From NCBI GenBank assembly GCA_963833225.1, contig CAWHXD010000017.1, positions 328,955 to 392,954 on the forward strand: 64,000 nt of DNA. The letters run 5' to 3'. Origin of the DNA: an uncultured Chloroflexia bacterium. GTDB taxonomy: Bacteria; Chloroflexota; Limnocylindria; Limnocylindrales; CSP1-4. The notes below the pieces were generated by a model that saw nothing but the letters and a program-made list of their open reading frames with translations, searched no databases and had not been told where the DNA came from. This document shows, in pieces, positions 1 to 64,000 of this stretch. The translations under genes were made by a program, and so were the position numbers. How positions within the stretch are numbered: the first letter of the stretch is position 1; each line of letters opens with the position of its first letter.

Positions 1-918
1 GTCGGGGGTCTCGATCTCGACGTGGCGGCTGGGGAGATCTTCGGGCTGGTTGGCCCCAACGGCGCCGGCAAGACCACGACGCTGCGCATCCTGGCGACCC
101 TGCTCGTGCCCGACCAGGGCGACGCCGAGATCGCCGGTGCATCGGTCCGCCGGAATCCCAACGACGTGCGCCGCGTCCTCGGGTTCATGCCGGACAGCTT
201 CGGCGTGTACGACGACATGAAGGTCTGGGAGTACCTGGACTTCTTCGCCCGCTGTCACGGGATCCCCGCCGAGCGACGCCGGCGAATGATCGGCGACCTG
301 CTGGAGCTCGTCGATCTGGGTTCCAAGCGGGATGTCTACGTCCAGGCACTCTCGCGGGGCATGCAGCAGCGCCTGTGCCTGGCGCACGCGCTCGTGCACG
401 ACCCGCAGGTGCTCCTCCTCGACGAACCGGCGTCCGGGCTCGACCCGCGCGCGAGGGTCGAGCTCCGGGAGCTGCTCCGTGAGCTGCGGAACCTGGGCAA
501 GACCATCCTGATCTCTTCGCACATCCTCCCCGAGCTCGAGGAGCTGTGCAGCTCGGTCGCGATCATCGACTCCGGCCGGGTGCTCGCCCACGGCCGCGTC
601 GCCGAGATCGAGAAGCGGCTGCGCGTTGGCGCGGTGCTCCATGCCCGCGTCCTCGGCGAGCAGGAGGCACATGAAGCCGCCCGCACCTGGTTCGCCGGCC
701 AGCCGGACGTGGTGACGTCGGACGTGCTCGCCGACGGGACGATCGAGATCGGCTTCCACGGTGATGACGACGGCTCCGCCGCACTGCTCGCTCATGCGGT
801 CGGCGCAGGGCTGCGCGTCGCCGCGTTCTCCCGTGCGGCGAGCGATCTCGAGGAGCTGTTCCTCCAGGTCACCGCTGCGCCGACCACACCCCCGGAGGCA
901 CCCCGATGGCAGAGCTGA
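1..918 (+). CDS. ABC transporter ATP-binding protein (5' end probably outside window)
   Basis: Walker A GPNGAGKTT, signature LSRGMQQR, Walker B LLLDEP, H-loop SSH; frame is open from base 1. Confidence 0.95.
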   Translation, partial: VGGLDLDVAAGEIFGLVGPNGAGKTTTLRILATLLVPDQGDAEIAGASVRRNPNDVRRVLGFMPDSFGVYDDMKVWEYLDFFARCHGIPAERRRRMIGDLLELVDLGSKRDVYVQALSRGMQQRLCLAHALVHDPQVLLLDEPASGLDPRARVELRELLRELRNLGKTILISSHILPELEELCSSVAIIDSGRVLAHGRVAEIEKRLRVGAVLHARVLGEQEAHEAARTWFAGQPDVVTSDVLADGTIEIGFHGDDDGSAALLAHAVGAGLRVAAFSRAASDLEELFLQVTAAPTTPPEAPRWQS

Positions 919-1979
919 TGGGCCCGGCCGCGGCGCCCGTGCCGCCGGGCGCTCCGGGTCGCCGGTTCCGCGGGCTGCGCGAGGTCGGCTCCGGCATGGC
1001 CGCAGTCGGCGTCAAGGAGCTCCGGGGCCGGATGCGCGGAAAGCGCGCCTTCGTGATCCTCACCATCCACCTGCTGCTCGTGGCTGGCTTCGCGTGGATG
1101 ATCGAGTCGCTCGCCGAGCGCTCGTTTTCGAGTGGCTTCGGATCGGCGTTCTCCGCCTCGTCCGAGATCGGGCGCGGGATGTTCACCGCGATCATCTTCC
1201 TGCTCACGCTGATCACGCTGATCCTTGCTCCGGCGTCCACCGCCGGAGCGATCTCGCTCGAGCGCGAGAAGCAGACGCTGGATCTGCTGACCACCACGCC
1301 GATCTCGTCGCTGGCGATCGTGCTGGGCAAGCTCCTCTCCGCCCTGTCCTGGATCCTCCTGCTGCTCCTCGCTTCGATCCCCGTCGTTGCGCTCGTGTTC
1401 ACGTTCGGAGGCATCGCCCCCGACGACGTGCTGCGGGCGTACGTCGTGCTGCTGGGGACGGCGTTCGCGTACGGCGCCATCGGCCTGTTCGTGTCGGCGC
1501 TCGTCAAGCGCACCCAGGCCGCCACGGTGATCAACCTCGTGGCCGTCATCTTCCTGACCGCGGGCACCGGATTCCTGTTCATCTTCTGGGTCGCGATGAC
1601 GGGCAACTCCGGGTTCCTGCCCGATCAGGCCGTCCGCGACCGGAACCCGATCGAGGAGCTCACCAGGCACCCACCCGAGGCCCTGATGTGGTTCAACCCG
1701 TTCGTCGCCCAGGTGGACGTCCTGTGCGGCACGGAGACCGGCTTCGGCGGCACGTGTCAGGTCATCGCTGGGGTCACCAACCAGGAGGCCCTGGTCAACG
1801 GGGACGTGTCCGGCAACTTCGGCGCCATGCGCGACACGTACTGGCCGCGCAGCGTGGCGGCGATGCTGGTCGCCTCGGTGCTCCTGGTGATCCTGTCCGT
1901 CCAGCTCGTCTCGCCGACGCGGCGCTGGCGGATCCGCCGCGGTCGAACGCGGCGCCCTCCAGTCGGCGGTGATGCATGA
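906..1979 (+). CDS. ABC-2 type transporter permease
   Basis: Multiple TM segments; motifs KELRGRMRG and ISLEREKQTLDLLTTTP..IVLGKL; overlaps ATPase stop. Confidence 0.9.
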   Translation: MAELMGPAAAPVPPGAPGRRFRGLREVGSGMAAVGVKELRGRMRGKRAFVILTIHLLLVAGFAWMIESLAERSFSSGFGSAFSASSEIGRGMFTAIIFLLTLITLILAPASTAGAISLEREKQTLDLLTTTPISSLAIVLGKLLSALSWILLLLLASIPVVALVFTFGGIAPDDVLRAYVVLLGTAFAYGAIGLFVSALVKRTQAATVINLVAVIFLTAGTGFLFIFWVAMTGNSGFLPDQAVRDRNPIEELTRHPPEALMWFNPFVAQVDVLCGTETGFGGTCQVIAGVTNQEALVNGDVSGNFGAMRDTYWPRSVAAMLVASVLLVILSVQLVSPTRRWRIRRGRTRRPPVGGDA

Positions 1980-3943
1980 TGTCGCGCCTCCGTCCACCGC
2001 GCGCCTCCGCCCGCCGGGCCGCGCTGTCGTCGGCGACGATGTATGTCCCAGCGGACCCGGCCTCGCTCGGCATCTCGCTGGACCCCGTCCTGTCCGAGAT
2101 CCGGGCCGGTCTCGCTCCCCACCGGCGGCGGCTGTGGCTGCGGCGGGCCACGCGTCGCGCGTGGTCGGTGGCTGCCGCGGTCGCCGTGGCGGAGCTCGTC
2201 CTCGCCGTGGCGCAGCGCATGCTGCCGCTCGAGGGGGCTCCCCTGCTGGCGCTCGCACTCCCGGTCCTGGGGATGCTGGGCCTCCTTGGGCTGGTCGTTC
2301 GTGCCCGACCGTCGCTCGGGGAGACGGCGCTGGCCGTCGACGCCGAGGGGGGTTCTGGCGATGCCGTGGCGTCGTCGCTCGCCTTCGCCGTCCAGTTGCC
2401 GGCCACGGCAGGCCCTTCGGCGACGGCCAGTGACGGGCTGATCGCCGTGGATGGCGCCTTTGACATCACCGAAGCCGAAGCAAGGTTCGTGCGGCGGCAG
2501 CGCCGCGACGCCCTCGGCCGCCTGCGGCTCATCGATCCGGCGCTGTTCCGCCCGCGGTTGGCGCGCCGGCCCGCCCTGGTGGCGCTCGTTGCGGCGGCGC
2601 TGGTGGCGCCTGCCGTCCTGATCCCGAACCCGATGGACCAGGTCATCGCGCAGAACCAGCAGATCCGGCAGGAGGCGGAGCGCCAGGCGGAGCGCGTCGA
2701 CCAGATCGCGAAGACCCTCGAGAGCCGCGGCGCCGACCTCCAGGATCCGAGGACCCAGCTCGCAGAGCAATTGCGCGAGCTCGCTGAGCGGCTGCGCACC
2801 GACCCGGGCAGTCTCGAAGCGAACCTCGCCCGCCTCGGCGCCGTTGAGGACGGGGTCCGGGCGCAGCTGGACCCGTCCAACGAGCAACGCGCCGCCTCGA
2901 TCGCCGCGCTCTCCCGCTCGCTGTCGCGGGCGGCGACGGGCAACGCACAGGCGAACCCGGCCGGTGACCCGAAGGAGACCCAGAAGGACGTCAGCGCGCT
3001 CGGCGACAAGGTCGACGGGATGACCCAGGATGAGCGCGACGCGCTCGCCCGCCAGCTGGCGGAGCTCCAGGGGCAGGCCAGCCAGGCAGACGGAGCGGCG
3101 GGCCAGGCTCTTCGTGACGCCGTGGCCAGCCTCACGCAGGGTGACAGCGAGGGTGCCAAGGCCGCGCTGGACCGCCTGGGTGACGCGCTCGCGGGTGCGA
3201 ACGACCGGGTGCAGACCAACCGCGATCTGGCATCCGCCGCGTCCGAACTCCAGGACGCGCGGCGAGACCTCGCCAATGCCGGCGGCCAGCAGGGCGGCCA
3301 ACAGGGTCAGACCGGCCAGCAGGGCACTGGGCAGCAGGGCAACGGCCAGCAGGGCAGCCCCAATCCGTCAGCCTCCAGCAGCGGCCAGGGCAGCGGCGGC
3401 AGCCCGAACCCGTCCGCGTCGGGACAGGGGCAGGGCCAGGGCCAGGGGCAAGGCCAGGGCCAGGGGCAAGGCCAGGGTCAGGGGCAAGGCCAGGGTCAGG
3501 GCCAGGGTCAGGGGCAAGGCCAGGGTCAGGGCCAGGGTCAGGGGCAAGGCCAGGGTCAGGGCTCCGGCGGCTCACTCGGCGGCGGCGGCTCGAACGCGTC
3601 CCACCTCGGCACCGGAACCTCGTCCGGCGGGCCGCCCCCTGGTCCCACGAACCCCAACCGGCCGAGCGAGCTCGGCGGAGACCTCGGCTCGGTCTTCGCC
3701 CCGTTCGACCGCCTCGGCCGACCGGGCGATCCGTCCTATGTCGCGGGCTCCGGTGGTGACGGCCAGACGCAGCAGGGCAGCCAGCAGGGACAGGGCAGCA
3801 ACAACGGATCCTACGTCCCCTATGCCGATGTCTACGGGGACTTCTACAGCTACGCGCTCACGACCCTCGACCGCTCGTACGTCCCCATCTCGGTGAAGGA
3901 CTACGTGCGCGACTACTTCAGCTCGCTCGACCCCGGTCGCTGA
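1976..3943 (+). CDS. Membrane-anchored coiled-coil protein with (GQ)n linker (MoxR/vWA operon accessory)
   Basis: N-terminal TM helices, helical middle, Gly/Gln low-complexity region, C-terminal VPISVKDYVRDYF motif; ATGA overlap with permease. Confidence 0.8.
   Translation: MMSRLRPPRASARRAALSSATMYVPADPASLGISLDPVLSEIRAGLAPHRRRLWLRRATRRAWSVAAAVAVAELVLAVAQRMLPLEGAPLLALALPVLGMLGLLGLVVRARPSLGETALAVDAEGGSGDAVASSLAFAVQLPATAGPSATASDGLIAVDGAFDITEAEARFVRRQRRDALGRLRLIDPALFRPRLARRPALVALVAAALVAPAVLIPNPMDQVIAQNQQIRQEAERQAERVDQIAKTLESRGADLQDPRTQLAEQLRELAERLRTDPGSLEANLARLGAVEDGVRAQLDPSNEQRAASIAALSRSLSRAATGNAQANPAGDPKETQKDVSALGDKVDGMTQDERDALARQLAELQGQASQADGAAGQALRDAVASLTQGDSEGAKAALDRLGDALAGANDRVQTNRDLASAASELQDARRDLANAGGQQGGQQGQTGQQGTGQQGNGQQGSPNPSASSSGQGSGGSPNPSASGQGQGQGQGQGQGQGQGQGQGQGQGQGQGQGQGQGQGQGQGQGQGQGSGGSLGGGGSNASHLGTGTSSGGPPPGPTNPNRPSELGGDLGSVFAPFDRLGRPGDPSYVAGSGGDGQTQQGSQQGQGSNNGSYVPYADVYGDFYSYALTTLDRSYVPISVKDYVRDYFSSLDPGR
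3422..3559 (+). repeat. Coding hexanucleotide tandem repeat GGNCAR encoding (GQ)23
   Basis: 138 nt of GGN-CAR units with higher-order 18/24-nt patterning. Confidence 0.95.
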
Positions 3944-3978
3944 TCCGGTTCGAGCGCGCCGACCCAACCGGAGGACCC

Positions 3979-5010
3979 ATGGACGCTTCCGCCGCCCCGG
4001 CCGGATCTCCCGCACCGGCCGAACCGCACCGCATCGCCCCTGAGGCGTTCGCCGAGCGCACACGGGCGATCGAGGCCGAGATCGGCAAGGTGATCGTCGG
4101 CCAGCGGGAGCTGGTCCGGCACACGCTGGTCGGCCTGCTGGCCAACAGCCACGTCCTGCTCGAGGGCGTGCCCGGCCTCGGGAAGACGATGCTCGTCCGG
4201 ACGATCGCGGACGTCATCGACTGCTCCTTCAACCGCGTCCAGTTCACCCCGGACCTGATGCCCGCGGACATCACCGGCACCAACATCCTGATCGAGGAGG
4301 GCGGCGCCCGGGTCTTCCGCTTCCAGCCAGGCCCGATCTTCGCGAACCTCGTCCTCGCCGACGAGATCAACCGGGCCACGCCAAAGACGCAGTCAAGCCT
4401 GCTGGAGGCGATGCAGGAGCACCAGGTCACCGTCGCCCGCAACCGCTACCCGCTCGACCCGCCCTTCTTCGTGCTCGCGACCCAGAACCCGCTGGAGATG
4501 GAGGGCACCTATCCGCTGCCGGAGGCGCAGCTCGACCGGTTCCTGCTCAAGGTCATGGTCCCGTTCCCGTCCGAGGAGGACCTGATCGCGATTATTGACC
4601 GCACGACCGGGGCTGATGCCCCGCAGGCGAAGCCCGTGGCCACAGCCGCGGAGATTGTCGAGATGCAGCGCCTCGCGCGGGCGGTGCCCATCGCCCCGCA
4701 CATCACCGCGTACGCGGTCTCGGTGCTCGCAGCCACGCACCCGGACAATCGACGGGCGCCATCGCTGGCGCGCCAGTACGTGCGCTACGGGGGCTCGCCG
4801 CGTGGAGCCCAGGCGCTGGTCACCGCGGGCAAGATCCTGGCCCTCATGGACGGCCGGTTCAACGTCTCGGTGGACGACGTCCGTGCCGCGGCGATGCCGG
4901 CCCTCCGTCACCGGGTGATCCTCAACTTCGAGGGCGAGGCCGAGGGCATCACCACGGAAGCCGTGGTGCGCTCGATCCTCGACGAGGTGGCGCCGCCCTC
5001 GGTCGAGTAG
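3979..5010 (+). CDS. moxR: MoxR family AAA+ ATPase
   Basis: LLEGVPGLGKT, RVQFTPDLMPADITG, LADEINRATPKTQSSLLEAMQE, ATQNPLEMEGTYPLPEAQLDRF; GGAGG RBS. Confidence 0.97.
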   Translation: MDASAAPAGSPAPAEPHRIAPEAFAERTRAIEAEIGKVIVGQRELVRHTLVGLLANSHVLLEGVPGLGKTMLVRTIADVIDCSFNRVQFTPDLMPADITGTNILIEEGGARVFRFQPGPIFANLVLADEINRATPKTQSSLLEAMQEHQVTVARNRYPLDPPFFVLATQNPLEMEGTYPLPEAQLDRFLLKVMVPFPSEEDLIAIIDRTTGADAPQAKPVATAAEIVEMQRLARAVPIAPHITAYAVSVLAATHPDNRRAPSLARQYVRYGGSPRGAQALVTAGKILALMDGRFNVSVDDVRAAAMPALRHRVILNFEGEAEGITTEAVVRSILDEVAPPSVE

Positions 5011-5023
5011 GCGACGCCGCGAC

Positions 5024-6028
5024 ATGGCCATCTCCCCCACCCCGCCCCAGGAGCCGGGCGCAACCCCGGCTGGCGAGGACGTCCCAAAGGCCGCCGCGGA
5101 GGCACCCGGCAAGCCGATCGGGGTCCGCTCGTTCCTCCCCAACGAGCTCGATCCGACCGTCTTTGACGAGGGCTTCCTGCGCCAGCTGGAGCGGCTGGGC
5201 GTGCTGATGAAGCAGCCCGTCCGGGGCGGGCTCAAGGGTGGGCGCCGGAGCGTCAAGCGGGGGCAGAGCGTCGAGTTCGCCGACTACCGCGACTACAGCC
5301 TTGGCGACGACCTCCGCCAGCTCGACTGGAACGTGTACGCAAGGCTGGAGAAGCTGTTCGTCAAGCTGTTCGTCGAGGAGGAGGACGTGACGATCACGTT
5401 CCTGCTCGACGCCAGCCCGTCCATGACATACGGGCGCCCCCAGAAGCTGCTGTTCGCCAAGCGTGCCGCGGCCGCGCTCGGGTACATCGCCCTGGCCGGA
5501 GAGGATCGTGTGGTCACGACCGCGCTGGCGGGACGCACCGCCCGCCGGCACAGCGGTCTGCGCGGATCGGGGCGCATCTTCCGGCTCCTGGGCAACCTGT
5601 CCGGGATCCAGCCCTCGGCAGGCGCGACGGACCTGCTCGCCGCCGCGCGCCACGCGGCCGCCATGCTCTCGGGCCGTGGGGTGGTCGTGCTGCTCTCCGA
5701 CCTGCTGGATCCGTCCGCGGACCGGGTGATCCGCGAGCTGGCGGCGACCGGCTCGGAGCTCATCGTCCTGCACACCCTCTCACCCGAGGAGCTGGACCCG
5801 CCGCTCGAGGGCGACCTCAAGCTGGTGGACGCCGAGACGGGCGAGGGCATTGACATCACGGTCGACCTCGCCGCGCTCGACGACTACCGGGCGCGCCTGA
5901 CCGCCTGGCAGGAGGGCCTCGAGGATCTCGCCCGGAAGCGTCGCGCGTCCTACGTGCCGATCGCCACGGACACCCCGCTCGCCGACCTCGTGTTTGCCGA
6001 GCTCCGCCGACGGCGGGTGGTGGGCTGA
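5024..6028 (+). CDS. DUF58 domain protein
   Basis: GQSVEFADYRDYSLGDDLRQLDWNVYAR..LFVKLFVEE, DASPSM. Confidence 0.95.
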   Translation: MAISPTPPQEPGATPAGEDVPKAAAEAPGKPIGVRSFLPNELDPTVFDEGFLRQLERLGVLMKQPVRGGLKGGRRSVKRGQSVEFADYRDYSLGDDLRQLDWNVYARLEKLFVKLFVEEEDVTITFLLDASPSMTYGRPQKLLFAKRAAAALGYIALAGEDRVVTTALAGRTARRHSGLRGSGRIFRLLGNLSGIQPSAGATDLLAAARHAAAMLSGRGVVVLLSDLLDPSADRVIRELAATGSELIVLHTLSPEELDPPLEGDLKLVDAETGEGIDITVDLAALDDYRARLTAWQEGLEDLARKRRASYVPIATDTPLADLVFAELRRRRVVG

Positions 6029-6029
6029 C

Positions 6030-8126
6030 GTGAGCTTCATCACGCCGCTCGCGCTCGCAGGCCTGCTGTTCGTGCCCGTGGTTGTGGCCATGTACCTGCT
6101 CAAGCTCCGGCGGGACGAGGCCGTCGTGCCGTCGACCCTGCTCTGGCAGCGCCTGGTCGCGGACGTCGAGGCGAACGCCCCGTGGCAGAAGCTGCGCCGG
6201 AGCCTGCTGCTGCTGCTCCAGCTCCTGCTGGTGCTGATCCTGGCGTTCCTTGCCGCTCGCCCCTTCATCGAGCGCCCGGCGGGCCTGGCCGGCGACATCG
6301 TGCTGGTGATCGACACCTCGGCGTCGATGCAGGCAACCGACGTGTCGCCAAGCCGGCTCGATGCCGCCAAGGCGGCCGCGATCGACGCCCTGAAGGAGCT
6401 GCCCGCCGGCGGCAAGGTCAGCGTCATCGCCGCGGGGCGGACCGCGCGCGTCATCGCCAACGGCACGACCGACATGGGCAACGTCAAGCAGGCGATCGCA
6501 GCCATCGCCCCGACCTCGGACATCGGCGATCTGGGCGACGCCCTGCAGCTTGCCTCGGCACTGGCCGCGCGGTCCGGCGACGCGGAGATCCTGGTCGCGA
6601 CCGACGCTGCCCTCGCGACGGTCCCCTCGGGGACGCTGGAGGCGCCGGTCCGGGTCCTGCAGGTGGGCCGTGAAGCGAAGAACGAGGCGATCGTGGCGCT
6701 GGCCGTCCGGACGGCACCCAGCGGGCTGTCGCACTCGGCGTTCATCTCGGTGGCCAACCTGGGCCTCGAACCCGCGGAGCGGCGAGTCCAGCTGTACGCC
6801 GACGGCGTCCTGCGCGATTCGCGCTCGCTGTTGCTCGATCCACAGCGCAAGACCGACATCTCCATCGACGACATCGACGATCCCGACCACCCGGCGTCCG
6901 TGATCGAGGTCCGACTCCTCGCCAAGGACGAGACCTCCACGGCGGCCCCGGATCCCCTCGCTGTCGACGACCGCGCCTGGGCCATCGTCCCCCCGGCGCG
7001 GCTCCGCACGGTGCTCCTGGTGGGTGAGGGCGACCCCTACCTCGAGACGGCCCTCTCCTACCTGCCCGACACCGAGCTGTACGGGGTCGCCCCCGACGCC
7101 TATGGGCCGGGGACGAAGCCCGAGCTGTTCGACCTCATCATCTTCGAGGGCTTCCTGCCGGCTGAGCTGCCGGCCAAACCCATCCTCGCGATCGCTCCGC
7201 CGGCGTCATCGCCGCTGGGCAGCGTGACCGGCACGCTCACCAATCCGGGGATCGGCTCCCTCGATGCGACCGACCCGATCCTGCGCTATGTCGACCTCAC
7301 GACGACCCACGTCGGGGAGGCGGTGAAGCTGGACCTGCCCGCGTGGGCGCGGCCGGTCATTCCGGGACCTGGTGGGGCCCCACTGCTGTATGCGGGGCGC
7401 CTCGCCGGACGCCCCGCCGCCGTGCTCGCGTTCGAGCCACGTCGCTCGGACCTGCCCCTCCAGGTGGCGTTCCCGGTCCTGCTGGCCAACCTCGCCGGCG
7501 AGCTCCTCGGCGGCTCGGAGACACCAACCGATGCGATCGCCCCGGGGGCCCCGGTGACGCTCGCCATCCCGCAGGGCGCGACCGGCGTCCAGGTGGAGCG
7601 GCCGGACGGCTCCATTGACGAGCTCGTCGCGCCGACGGGCAGCACGGGCTCCGTGACCTTCGGGCGAACGGATCTCCTCGGCATCTACACGGTCACGCCG
7701 ATCTCGGGCCCGGGCACGACGCCGGGCACCTCGGCAGCTCCGATCGCGACCACCTCCCAGTCTGCTGGTGGGTCGCCCGCGGCCGGGTCGCCGGGCGCTT
7801 CGCCGACGTTCCGCCCGGCCGACCCCGGCGCTCCCGTCCGATTCGCGGTCAGCCTGCTAGACGTGGATGAGTCGCGAATCGCGCCCGGTGACGCGGCGAA
7901 GCTCCAGGCGATGGGTGCGCCGGTCGCGAGCCCCGGCACCGGCGGCGCCGCTCCCAGCGAGCCGCGGCCGAACGCCCGCGACGAGATCTGGATCCCGATC
8001 CTCCTGGTGGCCCTCACGGTGCTCACGATCGAATGGCTGGTCTACGAGCGAGACACGCTGGCCCGGCTCCGTCGGGGCATCTCGTCGCGGCTGCGCCGGG
8101 GCCGTCAGCCCACGCGGGGCGGCTGA
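6030..8126 (+). CDS. BatA N-terminal / vWA domain membrane protein
   Basis: GTG start after DUF58 stop; N-terminal double TM (SFITPLAL..LLW..LAARP), MIDAS DTSASM, C-terminal TM ..IEW. Confidence 0.9.
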   Translation: MSFITPLALAGLLFVPVVVAMYLLKLRRDEAVVPSTLLWQRLVADVEANAPWQKLRRSLLLLLQLLLVLILAFLAARPFIERPAGLAGDIVLVIDTSASMQATDVSPSRLDAAKAAAIDALKELPAGGKVSVIAAGRTARVIANGTTDMGNVKQAIAAIAPTSDIGDLGDALQLASALAARSGDAEILVATDAALATVPSGTLEAPVRVLQVGREAKNEAIVALAVRTAPSGLSHSAFISVANLGLEPAERRVQLYADGVLRDSRSLLLDPQRKTDISIDDIDDPDHPASVIEVRLLAKDETSTAAPDPLAVDDRAWAIVPPARLRTVLLVGEGDPYLETALSYLPDTELYGVAPDAYGPGTKPELFDLIIFEGFLPAELPAKPILAIAPPASSPLGSVTGTLTNPGIGSLDATDPILRYVDLTTTHVGEAVKLDLPAWARPVIPGPGGAPLLYAGRLAGRPAAVLAFEPRRSDLPLQVAFPVLLANLAGELLGGSETPTDAIAPGAPVTLAIPQGATGVQVERPDGSIDELVAPTGSTGSVTFGRTDLLGIYTVTPISGPGTTPGTSAAPIATTSQSAGGSPAAGSPGASPTFRPADPGAPVRFAVSLLDVDESRIAPGDAAKLQAMGAPVASPGTGGAAPSEPRPNARDEIWIPILLVALTVLTIEWLVYERDTLARLRRGISSRLRRGRQPTRGG

Positions 8127-11125
8127 TGGGCATCCACTTCGAGGCACCGCTGGCGCTGCTGCTCCTGCCGCCCCTGGTGGCACTGGTGGTGATCCTCCAC
8201 CTGTCGTCCCGACGCCGGCTTGGCGTTGGCCGGCGCAGAGCAGCCCTGGCGGTTCGATGGCTGCTGCTCTCGGTCCTCGTGTTCGCTCTCGCGGGATTCC
8301 AGCTTGTGCTGCCGGTGGACCGGCTGGCCGTGGTGTACGTCGTGGACGTGTCGGACTCCGTGGGCACGGCTGGCCGCGAGGAGGCCCTCGCATACCTCCG
8401 CGAGAGCCTCGCGGCCAAGCGGGACGAGGACGTGGCGGGGATCGTCGCGTTCGGTGGCGACGCGCTGGTTGAGCGGCTCCCGGCCGAGCTCTCCGAGATC
8501 GACCGGATCGCCTCGACGCCGGTCCGCAGCGCGACGGACATCGGCGCGGCCCTCCGCCTGGCCGGCGCGCTGTTCCCCGATGACGCCCAGAAGCGGATCG
8601 TCCTGCTGTCCGATGGCAACGACACGACGGGGTCCGGCCAGACGGAGGCGGCCCTCGCGGCCGCGCGCGGGATCCAGGTCCAGACGCACCTGACCGGCCT
8701 CGCCGGCGCCGACGAGGTGCTCGTCGAGCGGCTGACGGCCCCGTCGACGGCACACCTCGGCGAGCAGGTGCAGGTCAGCGCGGACATCACGTCCACGGTC
8801 GCCCAGCCCGCGACCGCACGCCTGTACGTGAACGGCGAGCTGGCCGCGACCCAGCCGCTGGACCTCGCGGCGGGCGCCAACCGGGTCGACTTCGAGTTCA
8901 CCGCCAAGGACGCCGGCTTCCTCCGGTTCCGGGTCGTCGTGGAGGCGGCGCGCGACACCTTCAACCAGAACGACCGTGCCGACGCCAACACGATCGTCAA
9001 GGGTGAGCCGCGCGTGCTGGTCGTCAAGGGCGACGAGGACGTCGCCCAGCAGCTGGTGGCGGCGCTCGAGACGGAGCGCCAGACGGTCGCCACCGTGATC
9101 CCGGAGGCGATGCCCGCCGACCTCGCCGGCCTCGCCGACTACGACTCCATCGTGCTCGTGGACGTGCCTCGGCTGCGGCTGACGGACACGCAGCTCACGG
9201 CGCTCCAGGTGTACGTGCGGGACCTCGGCCGGGGCCTGGTGACCATCGGCGGCCCGCAGGCGTACGGCGCCGGTGGCTACACGGACACACCGCTGGAGGA
9301 GACGCTGCCCGTCGACATGGGCGTGCGCGACCGGACCAAGCAGCCCGATGTCGCCCTGGTGGTCGTGATCGACAAGTCGGGGTCCATGGACGCGTGCCAC
9401 TGCAACAGCTTCAACGGCGGGATGGGCGGCGGTTCGGGGATCGCGGGCGTCCGCAAGGTCGACATCGGCAAGGAAGCGATCCTGCGCGCCGCCTCCGCCC
9501 TGACCGCCCGCGACGAGTTCGGCGTCGTCGCCTTCGACGAGCAGGCGCACTGGGTCATCAAGACCGCGCCGCTGGGCGGGATCACCGACATCGCGGGCGC
9601 GATCAGCGGGATCCAGCCACTGGGCCAGACCAACATCTTCTCGGGCCTGGACACCGCGGTGCAGGCCCTCAAGTCGGCGACCGCGACCCGCCGTCACATC
9701 ATCCTGCTCACGGACGGCTGGTCATCGAGCGGCCAGTACGACGACATCCTGGCCCAGATGAAGGCCGCCGGCATCACGCTCTCGACGGTGGGCGCGGGCG
9801 GCGGTGCGAACCCATTCCTCGAGCAGCTCGCGAGGGCTGGCGGCGGCCGCTTCTACGCCGCCGTCAACCCGGCGTCCATCCCCGACATCTTCCTCAAGGA
9901 GACGCAGCAGGTCTCGGGGCAGCAGATCGTGGAGGAGCCGTTCTTCCCGATCAAGACCTCCAGCTCGCCGATCCTGCGCGGGATCGACGGGGGGCTGCCG
10001 AGCCTGCTGGGATACAACGGCACGACCGCCAAGCCGGCGGCCCAGACCGTGCTCGTCACGGCGCGCGATGATCCGCTCCTCGCGCAGTGGCAGTACGGCC
10101 TGGGGCGGGCCGTCGCCTGGACCTCGGACTCGACCGGGCGCTGGGCCAAGAGCTGGATCGGCTGGGCCGGCTTCTCCCAGTTCTTCAGCCAGATGGTGGG
10201 CTGGACGTTCCCGGGCGAGGAGAGCGGCGGCATCGAGGCCGCCTTCGTGGATCGCGGCGGCCGTCCCTACCTGCGGGTGGAGAGCGTCAACGCCGACGGC
10301 TCGGCACGCGACTTCTACGCGACACGGGTGGCGCTCGTGGGTCCGGACCTCGAGCCGGCCGCGGTGGACCTGTCCCAGGTGGCGCCAGGCGTGTACGAGG
10401 CGCCCGTCGCCTCGCTCCAGAGCGGCGCCTACGCCGTCCGCGTGACCCAGACGAAGCCCGGTGCTGCGGCCCTGGGCCGGACGCTCGGGCTGGTGGCTCC
10501 CACGCCGGCCGAGTACCGGCTGCTGGGCGCCAACGAGCCGCTCCTGGCAGCCATCCGGTCCGCGACGGGTGGGACCGAGGTCACCACCCCGGCCGCCGTG
10601 TGGGTCCACGACCTGCGGACGACGAGCCGGTATACCGACACCTGGCCGTGGCTGCTGGTCCTGGCCCTGGTGCTCTGGCCGCTGGACATCGCGCTGCGGC
10701 GTGTCTCGATGGGCCGGCGGGAGATGGCCGATGCACGGCGCTCGATCGCGGAACGCGTCCGGGGACGGCGCGTCGCCCCACGCAGCGTGACGTCGGCGTC
10801 GATGCTCGCCGCGCGAGGGCGGGCCGGGTCGGCGGGTGCCCGCTCCGCGATCCTGCGCGAGGCGGCGTCCGGGGTCGAGCCGGTGGTTCCGACCCCCGTG
10901 GCCCCGGTGCCTCCGGCTTCGGCGGCTCCGGACGCGGCGGCTCCGGCGCAGGGACCTGTGACTCCGGCTTCAAGCGAACCGCCGCCGCCCCCAGGCGCGG
11001 TGACGCCTCTGCCACCGCCCCCCACCGGCACGGCTCCCCCATCCCCGCCCGCGGCCCCGGCCCAAGCCACCGCCGACGACACGCTCGCCCGGCTGCGCGA
11101 AGCGAAGCGCCGATCCCGCTCGTGA
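8126..11125 (+). CDS. Double-vWA protein with glutamine amidotransferase-like domain
   Basis: TGATG coupling; MIDAS DVSDS and DKSGS, LLSDG/LLTDG, GGPQAYGAGGY..LEETLPV, PLLAQWQYGLGRAVAWTSD; Pro/Ala tail. Confidence 0.9.
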   Translation: MGIHFEAPLALLLLPPLVALVVILHLSSRRRLGVGRRRAALAVRWLLLSVLVFALAGFQLVLPVDRLAVVYVVDVSDSVGTAGREEALAYLRESLAAKRDEDVAGIVAFGGDALVERLPAELSEIDRIASTPVRSATDIGAALRLAGALFPDDAQKRIVLLSDGNDTTGSGQTEAALAAARGIQVQTHLTGLAGADEVLVERLTAPSTAHLGEQVQVSADITSTVAQPATARLYVNGELAATQPLDLAAGANRVDFEFTAKDAGFLRFRVVVEAARDTFNQNDRADANTIVKGEPRVLVVKGDEDVAQQLVAALETERQTVATVIPEAMPADLAGLADYDSIVLVDVPRLRLTDTQLTALQVYVRDLGRGLVTIGGPQAYGAGGYTDTPLEETLPVDMGVRDRTKQPDVALVVVIDKSGSMDACHCNSFNGGMGGGSGIAGVRKVDIGKEAILRAASALTARDEFGVVAFDEQAHWVIKTAPLGGITDIAGAISGIQPLGQTNIFSGLDTAVQALKSATATRRHIILLTDGWSSSGQYDDILAQMKAAGITLSTVGAGGGANPFLEQLARAGGGRFYAAVNPASIPDIFLKETQQVSGQQIVEEPFFPIKTSSSPILRGIDGGLPSLLGYNGTTAKPAAQTVLVTARDDPLLAQWQYGLGRAVAWTSDSTGRWAKSWIGWAGFSQFFSQMVGWTFPGEESGGIEAAFVDRGGRPYLRVESVNADGSARDFYATRVALVGPDLEPAAVDLSQVAPGVYEAPVASLQSGAYAVRVTQTKPGAAALGRTLGLVAPTPAEYRLLGANEPLLAAIRSATGGTEVTTPAAVWVHDLRTTSRYTDTWPWLLVLALVLWPLDIALRRVSMGRREMADARRSIAERVRGRRVAPRSVTSASMLAARGRAGSAGARSAILREAASGVEPVVPTPVAPVPPASAAPDAAAPAQGPVTPASSEPPPPPGAVTPLPPPPTGTAPPSPPAAPAQATADDTLARLREAKRRSRS

Positions 11126-11231
11126 TACAACCCTCACGCACGTGGCCCGCCCTCCCCCGTCGGGGTCTCTGGCAGGATGGGGCCCGCGGGACGGTGCCGG
11201 GATCCGGTGGCTGGAAAGGGAGATCGAAGGC

Positions 11232-12089
11232 ATGACAGACCAGGAGACGATGCGTCGAACACGCCGAGCGGTGCTCGGTGCCGCCCTCGGTGGCGCGGCC
11301 GCCGTCGCTGCGGGCTCGCTCCGGCCACTCGAGGTGCGGGCCGCCGATGGCGGCAATGCGCTCCTCGGCCAGGCGAACGAGTCGACGGCCCAGACGAGCT
11401 TCGAGAACACCGATCCAGGCGAGCCGTCGCTGGTTGGGATCCAGGCCTCGGGCGGCATCGGCGTGGTGGGCTCGTCCATCGGCGGCGCGGGCGTCCACGG
11501 GTCCTCCGATGGCAAGTCGGGGGTGTGGGGAACCTCCGGGGAGCAGGCCGGCGTGTGGGGCAGCTCCGGGGAGGACAGCCTGGCGACCGTCGAGCCCGGC
11601 GAGACCGGCGTGTACGGGTACGCCAACACCTCGATCTACTCCAACGGCGTGTGGGGCGATTCCATCGACGGCGCCGGCCTCTACGGAACCGGCTACTACG
11701 GCCTGTACGCGCTGGGTGGCATCGCGGTCCAGGGTGACTCCGGGCCGAGCGGCGTCGGGGTGTACGGCTGGACGGGCAACGCCGCCCCGCCCACCCCATC
11801 CGCGGGCGTGGGCGTCTACGCCAGGGCCGAGACCAACGATGAGACCGCGCTCCAGGTGGTCGGCAAGCTCAAGTTCAACCGGTCCGGCACCCGCAGCATG
11901 AAGACTTCCAGGAAGACCTTCCCGTACAACGGCATGACCTCGAGCTCGCAGGTGTTCGCGGTCCTGCAGACGAACCGGTCCGGCGTGTACATCCGGTCCG
12001 TCAAGCCGCAGAGGGACCAGTTCACGGTGCGCCTCTCCAAGTCGCCGGGCAAGAAGGTGACGTTCAGCTTCATCGTCATCAACGGGTAG
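11232..12089 (+). CDS. Putative Tat-exported glycine-rich repeat protein
   Basis: TRRAVLG twin-arginine signal, repeated GVxG motifs, basic C-terminal domain; GAAGG RBS. Confidence 0.75.
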   Translation: MTDQETMRRTRRAVLGAALGGAAAVAAGSLRPLEVRAADGGNALLGQANESTAQTSFENTDPGEPSLVGIQASGGIGVVGSSIGGAGVHGSSDGKSGVWGTSGEQAGVWGSSGEDSLATVEPGETGVYGYANTSIYSNGVWGDSIDGAGLYGTGYYGLYALGGIAVQGDSGPSGVGVYGWTGNAAPPTPSAGVGVYARAETNDETALQVVGKLKFNRSGTRSMKTSRKTFPYNGMTSSSQVFAVLQTNRSGVYIRSVKPQRDQFTVRLSKSPGKKVTFSFIVING

Positions 12090-12361
12090 CGGCCATGCAG
12101 CGAACCGCATCGGCGCGATCCAAGCCCGCGATCCGGGACCAGTCGAAGGGACTTCGCGTACCGTCCGAGTCCCTTCGGTCGAGGAGCGCGATCCACCCAG
12201 CCAACGCCAAGGCGCCCCGCGGGTCCAGCGGGAGCCCCGGCCAGGCACGGAAGCTGGGCGGTGTGCGCCCCGCGAGTGAGCCCGAGCCGGGCGCCTGACA
12301 ATTTCGCCTGGTCGTGCGCCAGCGCCCCCCCCGCGGGCGCTGGTGCTAGCCTCCGGCTGAC

Positions 12362-12823
12362 ATGGCACTCCGCACGGCCAGCCTCGCCAAGCTGATCCTC
12401 GCGGCCGCGCTCCTCGGCGGGTGCGGCACGATCTCCACGACGCCGCCACCGGCGACGCCGACGGACTTCCCCGGGCTCGCCGGGCGACTCAACGCCGCCG
12501 GGATCAAGGTTGCGGACTGGGTGTCCGGGGAGGCCGGCTGCAACGACACTGAGCTGCGCAAGACCGCGATCCGGTTCGAGGCCCACGGCCTGGACCAGGC
12601 GACGCCGGTGACGCTCTACCTCTACGTGTTCCGCAACCGTGATGCGTTCGAACGAAACCGTGCATCCATCGGGCCTTGCGCCGCCGCCTACGTGACCGAC
12701 CCGGACACGTTCGAGGAGATCGAGCAGTCGCCGTACGTCCTGACCAGCCAGGGACCGTGGGCGACGGGGTTCGAGGCCGCGCTGCGGGCGACCCTGGAGA
12801 CCGCGGCGGGCACCGGGGGCTAG
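12362..12823 (+). CDS. Putative lipoprotein
   Basis: Signal peptide with lipobox LLGG-C; coding-like codon bias. Confidence 0.75.
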   Translation: MALRTASLAKLILAAALLGGCGTISTTPPPATPTDFPGLAGRLNAAGIKVADWVSGEAGCNDTELRKTAIRFEAHGLDQATPVTLYLYVFRNRDAFERNRASIGPCAAAYVTDPDTFEEIEQSPYVLTSQGPWATGFEAALRATLETAAGTGG

Positions 12824-13059
12824 GCCAGGCGCGGACCTCGCGGCGGCGCGGGCCGTCCTGCTCGGCGGGCGAACGAACATCCCCAGCGCCAGCGGACCGC
12901 ACCCCAGCCCACCGGACCGTGGCCCGCGGGTCAGGGGCGAGTACTGGCGCGGACCACACCCGACCGCACCCGACTCAACCGGGACCCTGACCGTCCTCTC
13001 ACGGAGCGAAGGACAACCGGGCCGTCGTTCCGGGACCGGGCTGCGCAGATGCTCTGGGC

Positions 13060-13896
13060 ATGGACCTCTCTCCCCGCTCGCGTCGAGCCCTCGCCACCGT
13101 CCTCGCGCTGGTGCTCGCGGCGGAGACGCTATCGGCCGTCGCCGTGGCAGCCGCCCCGCGGATCGTCACACATTCGCTGCCCGCGCAACCCGCGGCCGGC
13201 GTGGTGCTCGCCGCCGAGACGGTGCCCGGACCCGCCCTGGGGCCCGTCGAACCCCTGTCCTGGGCACGCGCCGACGACGAGCCCGATATCCCGAGACTGT
13301 CCACGCTCCTGGTCAACCAGGCGGCGGCAGCGGCGGCCGCGGAGGAGGCCGGTGCATCCGACGGCGAGTCCGGGGCACGGGATCGCTCGACCGGCTCGTC
13401 CACCAAGGACACCGCGAAGGCGAAGGCGAAGGCGAAGGCGAAGCGGAAGGCGGCGTCCAAGGACGATCAGGCCGACCGCCAGTCCAGCCCGTCCTACTCC
13501 GGCACCAATCACGTCTGGATCCCATCGCTGGGCATCAGCCGGTCGACCCGCTGGTTCCCGTGCGATCGGCAGCGCCCGCCCGACAACTACATGTACCGCT
13601 GGGGCTGCGCCGGGACGAACAACGTCTACCTCATGGGCCACGCGTACAGCGTGATGAAGCCCCTTCACGACGCCTACGTGAGCGGGCGGCTGCGCAAGGG
13701 AACCAAGGCCTGGTATGCCGATCCGAACGGGAAGGTGCACGTCTACGCCGTCCGCTGGTGGAAGGTCACCCTTCCGACGACCGACGCCGCGTGGGCCTGG
13801 GCTGCCCAGGCTGTGCCGTCGATGACGCTCCAGACGTGCGTTGGCAAGAACAGCAAGTACCGGCTGATGGTCCGCCTCGTCGAGGTCAAGAAGTAG
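13060..13896 (+). CDS. Sortase-like protein (class F-like)
   Basis: N-terminal hydrophobic anchor; WIPSLGI, catalytic-triad pattern LMGH...TLQTC...YRLMV. Confidence 0.8.
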   Translation: MDLSPRSRRALATVLALVLAAETLSAVAVAAAPRIVTHSLPAQPAAGVVLAAETVPGPALGPVEPLSWARADDEPDIPRLSTLLVNQAAAAAAAEEAGASDGESGARDRSTGSSTKDTAKAKAKAKAKRKAASKDDQADRQSSPSYSGTNHVWIPSLGISRSTRWFPCDRQRPPDNYMYRWGCAGTNNVYLMGHAYSVMKPLHDAYVSGRLRKGTKAWYADPNGKVHVYAVRWWKVTLPTTDAAWAWAAQAVPSMTLQTCVGKNSKYRLMVRLVEVKK

Positions 13897-13951
13897 CCTC
13901 GAGACCGGCGGCACGACGCTTTCGCCGCGTTCTTGCTAGCCTCAGCCCCGC

Positions 13952-14629
13952 ATGTCCGAGCCTGCCGTCCCGCCCACCCCTCCCGCTCCCAGCGCGTCGG
14001 TGCTGCGACGCGCGATCCTCGTGCACCTGCGCCGCAGCGGCCCCTCATCTCCCGACACGATCGCCACCGCCATCGGCGCAAGCCGCAGCGGCGTCGCGCA
14101 GCAGCTGCGAGCTCTCGACACCGCTGGGCTGGTGACCCGGGCCTCCATGCGTCACGGCGTGGGCAGACCGCGCCATCTCTACGACGTCACGGCCGATGCG
14201 CAGGACCTGTTCCCTTCCAACTATGACGGCCTCGCCACCGGGCTCCTGGCCGCGATCCTCGAGGTCGGGGGCGAGACCCTTGTCGAGGACGTGTTCGCGG
14301 CACGCCGGCGGCAGGCCCAGGCGCACCTTCGTGGACGATTGGTCGAGCGGCTGCCGGCCGATGCCCCGCTCGAGCACCGGGTGCGTGAGCTCGCCCGGCT
14401 CCAGGACGAGCTGGGCTACATCTCGGAGGCGCGAGTCGACCCCGACGGGATCCGGCTGCTTGAGCACAACTGCGCAGTGCTGGACGTGGCCCGGGGCAAT
14501 CCCGCGGCCTGCCGGGCGGAGCTCGACCTGTTCCGCGAGGTCCTGGGCACCGAGGTCACGCGCGAGCGCCACATCGCGACGGGAGACCGATGCTGCGAGT
14601 ACCGGATCGGCAGCCCGACCCCCTCGTAG
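13952..14629 (+). CDS. ArsR/SufR-like HTH transcriptional regulator with Cys-rich C-terminus
   Basis: wHTH with GVGRPRHLY, FPSNY, HNC-X12-C and DRCCEY. Confidence 0.85.
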   Translation: MSEPAVPPTPPAPSASVLRRAILVHLRRSGPSSPDTIATAIGASRSGVAQQLRALDTAGLVTRASMRHGVGRPRHLYDVTADAQDLFPSNYDGLATGLLAAILEVGGETLVEDVFAARRRQAQAHLRGRLVERLPADAPLEHRVRELARLQDELGYISEARVDPDGIRLLEHNCAVLDVARGNPAACRAELDLFREVLGTEVTRERHIATGDRCCEYRIGSPTPS

Positions 14630-14662
14630 GGGCCCGTGGTCATGCGCCCCCGTGGGCCGCGG

Positions 14663-15718
14663 TCAGCCCTCCTCGCGCTCCACGACCTCCCGCGGCGCGG
14701 GCTCACGAACGGCGCGGGGCACATCGGACACGTTGGGGACGAAGGACGCGGCAAGCGACGTCGCCGCGATCTGCTCCTGCTCCGAGAGCGACAGGATCCC
14801 CAGGCGGCTGAGGGTGGCGAGCTCGTCGCGGATGTAGGTCCGATTCATCTCGGGACCGTCGGTGCTGATCGCGTAGCGGACCCCGTTGCGCCGGAACTGG
14901 TCAAAGATCCAGCGGAACTCGTCCCAGCCCGATACCACGCCCGTGTTGAGGTTTGACGTGGGGCAGATCTCGAGCACGATGCCCCGCTCGCGGAGCATCG
15001 TCATGGTGTGCGGATCGTAGGCCGCCTTGACCCCGTGCCCGATCCGGTCAGGCTCCAGGATCTCGATGACCCGGGCGACCTCCTCGACCGGACCTGACTC
15101 GCCGGTGTGGACGGTGATCCCAAGCCCGTGCTGCCTCGCTCGTCGGAACAGCCGGCGGTAGTCGGCGACGCGGAAGGTGGCCGACTCGGGGCCCGCGATA
15201 TCGACCCCGACGACCCCGCGGTCACGCCACGCGATGGCCTTCTCCGCGATGATCTCGTTGAGCTCGTAGGGGAACGCGCGGTCGAGGCAGAAGATGAGCC
15301 CGGGCTTGACCGGGTACTCGAGCGTGGCGCGGTCCATGCCGCGGACCGCCGCCGCGATGATGTGGTCGAGATCCTGCTCGCCGCCCCGGTTGCGCTTCAT
15401 CGGGTTGAAGCGCAGCTCCGTGGTCGTGATGTTGTTCTTGCGGTAGGCCCCGCCCACGACCTCGTAGACGGCGCGCTCCACCGCGATCGGGCTGGACTGG
15501 ATGAGCTCCGTCCAGTGGAACAGCTGCAGGTACCCGTCGAAGCTCCGGGCCCGCCTGGGGTGGACCGTGATCAGGTCGCGGAACTCCCAGTAGTCGCGGG
15601 TGGGGAGCTTGATCCCCTGGGCATGGGCGATGGACCACATGATGGCCGGGGTGACGGCCGCACCGAGGTGGCAGTGCAGCTCGGCAAGGGGGATCTTGCG
15701 GCTGATCGTGGAGGGCAT
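14663..15718 (-). CDS. Adenosine deaminase family protein
   Basis: AELHCHLG, ELRFNP, TVHTGE, RIGHG, EICPTSN, STDGP. Confidence 0.9.
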   Translation of the reverse strand: MPSTISRKIPLAELHCHLGAAVTPAIMWSIAHAQGIKLPTRDYWEFRDLITVHPRRARSFDGYLQLFHWTELIQSSPIAVERAVYEVVGGAYRKNNITTTELRFNPMKRNRGGEQDLDHIIAAAVRGMDRATLEYPVKPGLIFCLDRAFPYELNEIIAEKAIAWRDRGVVGVDIAGPESATFRVADYRRLFRRARQHGLGITVHTGESGPVEEVARVIEILEPDRIGHGVKAAYDPHTMTMLRERGIVLEICPTSNLNTGVVSGWDEFRWIFDQFRRNGVRYAISTDGPEMNRTYIRDELATLSRLGILSLSEQEQIAATSLAASFVPNVSDVPRAVREPAPREVVEREEG

Positions 15719-15760
15719 GTGCTGCAGGATATCGCGGGTGTCCCCGGGAGCCGTCCGCGA

Positions 15761-16816
15761 TCAGCCGGTGGCCAGGCCCGGCACGACTCGGCCCTCCGCA
15801 TCGAGGGTGGCGCGGCGGCGCAGGTTGCGCAGCTCGGCGCCCGGCACCTGGTCCCGTGCGTGGTAGCTGGACCGGACCAGCGGGCCCGACTCCACGTGGC
15901 GGAAGCCCATCGCGAGGGCCTCGGTCTTCATCTCCGCGAACTCGTCGGGGTGGTAGTAGCGTTCGAGGGGAAGGTGCTCCGTCGTGGGCCGCAGGTACTG
16001 GCCGATGGTCAGGATGTCGACGTCGACCGCGCGCAGGGCCTCGAACGCCTCGGTCATCTCCCCGCGCGTCTCGCCGAGGCCGACCATCAGGCTGCTCTTG
16101 GTGTGCGCCGCGTTGCCGTACTCGGCCGCATACGCCTTCGCCCGCTCGAGAACGGAGAGCGTGCGATCCCAGCGGGCCCGCTTGCGGACGGGCTGCTGGA
16201 GGCGCTTCACGGTCTCGAGGTTGTGGTTGAGGATGTCCGGCCCGGCGTCCATGACCGTCCGGAGCGGAGCTTCCTCGCCATTGAAGTCCGGGATCAGGAC
16301 CTCGACGCCCATCAGCGGGCTGCGCTCGCGGATCTCGCGGATCGTGGCCGCGAACGCGCCGGCACCACCGTCGGGCAGGTCATCACGGGCGACGCTCGTC
16401 ACCACGACGTGGTCCAGGCGCATGGCGGCGACGGCCTCGGCCACCCGGCGCGGCTCGTCGTCGTCGAACCAGGTCGGCCGGCCGGTCTTGATGGCACAGA
16501 AGCCGCAGGCGCGGGTACAGACGTCACCGAGGATCATGACCGTCGCGGTGCGCTGGTCCCAGCACTCGCCGACGTTGGGGCAGACGGCCTCCTCGCAGAC
16601 CGTGTTGAGGTTGAGGCCGCGCAGGAGCCCCTTGAGGTCGTGGTAGTTGTCGCCCGACGGCATCCGCGACTTGATCCAGTCGGGGTGGCGGCGTGGCGGC
16701 CGGGTGCCGTCCGCCGCCGGCGTGAACGGTCCGCCGCCCATCGCGATGGAGATCGCCGAGGCAGGCGCATGCGCGTGCGCGGGGCTGGGCTCGAAGACGG
16801 GGAGCTCGCGTGCCAT
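15761..16816 (-). CDS. lipA: Lipoyl synthase
   Basis: CEEAVCPNVGEC, CTRACGFC, NHNLETV, GPLVRSSY. Confidence 0.98.
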   Translation of the reverse strand: MARELPVFEPSPAHAHAPASAISIAMGGGPFTPAADGTRPPRRHPDWIKSRMPSGDNYHDLKGLLRGLNLNTVCEEAVCPNVGECWDQRTATVMILGDVCTRACGFCAIKTGRPTWFDDDEPRRVAEAVAAMRLDHVVVTSVARDDLPDGGAGAFAATIREIRERSPLMGVEVLIPDFNGEEAPLRTVMDAGPDILNHNLETVKRLQQPVRKRARWDRTLSVLERAKAYAAEYGNAAHTKSSLMVGLGETRGEMTEAFEALRAVDVDILTIGQYLRPTTEHLPLERYYHPDEFAEMKTEALAMGFRHVESGPLVRSSYHARDQVPGAELRNLRRRATLDAEGRVVPGLATG

Positions 16817-16863
16817 GAAGCGAGTGTACGACGGGTCGGTGGGGTAGGTGGCGGGAGCGGGGG

Positions 16864-18339
16864 CTAGTAGACGGAGGTCTCCGGGCCGACGGCCTCGAGC
16901 CAGTCTTTGATGTCCCGGAGGAGAGCCGCCCCACCCGCGCCGTCGTTGGCGCGGTGGTCGATGCCGAGGACCATGTTCATGATCGGGCGGATCGCGATGA
17001 CGTCGCCGTCCTCGCCGCTGACCACGACCGGCCGCTTGGTGATCGCCTCCATGGTGACGATGCCGACCTCGGGCACATTGAGGATGGGCATCACCAGGTT
17101 CGTGCCCAGGTAGCCCGTGTTGTCGACCGTGAACGTGCCCCCGCCGAAGTCGTCCAGGCGGAGCTTGCCTGCCCGTGTCCGGTTTGCCACGTCCGTGATC
17201 GCCATGTTGAGGCCGTGGACGCTGAGCGTGTCCGCGTCCCGGATGACCGGGACGATGAGCCCCTCATCCATGGCGACCGCGACGCCGATGTTGATCCGGC
17301 GCTTCGCGACGAGCCCCTGCTCGGTCCAGTTGGCGTTGAACGTCGGGCTGCGCTTGAGGGCCTCGGCCGCGGCCTTGACGACGAACGGGACATAGCTCAG
17401 CCCGATCCCCTCCTTCGCCTGGTAGGCCTTCTTCATCCCCTCGCGCAGGCGGACGAGCCGGCTCGCATCGATCTCCATCTGGATGTACGCGTGGGGAGCC
17501 TGGAGCGCACGGGTCATCTGGTTCGCGATGCCCTTGCGCATCTGGGTCATCGGGACGAGGACCTCGTCCGCGCCGGCCGGGAACTCGATCGCGTGGCCGG
17601 CGGCCAGCTTGGTCGTGGCGGCGGATCCAGCGCTGCCGGCGGGTGCCGGCGCCCCGGCCGATGCGGGCGCCCCGCCGGTCGCGGTAGCGGCCGGGGCCGC
17701 CGCGGGGGACGGCGCCGCGGGGGATGGCGCTGCGGGGGCAGCCGGGCCTGCACCCGTCCGGACGGCCTCCACGAAGGCGATCACGTCTTCGCGGGTGATC
17801 CGGCCGCCGCCGCCGGTGCCCGAGATCTGGGCAGGCTGCAGATCGTGCTCCCGCAGGAGCCGGCGGACCGCGGGGGTCATCCGCGCGTTGGGGTCATGGA
17901 CGGCGGGGGCGGAGGCGGCGGGGGGCTCTGGGGCGAGCGCGGCGTCGGGGGCGGACGGGGCGGGCCCGGCGGTGGCGGCTGCGCCGGCGACGGGAGCCTG
18001 CTCGGGTTCGGACCCGGTGTCGGAGGCGGAGGCGGAGGCGGAGGCAGGCACGGTGGCGACGTCAGGGGCGGTGGACGCCGCGGCCGACGCGCCGGCTCCC
18101 TCTTCCTCGGTCTCGATGACGGCGATCTCGGCGTTGTTGGGGACGGTGTCGCCTTCCTGGGCCAGGATCTCGGTGAGGACCCCCGCGTACGGTGATGGCA
18201 CCTCGGCGTTCACCTTGTCGGTGATGACCTCGAGGAGGGGTTCGTACTTCGCGACCGTGTCACCGGGCTGCTTGAGCCAGCGTCCGATCGTCCCCTCCGC
18301 GACACTCTCGCCGAGCTGGGGCATCGTCACCTTGGCCAA
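16864..18339 (-). CDS. Dihydrolipoamide acyltransferase (E2) of 2-oxoacid dehydrogenase
   Basis: Lipoyl domain TDKV, E3-binding GTGGGGRITREDV, catalytic DHRANDG; TTG start with GGAG RBS. Confidence 0.95.
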   Translation of the reverse strand: MAKVTMPQLGESVAEGTIGRWLKQPGDTVAKYEPLLEVITDKVNAEVPSPYAGVLTEILAQEGDTVPNNAEIAVIETEEEGAGASAAASTAPDVATVPASASASASDTGSEPEQAPVAGAAATAGPAPSAPDAALAPEPPAASAPAVHDPNARMTPAVRRLLREHDLQPAQISGTGGGGRITREDVIAFVEAVRTGAGPAAPAAPSPAAPSPAAAPAATATGGAPASAGAPAPAGSAGSAATTKLAAGHAIEFPAGADEVLVPMTQMRKGIANQMTRALQAPHAYIQMEIDASRLVRLREGMKKAYQAKEGIGLSYVPFVVKAAAEALKRSPTFNANWTEQGLVAKRRINIGVAVAMDEGLIVPVIRDADTLSVHGLNMAITDVANRTRAGKLRLDDFGGGTFTVDNTGYLGTNLVMPILNVPEVGIVTMEAITKRPVVVSGEDGDVIAIRPIMNMVLGIDHRANDGAGGAALLRDIKDWLEAVGPETSVY

Positions 18340-19706
18340 TGGTCTGCTCCTCCGATGCGGGCGGTTCGCGAGGGACGCGACGAATTGTGGGGGCTAGTGT
18401 CGCGCATCCCGCGCGTCCATGCCCAACCTGGGCCCCGGATCGGCTGACGTGGACGGCGCGGTCCCACTGCCGCGGATGCCACGTCGTCGCGAAGCCAGAT
18501 TCCGATCGCTGCCGGCCGCATCGAATCACCTGCCGTCGCCCGGATGTCCCGGACCACGGCCTCGAGGTCGACGGCACCCCGCTGGCGCGCGTTGAACGCC
18601 GCGACGATCAGCGACGCATCGACCCGGGCGCGGTCGAACCGGCGGTCCACCGCGCGCTGAAGCAAGCGTCGGAGCGGCTGAGCCGCCGCCGCCGCGACGA
18701 GGGTGGATCCGGCCACCGCAAGGGTCTCGCTGGAGGTGACGTTCGCGAGCGCCCACTGAAGTGCGAGGTTGCCGAGGACGAACGTTGCCACCAGCAGGAA
18801 GCTGAGCAACATGTATGCGATCGAGCGGCTGATCAGGCGGTCGATGTCGTACAGGCGATAGCGCAGGATGGCCAGCGTGACCGCGGCCGGGACCAGGGCC
18901 AGGGTGACCGGTCCCAGCAGGCTCAGCACATCGGACGAGATGTCGACGAACGTGGGCAGGGTGGTCACCGCAAACAGCACGATCGCGGCAAGCATCCACT
19001 TGAGCTGCTGACGCTCATCCCCACGACCACGGCGGAAGCGAACCGCGATCGAGGCAACGCCCATGGACAGACCGACCAGCATCGCCACGAAACCGCCGGC
19101 TACCCCAAGCGCGCCGACCCACTCGGGCACCCCCGGAATCGCCAGCGGGTTGGGTGGCGTGCCAGGGTCGATCCGGTCGCTGCCGAAGATGGTCGCGAGC
19201 GTGGACGCGGCGAGCACCCCCACGAGTGCCAACGTCGGAACCCTCCAGCGAGGTCCGGGCAGCCGGCCGTCCGGGAACAACAGGGGCACGAATGCCAACA
19301 TGACCACGACGAACAGGACGACCATCGCGGCACCCATCGCTCCCGCGGCGCCGGCGACCGCCGGCATCGCGTCGGCCCCCAGCCCGACCACGCCGAAGCC
19401 GAGAAAGACGCCAACGCCGAGAGGCGCGGCGGCCAGGAACAGCCAGCCGATTCGGTTCCCCGGTCGAAGCCGCACGAGCAGCCACCCGAGCGAGGCCAGC
19501 CATGCGAGAACGGGCATGAGCTCGACGACCGACAGCTCGGTGCTGTGGTCACCGGGAGCGAGCGCCGCCGGGAGCCAGACCCAGAGCAGGATGATTGAGC
19601 CGGCGACGGACAGGAGCCACACCGCGCTCGCGGCCAACCGCTCCCCGCCCGACGCACGCACGTCGGTCTGGGCACGGGCGGCACGCTGATTCAGAGGTGT
19701 GACCAC
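18327..19706 (-). CDS. Multi-pass membrane protein resembling a sensor-kinase input region without kinase domain
   Basis: PGNRIGWL, LLFPDGRLPGPRWR, ERQQLKW, AILRYRLYDID, VDRRFDR; exact ends uncertain. Confidence 0.75.
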   Translation of the reverse strand: MVTPLNQRAARAQTDVRASGGERLAASAVWLLSVAGSIILLWVWLPAALAPGDHSTELSVVELMPVLAWLASLGWLLVRLRPGNRIGWLFLAAAPLGVGVFLGFGVVGLGADAMPAVAGAAGAMGAAMVVLFVVVMLAFVPLLFPDGRLPGPRWRVPTLALVGVLAASTLATIFGSDRIDPGTPPNPLAIPGVPEWVGALGVAGGFVAMLVGLSMGVASIAVRFRRGRGDERQQLKWMLAAIVLFAVTTLPTFVDISSDVLSLLGPVTLALVPAAVTLAILRYRLYDIDRLISRSIAYMLLSFLLVATFVLGNLALQWALANVTSSETLAVAGSTLVAAAAAQPLRRLLQRAVDRRFDRARVDASLIVAAFNARQRGAVDLEAVVRDIRATAGDSMRPAAIGIWLRDDVASAAVGPRRPRQPIRGPGWAWTRGMRDTSPHNSSRPSRTARIGGADHWPR

Positions 19707-19763
19707 GACCCGATCGTCGCGGGGGACCGTTCCGGGAGCGTTACGGGGGCGCTCCCGACGCCA

Positions 19764-20747
19764 TCAATACGCGGCGAGCTTGCGGATCGCGTCGGCGATG
19801 CGGGCCGGGTTGAGCAGGAACCACTCCTCGAGGACGTGGTTGTAGGGCATCGCCGGCACGTCCGGGCCCGCGACCCGCGACACCGGCCCGTCGAGGTAGT
19901 CGAACGCCTCCTCGGCGACGATGGCGGCGATCTCCGCGCCATACCCGCCGAACTTGTTGTCCTCGTAGGCGATGAGGCACTTGCCGGTCTTGCGCACCGA
20001 CCCGAGGAGCATGTCGCGATCGAGCGGCCGCAACGTCCGCAGGTCGACCACCTCTACCTCGATCCCCTCTCCGGCCACCCGCTCCGCGGCCTCAAGGCTG
20101 TAGGCCACCATCAGGCCGTAGGCAACGAGCGTCACGTGCCGTCCGGGCCGCCGGATCGCCGCCCGCCCGAGGGGCACGGTCCAGTCCCCCGCCGGCACGT
20201 CGCCGCGCACGGACCGGTACATCTTCTTGTGCTCGAAGAACAGGACCGGGTCCTCGTCCCGGACCGCCGACTTGAGCAGGCCCTTGGCGTCGTACGGGGT
20301 CGACGGGATCACGACCTTGAGCCCGGGGACGTGGGTGAAGAACGCCTCGACCGACTGGCTGTGGTACAGCGCGCCGTGGACGCCGCCGCCGTAGGGGGCG
20401 CGGACCACCATCGGGAGGCCGATCCCGCCGTTGGTGCGATAGCGCATCCGCGCGGCTTCCGACACGAGCTGGTTGAACGCCGGGTGGATGAAGTCCGCGA
20501 ACTGGATCTCGGCGATGGGGCGCAGGCCGTTGATCGCGGCCCCGATCGAGGCCCCGATGATCATCGATTCGGTGAGCGGGGTGTCGATGACGCGCGCGTC
20601 ACCGAACTCGGTCCACAGCCCGTCGGTGGCGAGGAACACGCCGCCCTTGCGCCCGACATCCTCGCCCAGGACGATCACGCTGCTGTCGCGCTGCATCTCC
20701 TCCACGAGACCTTCGCGGATCGCCTCGATCATCGTCCGGATGGCCAT
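19764..20747 (-). CDS. 2-oxoacid dehydrogenase E1 beta subunit (branched-chain type)
   Basis: LGEDVGRKGGVF, DTPLTE, EIQFADF, GALYHSQS, FFEHKKMY; TGATG coupling to alpha. Confidence 0.95.
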   Translation of the reverse strand: MAIRTMIEAIREGLVEEMQRDSSVIVLGEDVGRKGGVFLATDGLWTEFGDARVIDTPLTESMIIGASIGAAINGLRPIAEIQFADFIHPAFNQLVSEAARMRYRTNGGIGLPMVVRAPYGGGVHGALYHSQSVEAFFTHVPGLKVVIPSTPYDAKGLLKSAVRDEDPVLFFEHKKMYRSVRGDVPAGDWTVPLGRAAIRRPGRHVTLVAYGLMVAYSLEAAERVAGEGIEVEVVDLRTLRPLDRDMLLGSVRKTGKCLIAYEDNKFGGYGAEIAAIVAEEAFDYLDGPVSRVAGPDVPAMPYNHVLEEWFLLNPARIADAIRKLAAY

Positions 20748-21821
20748 CAGCCGTGCCTCCCGGTCAGCCCGGGGCCGGACGGGTGCCAGGGCGGCGGCGG
20801 CTCGTTGGCCGCCGGATCCGCGTACACGCCGTCGAGCGCCGTGAACGGGTCGGCATCCGGCTCGGCCTCCGCGTGATCGGTGGCGTCCTCCACCAGCGCG
20901 GCGATCTCCGTGGCCAGGGCGCGCCTCGAGGTCCTCGGTCAGCACGCCGGCATCGCGCAGCTGGGCCCGGAAGATCGGCAGCGGATCGTGGGCGCGGCCC
21001 TCCGCCAGGTCAGACTCGGAGCGGTACTTCGTCTGCTGGTCGTCGGAGCTGTGCGCCGTGAGCCGGGTGACCACCGCCTCGACCAGCGTCGGCCCGCCTC
21101 CGGACCGCGCCCGGTCCACGGCCTCGCGCCCGACCCGATAGCACGCGAGGACGTCCGTCCCGTCGACGACCACGCCCGGGATCCCGTAGCCCGCCGCACG
21201 GGCGGCCACGCTGCCGCCGCCGACCTCTCGGTCCAGGGGCACGCTGATCGCGTAGCCGTTGTTCTCGACCACGAACACGAACGGGAGCTGGTGGATCGAG
21301 GCGAAGTTGAGCGCCTCGTGGACGTCACCCTGGTTGGAGCTGCCCTCGCCCATCATCGCGACCGCGACCTGGCCGGTGCCGCGGATCTTCGCGGCCAGCG
21401 CGATGCCCGTCGCGTGCAGGATCTGGGTGGCCACCGGCGACGAGACCGACACGATGTGGTGGGCCGGAGCGCCGTAGTGACCGGGCATCTGGCGCCCGCC
21501 CGAGCCCGGGTCGGAGGCCTTGGCGTACTGGGCGAGCATCACGTCGCGTGGCGTCATCCCGAACGCGAGGCAGGTGGCGATGGAGCGATAGAACGGGGCG
21601 ACCCAGTCGTGACCCCGGCGCAGGGGCCAGGCAAGGCCGACCTGCGCGCCCTCGTGGCCCTGGCCGCTGATCACGAACGACAGGCGCCCGGCCCGGTTGA
21701 GCACCCACATCCGCTCGTCGATGGCCCGCGCGAGGGCCACGGTCCGGTACATGGCGAAGAGGTCCGCGTCGGACAGGCCGACCGATGCGGCGAGATCGCT
21801 GGCCCCGTGGGTGTCCGTCAT
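20747..21821 (-). CDS. 2-oxoacid dehydrogenase E1 alpha subunit (+1 indel near 20918)
   Basis: GRQMPGH, TPP motif GEGSSNQG..ENN, HSSDD; removing one C restores a normal C-terminus ending TGA at 20747-20749. Confidence 0.92.
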
Positions 21822-21868
21822 TCCATCCCTCCCGTGGACGGGCGGATCGGCATGGATATGGATGGCCC

Positions 21869-23312
21869 CTAGAAGTTGATGGCCCGGCCGTCGACCGCCA
21901 TCGCGGTCTCGCCCAGGATCTCCGAGAACGTGGGGTGGGCGTGGGTCGTCGCCCCGATCTCCCAGGGCGTCGCCTCCAGGGTCATGGCCAGCGACGCTTC
22001 TGCGATCAGGTCGGTGGCGTGCGGCCCGATGATGTGGATGCCCGAGCGTCTCGTCGGTGTCGCGGTTGGCGATGATCTTGGTGAAGCCCTCGTACTCGCC
22101 CCCGATGATCGCCTTGCCGATCGCCTGGAACGGGACCTTGGCCACCTTGACCGGGAGGTCCTGCGCCTCGCACTGCGCCTGGGTCAGCCCCACCGAGGCG
22201 ATCTCCGGGCGGCAGTAGGTGGCGCGGGGCTGCTTCACATAGTCCATCTCGTGGACATCCGGGTCGCCGACGATCGTGTGGACCGCGATGATCCCCTCGT
22301 GGGCCGCCGTGTGCGCGAGCTGGAGCCCGCCGACGATGTCCCCGATCGCGTACAGGTGCGGCTCCTTCGTCCGCAGGTGGCCGTCCACCTTGACGAGGCC
22401 GCGATCGAGCTCCGCGCCCGTGGTCTCGAGGCCGACGTCCTCCGTGTTCACGGCACGGCCGGCCGCGACCAGGAGCATCTCTGCCGCGAGCTCCTTCGCC
22501 TCGCCGCCCTCGGGGCCAACCGTCAGCCGCACCCCGCCGTCGTCGGCGATGACGCTGGTCGCGTCGAAGCGGGCATTGGTGATGACCGTGATCCCGCGGC
22601 GATTGAAGCTGCGCTCGAGCTCCTTGCTGACCTCGGCGTCCTCGAGCGGGACGATGGCCGGCAGGTACTCCAGCAGGGTGACCTTCGCGCCGAGGTCGTG
22701 GTACATCGACGCAAACTCCACGCCGACCGCCCCGGCCCCGACCACGATGATGCTGGCCGGCATCGAGTCGCTCCGGAGCACGTCATCGGAGGTCACGATC
22801 CGCTTGCCGTCGGGGACGATCCCCGGCAGCGACTTGACCCGCGAGCCCGTCGCCAGCACGACATCCGTGCCGCTGAGCACGCGCTCGCCACCCGCGCCCG
22901 GGGTGCCGTCCTCGCCGGCCAGCTGCACGCGGACCTTCGTCGGCCCGTCCAGCCGGCCGCGCCCGGCGATCCAGGTCACGTCGTTCTTCTTGACCAGGCT
23001 CTGGAGGCCCTTCCACATCCGGGTCACGACCTGCTCGCGCCGCTTGGCGATCTGCGCGAAGTCCACCTCGGCGGGTCCGGCCAGCCGGAGGCCAAAGTCG
23101 CCGGCCTTGCGGACCTTCTCGGCCACGGCCGCCGACTCGAGCATGGCCTTGGTGGGGATGCAGCCGCGGTGGAGACAGGTGCCCCCGATCCGGTCCTCGT
23201 CCACGAGGGCGACGCGCAGGCCAAGCTGGGCGCCACGGAAGGCCGCGGCGTAGCCACCGGTGCCGGCACCGAGGACGATCAGGTCGAAATCATTGGAAGA
23301 GCCGACGGCCAT
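21869..23312 (-). CDS. lpdA: Dihydrolipoyl dehydrogenase (+1 indel near 22042)
   Basis: GAGTGGY, GGTCLHRGCIPTK, GAGAVG; shifted frame gives IHIIGPHATDLI..HAHPTFSE..AINF-stop. Confidence 0.95.
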
Positions 23313-23527
23313 CGGTCAGGGGGTCTCCGTTGCGGCCACGGGCGAACTGGCGGGCGTGGGGCCGCGGGGCCATTCGTGGGGGTGTGGCATCGAGCCCGAT
23401 CGTACACCGGCCCGCTCGACCGCCGGGGGAGAACCCGATACCGGCGAAGTCGGATGCCGGCCGTCTGGATGCGGGCGAGCTCGAATGCCGGCCGACCGGA
23501 CGCCGGCGGGTTCGAGGACCGGTGAAT

Positions 23528-23565
23528 CGCAACGCCGGGCCGCGAGATCGCGACCCGGCGTTGCG
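23528..23565 (-). terminator. GC-rich hairpin downstream of zinc-ribbon gene
   Basis: CGCAACGCCGGG / CCCGGCGTTGCG 12-bp perfect stem; weak U tract. Confidence 0.6.
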
Positions 23566-23577
23566 TGAGGCGCTGAG

Positions 23578-23958
23578 TCAGCCGCCGCGCTGGGTGCGGA
23601 AGCAGTCCGAGCAATAGACAGGCTTGCCATTGGTGGGCCGGAACGGGACCTTGGCTTCCTTGCCACAGCTTGAGCAGGTTGCCGAGAACATCTCCCGCGG
23701 CCCGCTGGAGCGCTGGCCGTAGCCGCCGGCGGAATAGCCACCACCGCCGCCGTAGCCGCCGGAGTCATAGCCGCCGCTCGAGTACGAGCCGCCGCCATAC
23801 CCACCGCTGTCACCCGCGCGCGCGGCCTTGCGGCTTGCGCGGCACGACGGGCAGCGACGGGGCTCCGAGAATCCCTTCTCGGTATAGAACTCCTGCTCGC
23901 GCTCTGTGAATGCGAACTCCATTCCGCAGTCGGAACAGGTAAGGGTCTTGTCGGCCAC
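23578..23958 (-). CDS. Zinc-ribbon protein (zf-trcl + CxxC-x17-CxxC) with Gly/Tyr-rich linker
   Basis: DKTLTCSDCG..FYTEKGF.EPRRCPSCR; CSSCG-X-PFRP..PVYCSDCF; GTG start after GGAGGAG. Confidence 0.93.
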   Translation of the reverse strand: MADKTLTCSDCGMEFAFTEREQEFYTEKGFSEPRRCPSCRASRKAARAGDSGGYGGGSYSSGGYDSGGYGGGGGYSAGGYGQRSSGPREMFSATCSSCGKEAKVPFRPTNGKPVYCSDCFRTQRGG

Positions 23959-24084
23959 GTGCCGATCTCCTCCAGTTGTCGCCGCCTCTTGCCCGGGTCC
24001 TCGAGTTTTGCAGATGCTGGCCGGAGGAAACCGTGTGCCGAACGTGCGAACGAAATGAGCATGCGCGGCTGTCCGCGCGAGGTG

Positions 24085-24113
24085 AGCATACGCGGTCATC
24101 GCAACCGTGGCGA
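24085..24113 (-). promoter_or_regulatory. Putative sigma70-type promoter of zinc-ribbon gene
   Basis: TCGCCA-17 nt-TATGCT on minus strand. Confidence 0.45.
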
Positions 24114-24156
24114 CACCTTTTTCCACCCGTTTCGCAGGCTTCGCCCGCGGAGCGCC

Positions 24157-25791
24157 TCAATCGACCGCCGGAACGGCGTACTCGCGGCGGGCGCCGGCGA
24201 GGTATCGCTCGATCTCAACGGCCTGGCGGTCCCCATCCCAGCCGAGGGCCTCACCGGCGATCCGGGCCACGCGCGGGGCGATCCCCTCGCCGCGATCGCG
24301 GAGCACCGGGGCCAGCCGGATCCGGCGTGCGAGCAGGTCATCCAGGCTCATCGCCTGCTCCTGCTCCACGCCCCAGGCGATCTCCGCCTCGAGGTACGGG
24401 TGGCCGGCGAGGAGCGGGCGGACGAGATCACGGGCGCGGCCGACGCTCACGACCTCGGGTGCCCGCGTCCCGTGGCGGTCAACGAGGCTGCGTGCCTGGT
24501 CATCGTCGAGGCCCTCGTCGCGGACCATCTGCCTGGCCAGCGCGTCAAGGGTCGCGATCGGCGCGGCGCCGTCGATCGGCAGCTCGGCGGTGGCCGACGG
24601 CCTGCCGCGTCCGGCCGAACCGAGGACGGCATCCACGGCGTCGCGAGCCATGACCCGGTAGGTCGTGTACTTGCCGCCGCTCACGCGCACCAGCCCGGGC
24701 GCCTCGACGGCCACCCGGTGCTCCCGGGAGACCTTCACCGACGAGCTCGCGTCGGTGGGTGCGACCAGCGGGCGGAGCCCGGCGTAGGTGCCGGTGATGT
24801 CGTCACGGCCCATCCGCAGGTCGAGGGCGCCGTTGAGCGTGCCCAGGATCTCGTCCACCTCGGCGCCATCGGTGACGACGTGGTCGAGCGGCCCGCGGTA
24901 GGGGTGGTCCGTGGTGCCGATGATCCAGTGTCGCGGCCACGGGACCAGGAACGCGACCCGGCCCGGGATCCGCAGCGTCATGCCGCCGCGCGCGGGGATC
25001 CGGTCTCGCTCGATGACGAGGTGGCTGCCGCGGGCCGGCAGGATCTCGAACGACCCGCCGCCGAAGGGCCGATCAGGGAGGGCGCCCCAGACGCCGGTCG
25101 CATCGAGCACGGACGTCGCCCGGACGTCGGCAGAGGCGCCGGTGAGCAGGTCCGTCACCGTGGCGCCGGTCACCCGCTCGCCAGCGAGGAGCGGCGCCGT
25201 CGCCCGGACGCGGGTCACGACCGCCGCGGCCCCGTCGGCCCCGTCGAGCGCCGTGCGGATGACCGCGAGCGTGAACCGCGCGTCGTCCTCCATCGCATCG
25301 TGGTAGAGCAGGGCACCCCGGAGGTCGCGGCGGACCAGGTTCGGGGCATAGGCCAGCGTCTCGTCGACACCCAGGTGCCGATGTCTGCCGGCCGACGCGG
25401 CTGAGCCGAGCAGGTCGTAAGCGGTCAGGCCTGCCTCGTAGAAGGCCCGCGTGATCCCGCGGGGCCCGTAGATCGGGAACAGGAACGCCTCCAGCCGGAC
25501 CAGGTGCGGCGCGAGCCTGAGGAGCCGGGCCCGCTCGGCCAGCGCCTCGCGCACGAGGCCAACCTCGCCCTGCTGGAGATACCGGAGCCCGCCGTGGATC
25601 AGCCGGCTGGAGCGGGAGCTGGTCCCGGACGCGATGTCATCCTGCTCGACCAGGGCGACCTTCATGCCGCGCGAGACGGCATCGAGCAGGGCTCCGGCTC
25701 CCACGATCCCGCCACCCACGATCAGCAGGTCCCAGCGCTCGTCGGCGAGGCGGGCGAGGTCCGTGGTGCGGCGCGCGAGCGGGTCGGCCAT
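24157..25791 (-). CDS. glpD: FAD-dependent glycerol-3-phosphate dehydrogenase/oxidase
   Basis: GGGIVGAG, GTSSRSSRLIHGGLRYL, IGTTD, AGLRPL, GGKYTTYR. Confidence 0.93.
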   Translation of the reverse strand: MADPLARRTTDLARLADERWDLLIVGGGIVGAGALLDAVSRGMKVALVEQDDIASGTSSRSSRLIHGGLRYLQQGEVGLVREALAERARLLRLAPHLVRLEAFLFPIYGPRGITRAFYEAGLTAYDLLGSAASAGRHRHLGVDETLAYAPNLVRRDLRGALLYHDAMEDDARFTLAVIRTALDGADGAAAVVTRVRATAPLLAGERVTGATVTDLLTGASADVRATSVLDATGVWGALPDRPFGGGSFEILPARGSHLVIERDRIPARGGMTLRIPGRVAFLVPWPRHWIIGTTDHPYRGPLDHVVTDGAEVDEILGTLNGALDLRMGRDDITGTYAGLRPLVAPTDASSSVKVSREHRVAVEAPGLVRVSGGKYTTYRVMARDAVDAVLGSAGRGRPSATAELPIDGAAPIATLDALARQMVRDEGLDDDQARSLVDRHGTRAPEVVSVGRARDLVRPLLAGHPYLEAEIAWGVEQEQAMSLDDLLARRIRLAPVLRDRGEGIAPRVARIAGEALGWDGDRQAVEIERYLAGARREYAVPAVD

Positions 25792-25817
25792 CTTCGGTGC
25801 TCCTGTCCTGCCGGCGA

Positions 25818-26024
25818 TCAGGCGCCCGGCCGGCGCAGGATCCGCCACAGGACGAAGCCGGTTCCGGCGATCAGGACGACGATCAGCAGCGGCGTGTGGA
25901 ACACGACGGCCTGGCCGTCCGCGGGCAGCAATGCCGTGAGGCCCGCGGCCGCCATCACGACCAGCACCGCGGCCGCGGCCACGAGCAGCACCGCGCGGAT
26001 GCCTGGCTGGCGAGCCTGGGTCAC
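25818..26024 (-). CDS. Small two-TM membrane protein
   Basis: Two hydrophobic helices; fills the gap between nnrE and glpD on the same strand. Confidence 0.65.
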   Translation of the reverse strand: MTQARQPGIRAVLLVAAAAVLVVMAAAGLTALLPADGQAVVFHTPLLIVVLIAGTGFVLWRILRRPGA

Positions 26025-26030
26025 GGGCCG

Positions 26031-26813
26031 CTAGCTCCGGTCCGCCTCGGGCGGGATGCCGATCGGGGCGACCAGCACCCGGCCCGCGAGCCGGCGTCCG
26101 GCACGGGATCGAAGCCCCGTCTTGGGGCGGTGGAACGTGACCGTGAGATCGGCGCGGACCACGGGATCCGAGGGGTCGCCGGAGGTGAGGTCAACGGCGG
26201 TTGGCGTGTCGACCGCGAGGACCGGCACGCCGGCCTCGTGGGCGCGGCGGATGACCTCGACCGCGGTGCGGACCGGCTCGCGGAGCTGTCCCCGGACCCC
26301 CGTGCCGAGGAGCGCGTCGACGACGATCGACGCCTTCTCGATCCCCTGCCCCAGGATCGCCAGATCACGGGCGACGGGCGCGTGGATCTTGGTCACGTTG
26401 GCCATGTCGTCCAGGCGTTTCCAGTTCCTGGCCGCGTCCGGGGTCCGCGGGCGCGGATCGGCGGCGACCAGGACGGCGATCACCGGCGTTCCCCACTCCG
26501 CGAGACGGCGGGCGGCCACGAACCCGTCGCCGCCATTGTTGCCGGGCCCGGCGAGCACCAGGACCGGCCTGGCCTCACGCGCGTTGAACGCGACCAGTGC
26601 GCGGGCCGCCGCCGCGACGGCCGTCCCGGCGTGCTCCATGAGCTCCTCGCCGGGCGTCCCCAGCGCCTGCGCCTTGCGGTCGGCACCGGTCATCGCCTCG
26701 GCCGTGATCGCGGTCCGGGCGGCAGCCGGCGCCCAGCGCAGCTCCAGCTCATCGAGCGTGAGCGCGTGCAGCTCCGGGTCATGGGCGGGCAGGGGCGCGG
26801 TCGTGGGGGGCAC
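26031..26813 (-). CDS. nnrE: NAD(P)H-hydrate epimerase (stand-alone YjeF N-terminal domain)
   Basis: LMEHAG, GPGNNGGDG, VDALLGTG, AVDTPT, TVTFHRPKTGL, APIGIP. Confidence 0.93.
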   Translation of the reverse strand: MPPTTAPLPAHDPELHALTLDELELRWAPAAARTAITAEAMTGADRKAQALGTPGEELMEHAGTAVAAAARALVAFNAREARPVLVLAGPGNNGGDGFVAARRLAEWGTPVIAVLVAADPRPRTPDAARNWKRLDDMANVTKIHAPVARDLAILGQGIEKASIVVDALLGTGVRGQLREPVRTAVEVIRRAHEAGVPVLAVDTPTAVDLTSGDPSDPVVRADLTVTFHRPKTGLRSRAGRRLAGRVLVAPIGIPPEADRS

Positions 26814-26846
26814 GGCGCAAGGGTACCGCGCACGGTCCCGGCGGGC

Positions 26847-27782
26847 CTATCGCGGGAGCCGGGCCTCGGGGACGCCGGCCGCGCCCTCCCGCGCCTCGAG
26901 CAGCCCCTCGCGGGCCATCGCCAGCACCGACTCGCGCACGGCTCCCGCGGGGTGATCGCCGATCGCGTCGTCGTACACGACCCACGTCCCGTCGCCGGCG
27001 TCGCGCGCCAGCTCCAGGATCCGGCCGCGGAGCCAGCGGCGCGTGGACGGGAACGCGGGCTCCGGCCGGCGGCGCGGGGCGGTGCCGACCGCATCGGCGG
27101 GCGGCCGCGCGCCCGCCGCATAGCGGCACCACGCGATGACCGGGCAGTCGGCGCAGCGCGGCCTCGACGGCCGGCACAGGCGGGCGCCCAGGTCCATCAG
27201 CGCGTGGGTCCAGGCACCCGGCCGGTCGGGTGGGACGGCGGCATCGGCGAGCGCCTGCATCGCGGCCACGGAGTACGCCTCGGGCCCACCCGCCGCGATC
27301 CGCCCCAGGACGCGACGGACGTTGGTGTCGACCGCCCCGGCCGGCGTCCCGAACGCGATCGCCGCTACCGCCCGCGCCGTGTACGGACCCACGCCCGGCA
27401 GCCTCTCGAGCGCGTCCACCGACGACGGCACGACGCCCGAGTGATCACGCACGATCGCCTGGGCCGTCCGGTGCAGGTGCACGGCCCGCCGGTTGTAGCC
27501 AAGCCCGGCCCACGCCCGGACCACCTCCGCGACAGGCGCAACCGCCAGGTCGCGAACGGTGGGCCAGCGAGCCATCCACGCGGTCCAGGCCTCGGCCGCC
27601 CGCTCTGCCTGGGTCTGCTGGGCCATCAGCTCCGACACGAGGACCGAGTACGGGTCCGCGCTGGCCCGGAAGGCGAGCTGGCGCCCGGTGGCGTCGTACC
27701 ACGCCAGGAGGGCGTCGCGAGCGTCGGTTGGCAGCGGGTCGACGGCGGGCAGCGGGTCGACGGGCGGTGTGGGGTCGGTCAC
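26847..27782 (-). CDS. mutY: A/G-specific adenine glycosylase (short form)
   Basis: VSELMAQQTQ, WAGLGYNRRA, HhH LPGVGPYTA, VDTNVRRV, FeS motif C-X6-C-X2-C-X5-C. Confidence 0.93.
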   Translation of the reverse strand: MTDPTPPVDPLPAVDPLPTDARDALLAWYDATGRQLAFRASADPYSVLVSELMAQQTQAERAAEAWTAWMARWPTVRDLAVAPVAEVVRAWAGLGYNRRAVHLHRTAQAIVRDHSGVVPSSVDALERLPGVGPYTARAVAAIAFGTPAGAVDTNVRRVLGRIAAGGPEAYSVAAMQALADAAVPPDRPGAWTHALMDLGARLCRPSRPRCADCPVIAWCRYAAGARPPADAVGTAPRRRPEPAFPSTRRWLRGRILELARDAGDGTWVVYDDAIGDHPAGAVRESVLAMAREGLLEAREGAAGVPEARLPR

Positions 27783-27800
27783 CCTGCCAAGGGTACGGAA

Positions 27801-28779
27801 CTAGGCGTCGAAGCGGACGGCGAGATAGCCCACCGTCCGGTCGGGCGGGCCGCCGGCATCGGCCGAGGTCGAGGCCGCGAGCAACGTCCCGCGCGACGCC
27901 CCCATGGCCCGCAGCGCCGCCAGCCCGAGAACGGCGGGCTCGATCCCGCACATGCCGCAGGCGACGCCCCGGATGCCGGCGACGCCGGCATCGCGAACCG
28001 CCGCCTCCTCGCGCGGCGAGCCGGACGGGATCGACCGCCGCGATCGCCGGCCACAGCCGCTCGGTCACGGCCTCGCACGCCGCGGCCGCTGGGTAGTGCG
28101 CCATGTCTGAGCTGATCGCCAGCACGACCGTGTCCCCCGCGTGCCGCCGGGCTGCCAGCAGCCTGCCGAGCCGCTCCCCCGCTTCGACCGCTCGCTCTCC
28201 CGTGCCGGATGCGACCGCGAGGGCCACAATCCTGGCGCCCGGCGACGCGACGGCCAGCAGCGGCAGCTGGACCTCGATCGAGTGCTCGCCGATGTGGGCA
28301 GCTGGGTCGGCCGTGAACGGCTCGCCGAGCGCGACCACCTCGGTGGTGAGGGCGTGGTCCACCTGGACCAGGTCCGCCGGCGTGACCCACGGCCCGCGAT
28401 CCCAGGCCCCGATGCCGTCGAGCCAGCCCGCACCGTGGTTCGTGCCCAGGATCACGACGGTCAGGCCCGGGGCGACCGCGTCGTCGTCGGTCGCGGCGCC
28501 GGTGGCGGCATCGTCTTGGCCGGCATCGTCGTGCGCGGCCGGAGCCGGCAGGGTCGCCCACCCGGCGGCGGCCGGAACCCCCGAGTACACGAGCCCCGCG
28601 TGCGGGACGAGGAGCCCAAGGGGCGGCGCGGATGCCGCGGATCGGGCGCCGGGCAGCTGCGAGGCGGCCTCGTAGAGCGCGGCGACCAGCTCGTCGAGCT
28701 GCTCGGGGGACGATGGATAGAAGCTCCCGGCCACCGCCGCCGGCCGGACCGGCCCGTGGCTCGTGGCGGCGTCGCTCAT
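27801..28779 (-). CDS. amrB: AmmeMemoRadiSam system protein B (Memo family; frameshift near 28010)
   Basis: RPAAVAGSFYP, PHAGLVYSG, EHSIEVQLP, SSDMAHY; other frame continues MCGIEP..TVGYLAVRF-stop. Confidence 0.9.
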
Positions 28780-29831
28780 GGCCGCGCTCGCTCCCAGATA
28801 CCCTCGATCACTCGACCGCAGCCCGGGCACCGGCCCCCCGCCTCCAGGCGCGAACGCGCCCGGTACCCACGCCGCTCCACGACGACGAGCTCACACCCCG
28901 GGCAGCGCGTGTCCTCTCGCCCGAGCTCGGGCGCATTGCCCACGTAGACATAGCGGAGGCCGGCCTCACGGCCGATCTCGGCCGCCCGGAGCAGCGTCGC
29001 TGGCGGCGTCGGGGGGACATCCGACATGCGGTAGGCGGGGTGGAAGCGCGAGACGTGCCATGGCACCCCGGGTCCCAGCCGTTCCACGATCCACTCGGTC
29101 AGCGCCCGCAGCTCCGCGTCGGAGTCGTTGTGCCCCGGGATCACGAGGGTCGTCAGCTCCAGCCAGGTGCCCGCCGCGTGGTACGCCTCGATCGCCTCGA
29201 GCACGTGGGCCAGGCGCGCCCCGCACAGGCGCCGGTAGAAGGCGTCGTCGAAGCTCTTGAGGTCCACGTTGGCCGCGTCGAGCACCCCCGCCAGCAGCCC
29301 GACCGCCTCCGGCGTCGCGTAGCCATCGGTCACGAACAGGTTGCGCAGGCCGGCGCCGCGGGCCAGCCGCCCGACGTCGAGCGCGTACTCCAGGAACACG
29401 GTGGGCTCGACGTACGTGTAGGCGATCGAGGTCGCGCCCGCCCGCTGGGCCTCGGCCACGACCGCGGCCGGCGACATCGGCCGCTGCTCCAGCTCCATGC
29501 CCAGCCGGGGTGCCATCGCGAGCTCCCAGTTCTGGCAGAAGGTGCAGTGGAAGGGACAGCCCGGCGTGGCGATCGAGTACGCGAGCGAGCCCGGGTCGAC
29601 GTGGAACAGCGGCTTCTTCTCGATCGGGTCGATGCCGAGGGCGGCGATCGCGCCGTACGCCTCGCACCACAGGGTCCCGCCGCGGTTCTCCCGGACACCG
29701 CAGATCCCGCGGCGGCCGTCGCGGACCAGGCAGCGATGCGCGCACGTGGCGCACCGGACCGCGCCGTCATCGGCCGGCGTCGCGAGGAGCGTCGGGACGG
29801 GCGCGGGGTGCGAGGTGGTCCGGGTCGCCAT
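28776..29831 (-). CDS. amrS: AmmeMemoRadiSam system radical SAM enzyme
   Basis: CATCAHRC..GICGVR, DPIEKKPLFH, GCPFHCTFCQNW, RFHPAY, YVYVGN, TRCPGC. Confidence 0.95.
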   Translation of the reverse strand: MATRTTSHPAPVPTLLATPADDGAVRCATCAHRCLVRDGRRGICGVRENRGGTLWCEAYGAIAALGIDPIEKKPLFHVDPGSLAYSIATPGCPFHCTFCQNWELAMAPRLGMELEQRPMSPAAVVAEAQRAGATSIAYTYVEPTVFLEYALDVGRLARGAGLRNLFVTDGYATPEAVGLLAGVLDAANVDLKSFDDAFYRRLCGARLAHVLEAIEAYHAAGTWLELTTLVIPGHNDSDAELRALTEWIVERLGPGVPWHVSRFHPAYRMSDVPPTPPATLLRAAEIGREAGLRYVYVGNAPELGREDTRCPGCELVVVERRGYRARSRLEAGGRCPGCGRVIEGIWERARP

Positions 29832-29958
29832 GGCCTTCGCCCAGTGTCACCCAGGGACGGCGCCGGCCCCAGTGCCGCCCGGTCCGGAATCGGGGCGTTC
29901 GGACCCTGCCATGGGGCGGCCGTCCGCGCGAGGATCACGGTGGACGGAGGTTCCTGCC

Positions 29959-30567
29959 ATGCCGAACCAGCCCGACACCCCCATCGCGCCGGGGGGTCCC
30001 GCCGCCGTGGAGCTCTCGAGCGCGGAGCGATCGCGCCTGCTGGAGCTCGCCAGGACGGCCGTCGCGGTCGCCGTTGGCGCCCGGCCCCGGGAGGAGCTGC
30101 AGACGCTGGTCGATACCGGGCCGCGCCCTGCCCTGCGCGCGGGCGCGTTCGTCACCCTGACCGAGGATGACCAGCTGCGCGGATGCATGGGCCGGCTCGA
30201 CGACGGGCAGCCGGCCTGGGTCTCGGTGGTCGAGGCGGCCCGGCTGGCGGCGCTCGGGGACCCGCGCTTCGGCGCCGTCACGCATCGCGAGCTGCCGCGG
30301 CTCCACCTGGAGGTCTCGGTGCTGGGGCCGATGGAGCCGCTGTCGGACCCCGCGGCGTTCCGGCCCGGGACCGACGGGCTCCTGATCTCGCGCGGCGGGC
30401 GCCGGGGGCTGCTGCTGCCCGAGGTCGCGGGGATGCTCGAGCCGCGCCACGACGCGATGCTCGATGCGGTCTGCCACAAGGCCGGCCTGCCGACGGATGC
30501 CTGGCGCGACCCGCAGACCGAGCTGCTGGTCTTCCGGACCTGCCGGTTCGGCGGTTCCGCGGCCTGA
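29959..30567 (+). CDS. amrA: AmmeMemoRadiSam system protein A (AMMECR1 domain)
   Basis: GAFVTL..LRGCMG, DPRF, EVSVL, GLLLPEV, CHKAGL; GGAGG RBS. Confidence 0.93.
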   Translation: MPNQPDTPIAPGGPAAVELSSAERSRLLELARTAVAVAVGARPREELQTLVDTGPRPALRAGAFVTLTEDDQLRGCMGRLDDGQPAWVSVVEAARLAALGDPRFGAVTHRELPRLHLEVSVLGPMEPLSDPAAFRPGTDGLLISRGGRRGLLLPEVAGMLEPRHDAMLDAVCHKAGLPTDAWRDPQTELLVFRTCRFGGSAA

Positions 30568-30629
30568 GCTGGGCGCATCCCCGGTCCACCGGCGGCCGTA
30601 CCATGGCCCGACGCATGGAGGAGTCCACG

Positions 30630-31553
30630 GTGACGCGGTTCGGAGCCGCCTTCTGGGCGCAGCACACGGGCTGGCCCGAGCTACGGGATGCCGTGCTGCG
30701 GGCGGAAGCCGCCGGCTTCGACGACCTGTGGATCGACGACCACCTCCTGTCCGACGAGGCCCAGTCGCCCGATCCCAAGCTCGAGGGCTGGACGGCGCTC
30801 GCGGCCATCGCCGCGGTGACCACCCGGGCGCGGGTGGGGCACATGGTCGTCGCCAACACGTTCCGCAACCCGGGTCTCACCGCCAAGATGGCCACCACCG
30901 TGGACCACGTTTCCGGTGGGCGGTTCGTGCTCGGCCTGGGCGCCGGGTGGTTCGAGCGGGAGCACGAGGCGTTCGGCCTCGACTTCGGGAGTGGCGTGGG
31001 CGAGCGGCTCGACCGGCTGGGAGAGGCCGTGCCGCTGATCCGCCGCCTGCTGGACGGCGAGACGGTCACCCACGAGGGCCGGTTCTACGCGTTCCGCGAC
31101 GCCATCTGCGCCCCGCGCCCCGTGCAGCCGCACCTCCCGATCCTCATCGGCGGCGCCGGCCCCAGGAAGACGCTGCCGCTGGTTGCCCGGTATGCCGACC
31201 TGTGGAACACGTACGGGACCCCCGCTGAGCTCGCCGCCCACGACGCCAACCTGCGTGCCTCCTGCGAGGCTGCCGGGCGTGACGAGCGGGAGATCGAGCG
31301 CACGGTCAACGTCAACATCGTGATCCGCGAGACGCGCAAGGCGGCCGAGCGGGCATGGTCCGGGTGGGCGGCCGTCCACCGGCCGCAGGACGGCGAGGAC
31401 CGGTTGTCGGCGGCGGGCACGGTCGAGGAGGTGGCCGAGGCACTCGCCCGTTACCAGGCGGTGGGGTTCGCGCACCCGGTGCTGGTGTTCCGGACGCCGT
31501 GGGACCTCGAGACGATGGACCGGCTGCCGGAGCTGCGGGCGGCGCTGGGCTGA
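30630..31553 (+). CDS. LLM class (probably F420-dependent) oxidoreductase
   Basis: GFDDLWIDDH, EGWTALAA, FRNPGLTAKMATTVDHVSGGRFVLGLGAGW, PILIGG; GTG after GGAGGAG. Confidence 0.9.
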   Translation: MTRFGAAFWAQHTGWPELRDAVLRAEAAGFDDLWIDDHLLSDEAQSPDPKLEGWTALAAIAAVTTRARVGHMVVANTFRNPGLTAKMATTVDHVSGGRFVLGLGAGWFEREHEAFGLDFGSGVGERLDRLGEAVPLIRRLLDGETVTHEGRFYAFRDAICAPRPVQPHLPILIGGAGPRKTLPLVARYADLWNTYGTPAELAAHDANLRASCEAAGRDEREIERTVNVNIVIRETRKAAERAWSGWAAVHRPQDGEDRLSAAGTVEEVAEALARYQAVGFAHPVLVFRTPWDLETMDRLPELRAALG

Positions 31554-31657
31554 GCCCCCGGGGGTCCGTTGCCGCAGCCCGGTTGACGGGAGTCGCGGCG
31601 CGGGACGCCACGGCGGGCGGCATCCGATGGCGCGCCGACGTGCGCCACGGCCACGTC

Positions 31658-33118
31658 TCAGACGGGAGCCACCAGGCCCTCGGCCTCCGCGCCGGTACCC
31701 AGCCACTCCCGGGTCCGGATCGCAGCCGCGAGTCCCTGGGTGACGCAGTCGGGCAGCCCGACGCCCCGGTACGAGGCGCCCGCGACCGTCACCGCGGGCC
31801 ACGCGGTCATCGCAGCCTCGATCGCGGCTATCCGGTCAAGGTGCCCCACCGTGTACCGCGGCATGGCGCCGTCCCAGCGCGAGACGCGCACCAGGAGCGG
31901 CTCCGCGGCGACACGCAGGGTCCCCTCCACCTCTGCCCGGGCGGCCGCGATCAGGTCGGGCTCAGAAAGGGTGGTGGCGCTGCCCTCGTCACGCACGAAC
32001 ATCCGGACCAGGACCACATCGTCGGGGGCACGGTCCGGCCACTTCTCGGACGACCAGGTGCAGGCGGAGATCGGGCCGCCCTCCGATGCCGGGATGAGGT
32101 AGCCGTGGCCCACGAGCTCGCGGCTCACGTGCTCGCGCCGGTAGGCCAGCGTCACGAGGATCGACGTGCCGTGCGGGACCCCGCCGAGCGCCGCCGTCGC
32201 CCCCGGGACCTCGCCCTCGAGCAGGCGCGCGGCCACGGGCGCCGGCACGGCCAGGATCGCGCCGTCGAACCGGGCCAGCGACCCGTCCTCGAACCGGGCC
32301 GCGATCCCGGTCCCGGCGCGGCTGAGCGACCGGACCCCGAAGCCCGTCCGCAGCTCGGCTCCACCGAGCGTCAGCGAGCTCTCGAGCGCATCGACCAGCG
32401 TCCCCATCCCGCCGCGCAGCGACACGAACACACCCAGGGGCTTCGCAGCCGGGGCGTCCGCCGTGGCGGACGCCGCCGCCGCGGCCCGCTTCGCCGCCGC
32501 CTCGCGCATCGCCTTCCCGTCGGCCAGGCCCGCCAGGAGCAGGCTGCGGTGCTCGCGCTCGGCCGTCCGCAGCTGGGGCACGACCGCGTCGAGCGAGAGC
32601 TCGTCGATCGGGGTTCCGTACACGCCGCCCACGAGCGGCCCGGCGAGCCGGTCTACCAGGGGCGACCCCAGGCGGCGGCGCAGGAACGTGCCCACGGCGA
32701 TGTCGTCGACGGGGAGCTGCCGCGGCGAGACCACGTCCCTCGCCATCCGCAGCTTCTCCGACCAGGAGAACAGCCGCGTCCGGGCGAACGGCAGCACCTT
32801 CGTCGGCAGCACGAGCCCCAGCCCCTCGGGCATCGGCACGAGCTCGCCCCGGAGCCGGATGTAGACCGCACGCGGGTCCCGCGTGCCCACCAGCTCGGAG
32901 CCCAGCCCCAGCTCGCGGCACAGCGTCACCGCCGCCGGCCGGGTGGCCACGAACGAGTCCGGCCCCTGCTCCAGCACCAGCCCGTCCACGCGCTCCGTGG
33001 CGATCTTGCCGCCCAGGCGCGGGCCAGCATCCACGAGGGTGACGGGCACCCCATCGCGGGCGAGGGCGCGGGCGGCGGCGAGACCGGTGATCCCGCCGCC
33101 GATGACCAGGACGCTCAT
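31658..33118 (-). CDS. hemY: HemY-type proto/coproporphyrinogen oxidase
   Basis: GGGITGLAAA, LGGKI, EQGPDSF, SSEKWPDRAP, MPRYTVGH, GVGLPDCV. Confidence 0.93.
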   Translation of the reverse strand: MSVLVIGGGITGLAAARALARDGVPVTLVDAGPRLGGKIATERVDGLVLEQGPDSFVATRPAAVTLCRELGLGSELVGTRDPRAVYIRLRGELVPMPEGLGLVLPTKVLPFARTRLFSWSEKLRMARDVVSPRQLPVDDIAVGTFLRRRLGSPLVDRLAGPLVGGVYGTPIDELSLDAVVPQLRTAEREHRSLLLAGLADGKAMREAAAKRAAAAASATADAPAAKPLGVFVSLRGGMGTLVDALESSLTLGGAELRTGFGVRSLSRAGTGIAARFEDGSLARFDGAILAVPAPVAARLLEGEVPGATAALGGVPHGTSILVTLAYRREHVSRELVGHGYLIPASEGGPISACTWSSEKWPDRAPDDVVLVRMFVRDEGSATTLSEPDLIAAARAEVEGTLRVAAEPLLVRVSRWDGAMPRYTVGHLDRIAAIEAAMTAWPAVTVAGASYRGVGLPDCVTQGLAAAIRTREWLGTGAEAEGLVAPV

Positions 33119-33133
33119 GCCATCGACCGTGCG

Positions 33134-34321
33134 CTACGCCATCCCGTACTGGGGGGCGCGGCCGGACGGCACATACGGGCACAGCGGATCGGACTCGAGC
33201 GGGTCGCCGGTCCAGGCGTAGGCCCGGGCCCGCGAGCCGCCGCACACCCGCGCGAACTCGCAGGCGCCGCAGCGGCCCTTGAAGCCCTCGGGATTGCGGA
33301 GCCCCCGCATGACCTCGTGGTCGCGGTACAGGTCCACGATCGAGTCGGTGCGGACGTTCCCGAGCGGGATCGGCAGGAATCCGGACGGGTTCACGATGCC
33401 CTCGTGGTTGATGAACACGATGCCGTTGCCGTCGCGGATGCCGAATCCGCGGCCGACGGACGTGGTGAGGATCTCCTCGGGCGTCTTGCCCTCCACCTCC
33501 CACTCGCGGATCGCATGTCGGCGGTAGTGCGTGGCCTCGGTCGTCTTGACCTGGAACGGGGCGGTCCGCCCGAGGTCAAACAGCCAGGCGTTGAGCTTCT
33601 CGGACTCGCCCGGCGTGATCTCCTTGAGCGCGGAACCGCGGCCGGTCGTGATCAGCATGAACAGCGCCCAGCGCATCACGTCCATGCCGACGAGCAGCTC
33701 GTAGATCGCCGGCAGGTCCTCGAGGGTCTGGTCCGTGACCAGGGTGTTGACCTGGATCGGGAGGCCGGCGGCGCGGGCCCATTTCGCCGCCTGGAGGGTC
33801 TTGTCGAACGTTCCCTCGACCATTCGGAAGCCATCATGGCGCTCGGCGCTGGAGCCGTCGATGGAGAGGCTGATGTTCTGGATGCCGGCATCGCGCAGGC
33901 TCTCCAGGACCTCCTGGGTCAGCAGCGGGGTAGCGGCGGGCGCCAGCGAGGCGCCGATCCGCCGCTCCGTCGCGGCGCGGACGAGCTCATGGAGGTCGGG
34001 GCGATTGAGCGGGTCGCCACCCGTGAACACGACGTGCGGGTACGGCCGCCCGAACCTCGTGATCTCGTCGAGCAGCCGCTCGCCCTCGCGCGTGGTGAGC
34101 TCGAGCGGGTTGCGCTCGGCCATCGCGTCGGCGCGGCAGTGCCGACAGGCGAGGCCGCAGGCGAGCGTGGTCTCCCAGTACACCAGCATCGGCGCACGGT
34201 CGTAGACGTAGCCCTTGGCGCGGACGGCGCCAACCCCGGTGATTCCCGGGTGGCCGCCGGGGTGACCGCCCGGATGCCCGGAGGGCCGGCCGGCAGGAAC
34301 GGGATCGATGGTCGTGGTCAT
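33134..34321 (-). CDS. Radical SAM/SPASM protein (TIGR04053 / AhbD-NirJ-like)
   Basis: WETTLACGLACRHCRA, TGGDP, KTTEATHYRR, PSGFLP, CGACEF..CGGSRARAY..DPLC. Confidence 0.9.
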   Translation of the reverse strand: MTTTIDPVPAGRPSGHPGGHPGGHPGITGVGAVRAKGYVYDRAPMLVYWETTLACGLACRHCRADAMAERNPLELTTREGERLLDEITRFGRPYPHVVFTGGDPLNRPDLHELVRAATERRIGASLAPAATPLLTQEVLESLRDAGIQNISLSIDGSSAERHDGFRMVEGTFDKTLQAAKWARAAGLPIQVNTLVTDQTLEDLPAIYELLVGMDVMRWALFMLITTGRGSALKEITPGESEKLNAWLFDLGRTAPFQVKTTEATHYRRHAIREWEVEGKTPEEILTTSVGRGFGIRDGNGIVFINHEGIVNPSGFLPIPLGNVRTDSIVDLYRDHEVMRGLRNPEGFKGRCGACEFARVCGGSRARAYAWTGDPLESDPLCPYVPSGRAPQYGMA

Positions 34322-34339
34322 GGCAGTTCGCTCCTGGCC

Positions 34340-35263
34340 TCAGGCGGCGGTGACGGGGCGGAGGGACGCGGCCGCGATGTCGGCCAGGCCCGCGATGAAC
34401 GTCGGATCGGTGTTCATCGAGCGCGCGCGCTCGATGCGGATGCCCACATCGCGGGCCACGCCCTGGGCCTCGATGTCGATGTCGAACAGGACCTCCAGGT
34501 GGTCGGCAACGAAGCCGACCGGCCTGATCACCAGGCCGCGCACGCCCTCGGCGGCGAGGCGGCGGATCTCGACCAGGATGTCGGGTCCAAGCCACGGCTC
34601 ATCGGTGCGGCCGGCGCTCTGGAACGCGAAGTCGTAGTCGTCGATGCCCAGCTCGCGTGCAACCAGGGCGGCCGTCGCGGCCAGCTCGGTCGGGTACGGG
34701 TCGCCGTCGGCGAGCACCCGCGCCGGCAGGCTGTGGGCGGTGAACATGACCCGGACGCCGGCCGAGTCCTCGAACCGCCCGAGCGCCTCCCGTGCCGTCT
34801 GAGCGAGCGCCTCGATGAACAGGGGCTGGTCATGCCAGGAGGCCACGAAGTCCACGGTCGGGGCGTCGCCACCAAGCTCGGCGAGGGCGACGTCCACCGC
34901 ACGCCGGTAGCCCGCGGCATTGGACGACGCCTGCGGGGCGAGCGCGATCGCCGTGAAGTGCCGCACGCCGTCCGCGGCCATGCCCTTCACGATGTCCCCG
35001 ATCCGCGGCGCGATGTGCCGCATCCCGGCGTAGACGGGGACCGGCAGGCCTCGTGAGGCGAGCTCGAGGGCAAGCGCGGCCCGTTGCGCCTCCACGATGT
35101 GCGACAGGGGCGACCCGCCACCGATCGCGCGGTACCGATCCAGCAGCTCCTCGAGGAGGTGCGGCGGGGGCGGCGAGCCGCGGCGAATGTCGGTGTAGTA
35201 GGCCTCGACCTGGTCGAGCGAGTCCGGGGACCCGTAGGCCATGAGCAGGACGGCATCGGTCAC
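34340..35263 (-). CDS. hemH: Ferrochelatase (coproporphyrin-type)
   Basis: LMAYGSP, RYRAIGG, FTAHSLP, FQSAG..WLGPD, GFVADHLEVLFDID. Confidence 0.95.
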   Translation of the reverse strand: MTDAVLLMAYGSPDSLDQVEAYYTDIRRGSPPPPHLLEELLDRYRAIGGGSPLSHIVEAQRAALALELASRGLPVPVYAGMRHIAPRIGDIVKGMAADGVRHFTAIALAPQASSNAAGYRRAVDVALAELGGDAPTVDFVASWHDQPLFIEALAQTAREALGRFEDSAGVRVMFTAHSLPARVLADGDPYPTELAATAALVARELGIDDYDFAFQSAGRTDEPWLGPDILVEIRRLAAEGVRGLVIRPVGFVADHLEVLFDIDIEAQGVARDVGIRIERARSMNTDPTFIAGLADIAAASLRPVTAA

Positions 35264-36330
35264 TTGGTCGCTCCGTGGTCGTGGACCAGGTCCACGAGTC
35301 GCTTGAGGTGATCCGGGTCCGTTGCCGGCAGGACGCCGTGACCCAGGTTGAAGATGTGGCCGGGCCGGCGGTCATTCTCCGCCAGCACCCAGCGGGCCGC
35401 CTCCTCGACGCCCTCCCAGGGGCCCAGGAGGAGCACCGGGTCCAGGTTCCCCTGCACGGCGCGGTCGCCCACCAACCGCCGGCCCTCCGCAAGGGCGATC
35501 CGCCAGTCGAGGCCGATGACGTCGCCGCCGGCCTGCGCCTGGAGCGGCAGGATGCCGCCGGTCCCCACACCGAAGTGGGTGGCCGGGACACCGAGCGGTT
35601 CGATTCCCTCGAACAGCCGGCGCATCCACGGCCACAGGCGCCGCTCGTAGTCGAGCGGCGAGAGGCCCCCGACCCAGCTGTCGAAGACCTGGACGGCCTC
35701 GACACCGGCGGCCACCTGGGCTCGCAGGTAGGCGATCGTCGCGTCGACCAGCCGGTCGAGCAGCGCGGCCCACATCGCGGGTTCCGCATGCATCAGCCGC
35801 TTGGTCGTCACGAAGTCGCGCGACGGCCCGCCCTCGACGAGGTAGCAGGCGAGCGTGAACGGGGCGCCCGCGAAGCCGATGAGCGGCACCGGCGACTCGG
35901 CACGGATGAGCCGGATCGCGTCCAGCAGGGACGCCACGGCCTCGTCCGGGTCGAACGCGCGCAGCGCCTCCACGTCCGCCATCGTCCGGATCGGCCGCTC
36001 GATGACCGGGCCACGGCCCTCCACGATGTCGAAGCCCACGCCGAGCCCGGCAAACGGGGTCGTGATGTCGGCGAACAGGATCGCGGCGTCCACGCCCAGC
36101 CGGCGGACGGGCTGGAGCGTGACCTCGGCGCACAGGGCCGGGTCGCGGGTGATCTCGAGCAGGGTCGCGTGCTCGCGGATGGCGCGGTACTCGGGCAGCG
36201 CCCGGCCGGCCTGGCGCATGAACCAGACCGGCGTGGTGTCCACCGGCAGGCCGTGGGCCGCGCGGAGGTAGCGCGCCTCGGGACGGGGAGCCGGCACCTG
36301 ACCGCCGACGGGTGCGACCTCGGTCGTCAT
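35260..36330 (-). CDS. hemE: Uroporphyrinogen decarboxylase
   Basis: PVWFMRQAGR, AAILFADI, GFAGAPFTL, QGNLDP, FNLGHG. Confidence 0.97.
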   Translation of the reverse strand: MTTEVAPVGGQVPAPRPEARYLRAAHGLPVDTTPVWFMRQAGRALPEYRAIREHATLLEITRDPALCAEVTLQPVRRLGVDAAILFADITTPFAGLGVGFDIVEGRGPVIERPIRTMADVEALRAFDPDEAVASLLDAIRLIRAESPVPLIGFAGAPFTLACYLVEGGPSRDFVTTKRLMHAEPAMWAALLDRLVDATIAYLRAQVAAGVEAVQVFDSWVGGLSPLDYERRLWPWMRRLFEGIEPLGVPATHFGVGTGGILPLQAQAGGDVIGLDWRIALAEGRRLVGDRAVQGNLDPVLLLGPWEGVEEAARWVLAENDRRPGHIFNLGHGVLPATDPDHLKRLVDLVHDHGATK

Positions 36331-37595
36331 GCGTCGAACGCCCGACGGGCGGCCGCCACGGTCGCCGCGATCTCCACGGAACCGTGGGCCGCGCCGATGA
36401 ACCAGGCCTCGAACTGCGACGGCGGGAGCAGGATCCCCTGGTCGAGCATCGCCCCGAAGAATCGGGCGTAGGCGTCGCGATCGGCGGCACCTGCCTCGGC
36501 CCAGTCGCGCGGGACCGCGGGCAGGAAGAACACCGTCAGCAGCGAGCCCACCCGCGCGATCGCCACTTCGCGACCGGCGGCCGCGGCGGCATCGCGCAGC
36601 CCCGCCTCGAGGTCCGCGCCGGCCTGCTCGAGCTCGTCGTACACGCCGGGTGTGAGCAGGTCGAGGGTGGCCGCGCCCGCGGCCATCGCCAGCGGATGCC
36701 CGGACAGGGTGCCAGCCTGGTACACGCCGCCCTCGGGGGCCACGTGCCGCATCAGGTCGGCGCGACCGCCGTATGCGCCAACCGGCATCCCGCCGCCGAT
36801 GATCTTGCCCAGCGTGGTGAGGTCCGGCGTCACGCCGTACCGCTCCTGCGCTCCACCCTTGGCGAGCCGGAACCCCGTGATCACCTCGTCGAAGATCAGG
36901 AGCGCGCCGCTGGCGACCGTGAGGTCGCGAAGGGTCTGGAGGAACCCGGCTGCCGGGGCGACGACGCCGATGTTGGCGGCAACGGGCTCCACGATCACGG
37001 CCGCCACCGCGCCTGGATGACGCTCGAAGACGCTCGAGATCGCCTCGGGATCGTTGTACGGGACGACGACCGTGTCGCGCGCCGCGGCGGCGGTCACGCC
37101 GGCCGAACCTGGCATCGCCAGCGTCGCGAGCCCGGAACCGGCCTCGACCAGGAGGCTGTCGCCGTGCCCGTGGTAGCCGCCCGCGAACTTCACGATCAGG
37201 TTGCGTCCGGTGGCGCCGCGTGCGAGCCGGATCGCGCTCATCACGGCCTCCGTGCCCGACGACGTGAAGCGCATCCGCTCCATCGAGGGCATCGCGGCGC
37301 GGATCCGCGTCCCAAGCTCCACCTCGAGCGGGCTGGTCGCTCCGAGGGCGAACCCGTTGAGGGCCGCCTCCCGGACGGCCTCGATCACCTCGGGTCGCCC
37401 GTGACCCAGGATGGCCGGCCCCCAGGAGCTGATGTAGTCGAGATACCAGGTGCCATCCGCATCACGCACACGCGGTCCTTGGCCGGCGTCGAGGATGAGC
37501 GGAGGCCGCCCGACGGAGCGGAACGCCCGAACGGGGCTGTTGACGCCACCCGGGAACAGCGACTCGGCGGTCTCCCGGAGCTGGGCCTGGGTCAT
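36327..37595 (-). CDS. hemL: Glutamate-1-semialdehyde 2,1-aminomutase
   Basis: PGGVNSPVRAF, SGTEAVM, FDEVITGFR, LGKIIGGG, YQAGTLSG, PPSQFE. Confidence 0.97.
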   Translation of the reverse strand: MTQAQLRETAESLFPGGVNSPVRAFRSVGRPPLILDAGQGPRVRDADGTWYLDYISSWGPAILGHGRPEVIEAVREAALNGFALGATSPLEVELGTRIRAAMPSMERMRFTSSGTEAVMSAIRLARGATGRNLIVKFAGGYHGHGDSLLVEAGSGLATLAMPGSAGVTAAAARDTVVVPYNDPEAISSVFERHPGAVAAVIVEPVAANIGVVAPAAGFLQTLRDLTVASGALLIFDEVITGFRLAKGGAQERYGVTPDLTTLGKIIGGGMPVGAYGGRADLMRHVAPEGGVYQAGTLSGHPLAMAAGAATLDLLTPGVYDELEQAGADLEAGLRDAAAAAGREVAIARVGSLLTVFFLPAVPRDWAEAGAADRDAYARFFGAMLDQGILLPPSQFEAWFIGAAHGSVEIAATVAAARRAFDA

Positions 37596-38638
37596 CAGCG
37601 GGCCTCCCGGGTCCAGGTCGCGAGGTCCGCGGCCGCGTAGGTGATCACGAACCCGGCGCCGGCCCGCAGGATGGACGTTGTGGCCTCGGTGAGGGCGCGG
37701 CGGCGATCCAGCCAGCCGCGCTCCGCGGCCGCCTCGATGGACGCATACTCGCCGCTCACCTGGTAGGCGCCAATCGGCACGTCGTACCGGGCCCGCGCGG
37801 CGGCCAGGATGTCGAGCGAGGGCAGCGCGGGCTTGACCAGAAGCATGTCCGCACCCTCGGCGATGTCCGCGTCCATCTCACGCATGGACTCGCGGGCGTT
37901 GGCCGGGTCCATCTGGTAACCGCGGCGGTCGCCGAACGAGGGGGCGGAGCCGGCCGCGTCGCGGAACGGCCCGTAGAACGCCGATGCGGTCTTGGCGGCG
38001 TAGGCAAGGATCGCCGTGTCCACGTGGCCGGCGGCATCGAGGCCGTCGCGGATCGCGGCGACCTGCCCATCCATCATTGCCGAGGGGGCGACGACGTCCG
38101 CACCACTCTCGGCCTGCGAGGCCGCCGTTCGCGCGAGCAGCTCGATGGTGGCGTCGTTGTCGACCCGGCCGCCGCGAGTGAGCGGGCCGCAGTGGCCGTG
38201 GTCCGTGTACTCACACAGGCAGGTGTCGGCGATGAGCACAAGGTCCAGGTCCGCGTCCCGGAACCGCCGCAGCGTCTCCTGGACGATCCCGTCGGCGACC
38301 CAGCCGCCAGTCCCGGTCGCGTCCTTGGTGGCCGGCAGACCGAACAGGATGATCCCGCCGATCCCAAGCGCCTCGAGCGCCCGGGCGTCCCGCAGGGCCT
38401 CGTCCGGCGTCACGCGCATCACACCGGGCATCGAGCCGACGGGCTCGCGCCCTTCGCGACCGGGCTGGACGAAGATCGGGGCGACGAGCTGGCGCGGGTG
38501 GATCCGCGTCTCGCGGACGAACGCCCGCAGCGGCTCGGTGCGGCGTGTCCGGCGCAGGCGATGCGCGGGGTCGGGCGCGAGCGTGCCGGCGCCGTTCGGG
38601 GCGGCAGGAACCATGGGACGGTCGAGGTCGAGGGTCAT
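37595..38638 (-). CDS. hemB: Porphobilinogen synthase (Zn-type)
   Basis: CLCEYTDHGHC, APSAMMDG, FYGPFRDA, VKPA, YQVSGEY. Confidence 0.97.
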   Translation of the reverse strand: MTLDLDRPMVPAAPNGAGTLAPDPAHRLRRTRRTEPLRAFVRETRIHPRQLVAPIFVQPGREGREPVGSMPGVMRVTPDEALRDARALEALGIGGIILFGLPATKDATGTGGWVADGIVQETLRRFRDADLDLVLIADTCLCEYTDHGHCGPLTRGGRVDNDATIELLARTAASQAESGADVVAPSAMMDGQVAAIRDGLDAAGHVDTAILAYAAKTASAFYGPFRDAAGSAPSFGDRRGYQMDPANARESMREMDADIAEGADMLLVKPALPSLDILAAARARYDVPIGAYQVSGEYASIEAAAERGWLDRRRALTEATTSILRAGAGFVITYAAADLATWTREAR

Positions 38639-40353
38639 CGGGCTCCTCCGAAGGCGGGGGTGGGGTCGAGGTCGGGATCGGTGGTCGGGGGAACAGGCGG
38701 CGCGCCGACCGCCCGCGCGGTGAACACGGCGAGGGATGCGGCATCCGGAGCGGGCGCCACGTGCACGGACCTGAAGCCGGCGGCGGCCGCAACCTGGGCC
38801 GTCCGTGCCCCGGCGGCGATCAGCGGCGTGGCCAGCATCGCCGACCGGGACCGATCCTCGGCCAGCTCCAGGAGGCCGCGGGCGGTCGAGCCGCTGGTGG
38901 CAACGATCACGTCGGGCGCTCCGTCATCGAGCGCCGCGGCAAGGATGGCACGGGACGACGATGGTGCCTCCACCGTCCGGTAGGCGATGGCCTCGGCCAC
39001 CTCGGCCCCGCGACCCCGCAGGACCGCGACCAGCGCCGGATCGGCGATGTCGCCGTGCGGGACGAGGATGCGGTCGCCCGGGGTGATCGGCAGCTCCACC
39101 GCGAGCGCCGCGGAATCGGCCACGCTTGGGGTGAAGATCCCTGCGAGACCCACGCCCCGCAGCACGACCGCCGTGGCATCGCCAACCGCGGCCCACCGGC
39201 AGGTGCCCGGATCGAGACGCAGGCGATCCATCGCCGCGATGGTGGCCGAGGCCGCGTTGGCGCTCGTGACGACGACGAGGTCACCCGGTCGGCTGGCGGC
39301 GACGACCTCGTCGAGGGGCCCGCCCGGGGGGGCGAGCACGATCTCGATCGCGGGAACGTGGACCGCGTCGACGCCAGCGGCGGCCAGCGCGGCGAGCAGA
39401 GGCCCTGCCTGGCCGGCCGGCCGGGCGACCAGGGCACGAGGCCGGGCCCGCAAGGTCACGATGCGCCCCGCCAGCCGCAGCGCGAGGTCGCGGCGCTCGG
39501 CCGTGGGCGCGGTGCCCCGGACCCAGGCGACCCTGGCACACGCGATCGTCGCGCCGGGCTCCGATACCCAGGCCCGCTCGGCAGCGGCGCCGAGCTCGAG
39601 CGTGTCGCCCCGGACGTGGCCGGTCGCGCCGATCGGCGACCGGCAGCCGCCGCCCGTGCCGTTGAGCAGCGCCCGCTCGGCCTCGATCGCGAACCGCGTC
39701 GCCGGATGGTCGAGCAGGCCGACCGCCTCGATCGCCTCGCCGTCGTCGGCACGAACCTGGAGCGCCAGCGACCCCTGCCCGGGTGCCCACGCCACGACGC
39801 TGGGCGGCAGGATGTCGTCGATGCGATCGGCTCGGCCGAGGCGGGTCAGCCCGGCGACGGCGAGGACGAGCGCGTCCGAATCGCCCCGATCGAGCTTGGC
39901 GAGCCGCGTGTCCACGTTGCCGTGGAGCGGGTGGAGCTCCAGGTCGGGGCGGATCGCTCGGAGGAATGCGACCCGGCGCGGGCTGTCGGTGCCGACCCTG
40001 GCGCCGGTGGGCAGCGTCGCCAGGGTCGTCCCCCGCTCGCGACAGACGAGGGCATCGCGCGGGTCCTCGCGTGGCGGGTAGGCGGCAATCCGGAGCAGCG
40101 GATGCTCATCGGTCGGGACGTCCTTGGCCGAGTGGACGGCGAGGTCCACCGTCCCGTCGAGCAGCGCGCCGATGATCCGGCCCACGAAGGCGCCCTCACC
40201 CCAGGCGGTGTCGACCGGACGCTCGTCGCCCTCGGTGCGGATGACCGCGATCTCGGTCCCGATGCCGTGCTCGGCGAGGCGGGCGGCCGTCCAGCTGGCC
40301 TGGACGAGCGCGAGGGCGCTGCCACGGGTTCCGATGCGGAGGGTGCGGGTCAT
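38635..40353 (-). CDS. hemC: Fused hydroxymethylbilane synthase / uroporphyrinogen-III synthase (HemC-HemD)
   Basis: GTRGSALALVQ, HSAKDVP, REDPRD, GGGCRSPIG, then HemD motifs VTSANA, AVGDATA, AYRT, TSGSTAR in one frame. Confidence 0.9.
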   Translation of the reverse strand: MTRTLRIGTRGSALALVQASWTAARLAEHGIGTEIAVIRTEGDERPVDTAWGEGAFVGRIIGALLDGTVDLAVHSAKDVPTDEHPLLRIAAYPPREDPRDALVCRERGTTLATLPTGARVGTDSPRRVAFLRAIRPDLELHPLHGNVDTRLAKLDRGDSDALVLAVAGLTRLGRADRIDDILPPSVVAWAPGQGSLALQVRADDGEAIEAVGLLDHPATRFAIEAERALLNGTGGGCRSPIGATGHVRGDTLELGAAAERAWVSEPGATIACARVAWVRGTAPTAERRDLALRLAGRIVTLRARPRALVARPAGQAGPLLAALAAAGVDAVHVPAIEIVLAPPGGPLDEVVAASRPGDLVVVTSANAASATIAAMDRLRLDPGTCRWAAVGDATAVVLRGVGLAGIFTPSVADSAALAVELPITPGDRILVPHGDIADPALVAVLRGRGAEVAEAIAYRTVEAPSSSRAILAAALDDGAPDVIVATSGSTARGLLELAEDRSRSAMLATPLIAAGARTAQVAAAAGFRSVHVAPAPDAASLAVFTARAVGAPPVPPTTDPDLDPTPAFGGAR

Positions 40354-40367
40354 CAGGTGGCTACCCG

Positions 40368-41585
40368 CTACAGCGCGAACAGCGTGCGGGCGGCACGCTC
40401 GGCATCGCCCGAGCCGTCCTCGCGCAACACGACCAGCGGCTGGTGCAGCAGCCCCGCGACCAGGCGATGGCTCATCTGCTCGACCAGCTCGCGCTCGTTG
40501 TCGTCGAGCGCCAGGCGGCGGAACAGGCGATCCAACTCCTCGCTCCGGCGGCTCTCGGCGTGATCGGAGAGGGCCTGGATCGTCGGCACGCTGCCCCGCG
40601 ATCGCGCCCAGGCGCCCATGCTGAGCTCCGCCTGGTCGAGCGCCCGCTCGAAGCGGGTCCGGAGGCGCCTGGGCAGCAGATCCTGCGGGCTGCGGGCGAT
40701 GTCGTCGACCGATGTGTGGCGGGTACCGAGCGCGGCACGGGTCTCGGGGTCCAGGGCCGGCGGTGAGCTCAGGTCCACCACCGGCTGGCGGCCAGCGAGG
40801 AGCGCCTCTCGGGCGTCACTGGAGAGCGGCCACTCGGCGGCGATGGCCAGCAGGACCGCGTCGACGTCCGGGAGCGGCGCATCCGGCCCGAAGGCAGCGG
40901 GCTCGCCGCTCGCGTCATGGGCGAGCGCGGCAGCCCGGTCGCTGCTCCGATTGGCGACGAGCACCCGGGCCCCCTGGCGCGACGCCGCGAGCGCGCACAG
41001 CCGGGCCATTCGTCCAGCACCCACGACCAGCACCCGCTGGCCGAGGAGCGGGCCGATTGTCGGCACCACGCGGTCGAGCGCCAGGTCCGCAAGCGAGCGC
41101 GGCGGGCCCTCGCGCCACGACCTCGTCTCACGGCCCAGGTGCAGGGCGAGCTGGAACAGGCGCTCCAGCACGGGATGCAGCCCCAGGGCACTCGCCGCGT
41201 GGGTGCCGATCTCCACCGGGCACCGCTCGGCGCCAGGGACGCGACGATCCGAGAGGCACTCGCGAAGCTGGTGAAGGATCTGGTCCTCGCCGACCACGAC
41301 GCTGTCGAGGCCGGCGGCAACGGTGAACACATGCCGGGCGGCCGCGAGCCCCTCGAACCGTCGCCCACCCTCGGGGAGCTCCGGCACCACGAGTGCTCCT
41401 GGTCCTTCCGCGGCGTCGACGGCCGCGTACAGCTCAACGCGGTGACAGGTTCGCAGGAGGATCGTCCGCGGATCTCGCGCGAGCTCGGCCGCGGCGTCGC
41501 CAAACGCCTCCCGAGCTTCGCTGGGGACGGTGCGGGCGTGGGTCGTGAGCGCGATGAGGCCCAACTCGTTGCCGGGGACGGTCAC
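40368..41585 (-). CDS. hemA: Glutamyl-tRNA reductase (divergent)
   Basis: TCHRVELY, GLDSVVVGEDQILHQ, VGAGRMA, ANRS, LLHQP. Confidence 0.9.
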   Translation of the reverse strand: MTVPGNELGLIALTTHARTVPSEAREAFGDAAAELARDPRTILLRTCHRVELYAAVDAAEGPGALVVPELPEGGRRFEGLAAARHVFTVAAGLDSVVVGEDQILHQLRECLSDRRVPGAERCPVEIGTHAASALGLHPVLERLFQLALHLGRETRSWREGPPRSLADLALDRVVPTIGPLLGQRVLVVGAGRMARLCALAASRQGARVLVANRSSDRAAALAHDASGEPAAFGPDAPLPDVDAVLLAIAAEWPLSSDAREALLAGRQPVVDLSSPPALDPETRAALGTRHTSVDDIARSPQDLLPRRLRTRFERALDQAELSMGAWARSRGSVPTIQALSDHAESRRSEELDRLFRRLALDDNERELVEQMSHRLVAGLLHQPLVVLREDGSGDAERAARTLFAL

Positions 41586-41606
41586 GATGTGGCTCCAGTG
41601 GTTCGA

Positions 41607-42299
41607 TCAGGACGCGGTGGATCGAGCGGGACGGCGAGAGCGGCGGCGGTCGGCGAGCGAACCGGTCTCCCATCCACGAAGCGTCGCGAGCAGGAGGCCG
41701 TCGAGAGCCGCGTTGGCCTCGGCCATGAGCGTGGACGTGGCGGCCGCATCGAACTCGCGCCGGCGCGCCAGGGCGCCGAGCTCCGCGACGAACGGGCGAC
41801 GGAAGCGGAGGAACAGGTCAGCGGTCATCGGGGCGCCGAGGCCCTCTCGGCCGGCAACACGTCCGTACTCGGCGCAGGCGTCCTCGGCCTCGCGCAGGCG
41901 GCTGGCTCGAACGGCGGGATCCTGCGTGTCCAGGGCGCCGACAAGGGCGGTGACGACCCCCCGGCCGTAGCCCCGGAATCGCTCCCGTTGTCCCGGATCC
42001 AGCTCTGCGACCCAGGGGATGCGACCCGGGTCCTCGCTGGTCGCACGCCGGTAGCCTCGGGCCATCCGGCCCGGGGTCTCCCCGAGGTCACCGAGCGAGG
42101 GGCGATCCGCCGGCTCGGCGGGCAACAGGGCCAGGAGGCCGGCACGGGAGAAGCGGCGATGGCCGCCCGGCGTGACGAAGGTCCGCACGAGGCCGGCGTC
42201 GGCCCAGCGGCGAATGGTGGACGGCGAGACGCCCAGGAGCTCGCGTGCTCCAGTCAGCGACACCCACTCCGGATCCGTTGTGCTCGTCTTTTCGACCAT
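41607..42299 (-). CDS. BldC/excisionase-like MerR-family HTH regulator with uncharacterised helical C-terminal domain
   Basis: ARELLGVSPSTIRRWADAGLVRTFVTPGGHRRF; first gene of heme operon. Confidence 0.85.
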   Translation of the reverse strand: MVEKTSTTDPEWVSLTGARELLGVSPSTIRRWADAGLVRTFVTPGGHRRFSRAGLLALLPAEPADRPSLGDLGETPGRMARGYRRATSEDPGRIPWVAELDPGQRERFRGYGRGVVTALVGALDTQDPAVRASRLREAEDACAEYGRVAGREGLGAPMTADLFLRFRRPFVAELGALARRREFDAAATSTLMAEANAALDGLLLATLRGWETGSLADRRRSRRPARSTAS

Positions 42300-42310
42300 G
42301 CGGATCGACG

Positions 42311-42356
42311 AAATCTCCCAAATCTCCCAAATCTGTCCGAAGACTCTCTCATCCTA
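42311..42356 (-). promoter_or_regulatory. -10 element (TAGGAT) and three 9-bp direct repeats, candidate operator
   Basis: Plus strand AAATCTCCC AAATCTCCC AAATCTGTC at 42311-42337; ATCCTA at 42351-42356. Confidence 0.55.
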
Positions 42357-42630
42357 TCGGTCGATGGAGGAGGTGTAGGGAGGGCCGGGCGGCCCGCTGT
42401 CGGTCCCAATGGTCCCGGAATGGGCTCGTCAGCTATGCCCACGCGGCGGCCCGAATCGGGGTATTCCCGGCGCGATTCACCCAGGTTCGGGACGGCGGGG
42501 GCCTGGCGCCACCCGGCGCGCGGCTGCGGGACGCAATCCCTTTATCCCGCCAAGCAGGTGACCTTGGTCCCTGCCATCAACCTTGAGCCGATCTCCTGCG
42601 TGCATGTCCCCCGCGACCGTCACCTCGGTG

Positions 42631-43956
42631 CTACCCGCGCGTCACCGGCGCCCGGGTCACCGCCACCCGTTCGATCAGGTCGGCCGCCTTCGTCGTGCCA
42701 TCGGCCGCCTGCATCCGGGCGGAGATCGCGGCGAGCCGGCCACCGAGCGCGGCATCGCCAAGGAGCGCGTCGACCGCGCCCGTGAGCTCCCCATCCTCGA
42801 AATCGTAGGTCGCGAGGCGCCGGCCGAACCCGGTCTCGTCCATCCGCTGGGCGTTGTCGACCTGGTCCCAGAACAGGGGCAGCACGATCATCGGCTTGCC
42901 GTGGTGGAACGACTCGACCACCGTGTTGTTGCCGCCGTGCGTGATCACGAGGTCGACCATCGGCAGGATCGCCGGCTGGGGCAGGAAGCCCGCACCGGTC
43001 ATGTTGTCGTGGAGCGTGATCTGGTCGGCGAGCGGGCCCTTGGACACGATCACCCGGTGCTCCGTCCGGCCCAGCAGGTCGACCAGGCGCTGCATCAGGC
43101 CGACGTCGGCCGAGCCGAGCGAGCCGAGCGAGAGGTAGATCAGCGCCCCGGACCGGTTCGCGAGGGGCTCCGGCAGCTGCCAGGTCTCGTCCACCGCGCG
43201 CACCGTGGAATCGAGCTGGTGCCACGTCGGGCCGAGGGCGTCGGCGCGCTCGTAGTCAGCCTCAGCCGGGTAGGAGTAGAGGTTGAGGTACGGCGACTCG
43301 TGCATGAAGTCCGGGCCGCTCGGGCCCCATGCGAGGCCGCCGGCCCCGTGCTCGCGGCAGAAGGCGTCGAAATCGGCCCACAGATCGTGGTGCGTCCGGG
43401 CGACCTCATCCAGGAACGCACCCCAACCCGACCGGTCCGCCGCCGGGTAGCCCGACGAGAAGGGCGCGACCAGTGGGTCCTTGACCTCGGCGGGGTTGCA
43501 GGACAGGAGGCGGACCCACGGGTGCCGGGTGGCCATGATCGCCGGGAAGCTGACGACGTTGTCCTCGACGATCGTGTCCGGCTGCAGCTCCTCGATGATC
43601 TCCTCGAGGCGGGGCTGGACGTACCTCGCGCCGTCGATCAGGGCCCCGAAGGTGGGGGCGATGAACTCGCCCAGCTGCTCGATCGTGGGCTTGCGGAACA
43701 CCGGCGCCGTGTCCCGGATGAAGTCGATCCAGAACTGGCCCGGCACTTCAGGCTCTGCCGGCGGCGGGCCGAGGCGCATCAGCCGCTCCTCGAATCCCTT
43801 GGCCTCGAGGCTGCCCGCGAACGACTCCTCGACGATGAACACGACCCGGTGCCCGCGGGCCTTCAGGACGTTGCCGATGCCGGCGCAGTTGTTGGTGGGG
43901 CCGTAGGCACCCTCGGGGAAGAACACGATCGTCCGGCCGTCGCCCACCGTTCGCAC
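42631..43956 (-). CDS. GT1/MGT-family (UDP-)glycosyltransferase
   Basis: IYLSLGSLGS, FLPQPAIL..ITHGGNNTVVES..PLFWDQVDNA (PSPG-like box). Confidence 0.92.
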   Translation of the reverse strand: MRTVGDGRTIVFFPEGAYGPTNNCAGIGNVLKARGHRVVFIVEESFAGSLEAKGFEERLMRLGPPPAEPEVPGQFWIDFIRDTAPVFRKPTIEQLGEFIAPTFGALIDGARYVQPRLEEIIEELQPDTIVEDNVVSFPAIMATRHPWVRLLSCNPAEVKDPLVAPFSSGYPAADRSGWGAFLDEVARTHHDLWADFDAFCREHGAGGLAWGPSGPDFMHESPYLNLYSYPAEADYERADALGPTWHQLDSTVRAVDETWQLPEPLANRSGALIYLSLGSLGSADVGLMQRLVDLLGRTEHRVIVSKGPLADQITLHDNMTGAGFLPQPAILPMVDLVITHGGNNTVVESFHHGKPMIVLPLFWDQVDNAQRMDETGFGRRLATYDFEDGELTGAVDALLGDAALGGRLAAISARMQAADGTTKAADLIERVAVTRAPVTRG

Positions 43957-44058
43957 CTCGTTCGCACCTTGTCGAGTCGCAGGTTCCCAGGCCGCGATGA
44001 TCTCACGGCCAGACAGGCCGGGCCGGGTGGGCCGGGTGGGCCGTGCCCGCGGCGCAGA

Positions 44059-44835
44059 TCAGAACGGCTGCTCCGCCACATCCGGCTCCCGGCGCACGCC
44101 GGGCGCCCAGGGGATGACCAGCCGGCGCAGCACGCCGACGATCCCGTACAGCGCCAGCGACAGCGCCGAGGTGACCACCACGGCCGCGAACACGAGGTCG
44201 GTCCGGAACGCATTCTGGCTCAGCTGCATCCAGATCCCGAGGCCCTCGCGGGCTCCCACGTACTCCCCGAACACCGCCCCGATGACCGCGTACACCACGC
44301 TGATCCGGAGACCGGTGAAGAACGCGGGCAGGGCGGCCGGCCAGCGGAGCTTGCGGAACACCTCGCCGTCACTTGCCCCGAAGCTGCGCATCAGGTCCTC
44401 GGCGTCGCTCGGCGCGCTGCGGAACCCGTCGAGCAGGGCTACGACGATGGGGAAGAACGTCACCAGCACCACGATGAGTACCTTGGGCGCCAGGCCGAAC
44501 CCGAACCACAGCAGGAACAGCGGCGCCAGGGCGACCACGGGGATCGTCTGCGAGGTCACCAGCAGCGGCTCGACGGCCCGCCGCACCCGCGCCGCCCGGT
44601 CCATCGCGGCTGCCGCGCTGACCGCAAGCACGACCGCGAGGGAATACCCCAGCAGTGTTTCCATCAGGGTCGGGATGGTGTGCCGGAGCGCATCGTCGCG
44701 GAAGGTCCAGAGCGCCTCTGCGATCCGCAGCGGCCCGGGCAGCACGACCGGCTCGATCCCGGCCAGCCGCACGTACGCCTCCCACGCGACGAGGATCCCC
44801 ACGATCAGGGCCAGCGGAGGGAGGCGTTCGCGCAT
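44059..44835 (-). CDS. NitT/TauT-family ABC permease (ThiX-like)
   Basis: SQTIPVVALAPL, FFPI, EAA-like loop SFGAS..KLRWPAALP, GLG. Confidence 0.9.
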   Translation of the reverse strand: MRERLPPLALIVGILVAWEAYVRLAGIEPVVLPGPLRIAEALWTFRDDALRHTIPTLMETLLGYSLAVVLAVSAAAAMDRAARVRRAVEPLLVTSQTIPVVALAPLFLLWFGFGLAPKVLIVVLVTFFPIVVALLDGFRSAPSDAEDLMRSFGASDGEVFRKLRWPAALPAFFTGLRISVVYAVIGAVFGEYVGAREGLGIWMQLSQNAFRTDLVFAAVVVTSALSLALYGIVGVLRRLVIPWAPGVRREPDVAEQPF

Positions 44836-44852
44836 CGCGGTCGTCCCGACGC

Positions 44853-45986
44853 CTACGGCAGGAAGTCGTTCGTGAACAGGGACGCGTAGTCGGGCGCCGC
44901 CGAGAGCGGCTGGCCGTCGACACCGGTGAGGAGCCCCTGGTCGTAGAGGAACGACGAGTAGCCGGTCCACTCCTCCAGGGTCTGGGTGCCGACATGGCCA
45001 GCGGCGTCCACCAGCAGCCCCTTCTCGCTCATGAACCGGGCGGATGCGAGTGGCAGCTCGGTGTTGGCGTCGAACACGCCGGGGTTTGCCTGGACCAGGA
45101 TCGTCGCCGCCTCATCGGGGTTGGACGCCGCGAGCGCGAAGCCCCTGACCGTGGCCCCGACGAACGCGCGCGCCACCTCCGGGTTGGCCGCCAGCCAGTC
45201 GGTGTTGCAGGCGAGCACCACCTGGTAGAAGTCCGGGAACCCGTAGTCGGTGAAGGCGAAGGTGCGGAGCGGGATCCCCCGCTGCTCCGCCTCGACGCCC
45301 TCCCACGCGCTGAACGTGATCACGAAGTCGGCGCGGCCCTGGTAGAGCGCCTCGTACGCGGCCGTGTCGAGGGTGACCACATCGAAGTTGCCCTTGCCGC
45401 CGTCGGCCCGGATGACGGCCTCGAGCGTGGGCACCTCGTTGGGGTAGCCGAAGCCGGCGTATGTCCGGCCGTCGAGCTGCCGCGGCCGGGTGATCGGCGA
45501 CGCCTCGAGAACCGCGATCTCCTGCGCGGTGTGCTGGAGGATCGCCATCACGCTCCGGATGGGAACGCCCGCCGCGACCGCGAACGTCAGCGAGTCCTGG
45601 AAGCTGATCCCGCAGTCCGCCTGCCCCGCCCCGAGCACGGCTTCGGGCGCGGTGCCGCCATAGGGCAGCACGTCGAGCGTCACCCCGGCGTCCTCGTACC
45701 AGCCCATCGACTGCGCGACGTAGAACCCGGTGTGGTTTGTGTTGGGCGTCCAGTCGAGCGCCAGGCGGACCACGGCTGGCTCGGGGGCGGCCGACGGAGA
45801 TGTCTCCACGGACGGCGAGGCTGAGGGGGTGGCCGATGCCGGGATGGTGGATGGCGACGACGGGGCGGCCGATGCGACGGCGGAGGCCGACGGCGAGGCT
45901 CCGCCGCCGGCACACGCACCAAGGACGAGAACGGGCAGCAGCAGCGCCGCGGCGGCGGCGCGAGCTCCGTGGCGGGAAGGGTTCAT
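44853..45986 (-). CDS. NMT1/THI5-family substrate-binding lipoprotein (ThiY-like)
   Basis: Lipobox LGA-C, LDWTPNTNHTGFYVA, GISFQ, FTNDFLP; downstream of TPP riboswitch. Confidence 0.92.
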   Translation of the reverse strand: MNPSRHGARAAAAALLLPVLVLGACAGGGASPSASAVASAAPSSPSTIPASATPSASPSVETSPSAAPEPAVVRLALDWTPNTNHTGFYVAQSMGWYEDAGVTLDVLPYGGTAPEAVLGAGQADCGISFQDSLTFAVAAGVPIRSVMAILQHTAQEIAVLEASPITRPRQLDGRTYAGFGYPNEVPTLEAVIRADGGKGNFDVVTLDTAAYEALYQGRADFVITFSAWEGVEAEQRGIPLRTFAFTDYGFPDFYQVVLACNTDWLAANPEVARAFVGATVRGFALAASNPDEAATILVQANPGVFDANTELPLASARFMSEKGLLVDAAGHVGTQTLEEWTGYSSFLYDQGLLTGVDGQPLSAAPDYASLFTNDFLP

Positions 45987-46061
45987 GGTCGCGCGGTTCC
46001 TCGGATAGAGACAGGATCGCCGCCCCCGGGTGCCGGGGACGGCGTGGAACCGAGCGGGCCT

Positions 46062-46152
46062 GCTTCCTACACCGGTACGAGCCGGATCAGGTTCCGCGGG
46101 TCTGTGGCCTGGTTGCCACACTCTCAGCGCGTTCGTGCGCTCCCCGGAGGCG
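46062..46152 (-). ncRNA. TPP riboswitch
   Basis: Minus strand GGGGAGC..GCTGAGAG..ACCCGCGGAACCTGATCCGGCTCGTACCGGTGTAGGAAG matches THI-box consensus; upstream of thiY. Confidence 0.95.
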
Positions 46153-46252
46153 GATATGCGATTGTGCCCGGAGTCTACACCGGCCGGTCTCCGGCGACGT
46201 CCCGGGTGCCGGTGCGCGTGCCGGCGTGCGTGCCGCTGGCGCCGGATCGACA

Positions 46253-46532
46253 TGGCCAGGTTCATGCCCAGTGCACGTCATGCGACCTCCCGGCCACGGA
46301 CGTGTCCACCGACCCCGGCCGGCCGCTCAGCTCCACGCTCGCGATGGCAGGGCGATCTGGCCAGATTCCGATGCGGCGCGCCTTGGGCAGAGAAGACGTG
46401 GCCCAACGTGCACCCGGTCTGAATCTGGCCGGGCGAACGGTTCCACGACCGACATAGCGCGCACTCGGTCGGAATCTGGCCAAGTCGGACGTGATGGATT
46501 GCCGTAACGCGCACTCCATCTGAATCTGGCCA
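46253..46532. repeat. Intergenic array of five degenerate 26-bp repeats (2 reverse, 3 forward)
   Basis: Consensus ACGYGCACTCGGTCTGAATCTGGCCA at 46253(-), 46358(-), 46406, 46457, 46507. Confidence 0.8.
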
Positions 46533-46614
46533 GGTTGGGCGCACGCGCCGGGCGGTGGCGAAGAGGCGGTGGCGAAGATCAGCGGACGAGGGGGGACGCG
46601 GGATCCGGGCGCGG

Positions 46615-47583
46615 CTACCCGGCGGCTGTCGCTTCCGGTGTCGGCGCCGACGGCGACGGCGTCGGGGCGCTTGACTGGATCCAGGCCACGATCTCGGCGA
46701 GGACCTCCCGGTGCTCGGGCTCGTTGTGCTGCTCGTGGCACAGGCCCTCGTTGACCGTGATCGTGACGTTCCCCAGGGCTCGGAATCGCTCGCTCGCGCG
46801 AACGGGCACGATCGGGTCCCGGGACCCGTGCACGATATGAGTCGGGACCGGCATTGCCGCCAGGCTGGTCAGCAGCTCATGAAGCCTGTCCTGCTCATGG
46901 AACGCCTCCGCCCCCAAGTGAACGGTGGCCCTGGAGGAGCACAGCGGGTCGGCAGCGAAGGCCTCGTCAACCGCTGGTTCGCGCGACCGGCCGTGGGAAA
47001 TCCCGGACGCCAGGCGCAGCCGGGGCATGATCCGGTCGAACAGGAGCGCGGCCGGGCGCTGCCAGCCGGGCTGGTTGTCGTCCAGGCTCGGCGCGCTCAG
47101 CACGAGCAGGTCGGGCAGCAGCCTTGGCTGCTCGGAGAGGACGTAGCCCGCGCACAGCAGCCCGCCAAGCGAGTGTCCATACAGGATCAGGGGCTTTCCC
47201 GGGTGCGTCTCCCGCAGCGTCGTCAGGCGTGTCTCCAGGTCGTCGTGCAGGATCGACCAGCGTTCCACGTAGACCCGTCGCCCGCCCGATCCGCCGCATC
47301 CGCGGAGGTCGTAGGCCCAGGTATCGATCCCGGCATCGGTGAAGGCCGAGGCCACGTTCGAGTACCGGCCGCCGTGCTCGCCCAGGCCGTGGACGATCTC
47401 GGCAACCGCCCAGGACGGCTCGGCCGGCTCCCAGCGGATGGTGCGCAGGATGGTGCCGTCGGCCATGCGGGCGGTGCCCAGCGACGGGGCGACGCGCGGG
47501 GCGGGCTCGGACCCGGACACGGGATCTGGCGCAGACCCGGGCTCGGAGCGGGGCGCGGGCTCGGGCGCGGGCTCGATGGTCAT
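46615..47583 (-). CDS. Alpha/beta hydrolase (lysophospholipase / monoacylglycerol lipase family)
   Basis: HGLGEHGGRY, DLRGCG, GHSLGG, HGSRDPIV, HEQHNE. Confidence 0.92.
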   Translation of the reverse strand: MTIEPAPEPAPRSEPGSAPDPVSGSEPAPRVAPSLGTARMADGTILRTIRWEPAEPSWAVAEIVHGLGEHGGRYSNVASAFTDAGIDTWAYDLRGCGGSGGRRVYVERWSILHDDLETRLTTLRETHPGKPLILYGHSLGGLLCAGYVLSEQPRLLPDLLVLSAPSLDDNQPGWQRPAALLFDRIMPRLRLASGISHGRSREPAVDEAFAADPLCSSRATVHLGAEAFHEQDRLHELLTSLAAMPVPTHIVHGSRDPIVPVRASERFRALGNVTITVNEGLCHEQHNEPEHREVLAEIVAWIQSSAPTPSPSAPTPEATAAG

Positions 47584-47642
47584 GCATCCCTCCTCGCACG
47601 CAGGGTAGACCGAACGACCGGGTCTCCGCGTACGATCCGCGC

Positions 47643-48470
47643 ATGCAGTCCCGCTGGACCGAGGTCGGCGACCGGGTCTTCGTCCGCCGCTACCGCTTCT
47701 TCGACCAGGACATCGTGGCCGTCCTCGGCGATGACGAGGCGCTCGTCGTCGACACCCGGACCACGCTCGGCCAGGCTCGCGAGATCCTTGACGACCTCCG
47801 GGACCTCGGGTCGCCCCGCGTCGGGCTCGTGGTCAACACGCACGGCCACTACGACCACGCGTTTGGCAACGCCGCGTTCCGGCCGGCGGTGATCTGGGGC
47901 CACGAGCGCTGCCGGTCGATGATCGAGCAATCCGGCGAGCGGATGCGGGCCGACGTGATCTCCGACTTCCCGGCGTTGGCGGCCGAGCTGGCCGACGTGC
48001 CGCTCGACCCGCCGGACCGCGTGTTCAGCGAGACCGCGACGCTGGACCTCGGCGGCCGCGAGATCCGCCTCACCTACCTCGGGCGTGGCCACACCGACAA
48101 CGACATCGTGGTCTCGATCCCCGATGCGGACGTCCTGTGCGCGGGCGACCTGCTGGAGAACGGCGCGACACCCTACTTCGGTGACGGCTACCCGATGGAC
48201 TGGCCGGCCACCGCACAGGCGCTGCTGGCGCTCGTGGGTGAGCGGACCGCCGTGGTGCCCGGGCATGGGGCCGTGGCCGGGCGCGCGTTCGCGGCCGCGT
48301 CGCTCGACGCGTTCCGGGCGCTGGCCGCGCTCGCGGTGCGCGTCCAGGGCGGCGAGCTGGACCTCGAGGCGGCGATCGCGCTGGCCCCCTACCCGGCGCC
48401 GGCCGCGCGTGAGCCCCTCGAGCGCGCCCTCGCCCAGCTTCGAGGTGAGCTCGATCCGATCCCGGGCTAG
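47643..48470 (+). CDS. MBL-fold metallo-hydrolase
   Basis: NTHGHYDHAFGN, GHTDND, AGDL, VPGHG. Confidence 0.92.
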   Translation: MQSRWTEVGDRVFVRRYRFFDQDIVAVLGDDEALVVDTRTTLGQAREILDDLRDLGSPRVGLVVNTHGHYDHAFGNAAFRPAVIWGHERCRSMIEQSGERMRADVISDFPALAAELADVPLDPPDRVFSETATLDLGGREIRLTYLGRGHTDNDIVVSIPDADVLCAGDLLENGATPYFGDGYPMDWPATAQALLALVGERTAVVPGHGAVAGRAFAAASLDAFRALAALAVRVQGGELDLEAAIALAPYPAPAAREPLERALAQLRGELDPIPG

Positions 48471-49505
48471 AGCCGGACCACGACCCGGACTCGACCCCGA
48501 TCCAAGCCCGCGATCCGCACCACCCAGCGTCCGCGCGCCTGCCCCGCCACGATCGCGTCCAGCGCCGGCTCCAGCGTGTCCAGGTCCACCTCGGAGATGC
48601 CGTCGTCGATCCCGCGCGGCAGCAGGTCCGTCGCGAGCCGGGCCCAGAGCGCGCGGCGGTCACCGATCGCCATGTTCGCGGAGTCCATGCCCAACAGCGC
48701 CACGCCCCGGAGGATGAACGGGAACACCGTGGTCACGAGCTCGGCGCCCGACGCGTTGCCCGACGAGGCGCAGGCGGCCCCGTTGCCGCAGGGTCCGCAG
48801 CACGTACGGCAGCGTGGCCGAGCCCACGGTGTCGACCGCGCCCGCCCAGCGCGCTGAGTCGAGCGGCCGCCCAGGCGCCGTGACCTCGTCCCGGGTGAGG
48901 ATCCCGGCGGCACCGAGGTCCCGGAGCCGGTCCGCCTCGTCGGGCTTGCCCGTTGCCGCCCAGACCTCGTAGCCGCGCGTGGCGAGGATCGCGACCGCGG
49001 TGCTGCCGACGCCACCCGAGGCGCCGGTGACCAGCACGGGGCCGTCACCTGCCCGCAGGCCTCGTTCCTCCAGCGCCTGGACGCTCATCGCGGCCGTGAA
49101 GCCGGCGGTCCCGATCGCCATCGCGTCGCGAGGGCTCAGCCCGTCCGGGAGCGGCACCACCCACCCCGCCGGGATCCGCGCCAGCTCGCCGTACCCGCCG
49201 TGCCGGGCGGTCCCGATGTCGTAGCCGTTCGCCAGCACGGCCGCCCCGACCGGGAACGCATCGTCCTCCGATGCCGCGACGGTGCCTGCGAGGTCGATCC
49301 CCGGGACCAGCGGGTAGCCGCGGGCCACGCGGCCGTCCTCGCGCGCGGCCAGGCCGTCCTTGAAGTTCACCCCAGACCACTCGACCCGCACGGTGACCTC
49401 GCCCGGGGGCAGGTCCGCCGGGGTCAGGGTGCGCAGGCCCCGGGTGAAGCCACCCTCGGGGCGATCGACGACGTAGGCACGGAACGATGCGGGCAGGTCT
49501 GACAT
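48467..49505 (-). CDS. MDR-family oxidoreductase, YhdH/AcuI (acryloyl-CoA reductase) type; +1 indel near 48786
   Basis: SGVNFKDGLA, PGIDLAG, IGTAGFTA, TGASGGVGS, then shifted frame PFILRGVALLGMDS. Confidence 0.9.
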
Positions 49506-49571
49506 GCGCTGATCATGCCTCGCGCGCCCCGGCCCGTCACCGCGCCGTCGCGCGGGCCGCGCTTGGCGAGC

Positions 49572-49600
49572 TCCCGGCAGACTCTCAGCAATCTCACAGC
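49572..49600 (+). promoter_or_regulatory. Three TCNCRGC direct repeats at 11-bp period (PhoP-type box)
   Basis: TCCCGGC 49572, TCTCAGC 49583, TCACAGC 49594 just upstream of the response regulator. Confidence 0.7.
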
Positions 49601-49622
49601 GACACGAGCCCACAATCGTGGC

Positions 49623-50363
49623 ATGCGCCCAGCCGGAGCCACTCCTGCCCACATCCTCGTCGTGGACGACGAGCCGTCCATCACGGAGCTGCTGGCCACC
49701 GCCCTTCGATACATGGGCTACCAGGTCACCGTCGCGGACAGTGGGTTCGCCGCGCTCGACGCGGCGGCGACCGCCGCACCGGACCTGGTCGTGCTCGACG
49801 TCATGCTCCCCGACCTCGACGGCTTCGAGGTCTGCCGGCGGCTGCGGGCCGCGCGCGACTTCGTCCCGGTGATCTTCCTGTCCGCGCGCGACTCCGAGGG
49901 CGACCGGGTGACCGGGTTCGTTCGGGGTGGCGACGACTACGTCACCAAGCCGTTCAGCCTCGAGGAGCTCACCCTCCGCATCTCCGCGCTGCTCCGTCGC
50001 GTGGGCAAGGGGGCCGACGGAGACGTGAACCCCCGCCTCCGGTACCGCGACCTGGAGATGGACGAGGACCGCCACCAGGTCTGGCGTGCCGGCCGCGAGG
50101 TCCTGCTCTCCCCCACCGAGTTCCGCCTCCTCCGCTACTTCCTGCTCAACCCGGAGCGCGTCCTGTCGAAGCAGCAGATCCTGGACCACGTCTGGCAGTA
50201 CGACTTCAACGGCGAGGACAACGTCGTCGAGACCTACGTCTCGTACCTGCGCCGCAAGCTCGACGACACGGAGCCGCGCCTGCTCCGGACCGTCCGCGGC
50301 TTCGGGTACGTGCTGCGCACCGACGACACGGGGTCACCCTCGCCGGGCTCCGGCCCCGGATGA
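49623..50363 (+). CDS. OmpR-family response regulator (actinobacterial PhoP/TcrX-like)
   Basis: VVDDE, LDVMLPD, DDYVTKPFS, ILDHVWQYDF..VVETYVSYLRRKLD, TVRGFGY. Confidence 0.96.
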   Translation: MRPAGATPAHILVVDDEPSITELLATALRYMGYQVTVADSGFAALDAAATAAPDLVVLDVMLPDLDGFEVCRRLRAARDFVPVIFLSARDSEGDRVTGFVRGGDDYVTKPFSLEELTLRISALLRRVGKGADGDVNPRLRYRDLEMDEDRHQVWRAGREVLLSPTEFRLLRYFLLNPERVLSKQQILDHVWQYDFNGEDNVVETYVSYLRRKLDDTEPRLLRTVRGFGYVLRTDDTGSPSPGSGPG

Positions 50364-51814
50364 GCCTCCGGACGCGGCTCGTCGCCACGCTCGCGGTCAC
50401 GCTCGCGCTCGCGCTCGTCCTGGCCGGTGCGCTGATCCTGGGGCTCACCCGGGCCAGCCTCGTGGAGCGGATCGACCACGAGCTGTTGACGATCGCCGGC
50501 GCCGCGACCAACCTCGACCGTCTCGCCCAGCTGGCCGACTCCAGCTCGGATGCCGGCCGGCGCCTGGCGGTGCTGCGCCTGGACCGGCGGGGCAACGTCA
50601 TCCGCGCGTTCCCCTCGGGGTTCGCGAGCGATCCCGACCCCCTCCCGGCCCTGCCGGTCTACCCCGGGGGCATCCCCGACCAGGCGTTCGGGGTCATCGC
50701 GGAGCGGCCGTCCGTCGATGGCGGCATGGAGTACCGGGTGCTCATGGAGCGGGGGCCACGAGACCTCGCGATCATCGCCATCGCCGCCCCGACGACATCC
50801 GTCGAGGCGGCCGAGCGCGCGCTGGTCCGGGTGATGCTGGTCGTCGGCGGGCTCGCGATGGGAGCGCTGCTGCTCGTCTCGTGGGCCGTGATCCGGCATG
50901 GGCTCCTGCCGCTGGAGCGGATGACCCGCACGGCCGAGGAGATCGCCGCCGGCGACCTCTCGCATCGGGCCGGCGTGCCGCATGACGGAAGCGAGGTCGG
51001 GCGCATGGGGGCGGCCTTCGACAGCATGCTGGACCAGATCGAGGGGTCGTTCGCCCAGCAGCAGACCGCGCTCGAGCAGATGGAACGGAGCGAGACCCGC
51101 TTGCGCCGGTTCGCCGCCGACGCCTCGCACGAGCTGCGCACCCCGCTCACCGCGGTCCGCGGCTACGCCGACCTGTATCGGGCCGGGGGCCTGACCGATC
51201 CGGAGGCGCTCGCGACGGCGATGGACCGGATCGGGACCGAGAGCCGGCGGATGTCGACCCTCGTGGACGACCTGCTGCTCCTCGCCCGCCTGGACCAGGG
51301 TCGTCCGGTCCGTCGGGTGCCGGTGGACCTGTCCAGGATCGCCGCGGACGCCGTGGCCGACCTGCGGGCCATCGAGCCCGCCCGGCCCGTCGTGGGGGCG
51401 ATCGAACCGGGCGTCGTGGTGGCGGGTGATGACGATCGCCTGCGCCAGGTCGTGGGCAACCTCGTCGCCAACGTGCGGGTCCACGCCGGACCCGAGACCC
51501 CGATGGAGCTGAGCCTGCGGTCGATCGACGGTGAGGCGGAGCTGCGGGTCGTGGACCACGGACCCGGCATCGACCCCGAGCACGCGGCCCAGGTGTTCGA
51601 CCGCTTCTATCGGGCCGACGTCGGGCGCTCCCGCGAGCGAGGCGGGACGGGACTCGGGCTGTCGATCGTCGCGTCCCTGGTGGACGCGCACGGCGGGCGG
51701 CTGTGGCACGAGGCGACGCCAGGCGGCGGGGCCACATTCGTGGTGCGCCTGGGCATCACAGCAGGTTCACAGCCGGTACCCGGCGGGCGTACAGTCGACG
51801 AGTCAACGCTGTGA
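50360..51814 (+). CDS. HAMP-domain sensor histidine kinase
   Basis: Two TMs, HAMP, DASHELRTPLT, GNLVAN, DHGPG, FDRFYR, GGTGLGL; ATGA overlap. Confidence 0.96.
   Translation: MSLRTRLVATLAVTLALALVLAGALILGLTRASLVERIDHELLTIAGAATNLDRLAQLADSSSDAGRRLAVLRLDRRGNVIRAFPSGFASDPDPLPALPVYPGGIPDQAFGVIAERPSVDGGMEYRVLMERGPRDLAIIAIAAPTTSVEAAERALVRVMLVVGGLAMGALLLVSWAVIRHGLLPLERMTRTAEEIAAGDLSHRAGVPHDGSEVGRMGAAFDSMLDQIEGSFAQQQTALEQMERSETRLRRFAADASHELRTPLTAVRGYADLYRAGGLTDPEALATAMDRIGTESRRMSTLVDDLLLLARLDQGRPVRRVPVDLSRIAADAVADLRAIEPARPVVGAIEPGVVVAGDDDRLRQVVGNLVANVRVHAGPETPMELSLRSIDGEAELRVVDHGPGIDPEHAAQVFDRFYRADVGRSRERGGTGLGLSIVASLVDAHGGRLWHEATPGGGATFVVRLGITAGSQPVPGGRTVDESTL
51756..51773 (+). promoter_or_regulatory. 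Perfect TCACAGC-N4-TCACAGC box
   Basis: TCACAGC aggt TCACAGC inside the kinase 3' end, about 90 bp upstream of the next gene. Confidence 0.75.
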
Positions 51815-51863
51815 CTGCGATCCCGCCGTCGGCAATCGACGCGCCGCTCACCGGAGGCAACCC

Positions 51864-52481
51864 GTGAAGCTCAACAGGAACACCGTCGTCATCCCGCTCG
51901 TTGCTCTCATGCTCGTGGGAGCCGCAGGTGCGGTGCTGGCGACCACCGGCAGCCCCACGGCCCCGGAGGCCCAGGCGCCGGCTGCGGCGACCCCGACACC
52001 CGCACCGTCCTCGGGAGCGGCGACCAAGCCCGCCATCGGGGACGACGTCCTCACCAGCGTCCTCGACGACCTGGTGGCCAAGGGGACCATCACCAAGGCC
52101 CAGAAGACGGCGATCCTCGACGGTCTGACCGCCGAACGGACGGCTCGGCAGGAAGCCCGCAAGGCGGCCCTGGACAAGGCCATGGCGGACCGCCAGCAGA
52201 TCCGGGATTTCCTCTCGGATGGCGTGATCACCAAGGAGGAGTTCGCGCAACTCCCGGCCGACAGCCCGCTGCGCCAGCTCACCACCCTGATGGACGACGG
52301 CCAGATCACCACCGATGAGCTCAAGACGCTCGGCCGCGGCTTCCTCGGCGGGGGCGGGCTGTTCCCCGGCGCCGGTCACGGCCACGGCTTCCGCGGGCCC
52401 GGCGGCTTCGGCGGGTTCGGCGGCGGACGCGGCTGGGACAACGGTGCGGCCCCCAGCGCCTCGCCGACGACGGCCGGCTGA
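51864..52481 (+). CDS. Secreted helical protein with Gly-rich tail
   Basis: GGAGG RBS + GTG; signal peptide ending AVLA; LDDLVAKGTITKAQ-like repeats. Confidence 0.8.
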   Translation: MKLNRNTVVIPLVALMLVGAAGAVLATTGSPTAPEAQAPAAATPTPAPSSGAATKPAIGDDVLTSVLDDLVAKGTITKAQKTAILDGLTAERTARQEARKAALDKAMADRQQIRDFLSDGVITKEEFAQLPADSPLRQLTTLMDDGQITTDELKTLGRGFLGGGGLFPGAGHGHGFRGPGGFGGFGGGRGWDNGAAPSASPTTAG

Positions 52482-52510
52482 CCGCCGCTCGCTCCATCTC
52501 GCGGACCTCG

Positions 52511-52538
52511 ACGCCCGCCGGCACGTGCCGGCGGGCGT
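52511..52538 (+). terminator. Perfect 28-bp palindrome, probable terminator hairpin
   Basis: ACGCCCGCCGGCAC/GTGCCGGCGGGCGT 30 nt after stop. Confidence 0.6.
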
Positions 52539-52664
52539 TGTGCTGCCCTGCGGCGGCGCGGCGGGTGGGCGCGGCGGGTGGGCGCGGCGGGCGCGGCGGC
52601 GCGGCGGCGTGGCGGGAATGACCCCGATCGCCCGCCCTCCACCGGGGACCCAACCGGCCCGCGT

Positions 52665-52860
52665 ATCACCACCGCTGATCAATCCGGGCAATGTCGGCAC
52701 CGCGTGCCGAGGGAAGCGCCCACGGCATCACCACCGCTGATGAATCCGACGATATCTGGCGCCCGGAGGGTCGCCCAGGCCGTCCGTCGGCCGCGATTCC
52801 GACCCGGAACCGCGGCCGACGCGACGAACAACCGCCAATGGTCACCACTGGTGATCTCCC
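52665..52860. repeat. Three copies of a ~22-bp repeat with ATCA-N7-TGAT dyad
   Basis: ATCACCACCGCTGATCAATCCG (52665), ATCACCACCGCTGATGAATCCG (52727), GTCACCACTGGTGATC (52841). Confidence 0.7.
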
Positions 52861-52911
52861 AGCCGCCCGGGCCCTAGTCCGTTGCGTTTTGGTTGCGGGC
52901 CACGGCGCCCC

Positions 52912-52941
52912 TTGACGCCAGCCCCACCGCTCCGGCAACAT
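52912..52941 (+). promoter_or_regulatory. Putative promoter of the metY leader
   Basis: TTGACG-18 nt-CAACAT. Confidence 0.5.
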
Positions 52942-52951
52942 CCACTTCCTG

Positions 52952-53038
52952 ATGGCTTACACCACTGTCGCTTGGCTGATGTGCATGCGTGGGCGGCCCC
53001 GTCGTTCGGAGGACGGGCGCCGAGGTTCCCCGCGCTGA
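52952..53038 (+). CDS. Putative leader peptide MAYTTVAWLMCMRGRPRRSEDGRRGSPR
   Basis: 28-aa ORF with adjacent Met-Cys-Met codons, between promoter and terminator upstream of metY. Confidence 0.65.
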   Translation: MAYTTVAWLMCMRGRPRRSEDGRRGSPR

Positions 53039-53052
53039 TCGTCAGCGAGTGA

Positions 53053-54550
<1,498 letters not shown>

Positions 54551-54558
54551 GCGCCGCC

Positions 54559-55713
54559 ATGGCGTCGGACGGCACGATCCGCCCGGGGAGCAACGGCTCC
54601 CCGGGATCAGCGTCCCCGGCAACCAGCCACGCTGCCCGGCCCCCGCTCGGGACCGGGCGGCTGGAATCCGTCGACCTCGGGGCGGTCAGCCTCGATGCCG
54701 GCAGCACCCTGCCCGTGTCACTCGCCTACCGCCACGACGGTCCCGGGCCCACGGCGCCCCAGGTCCTCGTCATCCATGCCCTCACCGGTTCGGCCGACGC
54801 CGCCGGCGACTGGTGGGCGCCGGTCATCGGGCCCGGACGCGCCCTCGACACGAACCGGGTGGGCGTACTGTGCGCCAACCTGCTCGGAGGCCGGTACGGC
54901 TCCACGGGCCCAACCAGCGTCGACCCGTCGACGGGTGCGCCGTACGGTGACGCATTCCCAGCGATCTCCGCGCGCGACGAGGCCCGGGTCCTGTGGGCGC
55001 TCGCGGACCAGCTGGGCATCGATCGCTTCGCGCTGGTGGCCGGCGGATCGCTCGGCGGCATGATCACGTTCGAGGTCGCCCTCGAGCGCCCGGCGCACGT
55101 CGACCACGTGCTCCCCGTCGCCGCACCCGCGGCCACCGGTGCCCTCGCGATCGCCTGGAACCACATCCAGCTCGAGATCCTCGATCGGCTGGGGACGGAT
55201 GGGCTGGCCCTCGCCCGCCAGCTCGCCATGACCACCTACCGGTCCGAGACCGACTTTGACGCCCGGTTCGGGCGGGCGACACAGGCCGACGGCCGGTTCG
55301 CCGTCAACTCCTACCTCGACCACCAGGGGGCGAAGCTCGAGGACCGGTTCGACGCCCAGACCTACCGCGTCCTCGTGAAGATCATGGACGGCCATGACGT
55401 GGGCCGGAACCGGGGCGGCATCGTGGAGGCGTTCCGGACGCTCGCCGGCAACGACGTGGGCCTGACTGGCCTGGGGATCGAGGGTGACCTGCTCTACGGT
55501 CCGGGCCAGGTCCGCACCGCCGTGGACGAGGCGGCCGCCGCGGGCGTGGACGCCAGCTACCGGGAGCTCGCCTCGATCAAGGGCCACGATGCGTTCCTCA
55601 CCGAGTGGGAGCAGCTGACGCACATCCTGTCCGAGGCGCTTGCCAGCGGGATCGCACGGGCGGCCCGGCGCGGGCTGCACGCGGTGGACGGAGGGCGCGC
55701 CGGGGCTGCGTGA
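54559..55713 (+). CDS. metX: Homoserine O-acyltransferase
   Basis: HALTG, WWAPVIGPGRALDT, GSTGP, GGSLGG, YLDHQG..RFDA, GHDAFL. Confidence 0.92.
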   Translation: MASDGTIRPGSNGSPGSASPATSHAARPPLGTGRLESVDLGAVSLDAGSTLPVSLAYRHDGPGPTAPQVLVIHALTGSADAAGDWWAPVIGPGRALDTNRVGVLCANLLGGRYGSTGPTSVDPSTGAPYGDAFPAISARDEARVLWALADQLGIDRFALVAGGSLGGMITFEVALERPAHVDHVLPVAAPAATGALAIAWNHIQLEILDRLGTDGLALARQLAMTTYRSETDFDARFGRATQADGRFAVNSYLDHQGAKLEDRFDAQTYRVLVKIMDGHDVGRNRGGIVEAFRTLAGNDVGLTGLGIEGDLLYGPGQVRTAVDEAAAAGVDASYRELASIKGHDAFLTEWEQLTHILSEALASGIARAARRGLHAVDGGRAGAA

Positions 55714-55729
55714 TGCGGCATTGACGCGC

Positions 55730-55765
55730 TTGACAGGCCATCCCGTTCTGGCGTTAATAGCCAGA
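55730..55765 (+). promoter_or_regulatory. Promoter and palindromic operator of TA operon (probably leaderless)
   Basis: TTGACA-17 nt-GTTAAT; inverted repeat TCTGGC-N7-GCCAGA across -10; ATG 7 nt after -10, no RBS. Confidence 0.7.
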
Positions 55766-56058
55766 TGGAGACGGCAACGATCACCGAGGTGAAGAACGGG
55801 CTCTCGGCCTACCTCGACCGCGTCCGGGCCGGCGAGACCATCCTGGTCACCGATCGCGGCATCCCGGTTGCCATGCTGGAACCCGTGACCGGGCTCGATC
55901 ACCCGGATCTCCGGCTGCTCGCCCTCGAGCGCAAGGGCCTGATCCGGCGCGGACAAGGCCCGGTTCCGATCCATCTCCTCAACAGCCCGGGTCCGAGGCT
56001 GACCGACGGCGTGAGCATCGTCGAAGGGCTCCTCGAGGAGCGCGAGTCGGGCTGGTGA
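55765..56058 (+). CDS. Phd/YefM-family antitoxin
   Basis: ITEVKNGLSAYLDRVRAGETILVTDRGIPVA. Confidence 0.93.
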   Translation: METATITEVKNGLSAYLDRVRAGETILVTDRGIPVAMLEPVTGLDHPDLRLLALERKGLIRRGQGPVPIHLLNSPGPRLTDGVSIVEGLLEERESGW

Positions 56059-56483
56059 GGTTCTGGGACACCTCGGCAATCCTGCCGGTCCTCGTCGAGG
56101 AGCCCGCGAGCGGCGCAGTTGCGCGGGAGCTCGGGTTCGACAGGCTCGTGGTCGCCTGGTGGGGCACCCGCCTGGAATGCCTGTCTGCCATCGCCCGGCG
56201 CGAGCGGGATGGCTCCCTGGAGCAACGCGCCGTGGGCACGGCGGTCGCGCGTCTCGACGAGATTGCCGCGGCATGGACCGAGGTGGAGCCAACCGATCGG
56301 ATCCGGGCAACCGCGTCGCGCCTGCTGAGGACGCACCCACTCCGGGCTGCGGACTCGCTTCAGCTTGCCGCGGCGATCACCGCCGCCGATGACGCGCCAT
56401 CCGAGCTTCCATTCGTGACGCTCGACACCAGACTTGCGGTTGCTGCCGAGCGCGAGGGATTTCCGGTCATTCGGCCCTCCTAA
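56055..56483 (+). CDS. vapC: VapC-family PIN domain toxin
   Basis: FWDTSA, LRAADSLQLA, FVTLD.RL; GTGA overlap with antitoxin. Confidence 0.93.
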   Translation: MRFWDTSAILPVLVEEPASGAVARELGFDRLVVAWWGTRLECLSAIARRERDGSLEQRAVGTAVARLDEIAAAWTEVEPTDRIRATASRLLRTHPLRAADSLQLAAAITAADDAPSELPFVTLDTRLAVAAEREGFPVIRPS

Positions 56484-56541
56484 CAGACCGCGCGTCCGCT
56501 ACGCTCGCACCCAATCTCGTGCCACCTGCCTCGGAGACACC

Positions 56542-57210
56542 ATGATCACGAAGCGAACGCGCCGGCTCTTCGCGCTCGTGGCCTCGGCCACCCTTCTCCT
56601 GACGGCGTGCGGCAGCGCGGCAACGCCATCGGTCGCCCCCACCCAGGCGCCCGCGACGGCCACCACCGCGCCCACGCTGGCCCCGACACCGGAGCCCACG
56701 CCCAGCCCCACGCTGGCCCCGACCCCGGAGACCACGCCCGAGCCGACCCCGGTCAGCACCGGGTTCGCGTTCGCTCCGGCCGACATCCTCGCGTACTACG
56801 AGAGCATCGGCTTCAAGTGCCAGGATCCGGCCATCGCCGCGGTCGATTTCACCGTGGAGCAGTGCTTCAAGAAGGCGAAGAAGTCACCCACCGCGATGAT
56901 CTCGGTCGCGTGGAGCAACCTGGACCAGCAGACGCACTACGGCTACGGCGGCTACTACAACGCCGACGGCGCCAAGAAGCCCAACAAGGCCGACTCCCTC
57001 AAGCACCTCGGCGGGTTCATCGGGGCCCTGCTCGGCGAGACGGACGGCGTGCCCGTCGGCCAGTGGGTGACCGCAAACTTCGGGGACAACGTCAGCGAGG
57101 TCTACAAGGCGCTCAACGTCTTCACCTACACCCTCGAGAAGAGCCCGGGTTCCGGGTACTTCGTCGAGATTGCCACCCAGGACTTCCTCGACGCCATCCA
57201 GGGGCGCTGA
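56542..57210 (+). CDS. Lipoprotein with Pro/Thr linker
   Basis: Lipobox LTA-C, PT-rich repeats, GGAG RBS. Confidence 0.82.
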   Translation: MITKRTRRLFALVASATLLLTACGSAATPSVAPTQAPATATTAPTLAPTPEPTPSPTLAPTPETTPEPTPVSTGFAFAPADILAYYESIGFKCQDPAIAAVDFTVEQCFKKAKKSPTAMISVAWSNLDQQTHYGYGGYYNADGAKKPNKADSLKHLGGFIGALLGETDGVPVGQWVTANFGDNVSEVYKALNVFTYTLEKSPGSGYFVEIATQDFLDAIQGR

Positions 57211-57289
57211 CCCAGCCGGGGCGGAGACGCTCAACCCGGCGGCGGACCGTGGGACCTGCCGAAGTTGGGATACACTCCCGGACGGTCAC

Positions 57290-57364
57290 TGGCGCGTGGC
57301 TCAACGGTAGAGCACCTGACTCTGGATCAGGGGGTTCTAGGTTCGAATCCTAGCGCGCCAGCCA
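57290..57364 (+). tRNA. tRNA-Gln (CTG)
   Basis: Cloverleaf TGGCGCG..; anticodon arm CCTGA-CT-CTG-GA-TCAGG; T arm GGTTCGAATCC; encoded CCA. Confidence 0.98.
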
Positions 57365-57740
57365 ACACACTACCTGTGGTGCAGCCAACCGCGGCCTGAC
57401 CACCAGATGTTGTGGTTTCGATCCCCCTCGGACGACCCGCCGAGGAGGTCGATCGATGGCCAGTTCGCCTGACTCCTACCCCGTTTCTTCGCCTGACTCA
57501 AGGCGGAATCCGCGCGCTTCGCTTGATTCTGTTGCGCCTGATCGCTTATCAGGCGCCGATCCGCTCGCCGTGGGCCTCGGCGCCGCGGTCGAGCTGTTCC
57601 TCGCCGCCAAGGCCGCCGAGGGCGCGTCGCCGCGGACGATCGAGTGGTACCGGATGATCAATGGCCGCGCCGTGCGCCGGTTCGGCCCCGACCGGCCGCT
57701 CGACCGGGTCGGGGCGCCCGAGCTGCGCGCCTGGCTGCTA

Positions 57741-58874
57741 GGCGAACAGCCCCCGAGATGTAGCGACGCATCTCGGTCATCGTGGCCTCATCTTGCGGGC
57801 ACCGATCGAGGCCTCGAGCGGCGTCCGACCCCGGGTGAGCCGTCCGGTGTGGGCCGCTCCTCGTTGTAGAAACGCAGGTAGCCCGCGAGATCGCGCGTGA
57901 GCCCGGTGAGCTTGGGCACGAGGCTCCGGGCGAACGATGGCCGCCAGCACTCCTCGAGGATGGTGCGCTGCACCCGCTCGACCGCGCCGTTGGTCGCGGG
58001 GCGACCGGCGTGGATGAAGGTCTGGGAGGCCCCGAGCTCGCGCAGGGTGTCGCCGAACGTCTGGCTGCGGAACTCGCTGCCATTGTCGGAGAGCACGCGC
58101 TCGAGGCGCCAGCCGGCGGCCGCGAGATCGGCCGCCACCCGCCGGGCGAGGGCCGAGGTCTTCCGGGCGACGGGTTGAGCGGGCGTGGTGGCAGCTCGGC
58201 CCAGACGTAGCTGTGGCGAGGTCGATCGCGGTGTACTGCCACACCCGTCCGGTCGTGCCCGCGAGCCGGCCCACGTGGAAGCAGTCGAAGCCCACGAGCT
58301 CGCCCGGGTGGTCGACCGCGACGTGGCGCGCCTCGGGCGGGTCGGCCGCTCGGGCTCGGGCGGTGCCGCATACCCGGCCACGAGCGACAGGCGGCTGATC
58401 CGCCGGGACAGGCCATGGCGGCGCAGGACCCGCCAGACGCCGTTGGGGCTGAGGACGATGCCACCCCAGCGCGCCTGGGCGAGGGTGGCGCTGATCCGTC
58501 GGGCCCGAGCCCTGGATGGCCCAGGGCGAACGCGATCACCCGCTGCTCGGTGAGCTGGCTCGTCTGGTTGGGCATCCGTGGTGGCCGGCGCTCCCGCGGT
58601 CGGAGCATCTCGAGCCCCGAGCGGAGCACCGGACCCCGCCAGCGGTAGTAGGTCGAGGGGTGGACCCCGAAGATCCGGCAGGCCGCCCGGACGTTGCCCA
58701 GCTCCGCGGCCAGGCTGAACAGCCGCAGGCGGAACCCATAGAGGACGTCATCATCGACCACGGCGCCGCGCCTCCTGCTCATCGCTTCAGACACGACAAG
58801 CATGGGGTTGCGGCGCCACCTGTCACCCGGTCAGGCGGGCACCAGGTGTCGGGAGATCTTGGAGACTGTTCATG
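57741..58874 (-). mobile_element. IS481-family insertion sequence (~1.13 kb)
   Basis: Imperfect terminal inverted repeats (GAACAG.C.CC.AGAT), flanking TA/TAG duplication; removal restores the integrase frame at the junction. Confidence 0.9.
57777..58761 (-). CDS. IS481-family DDE transposase (several frameshifts)
   Basis: HTH NVRAACRIFGVHPSTYYRW; PGELVGFD, TAID, SDNGSEF, TNGAVER, YNEER spread over three frames; AGGAGG RBS. Confidence 0.88.
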
Positions 58875-59693
58875 TAGAGCTGCGCGCGACGCTCTCCCCG
58901 AGTCGATCGCCGGCTACGTCCGGGGCCTGAAGGCGTTCGGCAACTGGTGCGCGGCAGAGGAGCTGGGCACCGCCGCGGGCTTCCGGGCGCTCCGGCGGCC
59001 GCGCGTCCCCGCACCGGCTCATCGCCCCGTTCACCGACGCCGAGCTGCAGCGGCTGCTCGCCCTCGCCGAGCCCCGCGAGCGCGCCCTCGTCCTGCTCCT
59101 GGTCGACACCGGACTGCGGCTGGCCGAGGTGACGGGGCTCCAGGTCGGCGACCTGCGGCCCGACGGCACGATCCGGGTCATGGGCAAGGGATCGAAGGAG
59201 CGGATCGTGCCCCTCGGCGCGACCGCCCGCCGGGCGCTCCTCCGCTACGTCGCCGAGCGCGGCGCCGCCCGAGCGGCCGACCCGCTGTTCATGGGCCGCC
59301 GGGGCGTGCCGCTCTGTCGGAAGAGCATCCACGCGGCAATCGCGAGCCTCGGGCGGCGCGCGGGCGTCACCACCCGCTGCAGCCCCCACACCTTCCGCCA
59401 CACGTTCGCCCGCAGCTACCTCGTCAACGGCGGCGATGTGTTCAGCCTGCAGCAGATCCTGGGCCACACCACGCTCGACATGGTCCGCCGCTACGTCAGC
59501 CTGACCGAGGCCGACCTCGTTGCGCGGCATCGGTCAGGCTCGCCGGCCGACCGGCTGGCGCGGGGCCGCACGGCGTGACGGCCGAGGCCGCACGCGGCGC
59601 AGAGCCGCGATGGTCCGGCGTCAGGCGAGCCGGTATCGGCACCCGTGCGCCGCCGCCTACAGGCGGTCGACGGGCGAGACCCGCCGGTGCCTC

Positions 59694-60808
59694 CTACCCG
59701 CCCGGTGCCGGCACGCTCGTCCGCAGGTCCGGGTCTGGCAACAGGATGTCGCGGATGGCCGCCAGCAGGTCGTGGTAGGAGGCGGTGAACGCGCGGAGCG
59801 TCCGGACGGTCGCACCGTACCGATCGAACTCGGCCGGCGCGAGCCCGACGCGGCCATAGGCCCGGCCGAAGTCCGGGATCTGGTCCATCAGCTCGGCGAT
59901 GATCGCGGGGTCCACGGGCACTTGCATCCGGGGCTCCGGGACGACGCCGCTCCGCTCGAACCGCTCCTGCCATGCCGGCGTGATCGTCATCGCGACGTCG
60001 CCGCCCACGAGTTCCGTCCAGTGGAGCGGGTGGCGATAGGCGGCGGCGAGGAGCCGCGACCGGTAGCCGCGCTCCCGGAAGATGTCGTAGGTGCGCTTGA
60101 AGACGGCGATGCCTGCCCAGTTTGGCGCCGCCGGGTCGACAGCCAGAGCCCGTCCCGCTCGATCAGGACCTTCATCCAATCGTCCAGCCTGCCAATCATG
60201 AGCACAGCGATCGGGTCCATCGTCGACACGTCTTCGCCGTCGGCTTCCCGTCGCCGCAGGCCTCTCTCCGCCGCCTCGGCCGCGGCGATCGCCTGGGAGA
60301 CGGTGAACGCGACGGTCGCGGTCGTGTTCACGCCGCGGGCCGTCGCCTCCTCGATACCTGCGATGCCGGCCGCAGTCGCCGGGAACTTCACCTGGATGTT
60401 CGGGGCGAGCGCGGCGAGACGGACGGCCTGTTCGGTCATCCGCGAAGCGTCCCGGTGGTTTGCCGGGTTCACCTGCACGGACAGGCGACCCTTCCTGCCG
60501 CCGTGCGCCTCGAAGACCGGCTGGAGCACCGCGGCACCGCGGACCGCCATCTCCTCAACGACCGCCCAGGCGAGCTCGACCTCCGACCAGGTCGGGACGG
60601 TGGCCGCCAGCTCCCGGACGCGGGGCACCCAGTACCCCCGGTCCTTCCGCATGACCTCGAGCACGATGCTCGGGTTGGATGTCGCGCCCGTTGCCCCTCG
60701 CTCCACGGCGGACGCGAGCTCAGCGACATCGCACGAGTCGTTCCACCAGTCGGTCGGCGTCTCCCGGGTCATCCGGAGGAGGGCACTCTCTGCCCCGGTC
60801 TCGGTCAT
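59694..60808 (-). CDS. Transaldolase-family protein (frameshift near 60145)
   Basis: WNDS, GATSNP, QVKFP (Schiff-base Lys), MIGRLDD, AAAYR. Confidence 0.85.
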
Positions 60809-61728
60809 GCCTGTCCACCGGCTCCGGCTGGGGCATCGGCGACGCGGAAGCCCGCGAGGTCCTCGACAACCGTGAGCAGGCCCGAGTGGTCGTAGTCGGC
60901 ACGTCCGGCGGCGGCTGCGGCCCGCATGAGCTGTTCGACGATGGCCGCAGCGGGCAACGCGACCTGGATCTCACCACCGAGCTCCATCGCGTTCTTGAGG
61001 TCCTTCTGGTGCAGCCGGATCCGGAACCCGGGATCGAAGTGGCCCGTCAGCATGTTTTCCCGACGCAGTTCGAGGACCTTCGTTGAGGCGAGCCCGCCCT
61101 GGAGGACGTCGGCGATCTTGGCGGGATCCACCCCGGCCTTTGCACCCAGCACGAGGGCTTCCGACACCGCCTCGATCACGACGGCGACGACGACCTGGTT
61201 GCAGACCTTGACGACTTGGCCCGCGCCCGCAGGCCCGACGTGAACGATCGTCTTGCCCATCGCCGAGAGGATCGGCAGGGCCCGGTCAAACCCGGCATCC
61301 GTCCCGCCGACCATGATCGAGAGGGTGCCCGCGATCGCGCCCTTGTCGCCGCCGCTCACCGGGGCATCGAGGATCTCCGCTCCGCCCTCCGCGGCGCGGG
61401 TCGCGATCTCGCGCGCAGTCGCGGGCGCGATCGAGCTCATGTCGATCGCCAGCCATCCCGGTCGCAGCGCCTCGAGTGCGCCGTCGGGACCGAGGTAGAC
61501 CTCGCGCACCTGGGGCGAATCTGGGAGCATCGTGACGAGGACGTCGGTCGCCTCCGCGACGCCCCGCGGCGTGGTCCCGGCGGTCGCACCGTCCGCCACG
61601 AGCGCGTCCACGCCGGCGCGGTCGACGTCATGCACCACGAGCGGGTAGCCGGCACGCAGCAGGTTGCGGGCCATCGGCCGACCCATGATCCCCAGGCCGA
61701 TGAGGCCGATCGAAGGCGTCGTTTCCAT
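60805..61728 (-). CDS. garR: 2-hydroxy-3-oxopropionate (tartronate semialdehyde) reductase
   Basis: GLIGLGIMG, MLPDSPQV, DAPVSGG, GQVVKVCNQ, PGFRIRLHQKDL. Confidence 0.88.
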   Translation of the reverse strand: METTPSIGLIGLGIMGRPMARNLLRAGYPLVVHDVDRAGVDALVADGATAGTTPRGVAEATDVLVTMLPDSPQVREVYLGPDGALEALRPGWLAIDMSSIAPATAREIATRAAEGGAEILDAPVSGGDKGAIAGTLSIMVGGTDAGFDRALPILSAMGKTIVHVGPAGAGQVVKVCNQVVVAVVIEAVSEALVLGAKAGVDPAKIADVLQGGLASTKVLELRRENMLTGHFDPGFRIRLHQKDLKNAMELGGEIQVALPAAAIVEQLMRAAAAAGRADYDHSGLLTVVEDLAGFRVADAPAGAGGQA

Positions 61729-61799
61729 CGTGTGTCCTTTCCGTGCGGGTGGCTCGGTGAGTGTCGGCGGATGCCTCCGCGAGGGCGAGGCCACGCGGC

Positions 61800-62611
61800 T
61801 CAGGCCCGGCGCGAGAGGTCCCCGCCTAGGTGCGCGACGCAGCCGAAGTCCGGCGCGGCGGGATCGAGCGGGTTGAATTCGAGCCGACCGCCCCCGCGTA
61901 GCCCGCCCGGTCCAGCGCTTCGAGGATGGCCGGGAAAGGCAGCGTCCCGGTGCCAGGCTCGTGGCGCCCGGGCATGTCCGCGAGTTGGACGTGGCCGATG
62001 TGCGGGCCGGCTCGCCGGATCGACTCGATCGGGTCCTCACCGGCCATCGCCACGTGGTAGACGTCGAGCTGGAACGCGACATTGGGACGGCCCACACGCT
62101 CGATCATGTCGAGCACGTCGTCCGTCCCATGCAGCAGATAGCGTGGTGTGTCGGTTCGGTTGAGCGCCTCAAGCAGGACGCGCATCCCGGCAGCCGCCGC
62201 CGCGTCCGCCGCGAACGCCACGCTCTCCGCGAGCAGGTCGAGCTGCGCCGGCCGGTCCGCGTCGCTGATCGCGTTGCCCGCAAGCGCGTTGAGGTTGCTG
62301 CAGCCGAGACGCCTCGCCAGGTCGATCGCGACCGGTACGTTGGCGCGGAAGTCGGCGGAGCGAGCCGGATCCCCTGCGAGCCCGCGGTCACCCGCCTTCA
62401 TGTCGCCCGCGGCGAAATTGAGCAGCACGGTCTCCAACCTGGTCCTCTGTGCAGCGGACTCGATGTCGTCGACAGTCACGCCGGCTGCGAGCGAGTCCGC
62501 CGGCCACCACGTCTCGATCGCGCCGAACCCCGCGTCGGCGGCGGCGCCAAAACGGTCCATGTACGCGAGGGTCGGAAAGAGGATCGAGATGTTCGCCGCG
62601 AACGTTCTCAC
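61800..62611 (-). CDS. hyi: Hydroxypyruvate isomerase family protein (frameshift near 61884)
   Basis: FAANISILF, EALN, DVYH, HVQLADMPGRHEPGTG, GYAGAVG then shifted LEFNP. Confidence 0.88.
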
Positions 62612-62711
62612 GGGTGCCTCCAGCTGCGCGTGCCGTGTGGGAATCCTGATCATGCGGTCCATCGCTGCGGGGAGTCCTCGAGAGGCCCACGGTGGGTCGC
62701 GCCATCCTCGG

Positions 62712-63604
62712 TCATCCGGCGAAGGAGATCGGCGGCAGGCCGCGAACGCCGGGCCGGCACCGGAAGAGGCCGCCTGCCTGCGGCTCGCGCGCGAAGTCCC
62801 CCGGAGCGAAATCCTCGTGCGCCGTCGTGATGTACAGGTCGCCGAGGTCGTCGCCGCCGAACGTGCAGCTGGTCACCTGCGAGACGGGAAGGTCGATGCG
62901 ACCGACGACCTTCCCGTCCGGAGTGACCCGGACGACACACCCGGCGCCCCATCGCGCGACCCAGAGGTGCCCCTCCGCGTCCACGGTCAACCCGTCCGGG
63001 ACCGTCCCGTCGTCGGCGAAGCGAACGAGGGGTTGCCCCTCGCCCATCGCTGCCGTAGCCGGGTCGTAGGGATATTCGCGCACCTCGCACCAGGCAGAGT
63101 CAAGGAAGTACATCCGTCGCCCGTCGAGGCTCCAGCCCAGACCGTTGGGGATCGCCAGGCCGGACATGCGCGTGACCATCGAAAGGTCCGGATCGACCTG
63201 CAGCAGCGAACCTTCGCCCGCCGCACCGTCCATCGTCATCCGTCCCACCCAGAACCTGCCGCCCGGGTCGCACTTGCCGTCGTTGCAGCGGAGTTGACGA
63301 CCGTCGCCGGTGGTGAACGGGGCGAGGCTCTCCACCCGCCCGGTGTCGGGGTCCAGCGTCGCCAAGCTCGTCGGCGAGCGCAGCCAGAAGCCCGCCGTCG
63401 CGCCGGAGTGCGACGGCGCCGACCGCGGCGCCCACCGGGAGCGTGCGATCCGACCCGTCCCGAGGGTCGTGCCGGTGCACGACCCCGGCGGTGATGTCCA
63501 CCCACCAGAGGATGCCCGCGGGTCGCGTCCCAGACCGGGCCCTCGCCCACGGCAGCACCGGCGTCCACCACGAGCTCGAGCGTCGCCTGGCCGTCGGTCT
63601 TCAT
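62712..63604 (-). CDS. SMP-30/gluconolactonase family protein (two frameshifts)
   Basis: GEGPVWD, WVDI, CNDGKCDPGGRFW, PNGLGWS, PDGLTVD, TSCTFGG. Confidence 0.9.
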
Positions 63605-63617
63605 GGTGCGTGCCCGC

Positions 63618-64000
63618 TCATGCTGGCTCGATCGTCTCGTCGGGACGGTCCTCGTTCGGGGCCACCGACGCAAGCAACAAGAGTGGCTGGCCGTCGGGGA
63701 CGCGGATGACGTGGCGGACACCGCGTCGCGCGAACATGAAGTCGCCCGGGCCCACCTCACGCTCGGGCTCGTCGCCGATCGTGAACATGGCCCGGCCGCG
63801 GATCACGCGGAAGATCTCCTCAGCCGACGGGTGCACATGAGGTACTGTCGCGAAGCCGGCCGGCCAGTGCAGCAGGAGGACGCGCAAGCCGGGCGTGCCC
63901 ACGAGACACGCGCGCCAAGGCGGAGGACCGAGGTCGGCCGCGAGGGCATCGAGATTCAGGAACGAACGGTTGAACGCCTCGCGGTCTGCGACGTACGGCA
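63618..64000 (-). CDS. Cupin domain protein (start at or just beyond window edge)
   Basis: HVHPSAEE..GVRH metal-binding cupin motifs; frame open to window end. Confidence 0.85.
   Translation of the reverse strand, partial: PYVADREAFNRSFLNLDALAADLGPPPWRACLVGTPGLRVLLLHWPAGFATVPHVHPSAEEIFRVIRGRAMFTIGDEPEREVGPGDFMFARRGVRHVIRVPDGQPLLLLASVAPNEDRPDETIEPA

Follow-up and report, generated by a model that had tools for sequence, protein, structure and literature searches.

The heme operon described here raises the question of which enzyme completes heme b when chdC, hemF and hemN are all missing from the operon. In bacteria with the coproporphyrin pathway, the last heme step is usually performed by the peroxide-dependent enzyme ChdC, and a radical SAM alternative to ChdC has been a genome-based prediction for about a decade. 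The operon is located on the minus strand of the window, i.e., the whole stretch of 64,000 nucleotides that was analysed. Its host group is the soil-type Chloroflexota. Open reading frames (ORFs) and profile matches gave the order hemA-hemCD-hemB-hemL-hemE-hemH-[radical SAM]-hemY, which confirmed the layout without chdC, hemF and hemN that an earlier note on this DNA had described. The following genes were identified:

41607-42299, minus strand: MerR/BldC-like helix-turn-helix gene, directly upstream of hemA (family matches)
40368-41585, minus strand: hemA, glutamyl-tRNA reductase (all three Pfam domains; divergent, below the equivalog cut-offs)
38635-40353, minus strand: fused hemC-hemD, hydroxymethylbilane synthase and uroporphyrinogen-III synthase (TIGR00212, 265 bits, residues 5-257; PF02602, residues 321-541)
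37595-38638, minus strand: hemB, porphobilinogen synthase (NF006762, 438.6 bits)
36327-37595, minus strand: hemL, glutamate-1-semialdehyde aminomutase (TIGR00713, 541 bits vs a cut-off of 527)
35260-36330, minus strand: hemE, uroporphyrinogen decarboxylase (TIGR01464, 391.7 bits vs a cut-off of 303)
34340-35263, minus strand: hemH, ferrochelatase of the coproporphyrin (CpfC) type, clade A linked to the radical SAM gene (PF00762, 259 bits)
33134-34321, minus strand: radical SAM/SPASM-type protein of 395 aa, candidate AhbD-type heme b synthase without the first auxiliary iron-sulfur cluster (AuxI) (TIGR04053, 453.2 bits)
31658-33118, minus strand: hemY, FAD-dependent coproporphyrinogen/protoporphyrinogen oxidase, CgoX-like (TIGR00562, 257.9 bits; best solved relative 3i6d, 281.8 bits)

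Adjacent heme genes share 1-4 bases or have 14-18 bases between them, and same-genus relatives conserve the region up to about window position 42333-42358. It is possible that the MerR/BldC-like gene encodes a regulator. Scanning of positions 31000-42800 gave no promoter-like sites and one terminator-like site, in both cases no more than in shuffled sequences. Outside the operon, the plus-strand ORF 28632-30170 (512 aa) had no family match and is probably spurious, since the opposite strand contains Memo-like and radical SAM genes; the minus-strand ORF 29847-30665 had no Pfam family match. Ten DNA sequencing runs were listed as containing the sequence, each with a share of at most 0.09, and no RNA runs were listed.

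The assembly (3.89 Mb, 20 contigs, 86% complete) was searched for the missing enzymes. No match was found in it for ChdC (PF06778), HemF (PF01218) or AhbA/B (PF17805), and the only match to HemN (TIGR00538), which was below the cut-off, turned out to be HemW (TIGR00539, 207.4 bits vs 205.4). A tblastn search of the assembly for a chdC remnant, using the ChdC sequences of eight relatives, gave a best E value of 0.06. The absence of chdC, hemF and a true hemN thus extends from the operon to the rest of the 86%-complete assembly. In the genome-wide search with the TIGR04053 profile, the radical SAM protein scored 450.3 bits and the next matches 60 and 29 bits, and no second AhbC/NirJ/AhbD-like gene was found in the assembly. 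The genome contains two COX1 genes.

In order to classify the radical SAM protein, it was compared with profile families. TIGR04053 is an NCBIfam radical SAM/SPASM family ('BA_1875 family') whose curated threshold is 395 bits. Residues 40-385 of the protein covered positions 3-366 of the model, and the score was above this threshold (453 vs 395 bits), so that the resemblance to this family proposed earlier was upheld. The next-best families were AhbD (TIGR04545, 296.3 bits), NirJ2 (191 bits) and AhbC (154 bits), and HemN did not occur within the best 25 of the 50 listed families. The alignment with AhbD was full-length and its score lay below the equivalog cut-off of TIGR04545 (EC 1.3.98.6; 500 bits); a genome search with this model at E <= 1e-100 gave no match. 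The two models intergrade, as the protein P0194 scored 426 bits with AhbD and 417 with TIGR04053, and P0234 scored 496.8 and 391.6, respectively. Structure modeling led to a model with a pLDDT of 90, in which residues 1-36 were below 50; these correspond to a His/Pro/Gly-rich N-terminal extension of about 36 residues, disordered in the model. The best solved fold matches were the SPASM/Twitch enzymes SuiB (TM 0.67), anSME and PqqE. A sequence search of solved structures found no AhbD structure, the best match being BlsE (64.5 bits).

The protein contains seven cysteine residues, namely C55, C59, C62, C351, C354, C360 and C381. An N-terminal CX3CX2C motif and a C-terminal CX2CX5CX20-38C motif were found in all 39 AhbD sequences studied by Fix et al. 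2023 (PMC10452713), and both are present here, 20 residues lying between C360 and C381. A complete SPASM motif, in which four cysteines bind AuxI, is confined to the AhbD subset of methanogens and sulfate reducers, and Glu/Ser/Ser at the AuxI positions was reported for AhbD of non-methanogenic archaea (PMC10452713). These positions are E262, I295, S313 and S363 in the radical SAM protein and cysteines in 9/9 AhbD-leaning representatives. The TIGR04053-type rows of the cysteine table (P0001, 24 representatives and 16 named loci, two haloarchaeal rows included) have Ser at position 363 in 41/41 cases and Glu at 262 in 37/41. The pattern of CX3CX2C, a single C-terminal CX2CX5C...C and Glu/Ser/Ser, which was derived here from family members in place of a curated definition, occurs in the radical SAM protein. 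The motifs PSGFLP and CGGSRARAY, which the earlier note had quoted, were located at residues 312-317 and 360-368. The note had also remarked on missing SPASM cysteines; their absence is real, but it is explained by the known pattern of AhbD without AuxI (PMC10452713; cysteine table). Judged by sequence, TIGR04053 is a subtype of AhbD that lacks AuxI and includes the haloarchaeal AhbD.

Homologues from Haloferacaceae scored 486-487 bits with TIGR04053 and are 49% identical to the radical SAM protein. Among 14 control genomes, only that of Haloferax volcanii contained a match above the TIGR04053 cut-off, presumably HVO_2144. Excerpts of PMC5746218 describe an H. volcanii ahbD deletion mutant with poor anaerobic growth, rescued by protoheme, and a siroheme route that supplies coproheme to haloarchaeal AhbD. 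With such a member, the family can hardly be called poorly characterised, as it had been. The archaeal AhbD proteins without AuxI (HVO_2144 and those of Aeropyrum, Sulfolobus, Pyrobaculum and Halorubrum) share with the radical SAM protein the motifs CX3CX2C and CX2CX5CX20C, the Glu/Ser/Ser residues and the predicted conversion of coproheme to heme b. However, their coproheme comes from the AhbA/B/C siroheme route, whereas the gene analysed here lies in a HemE/HemY/HemH operon and no AhbA/B/C were found. In a quick tree, the backbone of which had no resolution, the bacterial clade with the radical SAM protein was separate from the haloarchaeal clade. Canonical AhbD (TIGR04545; Methanosarcina barkeri, Desulfovibrio vulgaris) belongs to the same superfamily and is the best characterised neighbour. 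It has the radical SAM and AuxII motifs and the SPASM fold class in common with the protein, and SuiB is among the best structural matches, as for the M. barkeri model (PMC10452713). Unlike canonical AhbD, the radical SAM protein has none of the four extra AuxI-binding cysteines and stays below the 500-bit cut-off. In the literature on AhbD-type enzymes, no assay of a bacterial TIGR04053 member was found (the Dailey 2015/2017 work is known via later reviews only), and the term 'TIGR04053' gave 0 papers.

From the computed family membership, motifs, operon context and co-occurrence counts, we infer the substrate, the chemistry and the status of sole enzyme: the gene at 33134-34321 probably encodes an AhbD-type heme b synthase without AuxI, i.e., an oxygen-independent coproheme decarboxylase, which is probably the only one in this genome.

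The distribution of the gene was evaluated in 201 genomes of the class, comprising 25 TIGR04053 holders and 176 non-holders. The earlier note expected an anti-correlation with chdC, which these genomes contradict: ChdC was present in 19/25 holders vs 76/176 non-holders. The idea that the gene occupies the slot of ChdC also had to be abandoned, because the two genes occur together in one operon in family f3 and in Actinomycetota, which gives the radical SAM gene a slot of its own between hemH and hemY. Eighty named loci, which came from several phyla, were surveyed; in 41 of them further heme genes lay no more than 7 kb away, in 30 hemY was the direct neighbour, and 17 contained chdC. Within the class, ferrochelatase was found in 25/25 holders, and the radical SAM gene in 0/100 genomes without ferrochelatase. 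HemY was present in 28/201 genomes, each of them a holder of the radical SAM gene or of its fragment, and the order hemE-hemH-[radical SAM]-hemY was kept in 8/8 fetched family f1 loci spanning the operon. A second ferrochelatase gene adjoins chdC in many holders. It is new here that hemH, the radical SAM gene and hemY behave as one three-gene unit in the class. Another new observation is that the class relatives with ChdC only have no known coproporphyrinogen oxidase (HemY or CgoN); no shared candidate oxidase was found downstream of hemH in four such operons (G015, G152, G059 and G024).

Since the assembly is 86% complete, chdC could be located in the missing part. The radical SAM enzyme would then have the same activity and serve as a low-oxygen back-up, as in most relatives, and the frequency of ChdC among the holders of the class and in 4/7 other same-genus genomes is in line with this. 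Such redundancy is nevertheless unlikely in this genome. ChdC is also absent from G062 (94% complete, 7 contigs) and G098 (95%, 9 contigs), which are of the same genus and synteny, and from G023 and G185 (both 95%); the chdC-hemH site of G179 and G002 is taken by other DNA here; and the tblastn search revealed no chdC remnant. Ten genomes of the class were ferrochelatase-positive and ChdC-negative, of which six contained the full radical SAM gene, two contained fragments at contig ends and two had neither (73% and 81% complete). The absence of ChdC makes this genome unusual, and it is also new here that a small number of aerobic lineages, among them the present one, hold the three-gene unit without ChdC. 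With ChdC missing from this genome and these few relatives, heme b here probably depends on the radical SAM enzyme as the sole coproheme decarboxylase, in the presence of aerobic oxidases.

The neighbouring HemH provides evidence on the substrate. Its best solved relatives, with 208-181 bits, were chains of the B. subtilis type and chains named 'coproporphyrin III ferrochelatase', compared with 122 bits for human ferrochelatase. For the residues that bind coproporphyrin propionates 2 and 4, the CpfC of L. monocytogenes served as a reference (PMC9794026): its T14, Y46, S53 and Y124 align with S12, Y44, S51 and Y119 of HemH, which also keeps R27, R43 and Y10. The protein falls in clade A, linked to the radical SAM gene, with a support of 100.

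HemN/CgdH likewise uses radical SAM chemistry to form vinyl groups from propionates, but it belongs to a different subfamily and its substrate is a metal-free porphyrinogen. If the protein were a HemN-like coproporphyrinogen III decarboxylase, it would form protoporphyrinogen IX, from which HemY would make protoporphyrin IX and HemH heme, beside the ChdC route where both occur. The strict association of the radical SAM gene, HemY and a dedicated HemH, the second ferrochelatase beside chdC in many holders and the identical reaction type agree with this scheme. However, the neighbouring HemH has retained the residues for binding propionates 2 and 4 and is far nearer to CpfC chains than to human ferrochelatase, and the radical SAM gene and chdC of Actinomycetota use one hemH and one hemY in 7/8 loci. 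Furthermore, the characterised relatives AhbD, AhbC and NirJ use iron tetrapyrroles (excerpts of PMC13564367, among other sources), and the haloarchaeal members act in a siroheme route yielding coproheme, as stated in the excerpts of PMC5746218. The HemN-like scheme is therefore improbable. Another tetrapyrrole chemistry, namely AhbC/NirJ-like side-chain removal or heme modification with heme b completed by another enzyme, is very improbable: AhbC and NirJ do perform different reactions on related substrates, but both families scored far below AhbD (154 bits for AhbC vs 296 bits), the rest of the operon is a plain heme b operon, and a substrate of the AhbC/NirJ type would not be made, since the AhbA/B siroheme decarboxylase was not found in the assembly.

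Coproheme decarboxylation after HemE, HemY and HemH, as the earlier note suggested, thus remains the most likely function, given the assembly without chdC, hemN and hemF. HemE would produce coproporphyrinogen III, which HemY would oxidize to coproporphyrin III, and the CpfC-type HemH would form coproheme by iron insertion. Conversion of the ring A and ring B propionates to vinyl groups by the radical SAM enzyme would then yield heme b. By analogy with characterised AhbD, the cluster bound by C55, C59 and C62 (CX3CX2C) would cleave SAM, CO2 would be released and the leftover electron may exit via the heme iron and the remaining cluster AuxII (C351, C354, C360 and C381); synthesis of each heme would consume two SAM molecules and proceed via a monovinyl intermediate. 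We assume that the enzyme completes both decarboxylations without AuxI. In the class, the hemH-[radical SAM]-hemY genes are inherited as a three-gene terminal unit, ChdC being also kept by most holders.

ChdC (HemQ) has the same predicted substrate, product and place after CpfC, and often shares an operon with the radical SAM gene. However, its chlorite-dismutase-like fold and use of H2O2 are unrelated to radical SAM chemistry, and it was not found here. HemY needs oxygen, and its radical SAM partner is oxygen-independent and probably oxygen-sensitive. Their presence in one cassette, together with the frequent operons of the radical SAM gene and chdC, fits poorly with a simple aerobic/anaerobic division of labor.

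The earlier note considered that the locus would define a hybrid pathway. Excerpts of PMC13564367, PMC10548856 and PMC12670364 indicate that the hybrid of the coproporphyrin-dependent pathway and AhbD is already in print, and reviews place ahbD next to hemY/hemH/hemQ. According to the excerpts of PMC10548856, the AhbD gene lies with coproheme-making genes, either ahbA/B/C or hemY/hemH, and the radical SAM gene analysed here is located between hemH and hemY.

Thus, the arrangement was described before and the locus brings no new idea. It does provide a clean natural test case, namely an aerobic lineage that apparently has no route to heme b other than the radical SAM enzyme, which recommends it for expression and assay. 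The counts raise the questions of why the radical SAM enzyme occurs together with HemY and a ferrochelatase of its own, and of what oxidizes coproporphyrinogen in the many ChdC-positive relatives without HemY or CgoN. Tentatively, and with some doubt, it can be proposed that in Limnocylindria the CgoX-like HemY, a dedicated CpfC lineage and AhbD without AuxI may form a self-contained module, which is gained or lost as a unit and could by itself supply aerobic lineages without ChdC with heme b, being no mere anoxic back-up of ChdC. As a part of the same proposal, the ordinary ChdC-type operon without a known coproporphyrinogen oxidase would suggest that this oxidation is carried out by an enzyme still to be discovered.

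The heme operon lies on the minus strand of the window (G+C 72%), and its gene content and order, checked by ORFs and family matches, were described correctly in the earlier note. It is compact, with gene overlaps of 1–4 bases or gaps of 14–18 bases.

31658–33118, minus strand: hemY
33134–34321, minus strand: radical SAM gene
34340–35263, minus strand: hemH
35260–36330, minus strand: hemE
36327–37595, minus strand: hemL
37595–38638, minus strand: hemB
38635–40353, minus strand: fused hemC-hemD
40368–41585, minus strand: hemA
41607–42299, minus strand: MerR/BldC-like helix-turn-helix gene (called length 230 aa, domain at residues 17–59), immediately upstream of hemA

The MerR/BldC-like gene may regulate the operon, and a convergent gene for an F420-type luciferase-like oxidoreductase is located immediately downstream of hemY. 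The nearest protein relatives carry the names Candidatus Limnocylindrales or Chloroflexi, which places the DNA in an uncultured member of the Chloroflexota, of Limnocylindria type.

The radical SAM protein scored 453.2 bits against NCBIfam TIGR04053 (cut-off 395), followed by AhbD (TIGR04545; 296.3 bits, cut-off 500), NirJ2 (191 bits) and AhbC (154 bits). Only seven cysteines were found in its sequence, namely C55, C59 and C62 (CX3CX2C) and C351, C354, C360 and C381 (CX2CX5CX20C). According to a comparison of 39 AhbD sequences (Fix et al. 2023; PMC10452713), CX3CX2C and the C-terminal cluster motif occur in all of them, the four extra cysteines of the auxiliary cluster AuxI occur only in AhbDs of methanogens and sulfate reducers, and in non-methanogenic archaeal AhbDs three AuxI positions are occupied by one Glu and two Ser. 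An alignment was made of the protein, 24 TIGR04053-type and 9 AhbD-leaning representatives, and 16 named homologues. In 9/9 AhbD-leaning sequences Cys occupied the alignment columns of E262, I295, S313 and S363; in the TIGR04053-type rows, two of them haloarchaeal, Ser was found at 363 in 41/41 and Glu at 262 in 37/41. Since these rows match the Glu/Ser pattern, the missing cysteines pointed out in the earlier note are what characterises a known subtype of AhbD, the AuxI-less one. The TIGR04053 and TIGR04545 models intergrade, as the representative P0194 scored 426 on AhbD and 417 on TIGR04053, and P0234 scored 496.8 and 391.6, respectively. Four TIGR04053-like representatives (P0241, P0253, P0255 and P0171) lack one or two CX3CX2C cysteines, retain the C-terminal cluster motif and may be pseudo-radical-SAM forms.

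Modeling of the radical SAM protein with a 40-sequence alignment as input led to a structure with pLDDT 90 and pTM 0.88, whose top matches among solved structures were the SPASM/Twitch enzymes SuiB (TM 0.67), anSME, PqqE, SkfB and BlsE; no AhbD structure was found in the PDB through a sequence search. The N-terminal extension (residues 1–36, window 34210–34321) is His/Pro/Gly-rich with a repeated GHPG motif. It is not covered by the family model, disorder is predicted for it (pLDDT <50), and it is kept in 86–93% identical homologues with 100% query coverage. In a tree built by a quick method, with the backbone not resolved, the protein clusters with Limnocylindrales, and the Actinomycetota are the sister group of the two (99*).

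TIGR04053, which had been considered poorly characterised, is not an uncharacterised family. Homologues from Haloferacaceae (Halolamina, Haloplanus; 49% identity) gave 486–487 bits on TIGR04053 vs. only 330–339 bits on TIGR04545, and of 14 named control genomes just one, that of Haloferax volcanii, contained a match over the TIGR04053 cut-off. Kosugi et al. (2017; PMC5746218) give the H. volcanii enzymes of this kind as ahbC and ahbD and found that, after deletion of ahbD (HVO_2144), growth was normal in air and poor by denitrification or DMSO respiration, with rescue by protoheme. Since the genome has both genes and AhbC has a separate model, we infer that the match is HVO_2144. Some JGI records label 69–83% identical homologues as 'AdoMet-dependent heme synthase'. 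No assay of a bacterial TIGR04053 member was found in the literature searched, the original 2015–2017 papers being outside that search. [quoted passage not shown]

The strict linkage of the radical SAM gene with HemY and a dedicated HemH raised another reading, in which a HemN-like enzyme would act on coproporphyrinogen before a HemY and a HemH of the protoporphyrin type. The adjacent HemH argues against it. Its scores were 208–181 bits for B. subtilis-type and 'coproporphyrin III ferrochelatase' chains vs. 122 bits for human ferrochelatase, and it keeps the residues hydrogen-bonding coproporphyrin propionates 2 and 4. The best solved match of HemY was chain 3i6d (281.8 bits), presumably B. 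subtilis HemY. In L. monocytogenes CpfC the bonds to propionates 2 and 4 are formed by T14, Y46, S53 and Y124 (PMC9794026), which correspond to S12, Y44, S51 and Y119 in the window HemH; R27, R43 and Y10 are also kept (residue types served to check the one-residue offset of the numbering, which was carried over via the B. subtilis chain). These HemH residues and matches, together with the haloarchaeal members, whose route yields coproheme, make coproheme a highly probable substrate, provided that heme synthesis is where the enzyme works. With AhbD-type motifs and a CpfC-type HemH, the protein is probably a coproheme decarboxylase, as the earlier note had guessed.

The 3.89 Mb assembly (20 contigs, 86% complete) was searched for other decarboxylases and oxidases. 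ChdC was not found in it, with no PF06778 match and a best E of 0.06 in tblastn with 8 ChdC sequences of relatives. HemF, siroheme decarboxylase AhbA/B, a second AhbC/NirJ-like gene and CgoN were not found in the assembly either, nor was a true HemN, the sole HemN-like gene passing the HemW chaperone model (207.4 vs. 205.4 bits). The assembly carries two cytochrome oxidase subunit I genes, so the genome uses heme and oxygen.

Profile matches in one sample of 201 Limnocylindria genomes
TIGR04053, over cut-off: 25/201
ChdC: 95/201
Ferrochelatase: 101/201
HemY, E <= 1e-30: 28/201

Ferrochelatase was present in 25/25 TIGR04053 holders, the TIGR04053 gene was present in 0/100 ferrochelatase-less genomes, and four further genomes contained contig-end fragments of it. 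The predicted anti-correlation with chdC failed, as ChdC was found in 19/25 holders vs. 76/176 non-holders. Ten genomes had ferrochelatase and no ChdC: six contained the full radical SAM gene (this genome, G062, G098, G023, G185 and G193), G107 and G144 held fragments, and two, 73% and 81% complete, had neither. The counts include 8 genomes flagged unpublished (0 holders, 7 among the 70 ChdC-only genomes) and are given without statistics, because related genomes are not independent. Genome G137 (same genus, 93% complete, 4 contigs) was without ferrochelatase, ChdC, HemY and the radical SAM gene; with ferrochelatase not found in 100/201 genomes, heme auxotrophy may be widespread in the class.

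The order hemA-hemCD-hemB-hemL-hemE-hemH-rSAM-hemY is retained in eight genomes of family f1 (G179, G002, G062, G098, G038, G029, G146 and G185), with chdC immediately outside the operon in 5/8 loci. In family f3 (G004, G022, G031 and G040) the order is hemB-hemH-rSAM-hemY-hemL-chdC-hemE; compared with hemB-hemL-chdC-hemE-hemH or hemB-chdC-hemL-hemE-hemH in ChdC-only relatives, it looks like a three-gene insertion, hemH-rSAM-hemY, in an ordinary operon. In a set of 80 named loci that span several phyla, other heme genes were located within 7 kb in 41, hemY was adjacent in 30 and chdC was in the locus in 17. The radical SAM gene is followed by hemY in 8/8 Actinomycetota loci, with the order hemE-rSAM-hemY-chdC-hemH in 7/8. 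Since it shares a locus with chdC in family f3 and in Actinomycetota, the radical SAM gene has its own place rather than the ChdC slot assigned to it in the earlier note.

A variable spot (27445–30621) adjoins the oxidoreductase gene. It holds chdC-hemH in G179 and G002 and nothing in G062. In this genome and G098 it comprises about 2.9 kb that contain a Memo-like gene as well as a second radical SAM gene; the two may form an AmmeMemoRadiSam-type set, but the third ORF has no Pfam match.

27445–28830, minus strand: Memo-like gene
28776–29831, minus strand: second radical SAM gene
29847–30665, minus strand: ORF with no Pfam family match

In G179 (locus L021, 12791–16790) the hemY match covers only model positions 128–466 (174.7 bits), and about 3 kb of extra DNA separates it from the oxidoreductase gene, so this hemY may have been disrupted or rearranged.

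The ferrochelatase tree (quick method) contained three clades, each with 100* support. In clade A (18 rows) all copies adjoin the radical SAM gene except L107, with a slightly larger hemH-rSAM gap; the class-typical clade (14 rows) stands at the end of chdC operons; and the third (7 rows) unites the copies next to chdC in G179, G002 and locus L037 with Actinomycetota, which suggests transfer of a chdC-hemH pair. The ChdCs of G179 and G002 gave 226–229 bits vs. 164–168 bits for same-genus ChdCs in G053 and G188.

Some of the ferrochelatase genes in the tree
L021: 18649–19593
L022: 14672–15631
L037: 9666
Window: 34340–35263

The genomes with HemY (E <= 1e-30) were precisely the 25 holders and 3/4 fragment holders, with 0/70 among the ChdC-only genomes. 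In eight good ChdC-only genomes (G015, G059, G152, G024, G030, G075, G016 and G010; loci L116–L127, operon hemCD-hemB-chdC-hemL-hemE-hemH) the best HemY match at the default threshold was 33.6 bits, to the FAD-binding motif only. CgoN was found in 0/11 genomes searched, including 0/8 of these relatives, and the genes downstream of hemH in four ChdC-only operons contained no shared oxidase candidate. Three points are of some interest: the ChdC-only relatives, in which any known coproporphyrinogen oxidase is absent; the inheritance of hemH-rSAM-hemY as a unit; and the ChdC-free, oxidase-bearing lineages, in which coproheme decarboxylation seems to depend on the radical SAM enzyme alone.
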